From contig CM074511.1 of the NCBI GenBank assembly GCA_037379345.1, positions 49,792,862 to 49,856,861 of the forward strand: DNA of 64,000 bases, read 5' to 3'. This document shows positions 1 through 64,000 of this stretch, one piece after another. Source of the stretch: Perna viridis (lineage: Eukaryota). A program made the translations under genes and the position numbers. The first letter of the stretch is position 1. Every line of letters starts with the position of its first letter. The notes under the pieces are model-generated. The model had not been told where the DNA came from, searched no databases, and saw nothing but the letters and a program-made list of their open reading frames with translations.

Positions 1-280
1 TGGTAACATATTGTATGTTTGGCCATATTTTTTTTTTCTCAATTTATACCCCAGTCAAATAGTAGGTGGTATATTAGAATTATGTTTTCCACCTCATCTA
101 TGTGAATTTCATCACAATTATCTCAATTCTTAATGAATTGATTAATTACATATTTAGTTTGGGACTTTGTATAGATGGGACACAGGTTGCATGCACTTTT
201 GGTTGCTGTCCAATATCTTATATATAACTTCCTGTACTAGTGTGGGTACTACATGTGCAACTTTATATTTGTACTTCCAG

Positions 281-3200
281 TCAAACACTTAATATGAAAG
301 CTGAAGTAGCAGATGCATTCCTGGCAAAGTTCCAGCTGAAACCAGATGAAGTGAAAGCACTAAGGGGAACAAGGGACGGAACTATTCATCAAGTACGTGT
401 AAAAAAGATCCTTTTCTGTGCATGTATATAATGTACTGTGAAAGTATTATTGCTTGTGGGATTTGGTAAACCACGAAATTTGGTTCCCAATGAAAAGTAC
501 ATTTTCCACTCGTTTGTACGATAGTGTTTTCAATTCCATGAATTGATAAGTTTTCCCTATACCATGAAAATTGGTACCCATGAATATAAGTACTTTCAGA
601 GTATGATGTTCTAGTATCAGCTGCAGCCTGACCAGTGGTGTGAGGGTTTCCTCGTCGTTCATTAATGACCCATGGGTGGCCTTTTTGTCTGACATATCTC
701 CTTGTAGTTATGCTCAATAAATGAAGATTTAAAATATTATATGTGTAATTGAATTCATATTAATATAACTGCAAAAGTTGTTTTATACTAATTGTGGTGA
801 CCATGCTTTTATACAGGGTTGGTTTTCTAGCTATAATTAGAGGTATGCATTTATTATGGTTTTAATTAAATTGGAAAATTAATCATGGAGCACAGCCCGA
901 ACATTACAAAAGTATGTAATGGTTTGATAGAGACCAAGACTTGAAAATTTTGATGTTTAAATGGAAGATTATAGAAAAAAAGTAGATTTTTGTTGGTGTG
1001 TAAATAATAGCACTTGCATTAAAAACATGTAATAGATCTAAAAGTCTCTGTTTTACTTGTTGACAGTTTTAAAGAAATGTTGAATGGTTATAATGTATTA
1101 ATATATAAGTTGATAAAATAGAACTATTTATAAATTGTTGTTTGCAGGATTTCTTTCAAGCTCTGGAAAAAGTGAAGAAAATACACAATGATTGTAAAGT
1201 ATTACTGAGGACTAACCACCAGACAGCTGGGTAAGTTATCTGGATATTTGTAAACTTTTACTCATTAATATGCATTTAACATGTATTGATTGCTGGTATC
1301 TTGGCTAAAGTTCTCTTAAGTATTGAATTATTTATAGACCAAAGAAAGGAGTGGTGTATTCGCTAACTTTCCTTTAAAGAATGGTTTATTTTCAGGCTGA
1401 AAACGTCAGTTTTTATTACAATTCATCTTTGATACATTTTCATAGTATTTAATAGTACCGTAATGTTTTGAAAAGTGAAAAGTTTTTATAGTTTGTCAAA
1501 TATTAAGTATGAGTCCTTATAAAAATCAGGCATTGACTATGGTAAGGTGATTCATGGTGTAGAAAAACCCACCGAACAAATCATGTTTTATTGGTCTATA
1601 TATATGCTATATTTTTATGTGACATATAGATCTGTACTTTTGTGAAAACTACACTTTAACCTCCCACTAAAATCAACTAAATTAAACCAAATAAAGAATG
1701 ATAACTCATGCAAAGTGCTAATTTCATGTACAATCTTAATGAATTTTATCTAAAAAGCAACAATCAAAAGAAAAAATTAAGAGTGGTTATGTGGTCTATA
1801 ATTATTCGTGAAAAAAAATTAAAGTGAATGTATGAATCACCTCCTGTCTGATTTTTATAAAGACTGATACTTAAATATAAATATTTGTAAAAGGATAAAC
1901 AACCAAAATGTCGAACAAAAAACCTTGCTTTTTGTTGCAGTTTAGAAATAATGGAAACAATGGCTTTGCAACAAGAATCTGCCTATGAAAGACTGTACAG
2001 ATGGGCTCAAAGTATGTTGGTATTTCTATTAATTTTGGTACCTGAAAAATATTTTTGTTTTTTTGTTTTTTTTTCTTTTTGGTATACTTTTTAGAAAACT
2101 TTTACAGGAAACATGTCAAAAATAACAGATTGCACAAACATTTAAAGAAATTGGTTTTAGTTAAGGAAAAATCATTGACAACACCAGATACTCATAATTT
2201 TAATTTTAACATTTTAAGTTCTTCCCAGCGTTGTAATTGTTATTGTTAATTGGTTCCATTAATTGATTCTTAATTCGTTCATTCATTTCTTGATTTCCTC
2301 TTGTTAAAACAGATGATCAGGAAAAATATTAATTCTGTCAGGATAATACATGTTTTTTCAGATGACTGTAGAACTTTAACAAGTGACTCTCCTGATATAT
2401 CATCCGTGTTGTGCCAGGCTATGGAATCTCTCCAAGACAGACCTGTTCTTTTCAGGTAGGTTTTAGACTTAAATCAATCCTGTGATACACACATTTTACG
2501 AAACTCCTGTTTTAAAATTTCTACTCCCATTCAACAGATCATCTTGTTCGTCCATCCTCCCAAATTTGCTGCAATTATCTCTGCTTCCAATGTATATATT
2601 GATCTCTCACTTAGCATGTCAATGTGTGAACCTTTATTTTGAATATGTCATTACATATGTTTTACCAGTTCATTATACTGTGTGTGAGATGAAAAAATCT
2701 GATCACACTGAAAGTGTTTTATGATTGCATGTAATTTGTGTACCAATAATTGAATAGTCATTCTAAATGACTAGTTGAATTTCCCTTTATTTTGTTGAAT
2801 TACTGCACATTACAGATACACAATTGATGAATTTGGTACAGCAAGAAGAACTGCTGTGGTTAGAGGATTAATTGATGCCTTGACCAGGGGAGGTATAAGC
2901 AATTTTAATGAATTAATCATTTATTATGAAATCTTTATGCAAAGATCTTTAGACACATTAAAATGATATTTTGATAAAGTTAGTTTCTTTTGTTCTTTAT
3001 ATTTCTTGAACCAGTTTTCAAAGCATACTTTTAGTCACTACTGAAATCACCACAGTGGGAAATTTTTTTATGTGGATATTTGATAATATTCTCTTGACAT
3101 TTAAAACATGATCAAGAGATTTCCTAATGTTTTTATCTAACAGGTCCAGGAGGAACCCCCAGGCCCATAGAACTCCATTCCCATGATCCTTTGCGGTATG

Positions 3201-6200
3201 TTGGTGATATGTTGGCATGGTTACATCAAGCTACAGCATCAGAAAAAGAACATTTACAGTCACTTCTAAAGAAAAGTTCAAGTAATTGATTTCAAATAGC
3301 TAATGTAATATCAGCAGTATTGAAACTGGACTCTGTAGAAATACAAATTTATGAACGGATCAATGATATTCTTTTAGCTATTACTGCTTTTTTTAAGGGG
3401 GGAGAGGGGCAATTGTGAAGAAATAATGAATATTATATAAAATGCCCCATGTATAGTATCATTCTTTTAGTTCCTACTCCTTGTATTGAATAATTGAAGA
3501 AAAATTCCAGATAATTTCAGAATCAATCTTCAGATTTTCTTAGGAAGTACATTTTTACAATGGCATATATTTTTTTTCTGTAGCCAGTGATGATCAGATA
3601 CAAGAAGTATTAGGTCATATCACAGAGGGAGTATGTAGACCATTTAAAGTATGTGCATTGTATATTCTTCTTGACTTAGTGAGTCAAAGAAATTTTTGAA
3701 TTAACTTGTAGCAAATTAGAAAGATCATTAAAAAAGATGAGTTTGTTCGCATATAATCCATGTTTCTATAAGTTTTGTTTTAATATGGATTTATTTTTTT
3801 TCTCCTTTTTTAACTGCAATTATTTTCAGAAATTAGAATTTTATTAATAAACATGTGATTCTGTAAGATGATCCATAAGTTGCTTGGAAGTTACAATGTA
3901 GTTGATTATTTCAGGTAAGGGTAGAACAAGTACTTGTATCAGAACAGGATGCTGTGACTTTGTATAAACTACACAATCTACTCAAGTTCTATCATAATAC
4001 TATTGGGTAGGTACAACATGAACATTTCTGTAAGTTTAACATTTCATACCTTTTTGTTTATATTTTAACAATATATTTCTAACCCATATTTTGTTATATT
4101 GTATGATTGGTGTTTTGATTATAAGTGATATTACATAGATGTCTATTGAAGTTCAAGAACAACATCCCTTTTCTATTTTTAATGACAGATTGAAAAACTG
4201 ATGTTTAGGTCTTCTGTGTTTAACAGTCAGGAAACATATATTTATGCCTTTGTAATCTGTATCTTTTTATAATTTGGTTTTCTTTCTCTTTTTCTTATAC
4301 TGTCTTGCAACTTTGAATGCTCAAATTGTACAGGTTTGTGTTGAAGAAGTTATCATTCATGATGTTTACCATCAGTATACGATGATAAAGCTATAAATGT
4401 ATTGAACTACCTGTATATGTATTAAGATTTGGGAAAAAATCATTATACATGTACAGGAGTACATAGAAAATATATTTGTTTTCTTTATATTTCATTTCCT
4501 ATTATACATGTAGTCAAATAATCATCCAAGATGCAGCTCTGCTGTCCACAATCACAGAAATACAAGATCTCAGTCATAGGATGTTTTTCAACAGTCTGAA
4601 TTGTCACGGTAATAAGTTATTGGACAAAGTAGAACTCCCTCCTCCAGACCTTGGACCCACAGCCTCTTTAAATCAGACATTGCAGTTATTAAAGGACATA
4701 CTGGCTTGCCATGATGCCTCTGTTGTAGATTATGATAATAAGAAACAAGATTTTAAACAGGTGAGCTTACTTTATGTATTTATATATTAGTCTGGGTATT
4801 GATTATAATACAATTTTTCTTAATCTGTTAAGAAAACTATTGATTGGTAAAAAAAAAAAAAAAAAAAAAACTTAATATTTTTAGTTCATAAACAGTGAAC
4901 TGTGTCTGTAAAAAAATTGTGGATTAAGGATTTCATTTGATTATTTTTTGTTGCAAAAATGGACAATTTTATTTTTCAATAATGTAAATTCCTAATCCCA
5001 GAATATACCATAATATATGTACATTTGTATATATGCATATGGATGATAAGTCTATTTTTTGGTGGGGGTCAGGTTAATAATTTGCAAGTTATATTTTTGC
5101 CAACCTGACTTCTACTACAAATATAGAAAATTAAATCACATTATTAGCTCACCTGGCCAAATGCCATGTGAGCTATTGCCATCACTTGGGGTCGGTCGTC
5201 GTCCGTTGTCATCGTTAACAATTATACAAAACTCTTCTCCTCTGAAACTACTTGACTAATTAGAACCAGACTTGGTATGAATGTTCCTTGGGGTATCATT
5301 CATAGAACTGCAGTGGGGATTTTTGATTCGTCAAAAAACATGGCCGCCGTTACTAAAAATAGAACATAGGGGTCAGACAGTAGTTTTTCACATATATCTC
5401 CTAAACCGTTAGGTATTTTTAATGATATTTCTTTCAAAAATCTTCTCCTCTGACCCTACTTGACCAATTAAAACCAAACTTGGTATGAATGTTCCTTGGG
5501 GTATACTGCATAGAACTGATAGTGGTGGGGATTTTTGATTCGTTGAAAAATATGGCCGCCGTTACTGAAAATAGAGCATAGGGGTCAGACAGTAGTTTTT
5601 CACATATGTCCTAAACCGTTAGGTTTAGCTGATATCGAATAAAAGTGTTCAGCATGGTGAGATCTATCTGCAGTCAAATTTTCATTTTAATCTATTAAGC
5701 CATGTTGGAGCTATTGCCCTTTTTCAACGATTTTTGCTATTTTTAATGTTATTTCTTTCAAAAATCTTCTCCTCTGACACTGCTTGACCAACTAAAACCA
5801 AACTTGTTATGAATGTTCCTTGGGGTGTACTGCATAGAAACGATGTGGGCATTTTTAGTTCGTCGAAAAACAGTAGTTTTTCACATATATCTCCAAAACA
5901 GTTAGGTTTATCCACATTCTTTCAATAGCTGAAATGATCCATATGATTAGGACTACAAAAGTCTTTAGACTCCTTGTAAGAGTTATTGCCCTTGAAAGGG
6001 GAAAAATAACTTTTTTAAAATAGTTTTCAGTCAATATCTTGAAAACTATGATAGATTAAAAGAAACTTTCAATTGTTGAAAAGATCTTGTAATAGTCCTA
6101 CCAAAGACTTCTTGAGTCAAAATTGTTGGACAACTTCTTGTTTAATTTATTGCCTTTGAAAGACAAAATTCAATAAGGTGAGCGATTCAGGCTCCTGGGA

Positions 6201-9200
6201 GCCTCTGGTAATGTTATATCAGGTGACTAGGGTTTCTGGTTAAAATTGCATTTTACCAATAGCAACTTACTTTTAAGCTCAAATCTTGATTTATCTCTAG
6301 AACATGATTTTCAATTTTATAAGAATTCAAAATTACTATTTGAGATAATCATACTAAAAATTAACTTTTGTGGGAGAAAAAAACTGGTTGTTCAAAAATT
6401 GTATGGTGATGTACTTCTTTGTCATTGAAGCATAGAAACACATATTTATGATTGTAGATTTTAAACAGTATAGTAGATCCATTGGTACAGATGTGTTCTG
6501 TGTCAGCTAGTCGACTGAATACATCTGACATGGCTGCCTATATGATAAACTGCATATACTTAATACAGAATAATCTGGCTTTGTATGAGTTCACAGATAC
6601 CAGATTAGAGATGTTACAAGCACAGGTAGGATATAAGGGTCACAACAAAATTACTCTAATCCAATACATAATTAAGTCAAGTCCAAAATAAATCTGACAA
6701 AATTGATATTACATCACCGGAGTAGCTGGTACTGCAATGGTCCTGATTTGGTACAGGCATTTCAAACAAAATGGTGGATTAAATATAGGTTTTACAGTGC
6801 GCCATTGTAGCATGAATATACCAGTGGTAAAGGTTCTGTTAAATCTAGGTTTTACAGCGCACCATTGCAGCATGAATATACCAGTGGTAAAGGTTCTGTA
6901 TAAATATAGGTTTTACAGTGCGCCATTGCAGCATGAATATACCAGTGGTAAAGGTAACAAAGTTCTCTAAAAAACCAAAAAATAGCATCATGTTCTCATT
7001 TTCAGGTTGATGCCCAAGTAGACACCCTAGTTAGCGAGCAGGCATCATTTGTACTCAACAGAGTGGGATTAGCTAATATTTATGCCTCAGTTCAACAACA
7101 TCAACCAAAACAGGTGAGATATTATCATACCCCCACTCAGAAAAGTGGGGGTTATATTGCAATCACATTTTCTGTCCATCTGTCAGTTAGTTTGCCCATC
7201 TGTTACACTTTTCATTACAAATTTCTCAGATTCTATTGGAAGGAATACTAAATTATTTGGTATATTACTTCCTGTTTACTGATCGACTTAGTAAATCTAC
7301 AAAGTGGTACATAATGGAAATTTTTTAACAGATTTCTCAGTTTCTCAGATATTTGGTATATTGCTTTTGCATGAAGACTTGTACTGTGTCTGGTTCCTCG
7401 TTCATCTACTTCATGTTTCCTATAGATGGTTTAGCAGTGGTATTCTTAGCACAATGTAGTGTGCAACATCTTGTTTTGATAATTCAGTCAGTATTGACCT
7501 TCAATCAGTTTACTCATCAAACCAAAAGTATCTTTGAAGAACTTACATGATACATTTATAGTGTATTTTGAAAATTAGAGGATGTTCAATGGATGACAAG
7601 GTAAGTGTGTTATCAATTACAGAAGAATAAACTGGGTTTGTAAAAGACTGTAAATTCAGACTTTTTTTAGGTTAGCAGATTTACCAACACCTGTAGTAAT
7701 TTATGTAGTAACGTTTTTGTGTTCATGAGATTTATTATGCTACTTTAGTAAACATATGAGAAGCATATCAAGTGAACATAAAGACCTGCCATAAATCTGA
7801 ATTGATAGTGGAAAGTTTTTGAGCTTATGATTGACTCTTTGCTGGTCCTTTCGTTCATAGACGTGACTGAAAACTGATGAAGATTTGTTACATTGAGTTG
7901 ATTATGACTTCTGACCATGTTGAACTGGAATAGCCCAGGGTAAATTCCAGTTTTACTAAATGAATTTATCTATTATTAACAATGGAGCTTAAACTCTGTG
8001 GTCATTTAGATAAATACATTCACTCATGCAGTTAAACTGCTGTAGGAGAAATTTTTGTTCATATGGGAAAATGTACCTGTTAGGAGTTTCAGTAGGTGAC
8101 CACTGGAGTGTGATAGACTAAAAAACCTCCTGTACTAGTGATAACAATATTCTGTTTTCCCATTTTTTAAATTTCTCTAGAAGTGTATATAGGCATGTAG
8201 GAAAATAAGTCATGTCTCAGTCTGGATAATGCGACCAAAAGTTGCAATTTTTTGTCATTTTTATGTTATAAAAGAAGTGCTTAGTGGTTTTTTTTCCATA
8301 TTAACTAATGCACATTTCCAAAATTTTTGTATTTTATCATTCATTTCAGTAAATTTGATGAGAAATTAGTCCAAGTCTTTTTATAATTTTAGTATGAACA
8401 TGTCCACTAGTAAAATTATACAAAAATCATTTGTTACATTGAGTTGATTATGACTTCTGACCATGTTGAACTGGAATAGCCCAGGGTAAATTCCAGTTTT
8501 ACTAAATGAATTTATCTATTATTAACAATGGAGCTTAAACTCTGTGGTCATTTAGATAAATACATTCACTCATGCAGTTAAACTGCTGTAGGAGAAATTT
8601 TTGTTCATATGGGAAAATGTACCTGTTAGGAGTTTCAGTAGGTGACCACTGGAGTGTGATAGACTAAAAAACCTCCTGTACTAGTGATAACAATATTCTG
8701 TTTTCCCATTTTTTAAATTTCTCTAGAAGTGTATATAGGCATGTAGGAAAATAAGTCATGTCTCAGTCTGGATAATGCGACCAAAAGTTGCAATTTTTTG
8801 TCATTTTTATGTTATAAAAGAAGTGCTTAGTGGTTTTTTTTCCATATTAACTAATGCACATTTCCAAAATTTTTGTATTTTATCATTCATTTCAGTAAAT
8901 TTGATGAGAAATTAGTCCAAGTCTTTTTATAATTTTAGTATGAACATGTCCACTAGTAAAATTATACAAAAATCATTCTCCAACAATTCAGTCAATGTTA
9001 TACTGCTTTATCCCAAAGTTATAAAGAATTTTAAGTTGAAAACTAGTCTTTTTTCCTGTAGGTAAAAAAATAGCTTATTCTGTAGGTAAAAATCTCCTAC
9101 CTTTTAGGTGAAAATCTACTTGGATGAAGGTGTTAATTTAAATGACCACAGAGTTTAAGCTCCATTGTTACAAATTCAATAGATGAATTCTGTTGTAAAC

Positions 9201-11144
9201 TTGTATTTGGGCTGAGCGGTATTATAAAATAAGCTCACAATAAACTACTGTAATGACAAATCTTTTACGAAAATATAATTTATTAGGTAGAGTGATTAAG
9301 TTGTTTTGTACATTTAAACGTCAACAACATATCACAGCTAGCACTTGTCTTTTTTTCATAGTACGTCCTGTGTCCATGTCTTTGGTTTCATTCACAATGC
9401 ATATCTTAACGTTAGTTTTTTACGGGAAAGGACATTATGCTAAAAAGCACCGGCATTCCTGACTAACCGGCACACTACAAACTCATTTAGCACAACTGAT
9501 ATTTACCTTGGGCTATTCCAGTTCAACAAGGTCAGAGGTCACAGTCAACATGCTGTAAAAAGTGTCAAACTGCAAAACTTAACATTTGAATATTCTAGTG
9601 GACTGTTGAGACATAACTTCAGGTATTGAAATACATGTTTAATTTTCTTTTGTATTTCAGGGTCCTTTGTCATGTTTACCTGGTGTTGATGCTATAGCCA
9701 CAAAATCAGCCATGGTAAGAGGTGTTGAACAATCATTTGAAGGGTTGGGGTCAATATTGCTATCATCAAGTGGGCCTCGCATTGATCATAAACCACTTTG
9801 AATTATTTTAGAGACCTGTGATTTGCGTCTATCAAATATATTATTTGAATAAAGACATTCAGAATTAAGAAAACATGCATTCATAAGATTGAATACCAGC
9901 TCATTATTATTGTTTAGATTGTTTAGATTGCTTCTAATGCTGTCATAGTTCACACTGTTTCAAGTGTCTTTTAATAAGAAAGTTGTGTATTGTTGATATA
10001 CATGTAATCACAAAAATTAGTCTTCAACTTGTATTTTTTTCTGTCCTGAGAATTTGTTTTTGTATTTACCTCGTGATAAAAATGTGATAGAAAATTAAAT
10101 TGTTTTTTTTTTGTTGAATAAAAATGTTATGCAAATAATCCAAACTTGATTTAAAATTTTTTCTACATTGTATAAACATTTTTATCACAGAAATGAACAA
10201 ACTATTAACCAGAATTGCACAACTAGTAATCCATTATCAGGGTGGCTTTAAGTAAATGAACTTATTACTTTTGTCTTTTTCAGAATAGGTTTGATAGTTT
10301 TCTGGCAAACCCAGATTCTTTAGTGATCCCTCAATGTGGATTGATACTCAGTGCTAGAGTCAGGTATTGTTTTTCTAATCTTTTGTGAAGTAAATTATTT
10401 ACTGTTAAATAATTTAATTTGATTTGTAACAAGCTTTCTGGTTGGATTTTTCTCTAATTTTGAACAGGTTATACACAATAACTTGGTTTTGGACAGTTTA
10501 AATGTCTTAAAAACTGCTGCAAACCAGGTTGTTTCATATAACCTGTTAAAGTATTAGAAACACTTCTTAAATATACTGGTACTTTCCTGTTAACATGCTT
10601 TTTTTCCAAATCTTAAATTATTAAGCATTAATGGTGAAGCACTTATTATGCCCACTCCCAAATTCTGGCATTTGAAGTCTGATAACTATAGGGATGGAGC
10701 ATCAACAATGTCCTATATCTGAATCATGAATGGCTTAAAAATGATGTACACCATTTGGAAGTGACTGTTTGAACTTTTAATGCAGGGGCAGATTAGGTTT
10801 TGTCAGAGGTCTTTCATATTCCTGTTGGTCAAAACATTGCTTTTATATAGACATGATGGTGCGTTACCAGAAAAGTCGTTGTTCGAGTACAAATTGTTCT
10901 GAGCGTAAACTCATATTATGAAAAAATCAAAAAATGATGAAAAGGAAAAAAAAAACGATGTGAATACCAAAATATAGTTTCGTTTATTTATTGTAGGGAA
11001 AATGTGAAGAAACAGTCTGTAGATTTAATATGTAGAGCCTATCAACAGATGTATGATGCCATAAGTAAACCAGAGAATGATTATAAAGAACCACAGGGCA
11101 TTGTCCCCAGAACACCTGACCAAGTGAAGAAACTCTTGTCATAA
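281..11144 (+). CDS. COG6: Conserved oligomeric Golgi complex subunit 6, 3' 14 exons (5' exons lie upstream of the window)
   Basis: Phase-consistent GT-AG exons: 281-392, 1148-1230, 1941-2011, 2362-2455, 2816-2892, 3144-3281, 3584-3648, 3915-4006, 4514-4760, 6458-6625, 7006-7113, 9661-9714, 10284-10363, 10997-11144 (TAA). The translation has recognisable COG6 motifs: [75 protein letters not shown] and C-terminal [12 protein letters not shown]. Confidence 0.96.
5141..6209 (+). mobile_element. Helentron-associated non-autonomous element (HINE/DINE-1-like) with internal tandem repeats
   Basis: 5' TTATTAGCTCACCTG with a subterminal inverted copy (GTGAGCTA), a GTC-rich microsatellite, about three internal repeats (CTTCTCCTCTGA...AACTTGGTATGAATGTTCCTTGGGG), and a 3' AGGTGAGC + hairpin AGGCTCCTGGGAGCCT. 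Confidence 0.7.
6779..6957. repeat. ~60-bp tandem repeat x3 at the end of a dispersed repeat (6675-6957) that also occurs inverted at ~16640-17050
   Basis: Unit TAAATATAGGTTTTACAGTGCGCCATTGCAGCATGAATATACCAGTGGTAAAGGTTCTG. Confidence 0.85.
7883..8976. repeat. 546-bp direct tandem duplication (two apparently identical copies)
   Basis: ATTTGTTACATTGAG begins at 7883 and at 8429; no differences seen by eye. Confidence 0.93.
7895..9549. mobile_element. Foldback/MITE with long imperfect inverted arms; left arm tandemly duplicated
   Basis: GTTGATTATGACTTCTGACCATGTTGAACTGGAATAGCCCAGGGTAAAT (~7897) is inverted at 9501-9549. AACAATGGAGCTTAAACTCTGTGGTCATTTA (~7978) is inverted at 9139-9169. Confidence 0.7.
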
Positions 11145-11672
11145 TGTTTGTTATTTATTATTGTTTTTTTTTTATATAAAGACGATCAGAGGGTTAATTT
11201 TATTGTTTGTTTAAAAAATGCCTTTAGATCTTTCTCAGTTATCCTCATTTTGAAAAATTACATTATTTATATCAATGAAATCTTTACTTGTAATGCTACC
11301 TGTATTTTAATGTAGAATTCTTTTTTTTTTCTCAACAAACAATGCATTCTTCCAAAGATTTCTTATGTATATTTAAGTCAATCAAAACTCAAAATGAAAA
11401 GACAGCTTCTTTCTTAGGCTTTTTCTTAAATACTGAACTAATATGAAAAATGCATTGAAATCACAAATATCTAACCTTGTAATGGTTGGGCTAAAAAAAC
11501 TTAAAAATGCAAACATTTTTAATTCAAAATTGATCATACAAATGTTAGTTTAATGAAGACAGCTTCAATGAATCAGATTGGGAGAGGACCTCGTAAATAT
11601 GTTTTACTTTTGTCCAATCCTTTTTGTTTATTACAATTAAAATATGTTTAAACTAATGAATCAGATACAGCA

Positions 11673-12031
11673 TTACAGGAGAGGATCTACACACATTTTA
11701 CACACTTTTGATACTGCACAACATTTCTTTGACCCTTGGCACTGCTCATCACGAGAACATGACCACTTTGTCCTACATTCTGTGTTAGAAGCATCATTTG
11801 TAACGGGGCATTTTCCAGACTTGACTGGGAATGTTGGATCAACACATGTCATTTTTCCACATGAGTCTTGACAACACAATTTTCCGTCCAGTTCTGTCCC
11901 ATGACACATACTATTTGTGCAACTTTTTTGGCCACATGGTTGCTTGTCAGCTGGTGGGCAAGTTTCTCCAAGGGGTCTTTGGTCATGTACTGATAGTGCT
12001 GAAACAACCAGCAGTAAATTATTATTGACAT
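11673..12031 (-). CDS. Small secreted WAP (four-disulfide core)-type protein with two Cys-rich repeats; 5' end uncertain (frameshift or upstream exon)
   Basis: Open frame reads LLLVVSALSVHDQRPLGETCPPADKQPCGQKSCTNSMCHGTELDGKLCCQDSCGKMTCVDPTFPVKSGKCPVTNDASNTECRTKWSCSRDEQCQGSKKCCAVSKVCKMCVDPLL*. KSGKCP...CSRDEQCQGSKKCC...C..CVDP is the WAP signature. AATAAA lies on the minus strand at 11627-11632. Confidence 0.8.
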
Positions 12032-13351
12032 CTTAAATTTATTACAAAATATAACTTTTTGAAAATTGTCCATAAGAAAGATCAATCCATCTTTAAATTT
12101 ATGTACATGTAAAAGTGGTATGGAAAGGTGAATTTAATATATTCCTATTTAAAAATCGTGTGGAATACATTCTATAGATCAAAGTATGTGCAGGTGAAAA
12201 AGGCATTTAAGCAAACATTTGATTTCATAGGAAATTGGATCCTGAGATGAGGAACTTAAGATACTACTTACTAATTCAAGAAAGTTTCCTGAAATTTCAA
12301 GACTTGAGAAATCTCAAGATTAAACATAAGGTTAAAAAGTTTAAAAAATAATTTGCTGTCATTGGCTTCATTAAAAATGGATTTGCCAATTTGTATTCTG
12401 GGTTTTTAGAGTTTGTTCATTTCTTCCACCACAATATGAAAATAGATGTGGTATGAGTCGTTCACCAAATGCCAAGCAATGAACAATTTGAACTTCTACA
12501 GGTAACTACTCAGTCTTCAATGATGGCCAAAACCCATACCATAAAGAAAGCTGTAAATAGGTCCCAAAATAAATAATGTGATTGTGCCTTTTTATATTAA
12601 ATTTTATCATGCCCGGTAATCATACATCAAAAGAATGTAAGTTACAGGGCCTCATTGAAACATTGATGGAAAAGAGAAGTTTAAGTAAATTCTTTTTGAA
12701 AAATAACAAAATTGACATTTTTTCTATATAATCTATTACAAAAACTACTCCCTGTTATGGGCAATTTGGAGAAATGAGCACAAACTATGAGTTCTTGCTC
12801 ATCTCTCTCTCTAAATTTGGCCCGGAGTAACATAAAATGCTCATTACTAACATTATTATCTTGAAAGATAATGGATAGGCTTTTACTTACTAGAAATATT
12901 GTGAGTATGCTTACAAAAAGAATACCACCACAGCTTGAGAAATGATTGAATTGTGCAATGTACTTCAAGTTCAATGAACTCCCTTTGGAGTCCCCCTAAC
13001 AGTAATTATATTTCTTCATGAACATATGTGTCCAATATTCCTATAAAGTTTCATCCAGTTCCCTTTTATGACAGTAATTATATTCTTTCATGCACATCTA
13101 CATACAATACCAAACCTTCCTGTTAAGCTTCATCAAACTACCTTGAGTAGTTAAGGGTGAAGTATTATCATGTAAAACCCTTTAATTTGATTATTTCCCT
13201 TAGGAGTCCCTTAACAATTATTGTGCTAGTATTTCTTCAAGAACAACTAAGTTATTTTGTACATGTTAATTACATCCATGATAGTTGCTGCTGGTTTGTT
13301 CTATAATGCTTTACAGGGGATTTATTTCAAATTAGTATGAACAATTTGTTG

Positions 13352-13546
13352 AAGAGTAATCAAACGAACCAAGGTTATAGGGTAATTAAAAGAATGTAAT
13401 CCAGGGACAAAGACCAGACATGGAAAACAGATATACACAACAAAGAACATAAAGTAACTAAAATCATACATACAAAGTAACAAAAGCAAATGAGCAACTC
13501 GGACTCCACTAAAAACTGGGAGCATGGACCAGGTTCACCGGTAAGG
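13352..13546 (-). repeat. Dispersed repeat (tail of the Penelope-like element)
   Basis: Highly similar to 24300-24500 and to the reverse complement of ~18300-18495. Confidence 0.8.
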
Positions 13547-16500
13547 TTTAAATCAAATGTAACAAGTCAATGTTTGAAATGGAAGGCTATCAAAATTTTC
13601 CAACTTGATGGCCAGCCTTGGGTATTTAGGATACAAAATTTTAGGGGCAATACAAATACATACCAGCCTCGACGGTGTAAAACATTAAGGCAACCAAGAT
13701 GTACTTCGCACACGTGACCATGATTTCCTAAAAATTGAAGGATCACTTAATTTATTAAGAAATAGAGTCGGCATAAACGCTGTTACAAGAAATCGAAATA
13801 AAACCAAAAAAATGATACATGTACCACCTATTAACAATATATTGATATCGTCTAGAATTTCTCAGGTCATACGTAGGTTGAATATTTACGCGTGTGTGTG
13901 TTTGTTATTTTGTTTTGTTTGGTTTTTTTTTAGGGTGGTGTGGGGTGCGGTGTACAAATGATACCGTCACAAGTTATATATTTTTGTGATTATAAGTTTT
14001 AATTACTTTTTCCTTCAAATAAAGCAACTTGAATGTAACAAAATTCTGGATCTAGGCATGATCTTTTAACTCGCGAACCCATCACGGTTGAGTCGGAATG
14101 AGGAACAATGTTCATTGGTTTAAAATCCTGCTCCAATTTCCACGGATGCTGATTAATCGAACATATATATTATTAATACAATTACACATTTTTAAAGTTA
14201 ATTTCAAAATTTCAAATGGAAAGACTGGAATTTCCTGGAACTCATATAGCCTTGACGAAGTGATTGCAGTTAAAAATACATACATAAAGCGCGTGAAATA
14301 AAGCCGCGATAAATATATATATTTAGACTCAGATTATCCATCTAGTACACGATTATTTATTTGTGGTTCATCACATTGATAACTAATAAAAATTCTGGTA
14401 AATTTATATCAATTTCATCGGTGTTGCAACGCAGTCTTTGTTTTTACACTCAAGGTTCTCAACTATTATTTCTTACATATTTAAACCCAGGCCGATAAGT
14501 TTTTCCTAATCCTGCATAAAAATACACTTCAAGCGCATAAAATAAAACGAAGTATATTAGAAGAAACAAACTTGAAGCCATCGAAATCCTCACTTTGGTC
14601 AGATAATAAAAAAGAATAAAAAACTTTAAAAAAAAAAAAACTTACTCCAAAGTCATTATTCATACTTCCGACAGCAGTATGATTTTCTCAGCTACATGTA
14701 TATGTTTTTGTTAAAAAATTGCCGTGTCTTACCCGAAGTTGAACCGTCCAACACAACCACTGGCTGAAAAAAAAACACTGTAAACAAGTATACTTAAGTA
14801 TGTAATGTCCTTTCATTAAGTCAAAAATTTATGGAGTATGAAACATTGATATACGGTCTAATATGCACGGTAGAACAAATATAACGGTGATTAAACAATA
14901 AATAATAGTTTTGACTCGTTGTCCACTGGTAGCGCAACTTAGGCCTGGCTAAAATCAAACATATATGTAATTGATAGCTTTTTGTGGTTAGAGAAAATAT
15001 GGCATCCTTGAATTACAATGACATGTTAAGTTTAAGCTGACGTAGGATGATTTCGTTTTATTACCAGCAGCAGAACTTGTATGATATAGCTTCTAAACGG
15101 ACACCGGTTAACTACAAAAACAAGTAAACAGTAAATTAATAAAACGAAGACGAAACGTCATGCTTTTCTATGTAAGAGCAAATGTTACATCACTGCTAGC
15201 TTACATAAATAAGGTTTGAAAACAAACTACATGTATGTACGTTTTATACTTTTAATCACATTCCATATTATTTTACAACCAGCAGAAATAGTTTAACACG
15301 CTTAAACCTACCCAAGTCTTTAATATTTTTGGGACATAGAAATCGTGAGATTTAATGCAAATAATTTTTTTCCCCAAGTTTCAGGAGGGACGCACACCTG
15401 ACACGCCTCTCTTTTGATCCGCGTCTGCTTCATAATTTCTTAAAGTGTCAAGTCCCTTTTCCGATTTATTATTATTTTTTTCTGTTTAGATGAAACAGCA
15501 GCGAACAACGAACACGGTAGAATTATCCAGAACGACAGCAGGAAATCGAATACTCCTGATCCACTAGCTTATGGAGAACTTTACAGGCGTGGTACAATTA
15601 AACCAATCTGTGACTGTGAGAAGATACTACAAGAAAAAAAATATTTTACTGTAGGGCTTCTCAAATAAACAGGCCTATAGTTTGTACCATAGACTCAAAA
15701 CTATTTTGCTTTGTAAATTGCAGTAAACTGACTGTTCTCTGTAATATAAAGTCCTTGTTCTGTTATAGATCTGTTAACTACCAAGTATTAGTTTGGAAAA
15801 AAAAAATCCTCAGAAATTGCAGAATCTAGTGTATACCTTATTCTTTAAAATGTAAAGATTTATCAATTTACCTAGAATTACCTTAAAACTTATTTCACTA
15901 AAGGCATCACAGGAGGCATACTAGTACAACATATGAACCAACTTACATGTATTTACAATAAACATTAGTTAATGCAGATGTACGTTGAACGTATCATATG
16001 CAATGAAGATGGGCGAATGCAAATGAAAGTTGAGCATTTCATACCAATGAACAGAATTTTGCCAGCCAATAAATGTATATTTATCATTACCATTCATTAA
16101 AGCTGGCAGACTAACAATTTTTAAAATTCTATTATTCTATTATTGTAGATATTGACAGGTATATTTATTTCATTATTGAAAAAATTGCAATTAAATATTG
16201 TATTTCTCATTACAAATAAAAATTTCGATTTGGCAAAAAAAAGAAAAAACATTCTTCTATACATGACAAGTGTGTTCTTGTATCAGAAGACAAAGACAAA
16301 AACAACACTACTTTTGTTTGCAGGACACCTGCAACCTCCAATGTTTATAGGGGTAGATGGTTAAGATAATAGCTGTAATAAGACCTAGACTGCTACCATA
16401 CCACACTCTCCAAACCACATCCGTTCTATCATTTATCACCATGATTCGCTATGCTAGAGCAATTACTAACTACTCTGATTTCTTAAAACACCATAAGTAT

Positions 16501-16753
16501 CTGCATAACGGACTCCTGAAATAGGGGTATGAGGAAAAGCATCTCAAAAGGTTGTACAGCTATTGGATAGAATGAATATTTGATAGTAATGATATTTAAT
16601 AAAATAAAATATATATTACAGAGAGACTTGTAGCAAGTCTAAGGAAGGTTTGGCGCGCTGTAAAACCTAGATTCAACCCATCATTTCGTTTGAAATGCAC
16701 GTACCAAGTCAGGACCACTGCGGTACCAGCAGTTCCGATGGTGCAATGTAGTG

Positions 16754-16970
16754 CAGGGCGGATCCAGGATTTTAGATTAGAGGGCCGCACAGTTAAAATT
16801 TTGCCGAGCTGATCGAGGGAAAATTTTTTTAAGGTTAAATCTTTTGTGGTAAAATTAGCGAGAAATTAAAGTTTCAACCTAGAACCGCCTAAATCTATCC
16901 CTGACAACTCATGCTTTGCAAATTTTAGGGGGGTGCACACCCGCCACGCCCCCTTCTGAATCCGCCCCTG
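16754..16970. mobile_element. MITE
   Basis: TIRs CAGGGCGGATCCAG / CTGAATCCGCCCCTG; splits an older dispersed repeat. Confidence 0.7.
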
Positions 16971-17608
16971 TATAGTATATATTTTGTCAGATTTATTTTG
17001 GACTTAATTTTATAATTGATCGGATTATTGATCGGTATTTTATTGTTACTTATTTGTCTCTCTACGAAAGACGGTGATTGTAAGCTTCCGTTCATGTATT
17101 GCATTCCAAAATCGTAGCTTGATCTGCAAAATGTACAAGAAGCGCAGCCAGACTTTCTTTGAAGTGGAAGACCAAATTCGGCAAGGGGACTAGCTGACCG
17201 CTCAAGGCCCCAAGTGGGGGACAGGGGAGCGAAGTCCTCGGAAGCTCCCGGTGTTTGCGCGTTTTATACCCATAAAAGTTAGTCAAAATTAATGCTGAAA
17301 AGGGCTTTACTGCGAGATCGTTTTGTTAAAAATGTTTCTTTTTAATTGTATAATACAAGCAGTGATAAAACTCAAATGAAGAAATTGTCCTCCCAAATTT
17401 GATATCTTTTTTGTATTGTTTTAAAATGCCAATCTCTTCAGCACCTGCATATGAACTTTTCATATCACAACTCAAACGTTATCGAGCTTGTCGAAACTAA
17501 GCAAACTTTTCGTACCTCGCTATAAACTTCTTACAATTACGCTTCTGGGGCGGACATGGTTATGTTGCTACAAGATTGAAATTATCACTACAGAAGTTTT
17601 ATGGTCGA

Positions 17609-17685
17609 CCCGTGCAGGATCGGGTGTCAAAAGAATAGGCCTGCAGCAGCGCTAAGCTTGTCGTAAAAGGCGACTAAACAGTGCT
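17609..17685 (+). ncRNA. Putative structured RNA (H-type pseudoknot + nested stems) at the SINE 5' end; candidate self-cleaving ribozyme, unproven
   Basis: P1 CCCG 17609-12 / CGGG 17621-24. Loop TGCAGG 17613-18 pairs with CCTGCA 17640-45. AGCGCT 17648-53 / AGTGCT 17680-85 encloses GTCGT / GCGAC 17660-74. Pairing-preserving variants occur in copies 3 and 4. Confidence 0.55.
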
Positions 17686-18132
17686 CAGAACCTTAGCCGG
17701 GGGCTGGGGCGCTCTGCCCACAGAGCAACTGGGTTGTGTGCCCCAGGTGGTGGAATGGGGTACCCCTGGTGTGTTACATGCTGGGGTTGTCAGGCTATAA
17801 TACGGAATCCCTGACCGCAAACCATAGTGGTGCACCGTGTTGGGAAAGATGCCACGTTCCTCGCACGTTAAAAAACCCTACTGTGGTATTCTCGCGGAGT
17901 AGGAACAATAGGGCTCCGCCACAGGAGGCTAAATTGCCCGACCCTACCCACCTCTCCCTATTTCCAGGGGCAATCAAAATTTGTCGACCACATTGTCCTT
18001 GTGTCCCATCCCATATTTCATTTCATCATCATTTCATGTTCATTTTATCATCCACTTCATGTTCATCGCCTGAATATAGCTGAAATATTGCTGCTCGGGC
18101 GTTAAACCCCAAGAAACAAACAAACAAACACA
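17609..18132 (+). mobile_element. ~510-bp SINE-like retroposon with structured (pseudoknot) 5' head, copy 1
   Basis: One of six homologous copies. (AAAC)n tail; TSD AAGTTTTATGGTC at 17594-17606 and 18133-18145; inserted in a Penelope-like remnant. Confidence 0.92.
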
Positions 18133-19307
18133 AAGTTTTATGGTCATTATCAAGAACTCATGGATCGTTACGGTCTTTCCATCTGCACCATAAGCACCGA
18201 TTTGTTCAGCGGGTCATATTTTTCCTTCCCTCTTTCTACCCCAGACTTGACTTTTCATGATCGAGCAACTCGACGGGTGCTTCTAGAAAAGCAGAGGAAG
18301 CTTACCCTACCGGTGTACCTGGTCCAAGCTCCCAGATTTTAGTGGAGTCCGAGTTGCTCATTTAATTTTGTTGCTTTTTACGTATTATTTTGGTTATTTT
18401 ATGTTCTTTGTTGTGTGCCGTTTTCCATGTCTGGTCTCTGTCCCTGAATTACATTCCTTTGATTTCCGCTAGAATCTTGGTTCACTTGATTAGTCTTTGT
18501 TCCTTACAGTGGTCTCGCAAATAATTGTATCTCGATTCGGCTTTCATAGTTAACCTGATTTTAAGCTTTAAAAAAACTATATATGTAACATATTCCTTCA
18601 ACTATTTTGAAAAGAGTCTGATACACTTGAAATTTAGAATAGTCTATCAAGTTTTGAAGTCATCATTGCTATCATCATCAATTTGGTAAATTGTTATAGA
18701 AAACCCATACATGTCTAGAGATCAATTAACTTTTGAATAGGTAAGTGTTGCTCATCCTGCATGAGTTTATTTGTGTTCCTTCTATGGGGTCTGATTGTTT
18801 CTATGTTTTTTAAACTCTTATAATGACCTTGAATCTGTGTTTTTGTATGATATAAAGTACTAGAAAATGAATAACGTTGACATTTGACCTCTTCGGGGTC
18901 CAATCTTTAATATTAGTTGACCTATTGCCCTGAAAACCACCTTCGCTATTCATCATTAAATAATTGCGAAAGCCCTTTTTGAAACGACAACTGGTCCACA
19001 ACTGGTCCTCAAAAATGGTATACATTGTATGTCTTTTTTTTCAGACAAACTCGATCCGTCTTTAACTTTGACAAATTCAATAATTCAAATGATGTCTGTA
19101 TGTTACCTTCATGAAAATGGGATTTATAGTTGAAAGACATTATATACCCGTGTCTTTACTCAATCAGGACATAAAGTAAATTAAGAAACAACATAGTAAC
19201 CCCGTACGCGATCGTTTCCACTAATAAATTACCACCTCGTCTTCTTTTCTTCTATATCTCTCTTTATTTTATTTCATTGTTTTTGCAAAATGATGTGGAA
19301 GCTCAGG

Positions 19308-19518
19308 CAGGCGCGTAGCTGCCTTTAGGCAAAAAAGCTTTTGCCTGCACTTAATTTTTTTTTTGGAGATAAAATACATCCAGGAGAGGCATAAATGATG
19401 CTCTTAAACGCTATCTCCGCTGAGCTTGGGGGGGGAACCTGATGGGGGCCTTAAGCGACCCCTAGACCCCCTGCCGTAATTTTGCCTACACTTCAATTTG
19501 GCCTTAGCTACGCGCCTG
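19308..19518. mobile_element. MITE with 5-bp TSD
   Basis: TIRs CAGGCGCGTAGCT / AGCTACGCGCCTG with TCAGG on both flanks; related to 62802-63619. Confidence 0.8.
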
Positions 19519-20241
19519 TCAGGCTTCGGTGCTTCCGCCTAGCTACGCGCCTCTGTGCTATCAAGTATTTTTCGAAACTATTAACATTCACATCTGCTAG
19601 ACTTGACTTCTGGAACAGTGTATTGTTACGATAAAGTAACCCTCCATCCACATGCCTTCCCGTGAGGAAGGTTATATTATCGTAACTAGAACAGTGTTAG
19701 GCGTGCTACAAGCCGGGGTGGGGGTGGCTAGTCTGAAAATTGACGGGCTGTTTTTTCTGGTAGCTCAAAATCCTGACCCCATTCCAGATAATTTTTGATA
19801 GACCTATATATACCCCATGGTAGACAAAAGGGGGGGATAAAGATTCCTTGTCAGATAACAACCACAATAATGAATCTACAGATTAATGTTTGGATAACAA
19901 CTTTTGCAAATAAAAAATCTTCATGTAAAAATACTAGTACTAATATTGTGTATATATATACCACACATGCTGTACATTTCGTATCTTCAAACACGGACTA
20001 TAAAATATTAATAGCAAATATCAATTCCCCGATTTAAATAACAATTTTTACAAAATTACCAACTTCTGATTAAGTCATAATCCATTTCGTATATTGGAGT
20101 GTAATATAAAGTCCGTGAGTCATCATGACCACTACAAAAGTTTTATGGTCGTCTTCATGAATTCCTGGATCATTATGATGTATGATGTATTATGCTGTAT
20201 CGTGAGAACCGATCTGTTCACCGTGTCGTAGGGGAAAATCA

Positions 20242-20252
20242 GCGCGGGAAAA
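20242..20252 (-). promoter_or_regulatory. E2F-type site (TTTTCCCGCGC) in the CpG-rich region upstream of the STK31 start codon
   Basis: GCGCGGGAAAA lies ~60 nt before ATG 20314 and matches TTTSSCGC on the minus strand; a second TTCCCGCG is at 20506-20513. Motif match only. Confidence 0.35.
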
Positions 20253-20313
20253 GAGAGATAAGGTTTATTGTGGAATCAACGACAGAGGGCGTGATGCAAC
20301 CACATGGGTTAAA

Positions 20314-23300
20314 ATGGCAACTCACAAAATCACAACTTACGACGTCTGGGTTGGAAACCTGCCGCTTTCTGCTGATGATGTAAATGATTGCATAAAAGCA
20401 ATAAATCATATGCATAATTTGTATATATAGAGTGTACTAAAAGTCTAGTTGTATGCATAAAGTGCATATAAATGGTCACAAAAGCTTTGTTTACATGACG
20501 AAAAATTCCCGCGGTTTCTTTTTGACGTTGGATTGTATTTGTTATTAAAATCCAGAATGTGAAACCCTTTGATAATTTTTTAATATTGTCCGACTCAGAA
20601 GCCGTTCCCTGATTTGTATGCTAACCGATTCCCTTATCAATGCTGCAAATGTTATTCGGACAGATTTGAAATATTAATTTGACCAAGATAAAGGCTATAT
20701 TTATAAGCTGTATATTGGTAAATTCATTTTACAAGCAAACATACAGGGTCTTGTGGGATTTTGATGAAATTTTATAGGAAGGTTGAGTATCATCCTAAGG
20801 GATATAACTGTTGTCTAAGGATTCTGATGGAAGATAATACAACTTAGGGTTTTAGGGTTGACTCCTTGTAGGCACAACTCTTACACCAATCCAGGGTTGC
20901 TCATTAATATTTTTTTTATAAAGGTAGGGTTTCATGAAGGAATATAATTTTAATAAAAAGAAATAATCAAATGACTCCAGAAGAAGGAAGTCCATCTTGT
21001 TTTTATTAAAATGATATTCGTTTTACTAACATCTGATGTCTAATAAGTCCATAGTCGTGTTAAAAAGCGAAGATTGGGCTGTCATTACTACTATATCTCC
21101 TTTGCGAAAAGTGACTTGACTTTGAGGTTGGTCTTATGACGGCTAAGTCCCAAAATCCCAGTCCCGCACTATCAACAATTTCACATCTGACTTGGGGAAA
21201 TGTAGGGTTCTAATGGTTGAAAAGTTTCCTGTCCGTCCCAGGGTGTCCAACCTTTTAAAAGCAAGTTTGTGTTGCATAATATTTTTGCAAGTTTTTTAAA
21301 CTGTGAAGCTATGTATCTGTGATCTTTACCTAGTGCAGAGTTCTCAAAATCTTGTTCATGTTGGCCGGACAGTAGGTCCTATCAACATTGACAATTGGTA
21401 GGACCCATCAAAGTTAGACCTTACCCACTTTTTTTCTATATACATGTAACTAATATTAATCACTGATTAAGTCTTCAGAAAGTTTTATTTTGTTAAAGTA
21501 CTAATGTATTACCATTTTTCCAGTTATAATAATAAGATAATTGTTACTCTGTTGATTGTACTTATCTCAGAATACACCTTTATTTCATTATTTTATTAAG
21601 TTATCCCCGCACAATTCTCAAGTGCCCACCAAAGTTGTCATTTTATCCGAAAACTTCATGATTGAGACTATGGGAAGAAATGCTTTTTGGAAAAGAAGCA
21701 TATTGTCAACATAATGTGCAATATGAACTTCTGGTTTCCAGTCTATGATCAGGTCAGTGTAAAATCACTGTCTAGGTAAACAAATACAAGTTTGTAACTT
21801 CACTCTGTGTAACTGATTGGTTAATATCAGATCGAACTCATGTCGGTACAACAACCGGACATCTGGTGTGACAGGAGAAATTTCTACGGGATTTAGGGCC
21901 CAAATTGTCCTACAGTCCGATTGATTCAAGGGATTTCAGTAATTCTGTAGTGCAAAATGCATGATATCTGTCCAAGACTTTGGGATAACAACTAATGACA
22001 ATGAGTGCATTTCCAATTGGTAAAATTTGAATTGTACCCATAAGAAATAATAAAGTCAGATCAAATATTGAAAAAAGTGATTTTGCTTATTTTATTTTAT
22101 TTGACAGTATTTTGAAAATAATTTAATGAATTGGTATACAAAAAATGTATAAGAGAAAAGTAAATCGCATAAATCTATTTATAAAAAAGACTGTTTGAAT
22201 ATCCATTGAGTGAAAGTTTATTTTCTATATTTTAATTCTTAATATCTAGCACATTTTGAGCTGATTTCTAAAGTCACAGTAAAATAGTAACGTCAAATTC
22301 ATGTGACAGGTATGTTAACACATTTTATTTTTCGAGAAACAATCCAATCAACTTAACAAACTCAAATGCTTAAGCAATCTGTAATAAAAGGTGGATTAAT
22401 ATATATATTCAGGAAATATCTGCACTACTGTAGTCTTTCGCGTATACTGTGCACTTTTTTTCAAGTTTTCTTTGCTCCAGGAGGGGTGTGCACTGTATAC
22501 ACCAAACATAAGTTTCTAGATTTTTTTCTGGAGACATAACTTTCGTTGATCAGAACTGAAGTCGTCGACAAAAGACAACATTGACCCATTTTGTATTTTT
22601 GAGAACAGTTGATGTGAAATAGTTTTACTGCTATGTAATAGTTGTTTTATCTGTTGATGCTGTTTTCTTGCATTTCATAGTTACTAAGATATACACGACT
22701 AGCTTCTTATTTTTCTTTCAAAACACCCTGTCCTAATTATAACTTCTTAAACCCTGTGTAGTAGAGTGTCAAATACACAATAACGGGAATGCCATCCTGT
22801 CATTGGGCCCATTGTCATTTAATTATTAAATAACAAAAATCAGTTTAAAAGGTGAAAACAATTGTCACTAAACTTTTAATCTGCTTGATGAACTGTTTCC
22901 ATATGTCAAATATCAAGACACAAGCTTGGAAAATTACAACATCTTATTCATAAACGGTTGGACTTGATGCCATTGTTTTAGTTAAGTACCTGATTTGCAT
23001 TTTTCAGCAAATATCTTGAAAACTATGATATATAGAAAGAAACTTTCAATTGATAAAATCAGCCTTATGGTAAAATCTACCAAAGTCATCTTTGAGTCAA
23101 AATTGATAGACAACTCCTTGTTAGAGTTATTGCTCATTAAATTTAACCTGGTGAGCAATTCAAGCTCTGTGTTTCAATTACTTCCACACAAAGTTGTGTA
23201 TCCTGAAAAAAAAAAGCCAGTATGATACGGGTCAGTGAGGTTAATTATGAAGAAATTTTCAATGTACATGTTGTATGGCTTTGTGGTTACAGAATAATTA

Positions 23301-26300
23301 TTCAACAAATAGTTGTTACATTTTTTTTTTTCAGAAAAACATTGGGAAGTTATTTTCAAAGTATGGCGAGACCTATTCTTTGTTTTCTCGACTTGCAAAA
23401 ACTGGGGAATATAAATTTGGGTGAGTATTTATTTGTTATAGTCAAATAACCTATTGCTTATTTATGAATATCTTGCAGCCATTTATAAATATACTCTACT
23501 GAATTCACACCATTACACATTCAAACTCAAGAGAGCTAATGTAACTGAATTCTATTGACCAAATAGTGGTAGACACTAGAAATAGAAATTATCTTGCTTC
23601 AATCTTCAGTTGAAAATTTAGTTTTTTGAAATTTACTCTTTAGGTTTGTAAAATACTTTGCTGAAGCTGATGCTGACAAAGCTGTTGCTGAATTGGATGG
23701 CCTGGAGTTTGATGGAAAGAAAATCATTGTTAAGAGAGACTTTAAACAGTAAGGTCTATGATAGTACCATAACTATTGGAAATATTTTTATATATCATCC
23801 GCCTTGGATATATTACCATATTTTGGTATTTGTCTCTTTGAGTATGTTAAGCCATCAATCCAAGTGTATCATTACTCTAAATTTCTTCTAGAAACCCAAA
23901 CGGTCTTTCACCTCTGTGTTTTTGTCTGTCTTCAAAATAAGTATGGACTCTAGATAATTTTCTCAACAGTCCATTATTACTTGGATAGATTTTCAGGTAA
24001 ATAGTTTATTTGGTGTTGGCAAAATAAATTTGTAAGCCTTTATATGTCCTCTGGCTTTAGTTAATTTCAAATTTTTTGGGCTGACATTTTTTATGGAATG
24101 TGTATATTCTAAGGCCAATTGTAGAAGAAATAAAAACTTCTGTAAAGTTACTGCAAACTTAGTTTGAATGAAAAGTCACAAAAATATTACATAAAACATT
24201 ATAAACTGTTGGAATAGGAAGCGCAGGTATAAATTAAATTTTTGATAAAATAATTTAAATCAAATACATTTTTTAAAAATATTTCTGCAATACATCTTTA
24301 AAAGAGTAATCAAGGGAACCAAGGTTATAGCAGTAATCAAAAGAATGTAATCCAGGGACAAAGACCAGACATGGAAAACAGACATACACAACAAAGAATA
24401 TTAAGTAACTAAAATCATACATACAAAGTAACAAAAGTAAATGAGCAACTCGGACTCCACTAAAAACTGGGAGCATGGACCAGGTGCACCGGTAGGGTAA
24501 AGATTGCATTAAAACTACATTCTCTCGTAACAGAACTGGCAGTGGTAAAGATGGAGAAGAAATTAAAGACAAACCAAGAAATAAGCGAAATTTACAGAAA
24601 CCACAGAAAAAGCCTGCTGATCTTGGTAGGTTTGTAATAGAAGTTGTCTGCAGAAAGATCATTAAGATCTTAAAGGAGTCTTAGAACTCTTTGAGGAAGA
24701 TTTCATACCACTCGCAAGGGCGTCACTATAACCCCTGCCTCAAATCTGTATATTTGTTCATCCATGAACAATTGTAATTTCATCTTTCTTAGCTTAATTA
24801 CCATATTTCATATTTGATGCAGAGCTTTATAAAGATGATTTAAAGGTCGTCCTATATTGAATTTCTCCACAAACTTACTTCTATCACAGCTTTGTTCTTG
24901 TTAGTTGGGTGTCTTTTCATATTTTAAGTTCTTCTTAAAGGTTTTTTTTTTTTGTCATTTACTTGAAAAGATATGAAACAATTCAGAGCATCTTTAGCAC
25001 AATGTCCAGTTCAGTTTTTGGATTACCTTACCCAAAGGGCAGTGAGAGCTATTGCCATCTTTATGTAACAGTTGTTGCCGTTACTTTTTCAAACATCTTT
25101 TCCGCTGAAACTACTGAACAGATTGTAACCAAACTTTCCTTGAATGTTCATAGGGTATTTTTAACAATCTGTTTGTGGAGATTTTTTATCTGGCAAAAAA
25201 CATGGCCACTTTTATTAAAAATAGACCATGGAGGTCGAATTGCAGAATTTTTTTAAATAACTCAAAAACAATTGGGTTTAGATAAAATCTTGCAGGGAAA
25301 AATTGTTCAGCATGATGGGATGGACATATGCCAAAATTTACAGAAAGATCCATTGATGGATGGTTGAGTTGTGAGTCCTGAAATTTTAAATTTCCAACTT
25401 TAAAAATCTTCTCCCTTGAGACTACTGGATAAGATTGCAACCAAACATGGCATGAATGATTGTAAGGATATTCATAACAATTTTTGATTTGTCAAAAAAC
25501 ATGGCCACCATTATTAAAAATTGAGGATTTGTGGAAATAACTCTAAAACCATTGGCTTTAGCCAAACAATTAATCAGCATGGGGAGACTGACCCATGCCA
25601 ATATTTTAACAAAGATCTATTGACCGATGTTGAAGATATTGGCCTTGAATGGCCAAAAAAATGACCAAGAGATTTATTTTATAATTTAAAACCAGTTGTC
25701 AAACTAAGATGCTCTCTATTGATTAAATGATCCTTTTGACAATAGTTCAGTAGGATCAAAAGTCCATTGTTGAGTTACTGCTTTATAACATGGCTTAAAA
25801 GACATTTTTAACCAGGTGAGTGAATCAGGCTCTCTTAGAGCCTCTAGTTTATTTTTCGTGATATTTTGAATTTTTTTATTGGATTCCTTTTGAAAATTCC
25901 TGCCTTTTCATGAGCTTGAAGAATTATGCTGAGCAAATTTATTTTATCATTTATTGTTTTTGAGGTAATGAGGTAGTGATTCAAGAGTTCCCTGAACTTT
26001 GTTCTTATATTGAATTTCAAAGTATTGTGCAATATTGTATATAAAAGAGTTGCTGTGTCCATAAGAACTGTAAGTCCTCGTGTTTAAGTCTGTCAGAAAC
26101 TTATATTTTATCCACATTTGAGTTGAAATGTCTGCAGTCGTATCATGCTACACTTGGCAGAGCTTTTTATTAAAAAAATGTTGTTCATTAGATTTCAAAT
26201 TGATGGATTTCAGTACAGCAAATTTTCAACAGAAGTTAATTTTGTTTGGAATTTGAATTTGTATTTTGACCAAACCACTTAAACTGGTACATTGTATTCA

Positions 26301-29300
26301 TTTTAATATTATTTTTTTGTGTTAGTGTAATTATGAAGCTTATAAGATCTGAGAAAAAAACCTTTCTTGACAGATTACAAATTGCAATTAAGTCCACCAT
26401 TGATGGTTTAATGATTAAGTTAACGAGAATTACAAACAATTTTCATGTCATGAGGGTGATTCTGCTTGCATTCAGGAATTGATGTTTGATAGGATAGACA
26501 TTTATCAATTTTACAATTACACATTTTCAAATGAAAGTCTTCAAGCTATATTTGCCCTCGTCTTTTTTTTTTGGTACTTGCAGGACATGTATTGATTTTT
26601 GTAATGCTTGCTCTACGTTTTTGTACATTCACTTGTGTTTTTTGTTTGTATACACTAAATTAGTTTATCACAGCAATACTTTCTTGAAGGTAAACAAATT
26701 ACTCTCTATGTCATGTATATATTCTCATGGAACAAACTAGTCTCCTGTTTTTTGTTTTTTTTTGGTTCCACTTTTAATCAATACATTTTTTTTACCCAAG
26801 TCACTATTGTTGTTGATTCATAATTGAAATCTTTTAATGCCTAAGGAGATATCTTTGAACTTAATTTATTTTATGTAAAAGCTTGAAGTCGTAAGTTATC
26901 TTTTACTAAGTTTTGATGTCAGAGCAAAATGTGGTAACGGTATGGAACATAATGACCACATTTTATTTTAAATGCAAGATTTGTATTATTTGATAAAAAG
27001 TAGCTAAGATGAACAAATCTTGGTTTCCTAAAACTAAAACTTGAGAATTTCCTCAAATTGGCAGTATGAAGCAATCTTAATCAGTCAACATTTAAATTGA
27101 GGAAGGATTTGATGCTAATTTTAACTTGAGATTTTTTTATGCATAAAAGCATGTAAATTTGTCAGTTGTGTTTCATATTTTGTTTAATATTTAGAAACTT
27201 AAAATGAATGGCTTTACATGCTTATTCTCTGAATTATCGCTTTTTGTTGCATTTGTGTTGTTTGTGTGATACATTGGCATATCGATTAACTTCACCTTTT
27301 TTTTTTGTTCTTTTAATTTCTAGACCAATTGAATAACCTTATAAACTCTTTGAATGAAAGTAACCCCAGATCACCAGTTAAATTTGCAGGTAAAATATTA
27401 CGTTTTACATGCAGTAAGTCTCTCATGACCCTTAATGATCCATGTTAGATTTTTTCGATCTTTTGTACATTGAACTTGACTGAACTTTTACCTAAGTCTC
27501 TGTTTCAGTTTCAAATGAAGCACTTTTAAATGATTGGAAGAAACATGTTTTACTATCTTTTTATTCATATATTATAAGCTGACCTGAATTTATGATCTCA
27601 ACCTGACTTTATTCAATGGTATGCATGTTTGAGTGTTGGGCACAAAGAAATTATTGCTTTGTGTTCATCAATCAGTTACATAAATTAGGTTAATTAACCA
27701 TTAAGTAAATGCCACCAAGTCAAATTTATGTACTTGTATATCTCAGTGTCTTCATTCATGACTGATTTGAGATTTCAGGTTTGGACAATGGCATGAATAC
27801 TTTCACTTATACAATTCTACTGAAGAGTTAACAGGTTTGACTTATAATGCATGATTTGGAGTTCAACATTTTATTGAAAGGTTTCATTCTGCATGTATCT
27901 TTGGTTTGTTTTACTTAGGATATGTTATTTGTCACACATTGGTAATTTTTGTCATAATTTCAGGTTCAGATGGCATACCTAGTAGACCTTTCAGTGACAG
28001 TCGAAGAGATAAGGAAGTAAGTTTCTAATATGAGACATAGGGGGAAAAAGGAAAATGTCCATTAATGAGAATTTTTTTTTCTGCCAAATTGTCAAAAAGT
28101 TGTATTGTTTGGTGCAGCCTAAATATTAGCCTTTTCATGGTCAAGGATAGTAATAAGTTATGGTTTATAGAAGATCAATTTTTTTAACATCAACCATGTT
28201 GTCTTGGGGTTCTGTTATCGTACCCTCTTTCCTCCTACCAATAGCACCTTATGATCACTCCGGAAGCTACATCTTCCAGCAGATTGTGACTAAACTTGGC
28301 ACGTAGAAAAGAATAAAATCTTATGATTTTCAAGGTGAAAAGTCAGATTGTTACACTAATGAATGTAAGGCTTTGTAATTGCCTCAATTAACATTATATA
28401 TTATCAAAATGATGGCATTAAAATTCATTCTTGCAGAGGGAATCTGCTTTAATTACCCATGTTGAGAGTCCCATTACAATGTGGATACAGACCTTGACAG
28501 AAGAGAACACAGAAAGATTGCTGAACATATCAGAACAGTTAGCATCTCTTTGCCCAGCTGCCAGTAAAGTGACAGGTCCTGTTGTCACAGGGAAGATTTA
28601 TGCCACCATGTTCTCCGAAGATAACCAGTGGTACAGGTGTCAGTTGAAACAATCATTAGGTAATACATATTACAGTGGAACCCCCTTAAACTGGCCCCTC
28701 TGAGAACCGGATTCCTCTGAAAACCGTACATTTATTTTTGGTCCGGAATTAACGCCTATACATTCAAGTAAAAAAGTCCTCTGAATACCGGCCCCTCTAA
28801 ATTCCGAATTCCGGCCGTACATTCTGGTACAAAACGTATGTTTTCATACAATATTGACCTCTTAAAACCGGCCGACAAAATCTGTTTACCTGAGAAATCG
28901 GTGAACTGTGTTACCTGTCACTGTGTATTGATTATTGATTGACATATTTTACATGTAAACCATTGCCGCCGGACTATTTACCTTGTTATGTAAACATGTC
29001 ATACAGGTGCAAATTGTGATTAAATGTAATTATCAAACATCAAAACATAATAATTTAAACAAATCGGCTTGTAAAGATAATGATTAAAAGGCAATTTAGC
29101 TTGCACACACAATGATCGGCGTGGTTTACCACATGTATATTTTTAATTTGTTTTTAAACCCATGAATATCAAACGGTTTTGTTAAAGCAAACTTCATTTG
29201 ATTTAAACAATTTTTCCGACCGTGGTGCATTCTTTTGTCTTATTAGTAAATTAAATTAAATTTATGGTTTCATTTCATTTGGCTATAAATTTTGAGCGTT

Positions 29301-32300
29301 AATAAATTAAAACCATAAAAGTCAGTGACCCCCGATATCGATGTATTTATGGTATTCTATAAATAAACTTGTAAAATAACAACAACATGGATATAAATAT
29401 TCAATGAAACATACATGTATTACAAAAAAAAAACATTTGAAAAGATACAATGCACTGCACAAACAGTCAACATGCTTTAAAAATGAAATGAAGGTAACTT
29501 GCAGACATAGATTAATCATAGTTGTATATTTCCGGAACCAGTTTCCGGAGCAACAACGTCAATTTCCGGTACCTCTGGAAACCGGACCCTCTGAAAACCG
29601 GCTGATTTCATCAGTCCCAGTGATGGCCGTTTACAGAGGTTGCACTGTATACAGTGAAACCTGGTGAAAGTTACAGTTATTTCCGTTTTCTTTCAAGTCT
29701 ATGCCTGTAGATTTTAAATCTGTACCACCAAACTGGTAACTTAGTTCTGTTGGTGAAATAAGGAAAAGGTAGATTTTTTTTAAAACATGAATGTAGTCTT
29801 GTGGGTTATTCAAACTATTACACAGGCCTTTCGTTAAGAGACGGTACCAGGTACTTTTACCGGTCTAAGCTACTGAAAGGTACCTCCAGAATTTAAAATT
29901 TCACATTATGTTTAAAAGAGAAAATGATTAAAAGTACCTCCTACAAAACCAATTGTACTTGCATTGCAAAAAATAAATGAAACCCCTGATTACAATGATC
30001 ATCTCTAAAATCAGTTTAAATATTTTGTAATTTTACTTTAGTAGGTAGTTCTTGTTATGATGTTATTACGGAATCTTAAAGATGGCTTAAAAAGTAATCT
30101 TGACGTAAAGTATGTTTGGCAAAATTGCAAACATTTATTTTGATAGCCATTTTAAAAGGAAGAAAATTTATGGAAATAAAATGTGAAATTTAAAGTATGT
30201 TCTTCCAACATCATCTATGAGAAAAATTAGGAACTACATAAGTTATGATCTACCTTGATTTGATTTGGTATTCATACTGGTGGTATGATCTATATGACTC
30301 CACTATATTAAAATCATGGAAAGAAAGAAAAATAAATTTTATGTTTAAGGAACTTGATAGGATTTGAAATAAGTGTAATTGTCATTAGAATGGTAATAGA
30401 CTTGGGCAACTGTAAGTTCTTTTCTTGTCTGTTTTAGGGTCTGACACTCTGAAAGTACAGTACATAGATTATGGAAATTCAGAGGAAGTTAAAAATGAAT
30501 CTCTGGTGGAGATACCACAGTCACTAGCATCAATGAAACCCATGGCAACCAAGCTTATTCTACATAACTGCTATGCAAATGATCTTTCGGACCAAAAAGT
30601 AAGAGATAAAATCAGTGGATTTACTGGTTTTTGTTCATGTTAAAACTAACATTGATTTCATTAACTGAAAAGTCTTGCTTATACTCTATTTATCTTTTAC
30701 CGATGTGTAAATCAGGCTGTACTTGAATAATAAATAACAATATACCAATATTTGTTTGCAAGCAAACAAGTAGAGTATTATTAATGTAGGGACAATTTTC
30801 TGTTTCTAATAGTAATACATATACTGACTTAGCTTGTTGATAATTGGAAATTACATCCAAATGACTTTCAAAATAATTTGTAGAAAATTTTAAATATGTT
30901 AAATTTCTGTTTGAAAAATTAAACATGGTATATGTATTTTAGAATAAACTTCCAAGGTTGTCATTAAAACAATTGTGATACTTTTTTCACAGGCAATTCA
31001 ATGGGTGAAAGAATTAACAGAAGGCATTGTGGTAGATACTGTAAAGACTGTTCCTCTGAAGGATAATACAGGACATTATGGCATGCTCTATGTGGGAGAA
31101 AATTGTGTAAATGACAATATAAAAGAACTAGGCTTTGCTTACACACGTCCTGCCATGGCCAATAAAACTAATGATGTTGGTGGGCAGGGCTTATTGGGGC
31201 CCGGCAAACTAATGGGTGAGTGAAGATATTTAGGAAGTACTCTTGTTATGTTGGCCAAATTAAATTCTCATGTAACCATTAGAGTGTGTTCAGAATCTTA
31301 ACCTTGTTTTTTATGTCTATATGATTTATACAAGAAGTGTTTTTCATGGTGATGGAGTTTAATGTTATTGACTGAAATTTCCTTCTATGTCATCACTTTA
31401 AATTTTAACATAACTAAATCTGTTTATATTGATACTGGAGGATGCTGATAGAGGGGTAGTACTATTTTGACCCAAAACATGATAAATTAACAAAATGAAT
31501 ATTAGATGTAAGTTTTTATTCTGTCAGCGGTAATTTTTCACTTTTTAATTCATAAGTTTGTGTAAAGGGAGTTAGGGTGAAATGTTTTTCATTGTGAGGA
31601 TGCTCTTTGGTATGGGCGCATTTTGTAGACAAATAAAACAGATTACATAAATAATTGCAGTTAAAACTTGTGTTCTTTTTTACATCAAAGCTAATGTTAT
31701 AACCAAGTCAGTGACCAATGACCAGATAATTGGAACAGGGGGAGGATATGCAGATAGTGGGGGAGGGGGTTATGGAGATATGACAGGGAGTCCAATATTT
31801 GGTGGAAAACAGAATGGAGGAAGACTGACTCCTAAGTTTAACAGGTAATCTAACTCCGCTTACATACTTATAATGAAATGACAAAATAATGGATTACAGC
31901 ACAAAAATTGAAATGTGAATAGATATGATGTTTACATTTAATTGAGTTGAAGTAAAAAGAACTGAGATGGATTTTTTTATTCAGTACAGTGAAGTTTTTA
32001 AATTTTCAAACAAAAATTCTTAAAAATTAAAAAATAAACTTTTCTAAGGTCCTTTTTTTTTTTTTTTTTTTATAATGTACATCCCAGTGCAGGTCCGGGT
32101 GTTAAAAGAATAGGCCTGCAGCAGCGCTAAGCTTGTTGTAAAAGGCCTCTAAATAGTGCTCAGAATCCTAGCCAGGGGCTAGGGAGCTCTGCCCACAGAG
32201 CAACTGGGATATGTGCCCCAGGTGGTGGAATGGGGTACCCCAGGCGTGTTACATGCTGGGGTTGTCAGGCTATAATACGGAAAACCTGACCGCAAACCAT

Positions 32301-35300
32301 AGTGGTGCACCATGTTGGGAAAGATGCCACGTTCCTCACTGTCCTGGAGTAGGAACCATAGGGCTCCGCCACAGGAGGCTAAATTGCCCGACCTTACCCA
32401 TCACTCTCTTTTTCTAGTGGCAATCAAAATTTTTCGACCCCATTATCCTTGTGTCCCATCCCCTTTTTTGCATTTCATCATCATTTCATGTTCATTTTAT
32501 TATCCATTTCATGTTCATCGTCTGAATATAGCTGAAATATTGCTGCTTGGACGTTAAACCCCAACAATCATTATAATGTACAAACTCTTTAAACCAATAT
32601 TTTCAGAATTTTATCTCGAACAAAAAAACATGCCTATCAAAATATATCAAGTATATATCTTTTGTAAAAGAGCCTGGTTTTAACACTATACATGACCCAA
32701 ATATTGATGAGAATGATTTGATAGTTACATGTAGATATGATCTCATCATTCTAACAATTAACACCAGACTTTTCACATAGTAAGGAATTACTGTACATGT
32801 TATACTCTATAATTTGTAGAGATACAGGTAGTCCAGACCCAACAGGTGAAGTAGAGAGACTAAGGCAAGAGTTGGCTAAGAAGAATATGCAGCTTCAACA
32901 TGTTTTGTTGAATAGGTATGTATAAGTTTTGGTAAGTTTAATAATTAGTAAAAATTTTATCTAATATCAAGATTATGTATTGTAATAAAGTTGTCATATT
33001 TGCAGTAAATTTCATTAAACACATATATTTTATATATATCTTTTAATTCTTATTTCATGATCATGTGAATCTACCTGAAAAATAAACCAGAGATTACTCT
33101 GTAAAGCTTGTCTGAATGAAACAGATTGAAATATTTGTCTCTGGCTAGTATTCAGATTTATTCATGTTCAAATACATTTAAACTGATATTGCACATTCAA
33201 GAGTTGTCTTGTTTAGACATCTTGTATTGTTTCAATGGTTAGGTGTACAAACATCTTACTTATAAATTTACATGACATATTTTTTGCATTAGTTATAACA
33301 AATTTTTTTTTTTTTATTTCAGACCAGAATCTAGTGGTTTTGATCCTACACCCGAGATGGATAGATTAAGGCAAGAATTGGCAAAAAAGACTGCTCAACT
33401 CCAGCAAGCTTCCATGACCAGGTGTGTTAAAAATAACATGTAGCACCTTACATTTATTTATTCCATCCACAATATTTTTATATTATATTTTGGGCTTTAC
33501 TATACACTGTCAATTTGTTCGACACTTATTTATGCAGAACAGGTATAGATAATATTTTTTGTAGATTTATTGGAGTTGTAATGTTGACAGTTACTGTTGT
33601 CTTTTGCAAGTCCGTTTGATATGTCGTGTTTTTATTAGACATTAGTAGGGTTAGGTGTTGTATGATGTCTTACTGAAGGTGCCCTAATTGTCCTTTTCAA
33701 CCAACCATCCCTGGGTTAAATTTTCTTTAATTTGATCCGTAGAACACACTGTTTAGTACATTTTCACTAGAAACATCCTATGCATCATTGTTATGTTGCA
33801 GATCTGTTACTGAAACCCCAGACTTGTTTGAAATCATATCACATAATTATTCTTTTTCAACAGGAATGACGTCAACACAGATAATGTTAAGGCAATGCAA
33901 GCTCAATTAAACAAGAAACAAAGGGAACTTGAAAAGACTAAAACAGAACTATCAAGCAAAAACTCACTTCTACAGCAACTTCAGATACAGAAAATAGAGG
34001 TGTGGTATAGTAACTTTCAACAAAGACCAGTTTCAATTACTTGAATATCCTCAGTCTTTTTTTATATGGTGAATTTGATTTCTGCAGCACTAGGTTGTTT
34101 ATTATTTCAGTCACAGATGTTAATTTGAATACATATGTATAATAGTTTATCATATGTTCAGATGGCCAAGTTAGCAACATGAAAAAATATATATAAATCA
34201 AAGTATGCAAAATGTCTTATAAAGAAAAATATTTTGTTTTGATAATATGTCATTATGCTGATTGTTATTAAGCAAATATGGAACCACTAGACGGGTACCA
34301 TCCAATATCCAAAATTCAGGGAGACTTCACTTCTCCCCCTGAGAAAAATAGGGAGAAGTTTCAAATATCAAGGAGACTTCTCAGTTTGTGCAAGTTTCAT
34401 TAAATTTTGAATGATGTAATCATATAATAACATGTTTTTTTGAGCAACTTCATCTTTCTAAGACTGCAAATAGACAAAAAAGATATTAATATTAACTAAT
34501 GTATCTGATATTTTTTGTTAATTAAAAGACATTAAATTATTATAAAATTTCACATCTAATCAATCTGATGTCTAACAACTTGTCATTTACACATGCACCA
34601 CAGTTCATTCGTTCAATAACTTAAGATTCATATAGTCTTCTCTTTTTTCAATCCTTCCAGATTTTCAAGGCCTTGGCAAAGTCAAAGTTTTTCATTGAAG
34701 GACCATCTTTTGAAATTCTCATCAAGTCATTCTCTGAACTATTGTTTAAATTGGTTCTCAACCTTGACTTGGTTTGATTTTGGGTAGAGAATCCTCTTTC
34801 TCATGTTGGTAGAAGTGTGCAGCACTGAACAAGTTTTACAATATTTGGCATTATAGCTTCATATTCCATGCCAAGTTTTTCACAAATTTCATTAAGGGAG
34901 GAAGTTTGAAAAGAACCTGTAACAAGCCTTTTGTATTGTTTATATTCCATAGGCTTTTGTTCTTTGTCAATTCCTTGGATGGCAAAATGATCAGCTAAAC
35001 ACTCCGGTTTCCAAATGTTGCCAACTCTCCTTTTTGTGTGCAGAAGTAATGAGAAGAGGCTGCAATACTTGCATTTTTTTCTATCAAATCATTCTCTTGA
35101 AAACAATCTTTTAAATTGTTCACGATGTTGTCTATATATTGTGGCATAATAGATCTGAGGATGTTTTTCTGCTGTGAAAAGAATCTGACTTGAAATGCAA
35201 TATGTCCTGCTTCAATCTCTTCATGATCTTCACATTTCTCAAAGCCATCCATGTTAGTTACAATGGCTTCTTGAACAATTGATCTTCTACTTTCATTGTC

Positions 35301-38300
35301 AGGTCGCTTGTATGTAACATCTTCCCCATCCATTGTAATAAATTCCTCCAGTTTTTCTACATAGATGCCTTCTGCCTCTGAAATTATGAAGAACTTCACA
35401 GGTACTTTCCACTATTGGTGTAATTTTACTCAGGTCCCAATCCTTTGTTTGAAAAATATGACTCAATCTACCCAGGAATGGCAAAATGTCCATCAGCATA
35501 TGAGTGATTGCAATGAAACTGTACTGGGAAACTTCTGCATAAATCCCCCTTGCAGCTTGATTGGCAGTTCCTTCAAGCTCAAGGGCTATAAGAAGGGCAG
35601 GGTAAGTCCTATATATCACTTCTACTGAGTTTTGAAGACTTAACCACCTCACAGAGTGAATTTGAGCAAACTTTAGAGTAGGAAGGTTTAACACCATTTG
35701 AATTTCCTTAAGATTATATGATCTAAGTGCAGATCCACTGAAGTAAAAGAAAATGTTTGCCACTGTGTCAGAGTATTTCTTCAATTGAGGGATAGATTTT
35801 GATGCTTGTGAGGCAGCAAGGGCACATTGCTGTGCTGCACAATGAATCCCTACTAAAGCTGGGCTGAATTCCTTGAGCCTTACAATCACTCCATTTTGCC
35901 TTCCTGTCATGATGCTGGCACCATCAGTTCCATCACCAATAAGTTTTGATACATCTAAACCCTTGACTTTTAGTTCTGTTACCACATGATTTACAATGGT
36001 CTCTGCATCTGCTTTTGGAGTAGAAATTTCAATATTGCTGAGGAACTGTCTTCAGTTGTCTTTCATGTAGGTATTGAGCATACAACAAAAGTCTCTTTTG
36101 ATTTCCACGTTCTGTGCTTTCATCTGAAGTTATAGAAAAATTTCCAGTGTTTGTGATATTTTCATCAATATTGACTGAAATCACTTTTGAACATGCACTT
36201 TGAAATTCTCCAACACTTTTTGAACTTAAATAAGAATTTGCTTCTCTCAATGTTTGACAGGCTATTTCACTAATTAAACTGATAATGTGGGGAAATTCTT
36301 CTTTTGGTAGCTCTCTCTTTGCAAAGAAAAAAAAACTTACAGGACGCATGTCGCATATGGTTGGTAGTTTTTGCTGTTTTTTTTTTTGTGATCTCGGGGA
36401 TATGGATTGTCCATATTAACAGCTCTATGCAAATTACAGTGCCATTTCTTATCAGCACCATTATTACCATTCAAAAGAATTTTGCATAATTTCTTTGGAA
36501 AATTTCTTCCTTGGCAACTCAATCGCATTTTCATCAAACTTTCGCTTTCCACCAGGGTTCGGTGACTCGCCTGTCAGCCACGCATGTATAAACATTTAAT
36601 TTTCAGTGTACATTTTATTTTTAGTGTACAATGTTCGTTTAATCAATGAATGATAAATTTTAATTTTCAGTAACTATTTATTTGTTAACTAAAACAAAGG
36701 ATAATAAATTTATAGTTTATTATGTTTATTGTCACTTCGGGCCCCATGTGGGTCTGGGTGTTGAAAGAATAGGCCCACAGCAGTGCAAAACTTGTTGTAA
36801 AAGGTGACTAAATAGTGCTCAGAACCCTAGCTGGGGGCTTTGGCGCTGTGTCCACAGCAACTGGGATGTGTGCCCCACGTGGTGGAATGGGGTATCCCTG
36901 GCATGTTACATGCTGGGGTTGTCAGGCTATAATACGGAAAACCTGACAGCAAACCATGGTGGTGCATTGTGTTGGGAAAGATGCCATGTTCCTCGCATGT
37001 TCAAGAACCATTGTGTGGTATTCTTTCTGAGTAGGAACTATAGGGCTCCGCTACAGGAGGCTAAATTGCTCGACCCTACCCACCTCTTCCTATTTCCAGT
37101 GGCAATCGAAATTTGTCAACCCCATTATCCTCGTGTCCCATCCCGTATTTCATTATCATTTCATGTTCATTTTATCATCCATTTCATGTTCATCGCCTGA
37201 ATATAGCTAAAATATTGCTGCTCGGGCGTTAAACCCCAACAACCGATCAATCTGTCACTTCGGGATGAGTTCTGATCAACTGATGTTACGCAGTCAGATC
37301 CTTTGATGTTGACATGTACAGATAGCGGTAACATTTTCACAGTCAACATTTATATATTAATGGTATTAAGTGTAATCTTTTATTAATTTAAGTGTAAAAA
37401 TTTTTTTCAATAACTTTGACATTGTATTGGTAGTGACAGGTGTATTGTGTATTTTCATTAATGTTAGCGTAAAGTTCCGGTCGAGTACTCAATGGGAGAT
37501 CATATGAGTGTAAGTAGCAGGGCGGAAACAGGTGTAATGACCTGCTATGAATTGTCTCGTTTTAGCTCTGAAAACACACAATAAAGTTATATTTAAAGAA
37601 TCACCGATTTTCTACTAGATTTTCCTTTTAGATTTTGAAAAATAAAAGGGGAATGTGTCTGATCTTAAGGGCAACTTTTAACTTCTCTTTCGTGGTAATA
37701 TACGTTGAAGTTTGAAACCAAAAAGTGACTATTTCACCTGAGTCGCCCCTAGGATGGTCCTTGCACTAAAGACATTTTCAAGTCCTTAGGTAGATGTAAT
37801 GAAACTTCAGATTCTGTTTTCTATTTATTTCAGTTACCCCAAGTGACAGAACTATGTAATCAGGTTAGAAACTTGAGGTAAGGTGTAAAATGTCATTGTG
37901 GTAAAAATACAACTATTTGCAAGTTAGAAAATTTATACAATAATTACTTAATAATAAACAGGTCTGCATGATACATGTGTTTTAATACAACATTCATTAC
38001 TATCAAAGGAAGGTTTAAATATTGTACCCCTACTCAGCGAGTGGTATATTGGAATCACCATTTCCGTCATTCCGTCCAAATTTCGTCACAATGTTCTCGG
38101 ATCCCAATGAATGGATTAATTTCTAATTAGGTGTAGGGCTTCATGTAGATGGACCTATGTTGTAAGTGACTTTGGGTGCTGTCTGATATTAACTTCCTGT
38201 ATGAGTAGGGGTATCCCTGGCATAATAACACATGCATCTTCATGTTAGGAGTCGGTTGGATCCAAGTTGTATAAGGGTTTCATTATAGTCCTCTTAACTA

Positions 38301-41300
38301 ACTTTCATTTAGTGACATAATGATTTCTGTCTGTTTATATGTCCACTCATCAATCGACAGTCATTGTGGAGACAACTCTTTGACTGTCAGATGTTTTTGA
38401 AATTTTATAGTGTAGTTTTGATGGGATATATATTTGAACATGCCAAAAAGGGATTTCAAGTTTGAACAGAGATAAGGGACTGGAAATATTTTTAAAATTT
38501 GAATTAAAACAGAGGCCAGCGACATACAGCTATTTTAGCAATATAATGTTAATGTTGAACATTTCAATTTGCTATCTTCAGATCTCAGTTCCCTGCTGGC
38601 CAGAAAAGTTTATTAGATGATGCCATCAGTATTGCCCAGTCAGAAGACCGAATAACTATTGGAACAGTAAATACATTGCAACCTGCTGTCTCACTGTTGA
38701 CTCGATACAAACTTATACAGAAAGAAATCTCTAATTGTACTGATAAGGTAAAATACGAAGCTATCACGTACTATTAGATTGTTAATGGCAAACTTATATT
38801 TACATGTTGAATGCATTAAAATCAAGTTGAGTTGAATAGTACATTAGTCAGTGGTATATAAGGTCTTCTCAAAGTGTGCTGTGAGGTCAGATTGCCTTAT
38901 GGGAAAGAAAGTGAAATGCCTATAAATGTCCAAAATGCGGTTCCTGTTCTGTTCCATATTAATGGCTTAAAGGGGTATATAGCTATTTCTAATTGATCTA
39001 CTTTATAAAGTTACTAAGGATATCCCCTGCTCTTATGGAAGGTTGTTATTACATTATTTACTTGCTACTGCTTGTTATTAAAGTCATTAAAATTAAATGG
39101 TTTTCCTTTAACATTATGTTGTACATTTTAGGCTGAATTGGACAGTATGATCAAAACAAGAGATGAAGCGAGAAATGAATTATATGAGAAATCCCAGGAA
39201 TGTGTTGAACAACTGAGTGCTTTACCTTTAGATCAAAGATACCAGGAAGTGCAGGTATTACTGTTTAAAAGACATGTTTGTTCTAATAGCAACTGTTTAA
39301 TGATGTGTCTACTGAATTAATTTTGGAAATTTTCAACTGATATATATCTCAAGTTTCAGTCCTTTGATTGATTTTTATTATAATTTGTGAACAGACTCAA
39401 TTTAGGAAAGGCATATAAGTAATTCTATTATACTGCATGTTGTCATGGAAACAATGCTCTTCCACTCATTTGAAATTTTTTGTCACTAACTTTCTGTTAT
39501 AAATTTTTTTCTGACTGACTTTGCTTTGTATTTATTCACTGCCACAGATAGTGGAATGGTATTATGCATTTCCCTCTGTTTTGATTGACAGATATATATA
39601 TATCCACCAAAGCATCCTATGGTAGTTTCCAGATAACAACTTGAAATCTAATCAAGTGGTGTTTTTTGTTGTTGTAAAAACTTATCACGATTGTAAAAGT
39701 ATTTAAAAGCAAGATATTCAGCACAATTTTATTTGTTTATTTTAGATACACTGTTTTGAGCATTTGTCTTCCCCTTTTTTCGATGGATGATAACATAAGA
39801 AAAGATTTGAAGGATTTTATTCAAACCTTGCACATACATTTAGTACTTTTCAGTATATATTGTATCCATATTTGCCACTACTAAGAGTTTGACCTGTGCA
39901 GGTGTGAAGCAGGGCCAGGGTTCTCAATAAGTGCTGGTGACCAGCGATTTCGCCGTCTACTTTGACATTGGTGAAAAAAATTGCGTCAGAAACCTTTGAT
40001 TGTGGTGTTTATTGTAATGCAGATTAATTTCTTCGATAACTTCATTTTTTTTTGTCGTGATCGGCAGTACGAATAAACAAACTTTAATCTTGGTTAATTT
40101 GGCGCTTTTGTAATGGACATGATCCGCTTTTTTTTTTCAAATGCAGTACTGATTCCGTATCACGGGATTCGGTATGTTGGAAGTTTTATAATCAATTCAG
40201 CGCTTGGTTCAGGCCTGAGGGCCCTCAATTATGCCACCTACTTTTAATTTTCTTCCACCTACTTTAAAACTTATTGAGAACCCTGCAGGGCCCTGAACAT
40301 TTTTTGAACTTTTGCCATTCCCTCATGGGTTGGGGTGATACTGACTATATGTGCACAGAATATTGCCCTGCAATGAGCCAGGGTATCATTTAATATCCTA
40401 TAAGCCCTATTTTTTCAATTTTAGGATACAGAAAACAAGTTATTGAAGGATTATGCCCCATTTTTTACTTTCAATGTTCACAACAACCTTTCATTAGAAG
40501 AAATGGTACCAGGCTTCAATGACTGGAAGGTATTTATTATCTTATATTTTACCCTGTAATACAGTATACTAGTTAAACCTGTTACAACAGAACCTTTGAT
40601 AAACTGCTAATTTCTATAAAGCTGACATCTTCTGAAGTCCCTCCATATCAATCTGAATACTTATTGAACTTGTGTAAACCTAACACTTGTTTCCCTGTGC
40701 AGGTGCAGGTGTCAACAGAATAGGCCTGCAGCAGCGCTAAGCTTGTCGTAAATGGTGACTAAATAGTGCTCAGAAACCTAGCCGGGGGTTAGGCGCTCTG
40801 CCCACTGAGTAACTGGGATGTGTGCCCCAGGTGGTGGAATGGGGTACCCCTGGTGTGTTACATGCTGGGGTTGTCAGGCTATTATACGGAAAACCTGACC
40901 GCAAACCTTGGTGGTGCACCGTGTTAAGAAAGATGCCATGTTTCTGGCACGTTTAAGAACCCTGCTGTGGTCTTCAATAGTAGTAGGAACCGTTGCGCTC
41001 CGCCACAGGAGGCTCAATTGTCCGACCCTACCCATCTCTCCTTTTTCTAGAGACAAACAAAATTTGTCCCTGTTGTTTTTGTTTCCCATCCCTTGTTTCA
41101 TTTCATCATCATTCATGTTATTTTATCATCCATTTCATGTTTCACGCCTGAATATAGCTGAAATATTGCTGCTCGATTGATAACCCCAACAATCAATCAA
41201 TCAATCTAACACCTGTCTAAAGTGGACAGGTCTCTGCAGTCAAAAGGGATTTTGTTTAGACAAGTTTCATTGTAGTAATGAGAATAAATCAATGTTGTGG

Positions 41301-44300
41301 AAGAGTAGAACAGTAGAAGATTAGATCAGATAGATTCTGTGTAATTGATTTTAACAGATAATATAGCTGGATACTTAAAGCTTGGCAAATTCAAGTCCAG
41401 ACAGTTTACAGTTGTCTACTGTAGACTGTATCTATGTACACAATAGATGGAGACCATAGAAATTTAATACCCTTATTCATAGAGCAAATCTCGAAATTTG
41501 GCCCCCTGTGAAAAATTACCAGCTATATAGTTTTCAAGTTATTTGCAATGTAAATTGAAAATATTTTGTGTTAGTATTTAAAGCTTATTACCTTTTAGAT
41601 TTCAGAATAAGTAACTGCAATAAATTTTGTTAAGTATTTGATCAATACAATTTCAGATGTGATTCGAGCCATTTGATATTTTTTGTAGGCAAAGAAAGAT
41701 GCAGAATTTATACAGATAAGAAAACTGACATCATCTTTTGGAAATATGGTTGAACAAAATATTCATCATGTAGGAAAAGTTAGTCATTTGTTTATTAATA
41801 TATTTGATATTGTTTAAAGATTAGAGAAAGTTGAAGGAATGAACATTAATCTATGTTAAAGGAAAGGTTTATCTGGACAAACAATTTTAAGACAATGATA
41901 TTGTAAATGAAAATGTCAACAAATATATTACATTATGTATGAAACCAAAAAATAACAGCTGCCAATGAACGAAACATTGTACCTGTCAATGTGTGAACAC
42001 TGTGACCTTATAATGCAAACGACAATTGCCATATCTAACTTCGATAAACTTTATTCGCCCTTTCCTTCATTATTGAAAAAAAAAAGAGGAAAGTTTAACT
42101 AGCGTCCATTTCAGCTGACATAGCCAGCATAAAGTGTACTGCAAAATATGGATAAATATGGCAGGTCTTGCGTTGCTGTAATAGATCACAAATATGTAAA
42201 AAGTACCGTTATTGTTCTACAGTGGATTCCGCTTAATTGCATAGCCTATTTGCCAGTAAAAATTATGCAAATAACCGGGCTATTCTTATAACCGAAATTA
42301 CGATTTTACCAGGAGGTGTGAGTTCAGGTAAGACAACGATACTGTGGATCAACCATGGATATCACTGTTCAACATTTCTGATCTGGTATTTAATTGTTAT
42401 AGACCTTTTTATTGTATTGTTCTTTTATCAATAAATAATAATATATATTGTGTTTGTCTTGTTTATTGACCTTCTTTACGTTGTGTGTATTTATAAGTAA
42501 AACCACGTGTTTCTCATCTATAAATAGTCAAGTAATTTCCTTACCTTTCTACGAAAGCAAATCCCATATTTCATATTTCAGCCAGGATTCAGTGTAATAT
42601 TCATCAATGTTTGCAGTTTGTGGGCTTTTGAAATGGTCTGTGTTTTTATTCCTCTGTTCATTGTACACTGATAGTTGTGTATTATACGCGTCATTGACCT
42701 CGATATATTCCTATGAAGTGTGGATAGTATGGGGCACCTTAGGGTAGTTGAATTTCATTAGACATTGTACTGAATGAACGACTTTTAATTTTCGCATAAT
42801 ATTTATGCCTAGTAACCCAAGCTCACTCAAAACTGTTCAGCTCATTAAAGAAAATTAAATTTACATTGATAATCATTTGTAGTCGGAAGAATTTAAATAG
42901 GGACAAAAACTACCCCAAGCCGAACCTCAAGCCGCATCATAAGGTGATGTTCGGCATGTCGTCAGAAGTCATTGTTCACCTAGGTGCTTGTTTATTTTAA
43001 TGTAATTAGAAATCATTTATATTGTCTTTTATGTCCATGATTTTTTTAATCCATTATTAACACCTCCTGATTGATGATAATCTAGTTTTTACAACAATAA
43101 ATATGATTGACATATTTATGACCCGAAGGCTTAAAATAGAATTTGGGACAACCTGTCTTTACCTGGACGACGCAAAATTCTCTATGCAATAAACCGAAAT
43201 GCACCTCCAAGGCCTATGCAAATAAGCGATTTTTTCCCTAATAGAATAATAGGAAATGGTTTTGTGCAGGAGAAAATTATGCTAATAACCGAAATATGCG
43301 ATATGCGATTAAGTGGAGTCGACTGTATTAGAATCGAAATAAATCACAGAAACTCAATTTTATCATTGTTTTACCACAGGTTGACTATTTATGCTGATAT
43401 TTACCCCTTGCTATCGGTTGGGGTAAAATAATGTGGTGTAAATGGTCAGCCTGTGGTGAAACAATGATAAAATTGAGTTTCCATGATTTATTTCTTAATT
43501 AAAAGCTAAATGTATCTTTATTGTTATATCTTTCTAGATGTTAAGGTTAGAATCATCTGATGTTCTCTCTCCTTTACCCATTCCGTGGGATGAAATGTTG
43601 AGTAGGTATGCACAGTTACTTCAGCAAGAAATCCTTTGTACTAATTTGGTAAGTTGATACAATGTATTTTGCCATTCACAGATATCTTGTGTTCATTGCC
43701 TTCCACAACTCTTATTATTTAAGACCAAAATTGTAGTAGTTTTTTTTATGTAGTTCTGCACACTCTGTTCATAATAGATTTTGCTTCAATCCTGTATTTT
43801 AATTGATGGTGATTTAAATAGCTATAATTTAGTCATCTAACTTCCAGGAACAAACTGGAGATGCCTCCTTAATTGCTGCTGTTATAAAAGCAATTATTAA
43901 AGAACTCTCAAATGAAATGAAAAATATCAACCATTTTAAGACATTAATACAAGAATTCTCAGAAATAAAATCAGGAATAGAGCCATGGCTTACTGCTAAA
44001 CCAAACACAGAAGAGCTTACACAGATCAAAAAGACGATAAGAGGGCTAAAATCTAAACTTCGTCATAAAGAGGCAGATAGACAAGACTTAGAGGAGGTAA
44101 GAATGTGAAGGTTAGAAGTTCTATGAAATAAGGTTGGTAGATTTTTGACTTGGAATTTTGAGAATCTGAAGAAACGAGTCAGAAATACATGTAGGTTTAA
44201 AACAGAAAATTTGTAAAATAAATCCTTATGTGCAAGGCGTCAAACTGATTTATGAGCATTAAAGGTGTAGGACCTGGTGCAATTTAAAACCAAAAGGTTC

Positions 44301-47300
44301 AGTGTCAATTGTCCTTTCTAGGATGCCTGTTTAAATGTTGCCATGTCCTTGACCCACATAATACTAAGTTCAAGGATTCTTATTTCAAAAAGATGTGTCC
44401 CAAGTATTGGGTCCTCTTATCTTTACCGTTTGTGGCTGTTTCAATATTGTCCTGTTAATACACATCAAAAGTAAAGTTAATAATTGCTTAATTTTCCGTT
44501 TGGTTGTTATTTGACTAAATACACTTTTATAGCTGAACAATTAACACTTGTATTAATTTTTACATCTTCTGACATTGGGAAATTAACATTTCAGGCTGGT
44601 GAATCGGAAGAAGAGGAACTTACATCAGTAAAATCAGAAATAAAATCCCTTAAAACTGATCTACACAAATCTTTGCTAGAACAGGAGAAGACTCTAGTAA
44701 GTAGTTGATGGAAATAAATCTTATTCACAATTTAATCATGAACTGTCACTTTCTTAGCGGGACACTTTTTATTGAGTATCTAACATCAGTAACATCAGGC
44801 CACCTTTTGACCTAAATACATGTAGAAAGCCTAGAAAAATTCTTTAACATATTAGCTTTACAGATATATTTTAGTATTAAATGTCGAATTTACTATACAA
44901 ATCTATGATCTTTTATCTGTAACTTGTCTAAATCATTAACAAAAACAGGAAATTTGAAATTGTTGTGATCAAATCAAACTAGAAATTGGTAGTGATCAAA
45001 TCAAACTAGAAATTGCATTCTAAGACATATTACAAGCTATTACAGTGTAAGAATTTGTAGTTTATGTGTTAAGGTCAAACTACGATCTCGAATTCCATAT
45101 AAAATGTTACATTTCAATTGAAATCTTTCCTTGTGTAACGAAATCCTTGAAATATTGATAATTTGGCAAACCCATAATAATTGATACCATGAAGAAAAGT
45201 ACTTTCAAAGCATTTTGTTATATGTGTACAATAATGTGTGCTTACAATTGTGTTTTCCAGTTAAGTATAGCCAAAGCCACTACAGAACATTTCCCTGAGT
45301 TGCTATGCCAATTTGAAGATCTTGGTATTAAGTCTCTATTGGTATGTACTAGAGATTTGGGTTATTAACTTTGCTTACTTAGAACTTCATTTTTACCACA
45401 TACATACATTGAAACCTGTCTAAAGCAAACTCAGATAAATTGGAAAACCTGTCTAATCCAAACCTTGAATTATCTGAAAACCTGTCTAACCCAGACACTA
45501 TTTAAAGTCCTTTTGTATCAGTTCAGATATATTTTGAACCTTGGTAAACCAAGCACCTGTCTAAAATGAACTAATTTGGTTTAGAAAGATGTATATATGT
45601 AGAAAATCTTTGGGACCTTCAGTTTACCATGTACTTCAAATTATTTTAATCAGTGTACAGAAACTTGTCCAGTTTAAAGGTAAAAAAATTTTAATTGTAC
45701 TTGAAATTATAGTCTTATATATTATTGGTCTTCTAATAAACTGTCAGGTTTTTGCAAAATAAGCTCATAACTCTTCATCTACCTATTGCATAGCCTTTTC
45801 TGCGCATTATTTGTTGACTTAAAGTTCATATAGTTTTGTCCAAATCGTCTATTTAGGAATGTTTTGATATAGATTAATTTGTGTGGACTTTTTTCACCTT
45901 TCAGGCTTATAATGGGTTAGTTACTGCTGGAAGAGATTTAGATCAGTATACCTTGACAACAGTATCCTGGAGGGAAGGATTGTCATTGACAGAGTTCGCT
46001 GGGGAACCCGTGTATTTACAGGTAAAATACTGTCAGGTAGTTCTATATAATAATATTGTGATAAGCAGAGTAGGAAGGGATCACAAGCCTTGTGGTTATT
46101 TTTGCTTATTTTTTGCAAAGGATTATCAAAAACCCATGTATGATCTTGATTATGTAGGCCTCTGTGTTTGAGATGTCATACATGCTCTTCATGTTTATTT
46201 GTTGTATTTCAGGAATATTTAGTGGGTGACACAGACCATTTAGACAGAGAAATGTTTATAAAGAATGTCAGCCGTTTTAAAGAGGTCACATGTACATGTC
46301 AGCAGCTACCATATATACAGAATGTGTTTTTCCTAAAAGTAAGATATGTCTGGTTTTATACACTCATCTTTGTAAGGGACATACTTTTCTTTTGTACACC
46401 TGATTTAAAGTGACAGAGGGATATGTTATCCATCCATCTGTCAATCATCCCATTTCTCTATAAGGTGTTGTCGATCTATTTTTAAACACTTGTTATTATT
46501 CATTCTTATTTTACCCCCACAAATAATGTTTTAGGGGTATATAAGAATCAACTGTCTATTTCCACATTTCTTGTAAGATTAACTCCTCTATTCTTTACTC
46601 AAGAGATTTTGCTGAAATTTATAGGAAGATTGGGCATCATTTTTGGATGTGCATATAGGAATATAAATAACTGTGAACATCTTAACTTCTTGTTAGCATA
46701 ATTCCTTCTAAATCGTTAAAGGAATTTGATGAAATTTTTTGGGAAGGTTGGGCATACAGAAATATTACTGTTGGAGGACCACAAAGGGAGACCATGGAAC
46801 TTAAATGATTTATATTCAACATAGTACTGCATTTGAAGCAGGTGTATTTTCTTTATTATGTTGTTCACAGTATTCCTAGGTTTCTTAGAATTAATATTTA
46901 TTGTGTAGTATAGATGTACATTCTGTACTGCCATTTTGTTTGTATTCTATTTCTAGAATCATAACTGTAAACCATTTTATAGTATTTATAGGTTTCAATG
47001 GAAATATATCTTGAATTTTGTTATTGTGTCAGAGGCATGAACTTGTTAATTTAGATTTATCATTAAACAATGTTCTAGGATTCTACTTTCCTGTCACCTT
47101 GGGCTAGTGCAATTTTGGTCTGGTAACGTTGATTATTATGCCCCACTTTTCTTTCAGCAAGTAGAAAGCTTCATTTTCTAAAGGATTTATTAAGTTTGGA
47201 AAGCAAACTTAGTTGGCAAGTTAATCTTCCTTTGGAGCTTTCCCACGGAAAGCTAAAACTTTGAAAAATCCTAAGACACTGTTGAAGTACTTGTTTTTCT

Positions 47301-50300
47301 TTTGTGTGTGGCTATAATATTCTTATTTTGGCATGTGGGGTTATTGGTAGTGGACATTGACTCACATTTTTTTTTCTTTAACAGCTATCTGAATCAAAGG
47401 TCCTCAATGAAGTTTATTTCATATTGTTTTCCCCTTTGTTCAGTATTTTGGTAGCTTTCATTTATATAACATGTATTAATTTTCTAACAACTTGTTCTGT
47501 CATTTTTGCAATATTAATCCATAATAAATAAGGGTTAATGCATGAATATTGGTGAACATAAGTAGTGTTAAATATTGCACAAGTTTGCAAGGGATAATAT
47601 CCCCAAATTTCCATGCAATAAACCTTGAAACACTTTTTCATATCCCCTACAATGGAAGTTTGGGGAGGTATATAGGTTATACCTTGTCTGTCTATTCATC
47701 CATCGTCTGTGTGTCAACTATTTTCTAAGCAGTTTGCAGCATTGTTATGAAACTTGGTGTCATGCATTGTACATAACTCCTCAACGACTTGTAGGATATA
47801 GGCTGTTTGATTACCATATTTGGATGTTCATATTGTCAGGAATTTATGTTCAAAGTAAATTTGCAGTTATATTCTGTCTTCAACAAAAATAGAAATAGTA
47901 CTGATTGTGGTTTAGAGTGGGTTGTTTTAAAAATGGCAGCAAAATTGTTTGTCAAAATGCTTAGTTTATCCCCCTTGAGATTTCTGTCTAATATGAATCT
48001 TGTATCCACATTGGTCCTCAAACGTACATGGTTAACGGGCTGCAGGGTACTAGTCCTGTTAGGGACAATGTCTATTTGTTATTGGTAATTTCATGAATTT
48101 AATGCCATATTTTCTTTCTGTCATGATTTTAAAATTAGTTCCTTTGCATTGGAACCATCAGGAAGTTATGAGTGGGATTAATAGCCATTAAAAACCAACA
48201 CTCAACTTGACATGGATGAACTAATGAGAATGTGTGAATAATTGTTATGTTTTAATAATTGCCTGAAACTCTTAACAGGTAATTACATTTTTGATTTTGT
48301 GTTGTAGAATGATAGATTAGGCTATGTACAGATGAAGTTACCTGAAGTTACTCCTTTATTAGAAATTGTTAAATCTCAATTAGATATTCAGGTCAGTACA
48401 TTTTGAATGGTGGGATTTCTGTGAAGTTATGCCATCATTTATAATTGATAACCATAGCCCTAGAAGATGCTTTGAGAACAGGTAAAGAATTTTTTTGTGA
48501 ACTTTATACTATTGCTTAGTACTACTCAATATAGAATTTAGCACATTCCCATTTGTAGCTCTAAAGGTATGCAATCAATGTTTATTTAGAAAAGAATTAC
48601 ATGAGAACTGAGCAAAATATTTTATGCAGATTTTTTTATATTGTTTTAGTAGTATTAAATGACACTTGAAGCTTGATTTTTAGCAATTTTCCAGTTGTGC
48701 TGTGTTTAACTTGTGACTAGACATGTTGTGTGTGTCTGTGTGTCTGTGTCTGTCTGTCTGTCTGTCTGTGCGCGCGCGCGCGCGCAATGAGGCAGGGTAT
48801 CAATTTTTTTTAACTGTGGGTTTTAATTAATTCTTACAATTTCCATCTAAATTTCAATTTGTAGTTACGCCAAAAGATAATAGAGAATATAGCCAAAGCA
48901 GTGCAGTGTTTACATGAAGGTCATATTATCCATGGAGAAATCAGCCCCACTAATATAGGCTATACAACAGATGGTCAGGTTGTTTTGATGTGTCCAGATC
49001 TTTCTAGATCAGTGGTGAGTATGTGGAAGTTACTACCTACAACCTTTTATTGACTAACATATATAACTGAAGCATGAATCCGGAAACAATCAAGAGTGCC
49101 AGTCATTGACCGACAAATTTTGCAAATGACCGACAACCATTTTCCAATATCGGACATAAAAAATTGTCAACTTTTATAAATAACAGTCTGCATGGTTTTA
49201 TTAGCGTATAAACATCTTGCCTACCAGTCTCCTAATTGTTTATTGGAAATTGATTGATGGGTGTGTGTTAATTTTAGCCGATGTGCAGCCACCTGTGACA
49301 GTGATTCACCTGTAACTGATTAGTTGGTTGCATAATTAAATTAACGGTACACGTGCAGCCCCATTGCGTAAACAAATTAACTGAAGTAACTCGGAAATCT
49401 TCATACTTTTATTAGTTAATTAATAAAGAAAAAAGATCAACAAGTCCACCATTTTCCTGCCGATCTTACAGAAGTAACAAAAGCACATGGAACTGAAACT
49501 ACAAATCAGTTGTAGTTTGTAATTATAAATTCATCAATTGAATCGTTTTAACACAGAAGTCAATTAAAAAATACATACAAAATGTGTATTTTTATTCATC
49601 ACTTGAAAGTTTTTGGCTAATTGCCTGTGTGATGAAAAAGTCCGAGAGATACGATGTTTTATTTACATGTTTGAACGTCCACATGTGATCGAAAAACCGA
49701 ACTCGTTCACTCACTCTGATATTTTATAAAGACAGAGTATGTGATGAAATAACACATTTCCAATATTTATCTTAAAATAACTACATGCAAACGTTTTAAG
49801 TTAATTTTCGATCTGAGCATGTAAAAGACTGACAAAACGTCTGCTGAAATTTGATGTAATGTCCGGCATGGGCTGTCAAAATTTCCAGACCCTTGAGCTG
49901 AAGTATAAGCAATAGATGAGGAAACAAATCATTTATACCCCAACTTAGTGGATGGTATGTACTGGTCAGAGAGTAGATTTCGCCATTTTCAAGACAGAAG
50001 CCATTCTTACTCACCAAAATTTTATTCCTGAATGAAAATTGTTGATTGTGATCAACGAATCAGCAATCTGTTAGACATTTTTCCTTAAATTTTGGACATG
50101 AATTTGTTTCACAAGAGAGGATGACAAATCAGTAGGCGAGAATTACTTGCTGGTGAGAACTACTCCTTGACCAGTAATGATGGTAGTGTCTGTTTAACTG
50201 TTTGTCTATCCACATTTCCTTTAGTTTTTTAGTGCATCTTATCACTGCCACTTGATATTTTGATATAACTTTAAATAGGTAGGCCATGTTTGTGAGATTT

Positions 50301-53236
50301 GATTTCAAATTTCCTGTTTGATGACTTTGTTTATACATATGTATTGTGATTATATGGTAACTTGGATAGGGAGAGGAGGTATTCTTCAGTGAGCTATGCT
50401 TTAAGTTTTTCTAATGAATAGTTTTCCTTTGAAGTAATTAATGTGAAGTTTTGTCAAAAATGAAACATGTTAAATTTTATCATCATATATAATCATCACA
50501 CTAATATATATAGGACAAATCCTGAAATGTTACACCCGGTTACCTAAAGAATCTTAAATTCAGATTTCCTACAAATTCTTTCTCAAGTCAAATTTGGACC
50601 AATCAAATCATGAAATTTAAGATTCAAGGAAAAATTCCATGTTTTGAGGAAAATCTCAGTTCAAATTTTTTTTTTATGATTCTCTGGTGTTGTTATAAAC
50701 AAACATGTGAAGTCTGGTTGTCATCAAGGATACATGTGAAGTCTGGGACAGCTTATAAAGCCAATATGAACTAGAGAATCCAACCAAGGGAGTTGTCATC
50801 GCTTTGCCCAGTGCAAATTTAAAATATGATCTGGGTTGTTAAATATCTAATCTTTTATTTTCATTTGTAGGAAGATCGATTAAAGAAACCATACACAGCA
50901 GAGAATGGTTTACAGTTTCGTTGTCCAGAAGTTGCCTGTGGTAGAAGTAATGGAACTAAAGCTACTGATATGTACTGTCTAGGATTGGTTATATTATGGG
51001 TACCTAAATATACTTATATATATATATGCAAGTTTATCTATCTTTTCTTTGGGTAAATCAAATTATGTTTGTGACTGTCAGAATGGTGTTTTTACAAATC
51101 TTAATCGAAATAATTTGAATGATACTCTTCAAAGTCGTATGAATTACTCATGTAAGGAGAATAAAGCAGTAATTTTGTTATCTTTTGTAGCTTTACTTTC
51201 CATCCCTACCTATTCCATTCAAAGCTGATGGCTATCTGAGATTAAATGACCTTCAAATGGTAAGGATATTTCAATTCTGTACTAGGTTGTACTGCTGCAT
51301 ACCCATGCATTTGTGAGTAACTGGAAAAACCTTTGGGAGGAAGTTAAATAAGAATGTTTTGTTTGATTCAAGGAAGATCATGATGTTTTCATTATTTTCT
51401 TTTTTTTTTGTATTTAAGAATGATATGATTTTAACAATAAAAAGTGGGTACTTATGTGTAGCTGTTTATTAATTGGTTGAAGTTGGTATTATGTATATTT
51501 TGATGCTAGCTTTAGATAAAAAAGGACTGATTAAATCTTACTATGGTTCATTGTTTGGCAGTATGAATACCGTATATACTCGAGTGTAAGTCGATCTGCC
51601 ATTAAGTCAGACCACCCTTTGCAGTTCAAAATTTCTGGAACCTAGCCTCGACCCGCTTATATGTCAGACTGATTTGACAGCTGCATAAAAGGCCAGTATT
51701 GTGGCAAAATAAAGACTTTTAACAGTAAAGATTCTTTTACTGCATCATATTTTAGCTGTGAAAGGTAGAAGATGAAGAGATTCTTCCTGAAACTGACATC
51801 CACAATTTAAACATTGGGGTAAACCACACCAGTATGGCTGTTCAAAGTTGGTGTAATGCTCATGTCAATTTTCAAGGTTTTGACATTTTCAAGCTGAAAA
51901 TTTTAGTTCTTATGTCAAAACCCTTCACAGCAGTTAAAATTTTTTGTCTCAGAAATGGACTTGTAGGCGAGTATATACAATACCACCAGTCTGAGAAAAG
52001 GACTTGAAGCACAAATTTGCTCAGAAATTCTCTCAATTATTAAAATATCTTTGTTAATATATTCGTTGTGTTATTGTTTTACAGGATCCCCAAATTGCCA
52101 CATTGTTATATAACCTGTTAAGTAACCCTGACTGTCGATATCGTGCCACCCAGGTGCTGGCTTGTGACTACTTCAAAGCTGATATGTCATTACCACTATC
52201 AAATCAGTCAGATTCTAGGTAGGTTGTTAAAAATATAAGAACTTTCTCAAGGAAATAAAAGTGAATCAATAAAAAAGTCTAAAGTATTTAAATTTTCAGG
52301 GAAATGTTTGGCTTTTGAAGGATATAAATCCAAAAGAAGTTATTTATTTCCACATCCTGTTATAAACCAGTATATATATGTTATTTTTTTTTTTATGAAA
52401 GTGGAGTTAAAAATAAGTATGCAATCATAATCATGTTAATGTTTATTCAAATAAAAGTATGCGAAAAATTTAATTTAAAAAAATTACGTTTCCTTACATA
52501 ATGTTATCCAGATGTGTAAAGTCACAAACAGTGTGCCTCTATGATGTTGATAACAAGACCTGAACTGGAAAAGAAATACTGAATTGCTACCGTACATTTA
52601 AAGACACTCTAGTAGAAATAGGGGGATATGGGCTCATAATCCCTTTCAGTGTTCTTTATTCCCTGTATAGTAGAAGTCCTGTATTTTCATCTAAACATAT
52701 GATGCCTTTATACAATATGAATAATTTATATAAAAAAAACAGCTACTGAGGTGTTATCTATTTGTAGTACTGAAGACAGTCAGGAAGGCTCAGTTTGTAC
52801 AGTGATAGACAATTCTCTGCCTCCTTGTGAAGACATTATAACAGTGAGTGAACAGGCTGAAGAATCATTTTCGTCCATTGATGTGGTGCAGTCTGAGGAA
52901 ACATACTCATCTATAAATGGTGATGAACCACCAGAGAACTTTCATCCTGTTGAACACACTTTCCCTGTTATATCTCAGTTTAATCCATCAGAGATCACTA
53001 CAAACCAAGGTGGGGAAGATGGCATGTTTGCTAATAGTGCTGAAATGTTGGCCAATTGTCTTTCACAGTTGCCTCCCTTGTCAGACCTGCCAGGACTTCC
53101 TGATTCTGATCAAGAAAGATTTAAGACTCCAACTCAGGATGAGTCTGATGAACAGTCACAGTCTGAAGATGTCTGTCCTCCTCTTTCTGAGGATGGAGAT
53201 AGAAAAGAGATTGAGAATGAGGAGGTTGATCCATGA
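20314..53236 (+). CDS. STK31: STK31/TDRD8-like protein: RRM + Tudor + coiled coil + kinase-fold (pseudokinase) + acidic tail, 30 coding exons
   Basis: Phase-consistent exons: 20314-20379, 23335-23420, 23644-23748, 24534-24625, 27324-27389, 27964-28016, 28437-28659, 30438-30598, 30993-31215, 31691-31844, 32820-32915, 33323-33421, 33864-33999, 37834-37877, 38582-38747, 39132-39254, 40425-40529, 41689-41778, 43538-43648, 43833(or 43848)-44096, 44595-44696, 45261-45341, 45905-46021, 46213-46338, 48308-48391, 48865-49014, 50871-50999, 51191-51259, 52085-52218, 52768-53236. Motifs: RNP2 VWVGNLP, RNP1 YKFGFVKY, Tudor FSEDNQWYR...VQYIDYGNSE, HFPEL, IIHGEISPTNI, CPE, TDMYCLGLVILWL. Tudor plus kinase fold is the STK31 architecture. 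Confidence 0.88.
24300..24500 (-). repeat. Dispersed repeat (tail of the Penelope-like element)
   Basis: Highly similar to 13352-13546; ends ~35 nt before the acceptor of STK31 exon 24534. Confidence 0.8.
25015..25848 (+). mobile_element. HINE-like element, same family as 5141-6209 (more diverged)
   Basis: Shared GAGCTATTGCCATC start, AAAAAACATGGCC repeats, and 3' AGGTGAG + hairpin AGGCTCTCTTAGAGCCT. Confidence 0.65.
28673..29647. mobile_element. Tc1/mariner (pogo/Tigger-like) non-autonomous element
   Basis: TA|CAGTGGAACCCC ... GAGGTTGCACTG|TA with subterminal CCTCTGAAAACCGG repeats; inserted 13 nt after a Tudor-exon donor site. Confidence 0.78.
32082..32570 (+). mobile_element. SINE-like retroposon copy 2 (short internal deletion)
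   Basis: Homology to copy 1; TSD TTATAATGTACA at 32070-32081 and 32571-32582; in an STK31 intron, sense orientation. Confidence 0.92.
34621..36349 (-). pseudogene. hAT transposase pseudogene with frameshifts and stops
   Basis: Fragments in different frames carry DESTE, GTDGASIMTGRQNGV, IHCAAQ (decayed CxxH), VRWLS and the C-terminal dimerisation motif ERGFSTQNQTKSRLRTNL near 34750-34800. Confidence 0.88.
36742..37252 (+). mobile_element. SINE-like retroposon copy 3, nested in the hAT element
   Basis: Homology to copy 1; TSD TGTCACTTCGGG at 36730-36741 and 37253-37264. Confidence 0.92.
39916..40285. mobile_element. MITE with 17-bp perfect TIR and 6-bp flanking duplication
   Basis: CAGGGTTCTCAATAAGT / ACTTATTGAGAACCCTG, with CAGGGC on both flanks. 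Confidence 0.82.
40692..41205 (+). mobile_element. SINE-like retroposon copy 4
   Basis: Homology to copy 1; (AATC)n tail; TSD CTAACAC(T/C)TGT at 40680-40690 and 41206-41216; appears nested in a degenerate Tigger-like MITE. Confidence 0.9.
42220..43325. mobile_element. Tc1/mariner (pogo/Tigger-like) non-autonomous element
   Basis: TA|CAGTGGATTCCGCTTAATTGCATA ... TATGCGATTAAGTGGAGTCGACTG|TA. Confidence 0.78.
43336..43494. repeat. Short foldback palindrome (MITE-like), ~45-bp arms
   Basis: GAAATAAATCACAGAAACTCAATTTTATCATTGTTTTACCACAGG / CCTGTGGTGAAACAATGATAAAATTGAGTTTCCATGATTTATTTC. Confidence 0.8.
48727..48786. repeat. Compound microsatellite (TG)/(TCTG)/(GC)8
   Basis: Read directly from the sequence. 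Confidence 0.9.
51570..51980. mobile_element. Mariner-like MITE
   Basis: TA|CCGTATATACTCGAGTGTAAGTC ... GACTTGTAGGCGAGTATATACAA|TA. Confidence 0.65.
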
Positions 53237-53298
53237 AATCCTAGTATAACATTCCACATACATTTGTTACCAAAATAACTTCTCTAGCTGTTGTCAAC

Positions 53299-53494
53299 TT
53301 GTCTATTGATTCATTGGTTAATGATCACCTGGTTACTTAAGGTATAATTGTCTATTGATTCAATGGTTAATGATAACCTGGTTACTTAAGGTATAATTGT
53401 CTATTGATTCAATGGTTAATGATAACCTGGTTACTTAAGGTATAATTGTCTATTGATTCAGTATTTAATGATAACCTGGTTACTTAAGGTATAA
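53299..53494. repeat. 49-bp tandem repeat x4 in the presumed STK31 3' UTR
   Basis: Unit TTGTCTATTGATTCAATGGTTAATGATAACCTGGTTACTTAAGGTATAA at 53299, 53348, 53397, 53446. Confidence 0.92.
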
Positions 53495-56400
53495 TGTCTT
53501 GAGAGTATTTTTCATGGAGTTTGGTTCGTTGTTATTTTTGACTAGGAAGTCTAATTGTGAAGCTGTAGAGACTTGTTTCATTTCAAGTTCGTTTAACTTT
53601 TGTTGTATGAAATGTGGATACCTTGATGAGCTGTGTGAGTAAGGACATAATAATCATTTACGAATTTAATCCTTGCTAGAAAACCAACTGCATACTAAGT
53701 TTCACATAACTATGGTCACTGTTTTTTGTTTGCTTTGTTTTAACATTGAGTTGGAGCTACGAAAGTAGATACTCAAAATGGAATTGATCTCTTGTAACAA
53801 GTCCATGAAAGCCATTAGTGATGTTCCATTTAAATCTACATGAGAAGGGGATGCCATTTTTTTCTTTTTCTTTTAGTGGATGGTAAAAAATATTTTTATA
53901 TATATTGGTAGGCGGGTATGTTTAATAAATATAATTGTTTTTGTAGGAGTGAAATTTCATTTCTAAAATTCAATACACCTGGGAGTTGGGAGATTTTTAT
54001 GCTCTGATATCTCAAAATCTAGTACTACACATGCATTTTTCAACAGATTGATAATTTTTTTAAATATTTTTTTTATTCTCGGGTTGGGGGTTAGCAACAT
54101 TTTTTTTTCATATTGGGGGAGGAGGGGGGTTTCTTTTACCAGTTTCACCCCCCTCTCCTTGTAAATTTAAATGGAACAGCCCTTATATATCAGGTGACCT
54201 AAATAGCCAGGTTTTGCAGGAACTGTCAAGATCTGTTCTGTATAATAGATGCTATTTGTAGTTTCTTCTTATGTCAGTAAAAATTGATGTAAGAAGAAGG
54301 TAGAAGTAATACATTCTCTGAACATAGATCCTGTCAAGATGCTCAGTTGTTTAATTATTTTCATTTATACATGTACTTGCATTCTAATTAGAAATTCATT
54401 TTAAGGTAAAAAATCAAACCATTTCTGTGGAATTTCAACATAAACTTTCTTTTCTCCTAATTGAACCAAGGTAATTATTTTCCATTGTTTTTAAGTCACT
54501 AATAATGTGATAAGTGTCATATAATGTTAATAATCAATTTCGCTGGTACTAATTTTCATGCTTTTCAGTCCACCACGAAATTAGCGAAAAACAGTACACC
54601 TCGAAAATTAATTTGTTTACAATAAACAATTCATGTCATTTAGTGCCAGTTAGGCATTTGAGGTACTATCTGTATAATATATGTAATTTGTTTTGTGTTG
54701 AAGTTTAAATCTCAGAAGTGTGCCATTCCTACCATTATTCATGAAATTAGACATGAAAGTCATTTTTGAGTGCAGGATCATTTTCATATTGTTCATTGAT
54801 CAACTGTTCCTGGTTATATACATGATTATGAAAATAAGGAAGTATGAAGATGTTTATTGAAAACTTTTTTTGCAATTTTCACTCATTTTTAAATTAAGCT
54901 AACAGAAATGAAATTAATATTTTAAATGAAGTTTCTGTCAAATTCTGTGTTATTTTATATAAAGTGATGATATGTTGATGTGATTTATCAGAAAGGTGAT
55001 TTTTTGTTAATGATCTTATCTACTAGTCATAGTAACTACAAATTGTTTTAATACAGTCTTTGTCAATACTTGTTTGTTTTTACTTACCATATATATCGAA
55101 ACCATATTTGCCATTTCCCAAAGTCTTCACTGATAATTTCAACATTTTAAAATAGCTTCTCTGGAATGTAGCTTGACTTAAATCTAAAGAAGACAGTTGA
55201 AAATTCTCAGATATGCAGCCCATCATTGATCACTCACTGGAAGTAACTGTCATGGAAATTTCACTTGTTTTCTGTTTAGGACAGTTTGATATAATCAACT
55301 TGTGCTACGTCAGTTATATTTGGTATGCATTTCCAATAGATCACTTTAGCACAATTCTTTATTCATTTTAAGCATATGCCGTCGCAGTCAAGGTCTATTG
55401 ACTTTGAGATTTTGCCTTATTGGAACATGCCTTCGTCAGTGCTCCATATATTCACAATAAACTATATCTGAGGAATCTGTCCACTTGGGTGGTGTCAAAT
55501 TATAGTATTGACATTATAAATTGTCCATAATATATGAAATTAGTAACAATGTCAGTTGTCACTTTCACTCAAATTTTAAATATTAGCGTCCATGTGCGAC
55601 AGGGGCAACATCAACGTGATAACAGTTATCAGGTGGACTCTGAGGCATATTTTCACATACAATGGTTTTAAAAATGTCTACCACGGTGTCCAAAAATAGT
55701 CCCATCTCAAAATGTGTGTTATTGCAACCTTCCAATATCAAACAGTACAAAAACCACCTACAGATATGTGTATTATCAGTAAAAACTGGAAATGAGCTAT
55801 TTTTGTATTTTGAGAAGTATAAAGAGAAAATAGGTAACCATCTTAATTTTTTTTAGTCATTTTGAGTGTTGGTCAATAGGGCATTTCATGACTTAAGTTA
55901 GCAGGTTGGAACAGTACTGATTAAAGTCATTCAAAAGGATGAAATCTAAATGATTTGCATTTTCTCATGACATTGGCCTTTATTTTCACCAGGTAGAGGC
56001 TTATTTTGTTTTTTTCAGGAATATGAGGAGTATTCTTTTTGTATAGTAAAACTTTGGTCTCTTGACTTGAATAAAAAATTATTTAGAAAAACAAGAAGTT
56101 TTTCTTATAAAAATACTGTGAAAGTAATCTGTGGGTGCATTTTTTGTAGGTGGGCATCTAAATTAACTAAAAATTGCATTTTGATAATGTCAAAATTGCA
56201 ACTTTTTATAAACGTATAACTAGACTATTTTTTTTACCATAAACTTATCAAGAGTATTAAATTTATGACAAACAAGTGTCTTATGATACTATGTAGGTGG
56301 CAACTGATGCAGAACAAAATAATTCAGATAAATTCATTGATGGTTCCCTTGGAGACGGGTTATTAAAATGACATGGGTCTGCCTTTGTAGCAGACAAGTG

Positions 56401-57161
56401 AAATGAATTTGTTAGTAACCATGGCAATGGGCTAACACAAGTAAAAAAGTGATTATTTGCCATGTTTACATGCCAAGATGACTTCACACAATGATGAAAA
56501 AAAGCAATATGGGATATATATATATGTGTAAATTTTCCAATCTTGTATTTACTTTCTGGTCCTTAAAGAGAACCGCGACAATTAAAAAGTTGAACGTCTG
56601 CATCGGAGGTACATGAAGATCGATATGGTGGGCAACTATCAACTTTATACACTCTCATGTGATTCCTGTATTTAATGTAAGCGCTAAATTTGTATCCCTA
56701 AAAGCAGAGAATGTTTGCTTTACCAGTTCACTACGAGTTCTGTATCTTTGTAGATCCCGTGTTTCTCATTTTCTATTGTTTTCTAGGTCGTTGTTAGCTT
56801 TGCAATTTGGGTTTCGTGTTTTCTGTGAAGTGTTGTCTGTTTTTTCTTCCCAGTCTGCTTCGATTAAACCTAACATATTAGCTACCCTACATGGCTATTT
56901 AACGACACTGTCAGTTATTCAAATAAGTCCCGAGCTGTATTTGATAACATACAGTTAAAACAATTTTACATTAACGATGATGAGATTCAGTATAATTTAA
57001 TACCACAAAAATGTATAAATAAACTGTCTCAGATTCATTTGTCTTAAAAGTATATAAAAAGTTTAGTTCTGCATTCAATAAATCTTGTATATATCTTAAC
57101 AGGCTGAAATTAAAATGGTTATCTTATCTTGTGGTTTCATATTCTGTGTATTATTAGGACA

Positions 57162-60100
57162 ATGAAGTTCACATGTAAGTAACAGATGTAATAGCTTGTA
57201 AAATTGAGGACTGGTTCAAACAGTGGTTAAATTGTCTCTGGCGTGACTTCCCCGCCTCCATAAAGCATGAAGTTGATTTAAAAATATTTAACTCTTCTTG
57301 ACAAATGAGATTGATTGATTGATTGATTGTTGGGGTTTAACGTCCGAGCAGCAATATTTCAGCTATATTCAGACGATGAACATGAAATGATGATGTAATG
57401 AAAAAAAAACAAAGGGATGGGACACAAGGATAATGGGGTCGACAAATTTTGATTGCCACTGAAAAAAGGAGAGATGGGTAAGGTAGGACAATTTAGCCTC
57501 CTGTGGCGGAGGGCAAATGTTCCTACTCCTATCGAATACCACAGCAGGGTTCTTTAACGTGCAAGGAATGTGGCATCTTTCCCAACACGGTGCACCACTA
57601 TGGTTTGCGGTCAGGTTTTCCGTATTATAGCCTGACAACCCCAGCATGTAACACGCCAGGGGTACCCCCATTCCACCACCGGGAGCACACATCCCAATTG
57701 CTCTGTGGGCAGAGCGCCTAGCCCCAGGCTATGTTTCTGAACACTACGTAGTCGCCTTTTACGACCAGCTTAGCGCTGCTGCAGGCCTATTCTTTTAACA
57801 CCCGGACGTGCACGGGGCTAAATAACTACACATATTAAGCATCTACATCTACATTGGCGACAATGTCTATGGATATTTAGAGAACTCATACAAGACGGCT
57901 AATTCTGTGAGCTAAGTTGATTTTATAACTACACATATTAAGCATCTACATCTACACTGGCGGCAATGTCAATGGATATTTAGAGAACTCATACAAGACG
58001 GCTAATTCTGTGAGCTAAGTTGATTTTATAACTACACATATTAAGCATCTACATCTACATTGGCGGCAATGTCAATGGATATTTAGAGAACTCATACAAG
58101 ACGGCTAATTCTGTGAGCTAAGTTGATTTTATAACTACAAATATTAAGCATCTACATCTACATTGGCGACAATGTCAATGGATATTTATAGAACTCATAC
58201 AAGACGGCTAATTCTGTGAGCTAAGTTGATTATACATAATTTTTTTTAGATTTCCTTATCTTTTTTATCGAGGTGGAAATATGTATGTATAATACTATGT
58301 TTTTAAGTTCTTCGTTCTAAAAATTGTGATACCAATAGTTCTTAAAATATATATTACAAATCGAAAAAGGAATTACTTAATTTCTAGACTGACCACTATA
58401 CAAGAAAGCATTTCTTAAAAAATTTCTAGTTTTTTTTTTTTTTTTAAGAATAGCTGTTATATTGTTTTTGACCCGTCCGTCTGTCCGTCAGTCCGTCCGT
58501 CAGTCCATCATCAGTTTTACGGACTTTTCTTCTAAATGCTTGCAGATATTGACATGATTTTTGGTATATAAGTTCACCATGATAAGTTACAGGTCAAGTT
58601 TAACTTTCGTTCAGCTTCGATGATTTTTACCGAAATTACGGGCCTTGAACTTAGCAAAATTAACAGAAAAAAGTTTTCCGGGCATTTTTTTCTAAACGCT
58701 TGCAGATATTGACATGATTTTAGTACAGAAATTCACCATAAAAAGTTACAGGTCAAGTTCGACTTTCGTTCCGCTCCTGATGGTTTTTACCAAAATCACG
58801 GGTCTTTAACTTAGCAAATTCACAGAAATTTTTTTTTCTGAACGCTTGCAGATATTGACATAATTTTTGGTATATAAACTCACCATGATAAGTTACAGGT
58901 CAAGTTTACGTTTTGTCCCGCTCTGATGGTTTTTACCGAAATTACGGGCCTTTAACTTAGCAAAATTCACAGAAATAACAGTTTTCCGGACTTTTTTCGA
59001 AACGCTTGTAGATATTTACATGATTTTGGTATATAAGTTCACCATGATATGTTACAGGTCAAGTTTACGTTTCGTTCCGCTCTGATGATTTTAACCGAAA
59101 TTACGGGCCTTGAACTTAGCAAAATTCACAGAAAAAAAAGTTTTCGGGACTTTTTTTTTCTAAACGCTTGCAGATATTGACATGATTTTTAGTATAGAAA
59201 TTCAACATGATAAGTTACAGGACAAGTTCGTAGTTGTTCCACTCCAACGATTTTTACCAAAATTACGGGTCTTGAACTTAGCTAAATTTACAGAAATAAC
59301 CGTTTATCGGACTTTGGTATATAAGTTCACCATGATAGGTTACAGGTCAAGTGTACGATTTGTTCCGCTACGATGATATTTACTTTGGATTAACTAAAAC
59401 TCAAAGAAATCACAGTCTGGAGTTTGAAACTACCATTCTGAGTAACAGAATTTAGTTAGAAGATGAAGGTCTAAAGCCAAAAAACACTCTTATTCCTTTT
59501 TATTGGGGTCCTTCTACATGTTTTTCTCCTACAAATTTATTTGATTATCTAACATGGGGACGCGTGGGTATGTGAGCGCCCACTAATTAAGGTTCTTTAA
59601 TTATGGACAATTTTCACGTTTAGCCGCTGGCCTTGAATGTTTTTCGTGTAGTGGAGTAGAAGATGCTAGAGAATGTAATCATCGCATTCAGTGTGCAGAT
59701 GGTGAGGTATATATTCCATATAGCAGGGAGTTAAACTTCATCTAGTATTACATCTACAGAGTCACTAGTACATTGGTTATGATACAGGAGTAACAAAACA
59801 AAAAACAACGGTTTTTACTTAGTCAAAGGAAATGAAGGTGGTAATTTGACAGACCTAATAAGATTTGAATTAATCGTGAAGTCTAATAAAATACTGTCTA
59901 TGTCGGCTTCTAGTTCAAATGGTTCAAGTCAACATCAACAGAATTAAACATGAATATGACTAAATATGTCAAAGTACAAAAAAACAAAAATAAATCAACC
60001 AAGTGACATATTGATTAAAAAAAACCGTAAGCTTGACCAGACATGTATATCTATTACAGCCATGTCATTGGTATTCATACTACCTTCTCCATAAAAGCCT

Positions 60101-61064
60101 TATTTTTCCAGGTTTGTTACATGCACAACTATGTTACAGAATCAGGAGCAGTGTTGTTTGATTACGGTTGTGGATCACCTCAGGTTGGCTCTCATTTTTG
60201 CAAAGTGATAAATTTGGTTCCGTTGGTTACTCTGTCACGTCCTTTTCCTTTGGAACGAGAATAAAAGACATGCAGTGACGCACCTAGAGGGGGTAGCTAG
60301 GGGGGTGTGGCACCCCTTTTTCATTTAAAAAAAATGTCATTTACATGTGTGAAATTGACCAAAAATGGCAGTTAATAACCTAGCACACCCTTTTCTCTGA
60401 GGAACCGCGACTGGCATTACTCCTTTTTTCAAAGTGTCTGTATCCGGCCTTGACATGACTGAATATTTAGATAAGTTAAATATACAAGTATTGGCATTTT
60501 CATCGATCAACCAGGCCACACAGATAACTTCACATACTACATACTGAGTATAAACTATTCTTTCTTTTTTCTCAGGGATGCAGTAAAACAATCATTGGTC
60601 CGATATTTGGTCGGAGAGATGAGGGACATCACGTCAAATGTACAGTATGTTGCAGCGGAAGATTGTGTAACGAATTGCTGAACTGTTCAAGTCCACAACA
60701 GAGTGAGTCGAAAAAAAATATGCCAGTTGAATTTACTGTGTTCATTGAGTCGAAAGGTACAAGGTAGTCGATAATTGATGTCAATGTTTTGTTTATTTCT
60801 ATCTCAACTTGTTTATCAAGTTAACTGTTTTATTAAATGAACACATAGAATTGTTTTATAAAGTCAATAAAAGATTTGGTCTTGTCAGTTTTGAAGCTTG
60901 ACAATGGACATAAAATTAAAATTACAGCTTCACCTGACCTACCTAGAGAATGTGCCGATTTGAAAATAATCAAAAGCGGAGTTTATAATATTTATCCATA
61001 TGGAAAGTCAGTTCCTGCAGTTCCTGTTTTCTGCGAGGTCGACTCTGCCATGCATATTTGGACG
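57162..61064 (+). CDS. Secreted Ly6/uPAR (three-finger)-like domain + fibrinogen-related domain protein, 5' part; remaining FReD exons not found in the window
   Basis: Exons 57162-57174, 58250-58282, 59624-59706, 60112-60183, 60576-60702, 60928-61064 join in frame: MKFTYFLIFFIEVEISAGLECFSCSGVEDARECNHRIQCADGEVCYMHNYVTESGAVLFDYGCGSPQGCSKTIIGPIFGRRDEGHHVKCTVCCSGRLCNELLNCSSPQQTSPDLPRECADLKIIKSGVYNIYPYGKSVPAVPVFCEVDSAMHIWT. LECxxC...CCxxxLCN is the LU pattern, and PRECxDL..SGVYxI..VFCE..WT is the start of a fibrinogen C-terminal domain. The first two micro-exons are less certain. Confidence 0.78.
57309..57817 (-). mobile_element. SINE-like retroposon copy 5
   Basis: Reverse-complement homology to copy 1; the tail reads (GATT)n on the + strand; no clear TSD. 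Confidence 0.9.
57822..58232. repeat. 103-bp tandem repeat x4
   Basis: Units starting ATAACTACA at 57822, 57925, 58028, 58131. Confidence 0.92.
58465..59598 (+). mobile_element. HINE-like element with ~160-bp internal satellite (about 5.5 units)
   Basis: (GTCC)n-like microsatellite at 58474-58506; unit marker GCTTG(C/T)AGATATT at 58538, 58698, 58844, 59004, 59166; 3' hairpin GTGGG...CCCAC. Confidence 0.7.
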
Positions 61065-62292
61065 GTAAAAACCTTCAATTTTCTGCGAAATATTTTGATA
61101 GAAAAAAAATATTACAATTGTCAAATGCCACCATATAATTAACTATGCCAGCTTAAATTGACAGAGGACAATTGGGCAGATATTAATGTTGCCATAAGAT
61201 ATTTTCTAATGAATTGATTGTGTACAGTAAGAATGTTCTAGTACTCATGGTCTCAGTATCGTATTAATTTTCCCATGGACTTCTATAGTGAAGTGCATAT
61301 TTTTAGGATTTTTTAAAAAAATATGTAAATTGATTCAATAAAACTTTCACTTATGTAGCATTTCTAAGGACATGTGAAAAAATAATTTCCTGCAAAGAAA
61401 ATAGGGTGAGTCCACGAAGATCGGACAGAAAAGTAGTCTCGAACTGTAAATAGCCATTTTCCCTACTTTCACTTTCGTTTTGCACTCACCAAACCAACCT
61501 TTTCAGTGGAACATTTTTATGATATTATGTTAGATTTTCTTTTAAAAAAGTTCTTCATCTTACAGTGTGATGTTTGCTCTATTTTATAAGTCATTGTTCA
61601 TATCCTTTGACAAAATATTAGTTTGTAGAGAGGCAAAAAGAAAATGCACTATATTTTTATAGCATCCATGTTTTGACGTACACCTGCTCAGGGATATGCA
61701 ATACGATACTGGTACCTCATGATGTACATGGCATAGTACATTATCATTTAGAATCATATTTTACTTTTTTTATTTTATTTTATATACTCTCAAGAACATG
61801 ATAAACACCTTCCAAAATGCACTCTTAACCATGAAAATGCATTCAATTATTCTGTACATCTGTATGCATTTTATCATACTGAGAAACCAAATTCATACTT
61901 AGCAGGGGAACACTTCCTAAGGTGTCCATTTATGCAAGTTCAACACATATCAAACTTCTGTCACATCTTTTCCATCATTTTACTGACAACACCTCCGTGT
62001 AAGTTTCATGGAATTAAAAAAAATACATGTAGTAAAAACATGTACATGTATACGTGAATCTTATCTTAATGTACATTCGTATCTTACAAGTTAACAAGAA
62101 GGTGAGTGTATATAGTCAAAACCTATAACGTCTTTGTAAACGCAAACACATGAAGTTAATAAATCATTAAAATAACCACATTTAAACTAAGTAAAACATC
62201 AGTAAAAAAATATTTACATAAACACAATATTCAATAATAAAAAACATAAAACATAATTTGGCAATCTGGTGCTACTCGTATCAGAAATCAGA

Positions 62293-62759
62293 ATCTGGGG
62301 GAGCACAGCAGATACATGTACATGAAAGATGTAAAAAATGAAAACACAAGTGAGCTAAAAAATGAAAGAAAACAAAAGTACATTGTATCTGGGGGTATCC
62401 CGGCAGATACTGTATAAATTTTGTCTAATCTTAGTACCTGAGGGAGCCCAGCAGGCACACCTACATCCTAAATCTTAGTGTCTGGGGGGAGCCCAGCAGA
62501 CACACCTACAACCTTATCTCAGTACCTGGGGGAGCCCAGCAGGCACGCCTACATCCTAAATCTTAGTGTCTGGGGGAGCCCAGCAGACACGCCTACAACC
62601 TTATCTTAGTACCTGGGCGGAGCCCGGCAGGCACACCTACTGACGTTTGGAAGCTGTGGACTAGATATCTGAGGGGAGCCCGGTAGATGCCACAATGATT
62701 CTAACCATTGAAAAAACTTTAAGGAAGTAAAAGATAACCTGGGGGAGCACAGCAGGTTA
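62293..62759. repeat. Array of nine stem-loops with conserved loop GGGGAGC(A/C)C(A/G)G and variable, covarying stems
   Basis: Stems ATCTG/CAGAT, GTATCTG/CAGATAC, CCTG/CAGG (x3), GTGTCTG/CAGACAC (x2), ATCTG/TAGAT, TAACCTG/CAGGTTA. Confidence 0.8.
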
Positions 62760-62801
62760 ACAACATAAAAGCATTTGTGCAATCTGAATTGGGGATTAAA
62801 T

Positions 62802-63619
62802 CAGGGGCGTAGCTGCCTATACGCAAATACGCAGTTGCTTACTTTCGGAAAAATTAACAAAAAATAAAAACACACATTTTAAAGATGAAATAAAGGTTAT
62901 TTATCACATATGCATACCATGAACGTAGTATAGGCTCTGAAAAACTGGCTCCAAAATCGTTAAAATTCAGGAGGGCTTTGTTTGTTTGTTTGTTTGTTTG
63001 TTTGTTTGTTGGGATTTAACGTCCGAGCAGCAATATTTCAGCTATATTCAGACGATGAACATGAAATTGATGATAAAATGAACTAGAAATGATGATGAAA
63101 TGAAAAAGGGATGGGACACAAGGACAATGGGGGGTCGATAAATTTTGATTGCCACTGGAAATAGGGAGAGGTGGGTAGGGTCGGGCAATTTAGCCTCCTG
63201 TGGCGGAGCCCTATGGTTCCTACTCCGGGAGAATACCACAGTAAGGTTCTTTAATGTGCGAGGAACGTGGCATTTTTCCCAACACGGTGCACCACTATGG
63301 TTTGCGGTCAGGTTTTCTGTATTATAGCCTGACAACCCCAGCATGTAACACGCCAGGGGTACCCCATTCCACCACCTGGGGCACACATCCCAGTTGCTCT
63401 GTGGGCAGAGCGCCCTAGCCCCCGGCTAGGGTTCTGAGCACTATTTAGTCGGCTTTTACGACAAGCTTAGCGCTGCTGCGGGCCTATTCTTTTAACGCCC
63501 GGACCTGCACGGGTTCTTAGGGCTTTGCCTTGCCGGACTCACTGGGGGCCTTGAGCAACCCCCCAAGACCCCTCGCCGTAATTTTGCGTACAACTAAAAC
63601 AGGCCTAGCTACGCCCCTG
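62802..63619. mobile_element. MITE (same family as 19308-19518) carrying SINE copy 6
   Basis: TIRs CAGGGGCGTAGCT / AGCTACGCCCCTG; shares the subterminal GACCCC..GCCGTAATTTTGC. Confidence 0.8.
62981..63513 (-). mobile_element. SINE-like retroposon copy 6, nested in a MITE
   Basis: Reverse-complement homology; (TTTG)n tail on the + strand; TSD AGGGCTTTG at 62972-62980 and 63519-63527, with 5 extra nt at the element 5' end. Confidence 0.92.
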
Positions 63620-64000
63620 AAAATTCCAGAAAAATGGAATTGAAAACGTCAAATTGAGTATAACGAGCAGTCAAATTTTCTGGTAATAATAAATTATACG
63701 GTAAAATACGATGCACACTGCGACCCAAGTTGCTTGCTTCGAAGGCATAATAAAACTGCTACGTGATTTCCGTAACACATGCCATGAATAGATGCACAAA
63801 ATGAAAGTAAAACAACGGCTATTGAAGTCCAATAAATATGAAGTTTGGAAAGCTACATTCCATCAAGTGGAATTCACTGAAATTTGTTTGGGGTCCAGCT
63901 GCCTCAGCCTAAAAAATCCATGACATCATGCGTAGGTCATGTGACTTGTGCATGTCTATCTAAAATAACTGTGAAGTTAGGGGAACGAGGAAGGGGAGAA

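What the first reader, a model, noticed from the sequence alone, without database searches (positions are those of the whole stretch)
17609..17685. Candidate ribozyme-headed SINE: six retroposon copies all start at a pseudoknot instead of a tRNA head
Seen: six ~510-bp copies (17609+, 32082+, 36742+, 40692+, 57817-, 63513-) with (AAAC)/(AATC) tails, five of them with 9-13-bp TSDs, which indicates LINE-mobilised insertion. None is 5'-truncated; all begin within about 1 nt of the same CCCG stem. I find no Pol III A/B box (no GTTCRA). The first 77 nt fold as P1 CCCG/CGGG, whose loop UGCAGG pairs with a downstream CCUGCA after an invariant AGAAUAGG. This is followed by AGCGCU/AGUGCU enclosing GUCGU-AAAAG-GCGAC and conserved GCUU and UAA joiners. 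Established: some non-LTR elements and their short derivatives (R2 and R2-derived SIDEs, RTE, L1Tc) use 5' HDV-like ribozymes to cut themselves out of host transcripts. The helix order here does not fit HDV, hammerhead or twister, and is only loosely pistol-like (loop pseudoknot followed by AAUAG). Inference: this may be an unclassified self-processing RNA that defines the 5' end of a promoter-less SINE. I recall similar heads on other invertebrate retroelements but cannot verify that.
Basis: partly seen in the sequence, partly recalled or inferred. Interest (0 to 1): 0.9.

Follow-up and report, generated by a model that had tools for sequence, protein, structure and literature searches.

The report
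Structured non-tRNA head of abundant retroposon
The flagged stretch is the folded 5' leader of a very abundant LINE-dependent short retroposon; its RNA fold, probably including a pseudoknot, is conserved across species, but nothing yet shows that it cuts itself, and it resembles the "LINE-promoter" SINEs already described in molluscs.

Summary
The window has six copies of a ~521-bp retroposon with (AAAC)n or (AATC)n tails, and five have target-site duplications (TSDs). The genome holds at least 16,000 head-bearing copies. 5'-truncated copies do exist genome-wide: about 28% of tails lack a head, and hundreds of copies are only the tail.

The head is not tRNA, 5S, 7SL or snRNA, and it matches no Rfam family, including pistol, twister, HDV-like, hatchet and hammerhead. 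The proposed fold is supported. Relatives recovered from marine metagenome assemblies (down to 72% identity) keep helices B, C and E through compensatory changes: 11 of 34 pairs, against 3.7±1.6 in shuffles. The pseudoknot partner, helix A, rests on a single covarying pair.

No evidence bears on self-cleavage, because only assembled contigs were available, not raw RNA reads. The closest known kind is the LP-SINE (Matetovici 2016), whose ~70-bp head is shared with LINE 5' UTRs. Homology to that head could not be tested here.

Verdict: a real, structured 5' module of a Pol III-independent SINE-like element; the ribozyme reading remains open (about 12%). Many first-reader notes elsewhere in this genome flag the same family; the notes shown carried no follow-up result.

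The parts
17594..17606 (+). Left target-site duplication of copy 1 (13 bp)
   Evidence: The same 13-mer recurs at 18133-18145.
17607..18132 (+). Copy 1 of the retroposon, full length. It starts GA-CCCG (GA subfamily) and ends in an (AAAC)n tail.
   Evidence: It has 22 mismatched or gapped alignment columns against the family majority sequence, of 521 nt.
17609..17624 (+). Hairpin A: CCCG (17609-17612) pairs with CGGG (17621-17624). Its loop carries the 5' strand of helix B (17613-17618).
   Evidence: The closing pair covaries: G-C becomes C-G in L063 and A-U in the 36742 copy. The other three pairs are invariant or wobble.
17613..17645 (+). Helix B: TGCAGG (17613-17618) pairs with CCTGCA (17640-17645). 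It is pseudoknotted with A. The linker 17625-17639 is A-rich and ends in GAATAGG, which is unchanged in 8 of the 10 aligned lineages (L051 altered, L062 partly deleted).
   Evidence: Four paired variants occur in different lineages: TGCAGG/CCTGCA, TGCGGG/CCCGCA, TGTGGG/CCCACA and TGCAGA/TCTGCA.
17648..17685 (+). Two-tier hairpin: helix C (AGCGCT 17648-17653 with AGTGCT 17680-17685) encloses helix D (GTCG 17660-17663 with CGAC 17671-17674).
   Evidence: In helix C, 3 of 6 pairs show changes on both sides and 94.6% of cells are paired. In helix D, 97.4% are paired.
17691..17726 (+). Hairpins E (17691-17709) and F (17711-17726), which complete the GC-rich head.
   Evidence: E has 3 pairs with changes on both sides (CTAGCC/GGCTAG becomes CTGACC/GGTCAG in L053). 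F is conserved without compensatory change.
18067..18132 (+). 3' recognition module: a stem-loop (18067-18101), TTAAACCCCAA, then the (AAAC)n tail.
   Evidence: 757 tail-only copies begin at the base of this stem-loop; the five non-SINE-flanked loci inspected each have their own TSD. This region is the best-conserved part shared with distant families.
32082..32570 (+). Copy 2 (TSD TTATAATGTACA at 32070-32081 and 32571-32582), with an internal 26-bp deletion.
36742..37252 (+). Copy 3, an older variant with helix B as TGTGGG/CCCACA (12-bp TSD TGTCACTTCGGG).
40692..41205 (+). Copy 4 (11-bp TSD with one mismatch).
57309..57818 (-). Copy 5. It starts GCCCCG, and no TSD was found.
62981..63515 (-). 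Copy 6 (9-bp TSD CAAAGCCCT). Five non-matching nt lie between the TSD and CCCG.

Best explanation
Positions 17609-17685 are the core of the 5' module of one copy (17607-18132) of a ~521-bp non-autonomous non-LTR retroposon. The family has roughly 2x10^4 copies, about 1.4% of this 723-Mb genome.

The element has three parts:
(i) a GC-rich, non-tRNA head (nt 1-~125) that folds as an RNA into hairpin A / helix B (an H-type pseudoknot with an A-rich linker ending in GAAUAGG), a two-tier hairpin C/D, and hairpins E and F;
(ii) a middle domain shared with distant families;
(iii) a 3' stem-loop plus an (AAAC)n or (AATC)n tail, which recruits a partner LINE's reverse transcriptase for target-primed reverse transcription.

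Most likely the head is the kind of module described for LP-SINEs: a short 5'-terminal piece of the type found at the start of LINE 5' UTRs. On this reading, it sets transcription initiation at G1 without Pol III, and as a folded 5' leader it is needed in cis for productive full-length retroposition (binding by the partner's protein and/or protection of the 5' end).

Shown: copy structure, TSDs, the exact 5' end, the absence of any small-RNA head, and maintenance of the fold by compensatory change.
Inferred: Pol II initiation, LINE-UTR origin, and the cis role of the fold.
For: - Family, TSDs and tails.
- Copy numbers: 16,465 heads and 22,757 tails.
- Exact 5' end at G1, with a subfamily-specific second base.
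- No tRNA, 5S, 7SL, snRNA or any Rfam family, even at E<=10 on 152-nt heads.
- Internal T5 and T4 runs about 100 nt upstream of the tail argue weakly against Pol III.
- Relatives from other samples (L051-L053, L061-L063; 72-85% identity) keep the helices. 11 of 34 pairs have changes on both sides, against 3.7±1.6 in shuffles (0 of 500). 89.9% of cells are paired, against 32-43% when partners are slid.
- Two mini-elements (L105, L108) keep only head nt 1-83 plus the last ~110 nt. They share the breakpoint but have different TSDs.
- Literature: mollusc LP-SINEs have a ~70-bp head shared with the 5' ends of Nimb and RTE LINEs, TSDs, tandem-repeat tails and an AATATA hexamer upstream of the tail, which this element also has (PMC4758252).
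Against: - Homology of this head to the published LP head could not be tested, because no LP or LINE sequences are held.
- No LINE carrying this head was found in the genome. Exclusion-pattern searches gave only 3, 6 and 3 junctions of head to foreign sequence. The nine inspected as sequence were deletions, deletion derivatives or a nested insertion, apart from two (L106, L109) left uninterpreted; the three were seen only as matched strings that look like small deletions.
- A promoter alone does not explain RNA-level covariation.
- No initiator-like motif is evident at +1.
- No RNA 5'-end data exist.
- Helix A, and therefore the pseudoknot, rests on one covarying pair. One of its two events could be paired CpG decay.
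Confidence: 0.5

Rival explanations
1. The head is a self-cleaving ribozyme of an undescribed class. It cuts immediately 5' of G1 and releases the element from read-through host transcripts, doing what HDV-like ribozymes do for R2/RTE/L1Tc and twister variants do for Perere-3.
For: - The 5' end is exact, and a compact pseudoknotted fold sits directly against it.
- Unpaired blocks conserved in most lineages (GAAUAGG, GCUU, CUAAA, CAGA) lie between covarying helices.
- There is no Pol III head.
- Precedents exist: PMC8501958 and PMC5786205. The LP-SINE authors themselves point to Pr77, which is both promoter and ribozyme.
Against: - There is no match to any ribozyme family in Rfam, even at E<=10 on 152 nt.
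- No conserved HDV-like solution was found in a descriptor scan, and there is no hammerhead core.
- A pistol-like layout would cut about 50 nt inside the RNA, not at its 5' end.
- New ribozyme classes are rare.
- In the runs laid, labelled only as guessed RNA, contigs run from the flank into the head. These are contigs, so this counts for little.
Confidence: 0.12
2. The head is a 5'-end-protecting or processing signal read by host enzymes. Either the pseudoknot stalls a 5'-3' exonuclease (xrRNA-like), or a host endonuclease recognises the fold. Trimming of longer transcripts would then leave G1 as the end.
For: - An H-type pseudoknot with an A-rich third loop sits 2 nt from the RNA end. This is the general layout of exonuclease-resistant RNAs (own knowledge).
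- The 5' end is exact without a recognisable promoter motif.
Against: - There is no match to xrRNA families in Rfam.
- Helix A is only weakly supported.
- There are no RNA end data.
Confidence: 0.08
3. The head derives from an unrecognised lineage-specific small RNA gene and carries an internal Pol III promoter, making this an ordinary SINE with an unusual head.
For: - New head types (snRNA, 28S, GC-rich heads of unknown origin) keep being found (PMC5786205).
- The high copy number and high share of full-length copies are SINE-like.
Against: - There are no A or B boxes and no Rfam or ARAGORN hit.
- T5 and T4 runs lie inside the element upstream of the tail needed for mobilisation.
- Exclusion-pattern searches found the head joined to non-SINE sequence at only 12 places. 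The nine inspected as sequence were deletions, deletion derivatives or a nested insertion, apart from L106 and L109, which were left uninterpreted; the three were seen only as matched strings.
Confidence: 0.1
4. The fold has no function. The helices are palindromic leftovers, and the apparent covariation is chance among related, decaying copies.
For: - Only 10 lineages were compared, and the structure was derived from these same sequences.
- Several changes are CpG transitions that yield wobble pairs.
Against: - 11 pairs show changes on both sides, including non-CpG double changes shared by independent copies from different samples (the two L053 copies, and L063/L064).
- Slid controls give 0-3 such pairs.
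- Head sequence diverges faster than the middle domain while its pairing is kept.
Confidence: 0.05

Closest known systems
LP-SINEs (LINE-promoter SINEs) of gastropods and bivalves, Matetovici et al. 2016 (PMC4758252)
   Same: - Short TSD-flanked retroposons with tandem-repeat tails and no small-RNA head.
- A short (~70 bp) 5'-terminal module.
- A body that can carry a conserved SINE domain.
- An AATATA hexamer upstream of the tail.
- Proposed Pol II rather than Pol III transcription.
- Relatives occur in marine invertebrate DNA.
   Different: - Sequence homology of this head to the LP head (Nimb-17_LMi, I-3_DR, RTE-9_CPB, Lsa_2, Sgl_LP) is untested here.
- No fold, pseudoknot or covariation was described for LP heads.
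- No LINE with this head was found in this genome.
Bipartite non-autonomous LINEs / SIDEs with 5' HDV-like ribozymes (R2 SIDEs, RTE derivatives, NARTc/L1Tc Pr77)
   Same: - The 5' end and 3' end modules are kept and the interior is dispensable.
- The 5' end is exact.
- The 5' module is about 77 nt.
   Different: - There is no HDV-like nested double pseudoknot and no Rfam hit.
- The parent LINE is unknown.
- The middle domain is SINE-like and shared with other families.
Pistol ribozyme
   Same: - A short P1 hairpin whose whole loop forms a 6-bp pseudoknot with a strand about 15 nt downstream.
- An A-rich linker ending in AAUAG.
   Different: - No P2 helix was identified, and there is no G-U cleavage junction after P3.
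- The A run is not conserved in L063.
- The covariance model does not hit.
- Pistol cleaves near its 3' side, which could not create this 5' end.
Twister variants at the 5' end of Perere-3 (PMC8501958)
   Same: - A ribozyme placed at the 5' end of a non-LTR element with TSDs abutting the cleavage site.
- A hairpin followed by a UAAA-type linker, then a strand that pairs with the hairpin loop.
   Different: - The 5' half of a twister (cleavage loop, P2 strand, T2) has no room in this element.
- There is no hit to the Rfam twister models.

Membership tests
Classical Pol III SINE (tRNA/5S/7SL head) | Head derived from a small RNA, with internal A/B (or 5S) promoter boxes | tested here: not met
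   ARAGORN finds nothing in six loci. Rfam gives no tRNA, 5S, 7SL or snRNA hit at E<=10. GTTCRA is absent from the majority sequence.
Classical Pol III SINE (tRNA/5S/7SL head) | LINE-type 3' tail, TSDs, high copy number | tested here: met
LP-SINE | Short 5' head that is not a small RNA, TSDs, and a tandem-repeat tail preceded by a poly(A)-signal-like hexamer | tested here: met
   AATATA lies in the 3' stem-loop about 45 nt before the repeats.
LP-SINE | Head homologous to the ~70-bp 5' end of Nimb-17_LMi / I-3_DR / RTE-9_CPB | not testable with these tools
   The sequences appear only in a figure and in Repbase, and no supplement is held.
Bipartite non-autonomous LINE / SIDE | 5' and 3' ends identical to those of an autonomous LINE in the same genome | tested here: inconclusive
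   Searches for the head joined to non-SINE sequence gave 3, 6 and 3 places. The nine inspected as sequence were deletions, deletion derivatives or a nested insertion, apart from L106 and L109, which were not interpreted; the three were seen only as matched strings that look like small deletions. A LINE with fewer than about 40 full-length copies (my rough estimate) would be missed.
HDV-like ribozyme | P1 starting at +1, P3/L3 directly before the P1 3' strand, P1.1, P2 closing, catalytic C in J4/2 | tested here: not met
   The descriptor scan found only weak solutions that need a ~170-nt insertion. L063 gave none. No Rfam HDV-type hit.
Pistol ribozyme | P1 loop forming a pseudoknot with a downstream strand | tested here: met
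   Helices A and B.
Pistol ribozyme | P2 and P3 with the conserved G-U cleavage junction, and a match to the family model | tested here: not met
   Inspection of the alignments identified no P2 pairing. No Rfam hit.
Twister / hatchet / hammerhead | Match to the family covariance model, or the CUGANGA core for hammerhead | tested here: not met
.
Any self-cleaving ribozyme | Site-specific self-scission giving 5'-OH and 2',3'-cyclic phosphate | not testable with these tools
   Only Logan contigs were available, not raw RNA reads.

The most novel reading that the evidence does not exclude
The ~85-nt pseudoknot-plus-hairpin head is a new class of self-cleaving (or otherwise 5'-end-generating) RNA that cuts exactly before G1. 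If so, promoter-less retroposons could free themselves from host transcripts. If the head is the same module as the LP head shared by Nimb and RTE LINEs from insects to vertebrates, the class would be widespread in animals.
Probability: 0.12. Interest if true: 0.85.

Novelty: new member of a known kind. Interest (0 to 1): 0.5.

Why it matters
Non-autonomous retroposons without a Pol III head must still make an RNA with an exact 5' end. Known solutions are a borrowed LINE promoter or a 5' ribozyme.

This family gives a large, young and cleanly bounded test case: about 2x10^4 copies, some within 1.5% of the family majority sequence. It has an ~85-nt head whose fold is demonstrably under selection. 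A few simple bench assays on this head would decide between the promoter, ribozyme and exonuclease-block readings. They might also explain why a ~70-bp 5' module is shared among unrelated LINE clades, a question Matetovici et al. 2016 left open.

For annotation, the element's 135-codon open frame produces spurious proteins in metagenome catalogues: 85 clusters were found here.

Tried and rejected
- Phage-collection blast: irrelevant, no match.
- Rfam at gathering threshold on the whole window, and at E<=10 on 581-nt and 152-nt stretches: only chance snoRNA and miRNA hits.
- ARAGORN: nothing.
Sampling therefore relied on genome-search loci.
- Pattern scans: viral contigs and GTDB genome contigs gave nothing. 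The JGI metagenome scan gave one true copy (L056) and four chance hits.
- Paper search for sequence strings: nothing.
- The look-up of sequencing runs and read laying: all runs are Logan contigs labelled only as guessed RNA. The element is present at very high summed depth in organisms A and B, but no molecule starts or ends can be read, so there is no verdict on RNA 5' ends.
- Search for the partner LINE by requiring non-SINE bases next to the tail: it returned 5'-truncated tail-only copies, not a LINE.
- Search for the head joined to foreign sequence: deletions, deletion derivatives and a nested insertion where inspected; L106 and L109 were left uninterpreted, and the three places were seen only as matched strings.
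- Covariance model R1 of nt 1-88, run on 364 kb of local loci: it found only the family itself. The distant families (L085-L088) have other heads.
- RNAalifold consensus: it proposes a different long-range pairing with no net covariation bonus (6 of 33 compensatory pairs). I rejected it in favour of the manual model (11 of 34).
- An acceptor-like closing helix between the 5' CCCC and downstream G runs: the partners are not conserved in L053 or L063.
- The 135-codon open frame (nt 91-495): I rejected it as a gene. It has no Pfam match to any ORF tried, all homologues are other copies of the element, and the frames shift between copies.

Full report
**What is in the window.**
- A blastn search with 17609-18130 finds six copies, at 17609+, 32084+, 36756+, 40694+, 57816- and 63513-, with 86-100% identity. 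A MAFFT alignment with flanks shows a shared ~510-520-bp unit ending in (AAAC)n or (AATC)n.
- The window is 33.6% G+C. The first 88 nt of the unit are about 50-55% G+C.
- Exact boundaries, read off the junctions, are 17607-18132, 32082-32570, 36742-37252, 40692-41205, 57818-57309 and 63515-62981.
- Five copies carry 9-13-bp target-site duplications (TSDs). The 57818 copy has none.

**Genome-wide picture.**
- The window lies on a 72.6-Mb contig of a 723-Mb assembly. Matches fall on contigs numbered up to C15; the fourteen whose lengths are listed span 27-73 Mb.
- A 27-mer from the head occurs 16,465 times and a 27-mer from the 3' stem-loop 22,757 times, allowing up to 2 mismatches. Reversed-pattern controls give 0.
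- That is about 2x10^4 copies, or roughly 1.4% of the genome.
- The copy closest to the majority sequence (L009:1499-2021) differs from it at 8 of 521 positions, so the family was active recently.

**The 5' end.**
- In 52 full-length copies I searched for TSDs. With TSDs of 9 bp or more, the nucleotides between the TSD and the CCCG stem are GC (16), GA (5), GG (2), C (2), and scattered others.
- The GA copies tabulated all carry TGTC in place of TGTT at the start of the A-rich linker, although that variant also occurs in some GC and GG copies.
- Only one copy shows an extra G.

**5' truncation.** Truncated copies are real.
- About 28% of tails lack a head by the counts above.
- Local loci contain copies beginning at consensus positions 12, 49, 381, 413, 448, 458 and 459.
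- A pattern that demands non-SINE bases just upstream of the 3' stem-loop finds 757 places. The twelve fetched loci include four SINE copies with a small change just upstream. In five of the other eight I read a TSD of about 8-12 bp.
- Insertions are therefore bimodal: full length, or little more than the 3' stem-loop.

**What the head is not.**
- Rfam gives no match at gathering thresholds on the whole window.
- It gives only chance hits at E<=10 on 581 nt and on the 152-nt heads of L009 and of the distant relative L063.
- No tRNA, 5S, 7SL, snRNA, pistol, twister, HDV-type, hatchet, hammerhead or xrRNA family appears. ARAGORN finds nothing.
- A descriptor scan for the HDV-like core (P1 from +1, P3/L3 abutting the P1 3' strand, P1.1) gives only weak solutions that need a ~170-nt insertion. 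L063 gives none. There is no CUGANGA motif.
- The majority sequence has T5 and T4 runs about 100 nt before the tail. This argues weakly against Pol III. The T5 run is followed by C, a context reported to weaken termination (PMC4758252).

**Relatives outside this genome.**
- The element has a 135-codon open frame (nt 91-495) that stays open in many young copies. I used it only as a handle for searching.
- A protein search returned 40 short "proteins" from metagenome assemblies, and a profile search returned 85 clusters.
- Fetching their contigs gave these relatives:

  | Locus | What it holds | Identity |
  |---|---|---|
  | L051, L061 | one full-length relative each | 82-84% |
  | L053 | one full-length copy | 85% |
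  | L053 | a second copy, first 280 nt only | 81% |
  | L062 (Tara sample) | partial copy, nt 1-292 | 82% |
  | L063/L064 | full-length relative with its own 11-13-bp TSD and a degenerate AATC-type repeat tail | 72% |

- One source of L063/L064 is a marine biofilm metagenome.
- More distant families (L085-L088, ~64% identity) share only nt ~177-520 and have other 5' sequences. In L087 the TSD defines a different head.

**The fold.** I aligned ten lineages (A4) and counted pairs for a model with these helices, in consensus numbering:

| Helix | Positions | Finding |
|---|---|---|
| A | 3-6 with 15-18 | only the closing pair covaries: G-C to C-G in L063, and to A-U in the 36742 copy |
| B | 7-12 with 34-39 | four paired versions |
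| C | 42-47 with 73-78 | 3 of 6 pairs changed on both sides |
| D | 53-56 with 64-67 | 97.4% of cells paired |
| E | ~84-102 | CTAGCC/GGCTAG becomes CTGACC/GGTCAG in L053 |
| F | ~104-119 | conserved, no compensatory change |

- Overall, 89.9% of cells form standard pairs, against 32-43% when partners are slid by 1-3 columns.
- 11 of 34 pairs show changes on both sides, against 3.7±1.6 in 500 shuffles (0 of 500 reach 11) and 0-3 in slid controls.
- The four versions of helix B are TGCAGG/CCTGCA, TGCGGG/CCCGCA (both L053 copies), TGTGGG/CCCACA (the 36742 copy; CCCACA also occurs in L051 and L061), and TGCAGA/TCTGCA (L063/L064).
- The A-U change in helix A could be two CpG decays. The pseudoknot is therefore plausible but weakly supported.
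- Its geometry resembles the pistol P1/pseudoknot (my own knowledge of that structure): the hairpin loop is used almost entirely for a 6-bp helix, followed by an A-rich 15-nt third loop.
- The unpaired block GAAUAGG, which ends that loop, is unchanged in 8 of the 10 aligned lineages (altered in the decayed copy L051, partly deleted in L062).
- RNAalifold alone prefers another long-range pairing with no net covariation bonus.
- The single-sequence MFE of 132 nt is -54.4 kcal/mol, z = -2.2.

**Is the head shared with another element?**
- Requiring non-SINE bases directly after hairpin F, after helix C, or after helix B gives only 3, 6 and 3 places genome-wide.
- The nine places inspected as sequence were small or large internal deletions or a nested insertion, apart from L106 and L109, which I did not interpret. 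The three places from the last search were seen only as matched strings that look like small deletions.
- Two of the inspected places (L105, L108) are mini-elements: head nt 1-83 joined to the last ~110 nt, with the same breakpoint and different TSDs. Exactly two such junctions exist.
- This hints, on two copies only, that head plus tail suffice for retroposition.
- A covariance model of nt 1-88 finds only family members in 364 kb of local sequence.
- No partner LINE was identified. By my rough estimate, a LINE with fewer than about 40 intact full-length copies would escape these searches.

**RNA evidence.** All runs that hold the sequence are kept as Logan contigs and are only guessed to be RNA. 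Laid on L009:1200-2300, the element shows very high summed depth in organisms A and B, and some contigs run from diverse flanks into position 1499-1504. Contigs cannot show molecule ends. So there is no information on 5' ends or their chemistry.

**Comparison with what is known.**
HDV-like ribozymes head R2, RTE, L1Tc and their short derivatives (PMC5786205), and twister variants head Perere-3 (PMC8501958).
- The closest described kind, however, is the LP-SINE of gastropods and bivalves (PMC4758252). These are TSD-flanked short retroposons with tandem-repeat tails. Their ~70-bp head is shared with the extreme 5' end of Nimb-clade and RTE LINE 5' UTRs from locust, zebrafish and turtle.
- The authors proposed that this head is a Pol II promoter. 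They explicitly compared it with Pr77 of L1Tc, which is both promoter and ribozyme.
- The present element fits that description in form, including an AATATA hexamer ahead of the tail. Sequence homology to the LP head could not be tested because those sequences are not held.

**Verdict.** The fold is real at the level of helices B, C/D and E, and probably includes the A/B pseudoknot. The element is a Pol III-independent SINE-like retroposon.

| Reading | Probability |
|---|---|
| Head is an LP-type 5' module: initiation at G1 plus a folded leader needed in cis | ~0.5 |
| New self-cleaving RNA | ~0.12 |
| Unrecognised small-RNA / Pol III head | ~0.10 |
| Exonuclease block or host processing signal | ~0.08 |
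| Fold has no function | ~0.05 |

Many first-reader notes elsewhere in this genome describe the same family. None of the notes shown carried a follow-up result, and they did not change my reading.

Noticed in passing
G000 genome-wide, e.g. L090, L096, L097, L099, L100 (around position 1500 of each locus): Hundreds of tail-only insertions, about 60-70 nt long, consist of just the 3' stem-loop plus the repeat tail. They start at the base of the stem. In the five inspected loci with non-SINE upstream sequence, each has its own TSD of about 8-12 bp. Reverse transcription seems to stop or switch template preferentially right after the stem-loop.
   Followed up: partly
L105:~1446-1720 (-) and L108:~1446-1720 (-): Two mini-elements consist of head nt 1-83 fused to the last ~110 nt. 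They share the same breakpoint but have different TSDs, and the junction has only these two copies in the genome. A deleted copy may have retroposed once.
   Followed up: yes
Consensus nt 91-495; window 17736-18083, 36868-37200, 63048-63386(-): A 110-135-codon open frame inside the element is called as a protein in public metagenome catalogues (85 clusters at E<=0.001). It has no Pfam domain and shifts frame between copies, so it is an annotation artefact, not a gene.
   Followed up: yes
L085/L086 (JGI), L087, L088 (ENA), L054 (NCBI GCA_029782575.1): Distant families (~64-74% identity) share only the middle domain and the 3' stem-loop/tail (consensus nt ~177-520), including a ~40-nt highly conserved block. 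Where it can be read (L087), the 5' sequence is different. This looks like a SINE superfamily with a conserved central domain in marine invertebrates. I could not tell whether the domain is a named one (Nin-DC, MESC, Meta and so on).
   Followed up: partly
L053:973-1744: In a related species' contig, a copy sits directly upstream of an open frame that looks by eye like a retroelement-type RNase H domain (YTDGSK...SDS). It is probably an insertion into a LINE or other retroelement. Its relation to the partner LINE is unknown.
   Followed up: no
G000:C10:10.66-11.05 Mb and C5:28.66-28.78 Mb: On C10, copies recur in two runs of three at about 26-28-kb spacing (six in all). On C5, three tail-only copies have identical flanks. 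These point to large tandem or segmental duplications that carry the element.
   Followed up: no
L101:~1380-1560(-), L101:~190-560(-): One copy has head nt 1-119 joined directly to the tail, and another has nt 1-~205 joined to the tail. Each has intact TSDs. They are either internal deletions or products of internal priming or template switching.
   Followed up: partly
window 382-717, 24273-24662, 34995-35985, 52751-53236: The longest non-repeat ORFs in the window have no Pfam match. The window appears to be intergenic or intronic and rich in repeats.
   Followed up: partly

Follow-up and report, generated by a model that had tools for sequence, protein, structure and literature searches.

Ngaro retrotransposons are tyrosine-recombinase (YR) elements with the layout A1-ORFs-B1-A2-B2 and without a methyltransferase (PMC9210276). 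The element described here shares with the Xenopus element DIRS-53_XT (PMC9210276) and the Cafeteria Ngaro (PMC8547959) the order of gag, RT/RNase H and YR, the absence of a methyltransferase match, and A and B parts with a B-A junction. The B repeat of DIRS-53_XT is 152 bp in length (PMC9210276), whereas the one described here is about 1 kb and carries a structured array. Ngaro elements have been noted in bivalves at low copy (PMC10294476).

Other relatives are more distant. The PAT-like superfamily has split direct repeats plus a methylase (PMC7192593). DIRS-1 of Dictyostelium, likewise a YR retrotransposon, passes through a single-stranded cDNA intermediate; its primer is not known, and a 3′ RNA hairpin has been proposed for this role (PMC7192593). 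DIRS-1 also has inverted terminal repeats, an ICR and a methylase (PMC7192593), none of which was seen in the present element. SIRE of the Trypanosoma element VIPER is an A2-spacer-B2 piece (PMC6681497), as are the short copies described below; SIRE/VIPER belong to a different superfamily, and the available text of PMC6681497 mentions no structured array.

A search of the YR-retrotransposon literature, with Repbase, supplements and the founding Ngaro papers outside its scope, gave no description of such an array or of its enclosing frame and, among the 15 papers listed, no mention of a pseudoknot, and the available parts of PMC11071296 and PMC12440569 contain nothing on such an array. The array and its frame make up a clade-wide folded cis element, apparently undescribed, in a known superfamily. 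Repeated stem-loops that act as a multivalent protein platform are familiar from the GGAG loops of retroviral psi, the caulimovirus leader and the bacterial CsrB arrays. The likeness to these is in the way of working only: GGAG is here antisense to the open reading frames, and no Rfam match at gathering score was obtained in window positions 61500-64000 or in 14 loci (best score UCA1, 21.6 bits against a gathering score of 80).

A Ngaro-type copy in a host intron

The window, that is the whole 64,000-nt stretch analysed, holds the following features near its right end.

60928..61064 (+), host FReD exon upstream of the element-bearing intron (translation and splice dinucleotides)
61779..64000 (-), Ngaro-type retrotransposon copy, internally deleted (sharp shared ends, unrelated flanks)
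61779..62256 (-), B repeat, 3′ portion, closed by a short inverted-repeat arm
62257..62278 (-), 3′ arm of the array-enclosing long-range helix and half of a crossing 6-bp pairing
62293..62759 (-), hairpin array of nine units (tandem, pattern, stem-pairing and folding analyses)
62295-62311, 62389-62406, 62438-62454, hairpin units 1-3 (fuzzy pattern search)
62482-62499, 62526-62542, 62570-62586, hairpin units 4-6 (fuzzy pattern search)
62613-62630, 62669-62686, 62739-62755, hairpin units 7-9 (fuzzy pattern search)
62785..62800 (-), first part of a small conserved hairpin close to the B boundary (empty-site comparison)
62801..63620 (no strand), nested MITE, a later insertion with 14-bp perfect terminal inverted repeats
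63621..63667 (-), remaining B boundary and, in truncated form, the 5′ helix arm
63666..64000 (-), element 5′ leader and A repeat; A is about 165 bp and extends past the window end

The ORF-sense 3′ end of the copy is at 61779, and its 5′ end lies 34 bp past the window, at window-equivalent 64034. Among 20 loci the left end is shared in 18 and the right end in 12, and the flanks are unrelated. The inverted-repeat arm that closes B has its partner about 20 nt inside the opposite end of the element. The copy is 2.2 kb in length and is an antisense insertion in an intron of the FReD gene, the next exon of which is at window-equivalent 64472-64568; a preliminary description had put the hairpins downstream of the last identified FReD exon, and with this further exon the region is intronic. 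The hairpins are not a host feature. The same description had named Lin28 among the proteins that bind GGAG; neither a host Lin28-type protein nor a link to the host gene is supported here. Its suggestion of the subterminal array of an unknown mobile element is supported as to the place in a mobile element; the element is of a known type.

The array stands behind the recombinase stop, about 500 nt from the 3′ end of the element, and is inside the B repeat. In the window copy gag, RT, RNase H and YR were lost at a deletion breakpoint near 63666, the crossing 6-bp pairing has decayed, and the small hairpin at the B boundary, which by eye has similar counterparts in other families, is split by the nested MITE. 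RNA reads span the MITE-free (empty) site of other copies. The MITE itself contains a second common repeat (about 62977-63515) with a GTTT microsatellite, which is plentiful in RNA reads. With its ORFs deleted, the module (the array and its frame) split by the MITE and one arm lost, the window copy is a dead relic.

Longer copies of the same family (family A), about 4.2-5.8 kb, retain ORF remnants on the window minus strand: a gag-like ORF with a CCHC knuckle, RT, an RNase H-like segment and the C-terminal part of a tyrosine recombinase. The RT (Pfam RVT_1, E 2.4e-5) and the knuckle (PF21890, E 1.1e-4) are both below curated cut-offs; intact relatives match RVT_1 and Phage_integrase above cut-off. 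The combination of gag-like ORF, RT/RNase H and tyrosine recombinase, a feature of the DIRS order, is thus present as remnants in family A and intact in relatives. Mussels, oysters and scallops are the sources of the named RT relatives, and the host is probably a bivalve. In L035 the YR comes directly after RNase H. The RT/RNase H ORFs of L045 and L105 have no methyltransferase (Dam) or other methylase match of the PAT-like kind, self-alignments show none of the inverted terminal repeats or ICR of DIRS-like elements, and no SGNH ORF was seen in the element family. Judged by these sequence features, the element is a Ngaro-type tyrosine-recombinase retrotransposon.

The hairpin array

When both strands of the whole 64-kb window were searched with a fuzzy pattern, nine matches came up, all within the array. 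The units have G-rich loops of 11-12 nt that run from CTG to CAG, with TAG closing unit 8. The middle of the array is a tandem with periods of 44 (4.9 copies, 82% matches) and 88 (2.4 copies, 92%), and the number of its units varies among copies. On the element mRNA strand the loops read CUCC, and GGAG is the window plus strand, i.e. the antisense or cDNA reading; this orientation is constant across all units. Exact copies of the 17-nt core number 90 in the genome, where the reversed control has 0. When the genome was searched with the array, 74 candidates came up, and the 40 that were scored contained 53 matches. The pattern also occurs 21 times among viral contigs, none of these being a relative.

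Stem pairing was counted in 92 units with an intact core, drawn from 37 of 41 loci; these units are copies and not independent events. The four positions outside CTG/CAG are Watson-Crick in 76, 54, 83 and 73 units, against shuffled means of 43, 43, 57 and 53. Stem positions 5-7 in the same units are at background (11, 8 and 9 paired, shuffled 10.5, 16.6 and 14.6). When units are collapsed to seven distinct stems, a step that partly merges unit classes, 24 of 28 positions are Watson-Crick, a value reached by 4 of 5040 permutations (p about 0.001). Single units fold as RNA at -2 to -15 kcal/mol on either strand.

The nine hairpins and the covariation of their stems had both been proposed in the preliminary description, and both are borne out over the span 62293..62759. 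The higher-order tandem it had seen in the middle is also present, with a computed period of 44/88 bp in place of ~43/86. The small loop variants it had listed as features of the array are another matter: by eye, those of units 1, 2 and 9 are mostly decay of the window copy.

Long and short copies

Genomic copies are almost always split into either long (A-ORFs-B) or short (A-spacer-B) units, and self-alignments of the long copies show no split repeats. In families A, C, D and i there are short copies of 0.9-1.4 kb, each running from the A end through a C-rich tract and a spacer into B. Canonical Ngaro elements show the same C-rich tract after A2. The short copies are the A2-spacer-B2 portion of a Ngaro element, and the array therefore lies in a B repeat about 1 kb long. 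Replication as single-junction circles, in a clade that lacks split repeats, had been considered and was dropped, as the short copies are A2-spacer-B2 units.

The C-rich tract lies just 3′ of A2 in L096, L097, L098, L129, L130, L136 and L142, and the same tract follows A2 in L106, L111, L084, L068, L081, L183 and L186. It accompanies elements with the module and elements that lack it, and no such tract follows A1 in the leaders examined. Its position is that of the primer-binding site in an LTR element.

The B-A junction is kept in L024, L084, L106 and L111, and B1-A2-spacer-start of B2 can be read in L106 and L111, both short-read contigs. In the genome the junction pattern was found at one place for family A, one for family i and none for family C; for comparison, family A has 11 spacer loci and family i has 28 matches to its 3′ end. 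Families A, C and i yielded no complete A1-ORFs-B1-A2-B2 copy, the tally of long, short and complete copies for family i leaving out 13 loci (L215-L227). Metagenome contigs that look circular do not demonstrate free circles, because split repeats may be collapsed in assembly. One family i short copy, L068 (near 24.344 Mb), has lost most of its 3′ region and has retained the module and the terminal inverted-repeat arm.

A conserved frame around variable units

The RT remnant has 149 matches in the genome. The loci compared were 40 of these 149 RT places with their flanks, 20 further family A/B places and nine anchor matches. In seven families (A, that of the window copy, and B, C, D, E, F and i) the same pair of mutually pairing anchors flanks a repeat array, and an extra 6-bp pairing crosses the covarying helix that the anchors form. 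Position and frame are common to families whose RTs are about 45-55% identical, and they are kept across hosts. In a metagenome scan (80 of 523 loci kept) the frame was found, among the loci listed, in L104, L105, L106, L107/L108, L111 and L117; the junction of L103 is the same as that of L104, some modules add a further helix around the array, and the units of L117 are nearly equal to those of the window. Some rows, L177-L181 among them, are not part of these comparisons.

An RT group of 37 rows (SH-aLRT 100) holds all seven module families, and canonical split-repeat families without anchors fall outside it, in a tree that is a midpoint-rooted quick search of 47 rows from this genome's elements only, with no named reference or outgroup and with L028 dropped for zero coverage. 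Within the clade, no anchors were found in L058, L083, L086, L087 and L088, and L055 has a single one. Two near-intact copies, L045 and L053, have lost part of the module.

The units inside the frame differ by family. A shared loop motif, in the antisense reading only, is found in families A, B, C, D and F and in L117 (6 of 12 modules), and the other families have different loops or none with this motif. In family i, by eye, a whole stem-loop is inserted inside the loop motif, and this suits a folded site better than a linear one.

Across 11 modules the mean pairing energy is -27.3 kcal/mol for cognate arms; for non-cognate arms it is -21.1 on the antisense and -22.4 on the sense strand. The permutation p is about 2-3e-5, a value that overstates independence because the families are kin. 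The 5′ arm of the enclosing helix is outside B. In families A, C, D and i the same B arm pairs both with the YR-side arm and with an arm of unrelated sequence in the spacer, and in 8 of 8 cases none of 300 shuffles reaches the observed energy. The supply of the outer arm a second time, by unrelated sequence, is the strongest sign that the fold matters and points to selection on the fold. The spacer arm could have originated by fold-back copying. The earlier proposal of selection on a folded, multivalent site is supported.

A family B module, amplified to 11 + 5 units, is found inside a family A copy at the recombinase end (L025, oriented positions 5920-7400). In more distant metagenome elements (L109, L119, L110, L118, L120 and L134) the place behind the recombinase is taken by other arrays, of repeats or of hairpins, and the anchors are partial or absent.

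Possible function and working strand

We propose that the array, as part of a Ngaro-type B repeat, is a putative multivalent loading site for zinc-finger Gag and RT, likely folding on the element's own sense RNA and serving in packaging and in priming or strand transfer; we put the chances of this proposal at about even. On the sense RNA the array and the enclosing helix would fold into a platform in vivo, the element's own Gag and RT would load on it, and the site would single out the RNA to be packaged and to undergo priming or B1/B2 strand transfer. A candidate cognate ligand exists, since Gag ORFs end in a CCHC-CCCH-CCHC cluster; CCHC/CCCH motifs are present in 32 of 34 loci scanned, module-less families included, so that the cluster is not confined to module families, and the presence of zinc fingers in split-repeat families without anchors counts against the proposal, as do the clade members with no anchors or a single one and the near-intact copies with an incomplete module.

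For RNA choice, packaging and priming in the DIRS order, the module would be a defined, mutable candidate signal: many families offer natural compensatory variants of it, and a zinc-finger Gag matched to it comes with the element.

Several comparisons bear on the working strand. Duplex energy is lower on the sense strand in 10 and on the antisense strand in 6 of 18 comparisons (two spacer rows left out), and the z value is lower on the sense strand in 7 of 11 modules (eight shuffles each). Non-Watson-Crick stem positions read as G-U on the sense strand in 52 cases against 11, these not being independent. An unbiased wobble scan gave 7 G-U and 8 A-C, both at background, interior G-U counts are 5 against 3, and by eye some variants of the crossing pairing are compatible with the antisense strand alone. 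Taken together, the comparisons show at most a weak lean to the sense strand.

In two RNA runs, reads over the element are sparse and from both strands, at a summed depth of about 2-25 in each direction; neither a start peak, an end peak nor a discrete transcript is seen. Host exon reads suggest that the library is stranded. Of the 30 reads across the MITE-free site, 29 are in the element sense direction, and a family i copy has 77 and 60 reads, most of them sense. The preliminary description had named two outcomes that would speak against it. One was indeed found, as the region is the sub-terminus of a transposable element without a discrete transcript; the other, loss of stem pairing, was not, the pairing being preserved in homologues.

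The main rival is that single-stranded minus-strand cDNA is the working molecule, with loops of the GGAG/AGAG type bound by Gag knuckles or the recombinase, or with the array as an origin of second-strand synthesis. We consider this possible but rather unlikely. What makes it the main rival is that the purine loops are on that strand, and that DIRS-1 makes single-stranded antisense cDNA (PMC7192593) and has no known primer. The purine-rich loop motif has 3-6 matches in 6 of 12 modules in antisense and 0 in sense, and the helices, in which nearly all pairs are Watson-Crick, fold on either strand. Retroviral knuckles prefer purine-rich loops, which are here a property of the antisense strand. 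The earlier notion of GGAG as a ligand of CCHC knuckles gains from the finding that the element encodes knuckles of its own, but GGAG is opposite to the ORF strand, so that such binding would need an antisense strand or minus-strand cDNA. The end junction, too, is a folded inverted repeat with an inner hairpin. Against a role of the cDNA are the lean to the sense strand, the energies of the unit hairpins under DNA parameters, only -1 to -8 kcal/mol, and the fact that the DIRS-1 result comes from a different superfamily.

The junction itself is a 9-16-bp inverted repeat around a spacer of 20-26 nt that forms a small hairpin (L104:5035-5090, L107:5551-5600, L084 near 6930, L024). A spacer of this length exceeds what is usual for a duplex YR site and may point to a folded substrate.

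Other explanations

The absence of complete copies has an ordinary explanation in recombination after insertion between direct repeats of 1 kb, and split repeats have also been lost from Xenopus Ngaro copies (PMC9210276). A bolder alternative is resolution by the recombinase, or a split genome. In a split-genome retrotransposon the recombinase would resolve a two-junction circle into long and short units that integrate separately, both would keep the array for co-packaging of their RNAs, and the short RNA would supply in trans the terminal redundancy, and perhaps the fold-back primer, missing from the long RNA. We regard this scheme as speculative and unlikely.

As to the array, the units might be dyad-symmetric sites in double-stranded DNA, either recombinase arm sites or transcription-factor sites, the stems being incidental. 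Arrays of arm-type sites do have a constant core with AT-rich spacers near a terminus, the arrangement seen here, and the repeats of family m2 are without an obvious hairpin. Yet stem letters change while pairing persists, a helix is inserted into the family i motif, and an enclosing helix of 400-700 nt with a second arm would be meaningless in double-stranded DNA. This explanation is quite improbable.

Little probability can likewise be given to a neutral origin, by slippage together with template switching that perfects short inverted repeats during copying. Slippage fits the middle units, a 44/88-bp array of variable copy number, and of the two outer arms, spacer and YR-side, the one in the spacer is complementary to a higher degree, which is what fold-back copying would produce. 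On the other hand, all units have one loop orientation, the stems end 4 bp beyond CTG/CAG, and position and frame have been kept across families and hosts in spite of the divergence of their RTs.

The ends of Helentrons and HINEs are asymmetric subterminal inverted repeats with a hairpin. A non-autonomous Helentron-type element with a captured retrotransposon, or a regulatory RNA element of FReD, is hardly credible here: the ends of the element do have an asymmetric short inverted repeat, a small hairpin and no evident target duplication, and the copy does lie in a host intron, but each family's ends go with its own ORFs, the end-to-end junctions and A/B repeat layouts match Ngaro, and there are dozens of dispersed copies and no discrete transcript. 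A Helentron/HINE identity had been considered and was dropped, as long copies code for gag, RT and YR instead of a RepHel protein in the remnants identified. The resemblance is nevertheless a warning for annotation, because short copies look like Helentron relics by their ends.

Further repeats

Other tandem arrays in the window are at 57822-58231, 58513-59315, 53299-53499 and 6779-6955, with periods of 103, about 159/306, 49 and 60, respectively. A family i member, L082, has three 510-bp repeats (RT-sense 1051-1557, 5336-5848 and 5956-6453) with an 816-aa ORF behind them, and these are probably a nested LTR element.
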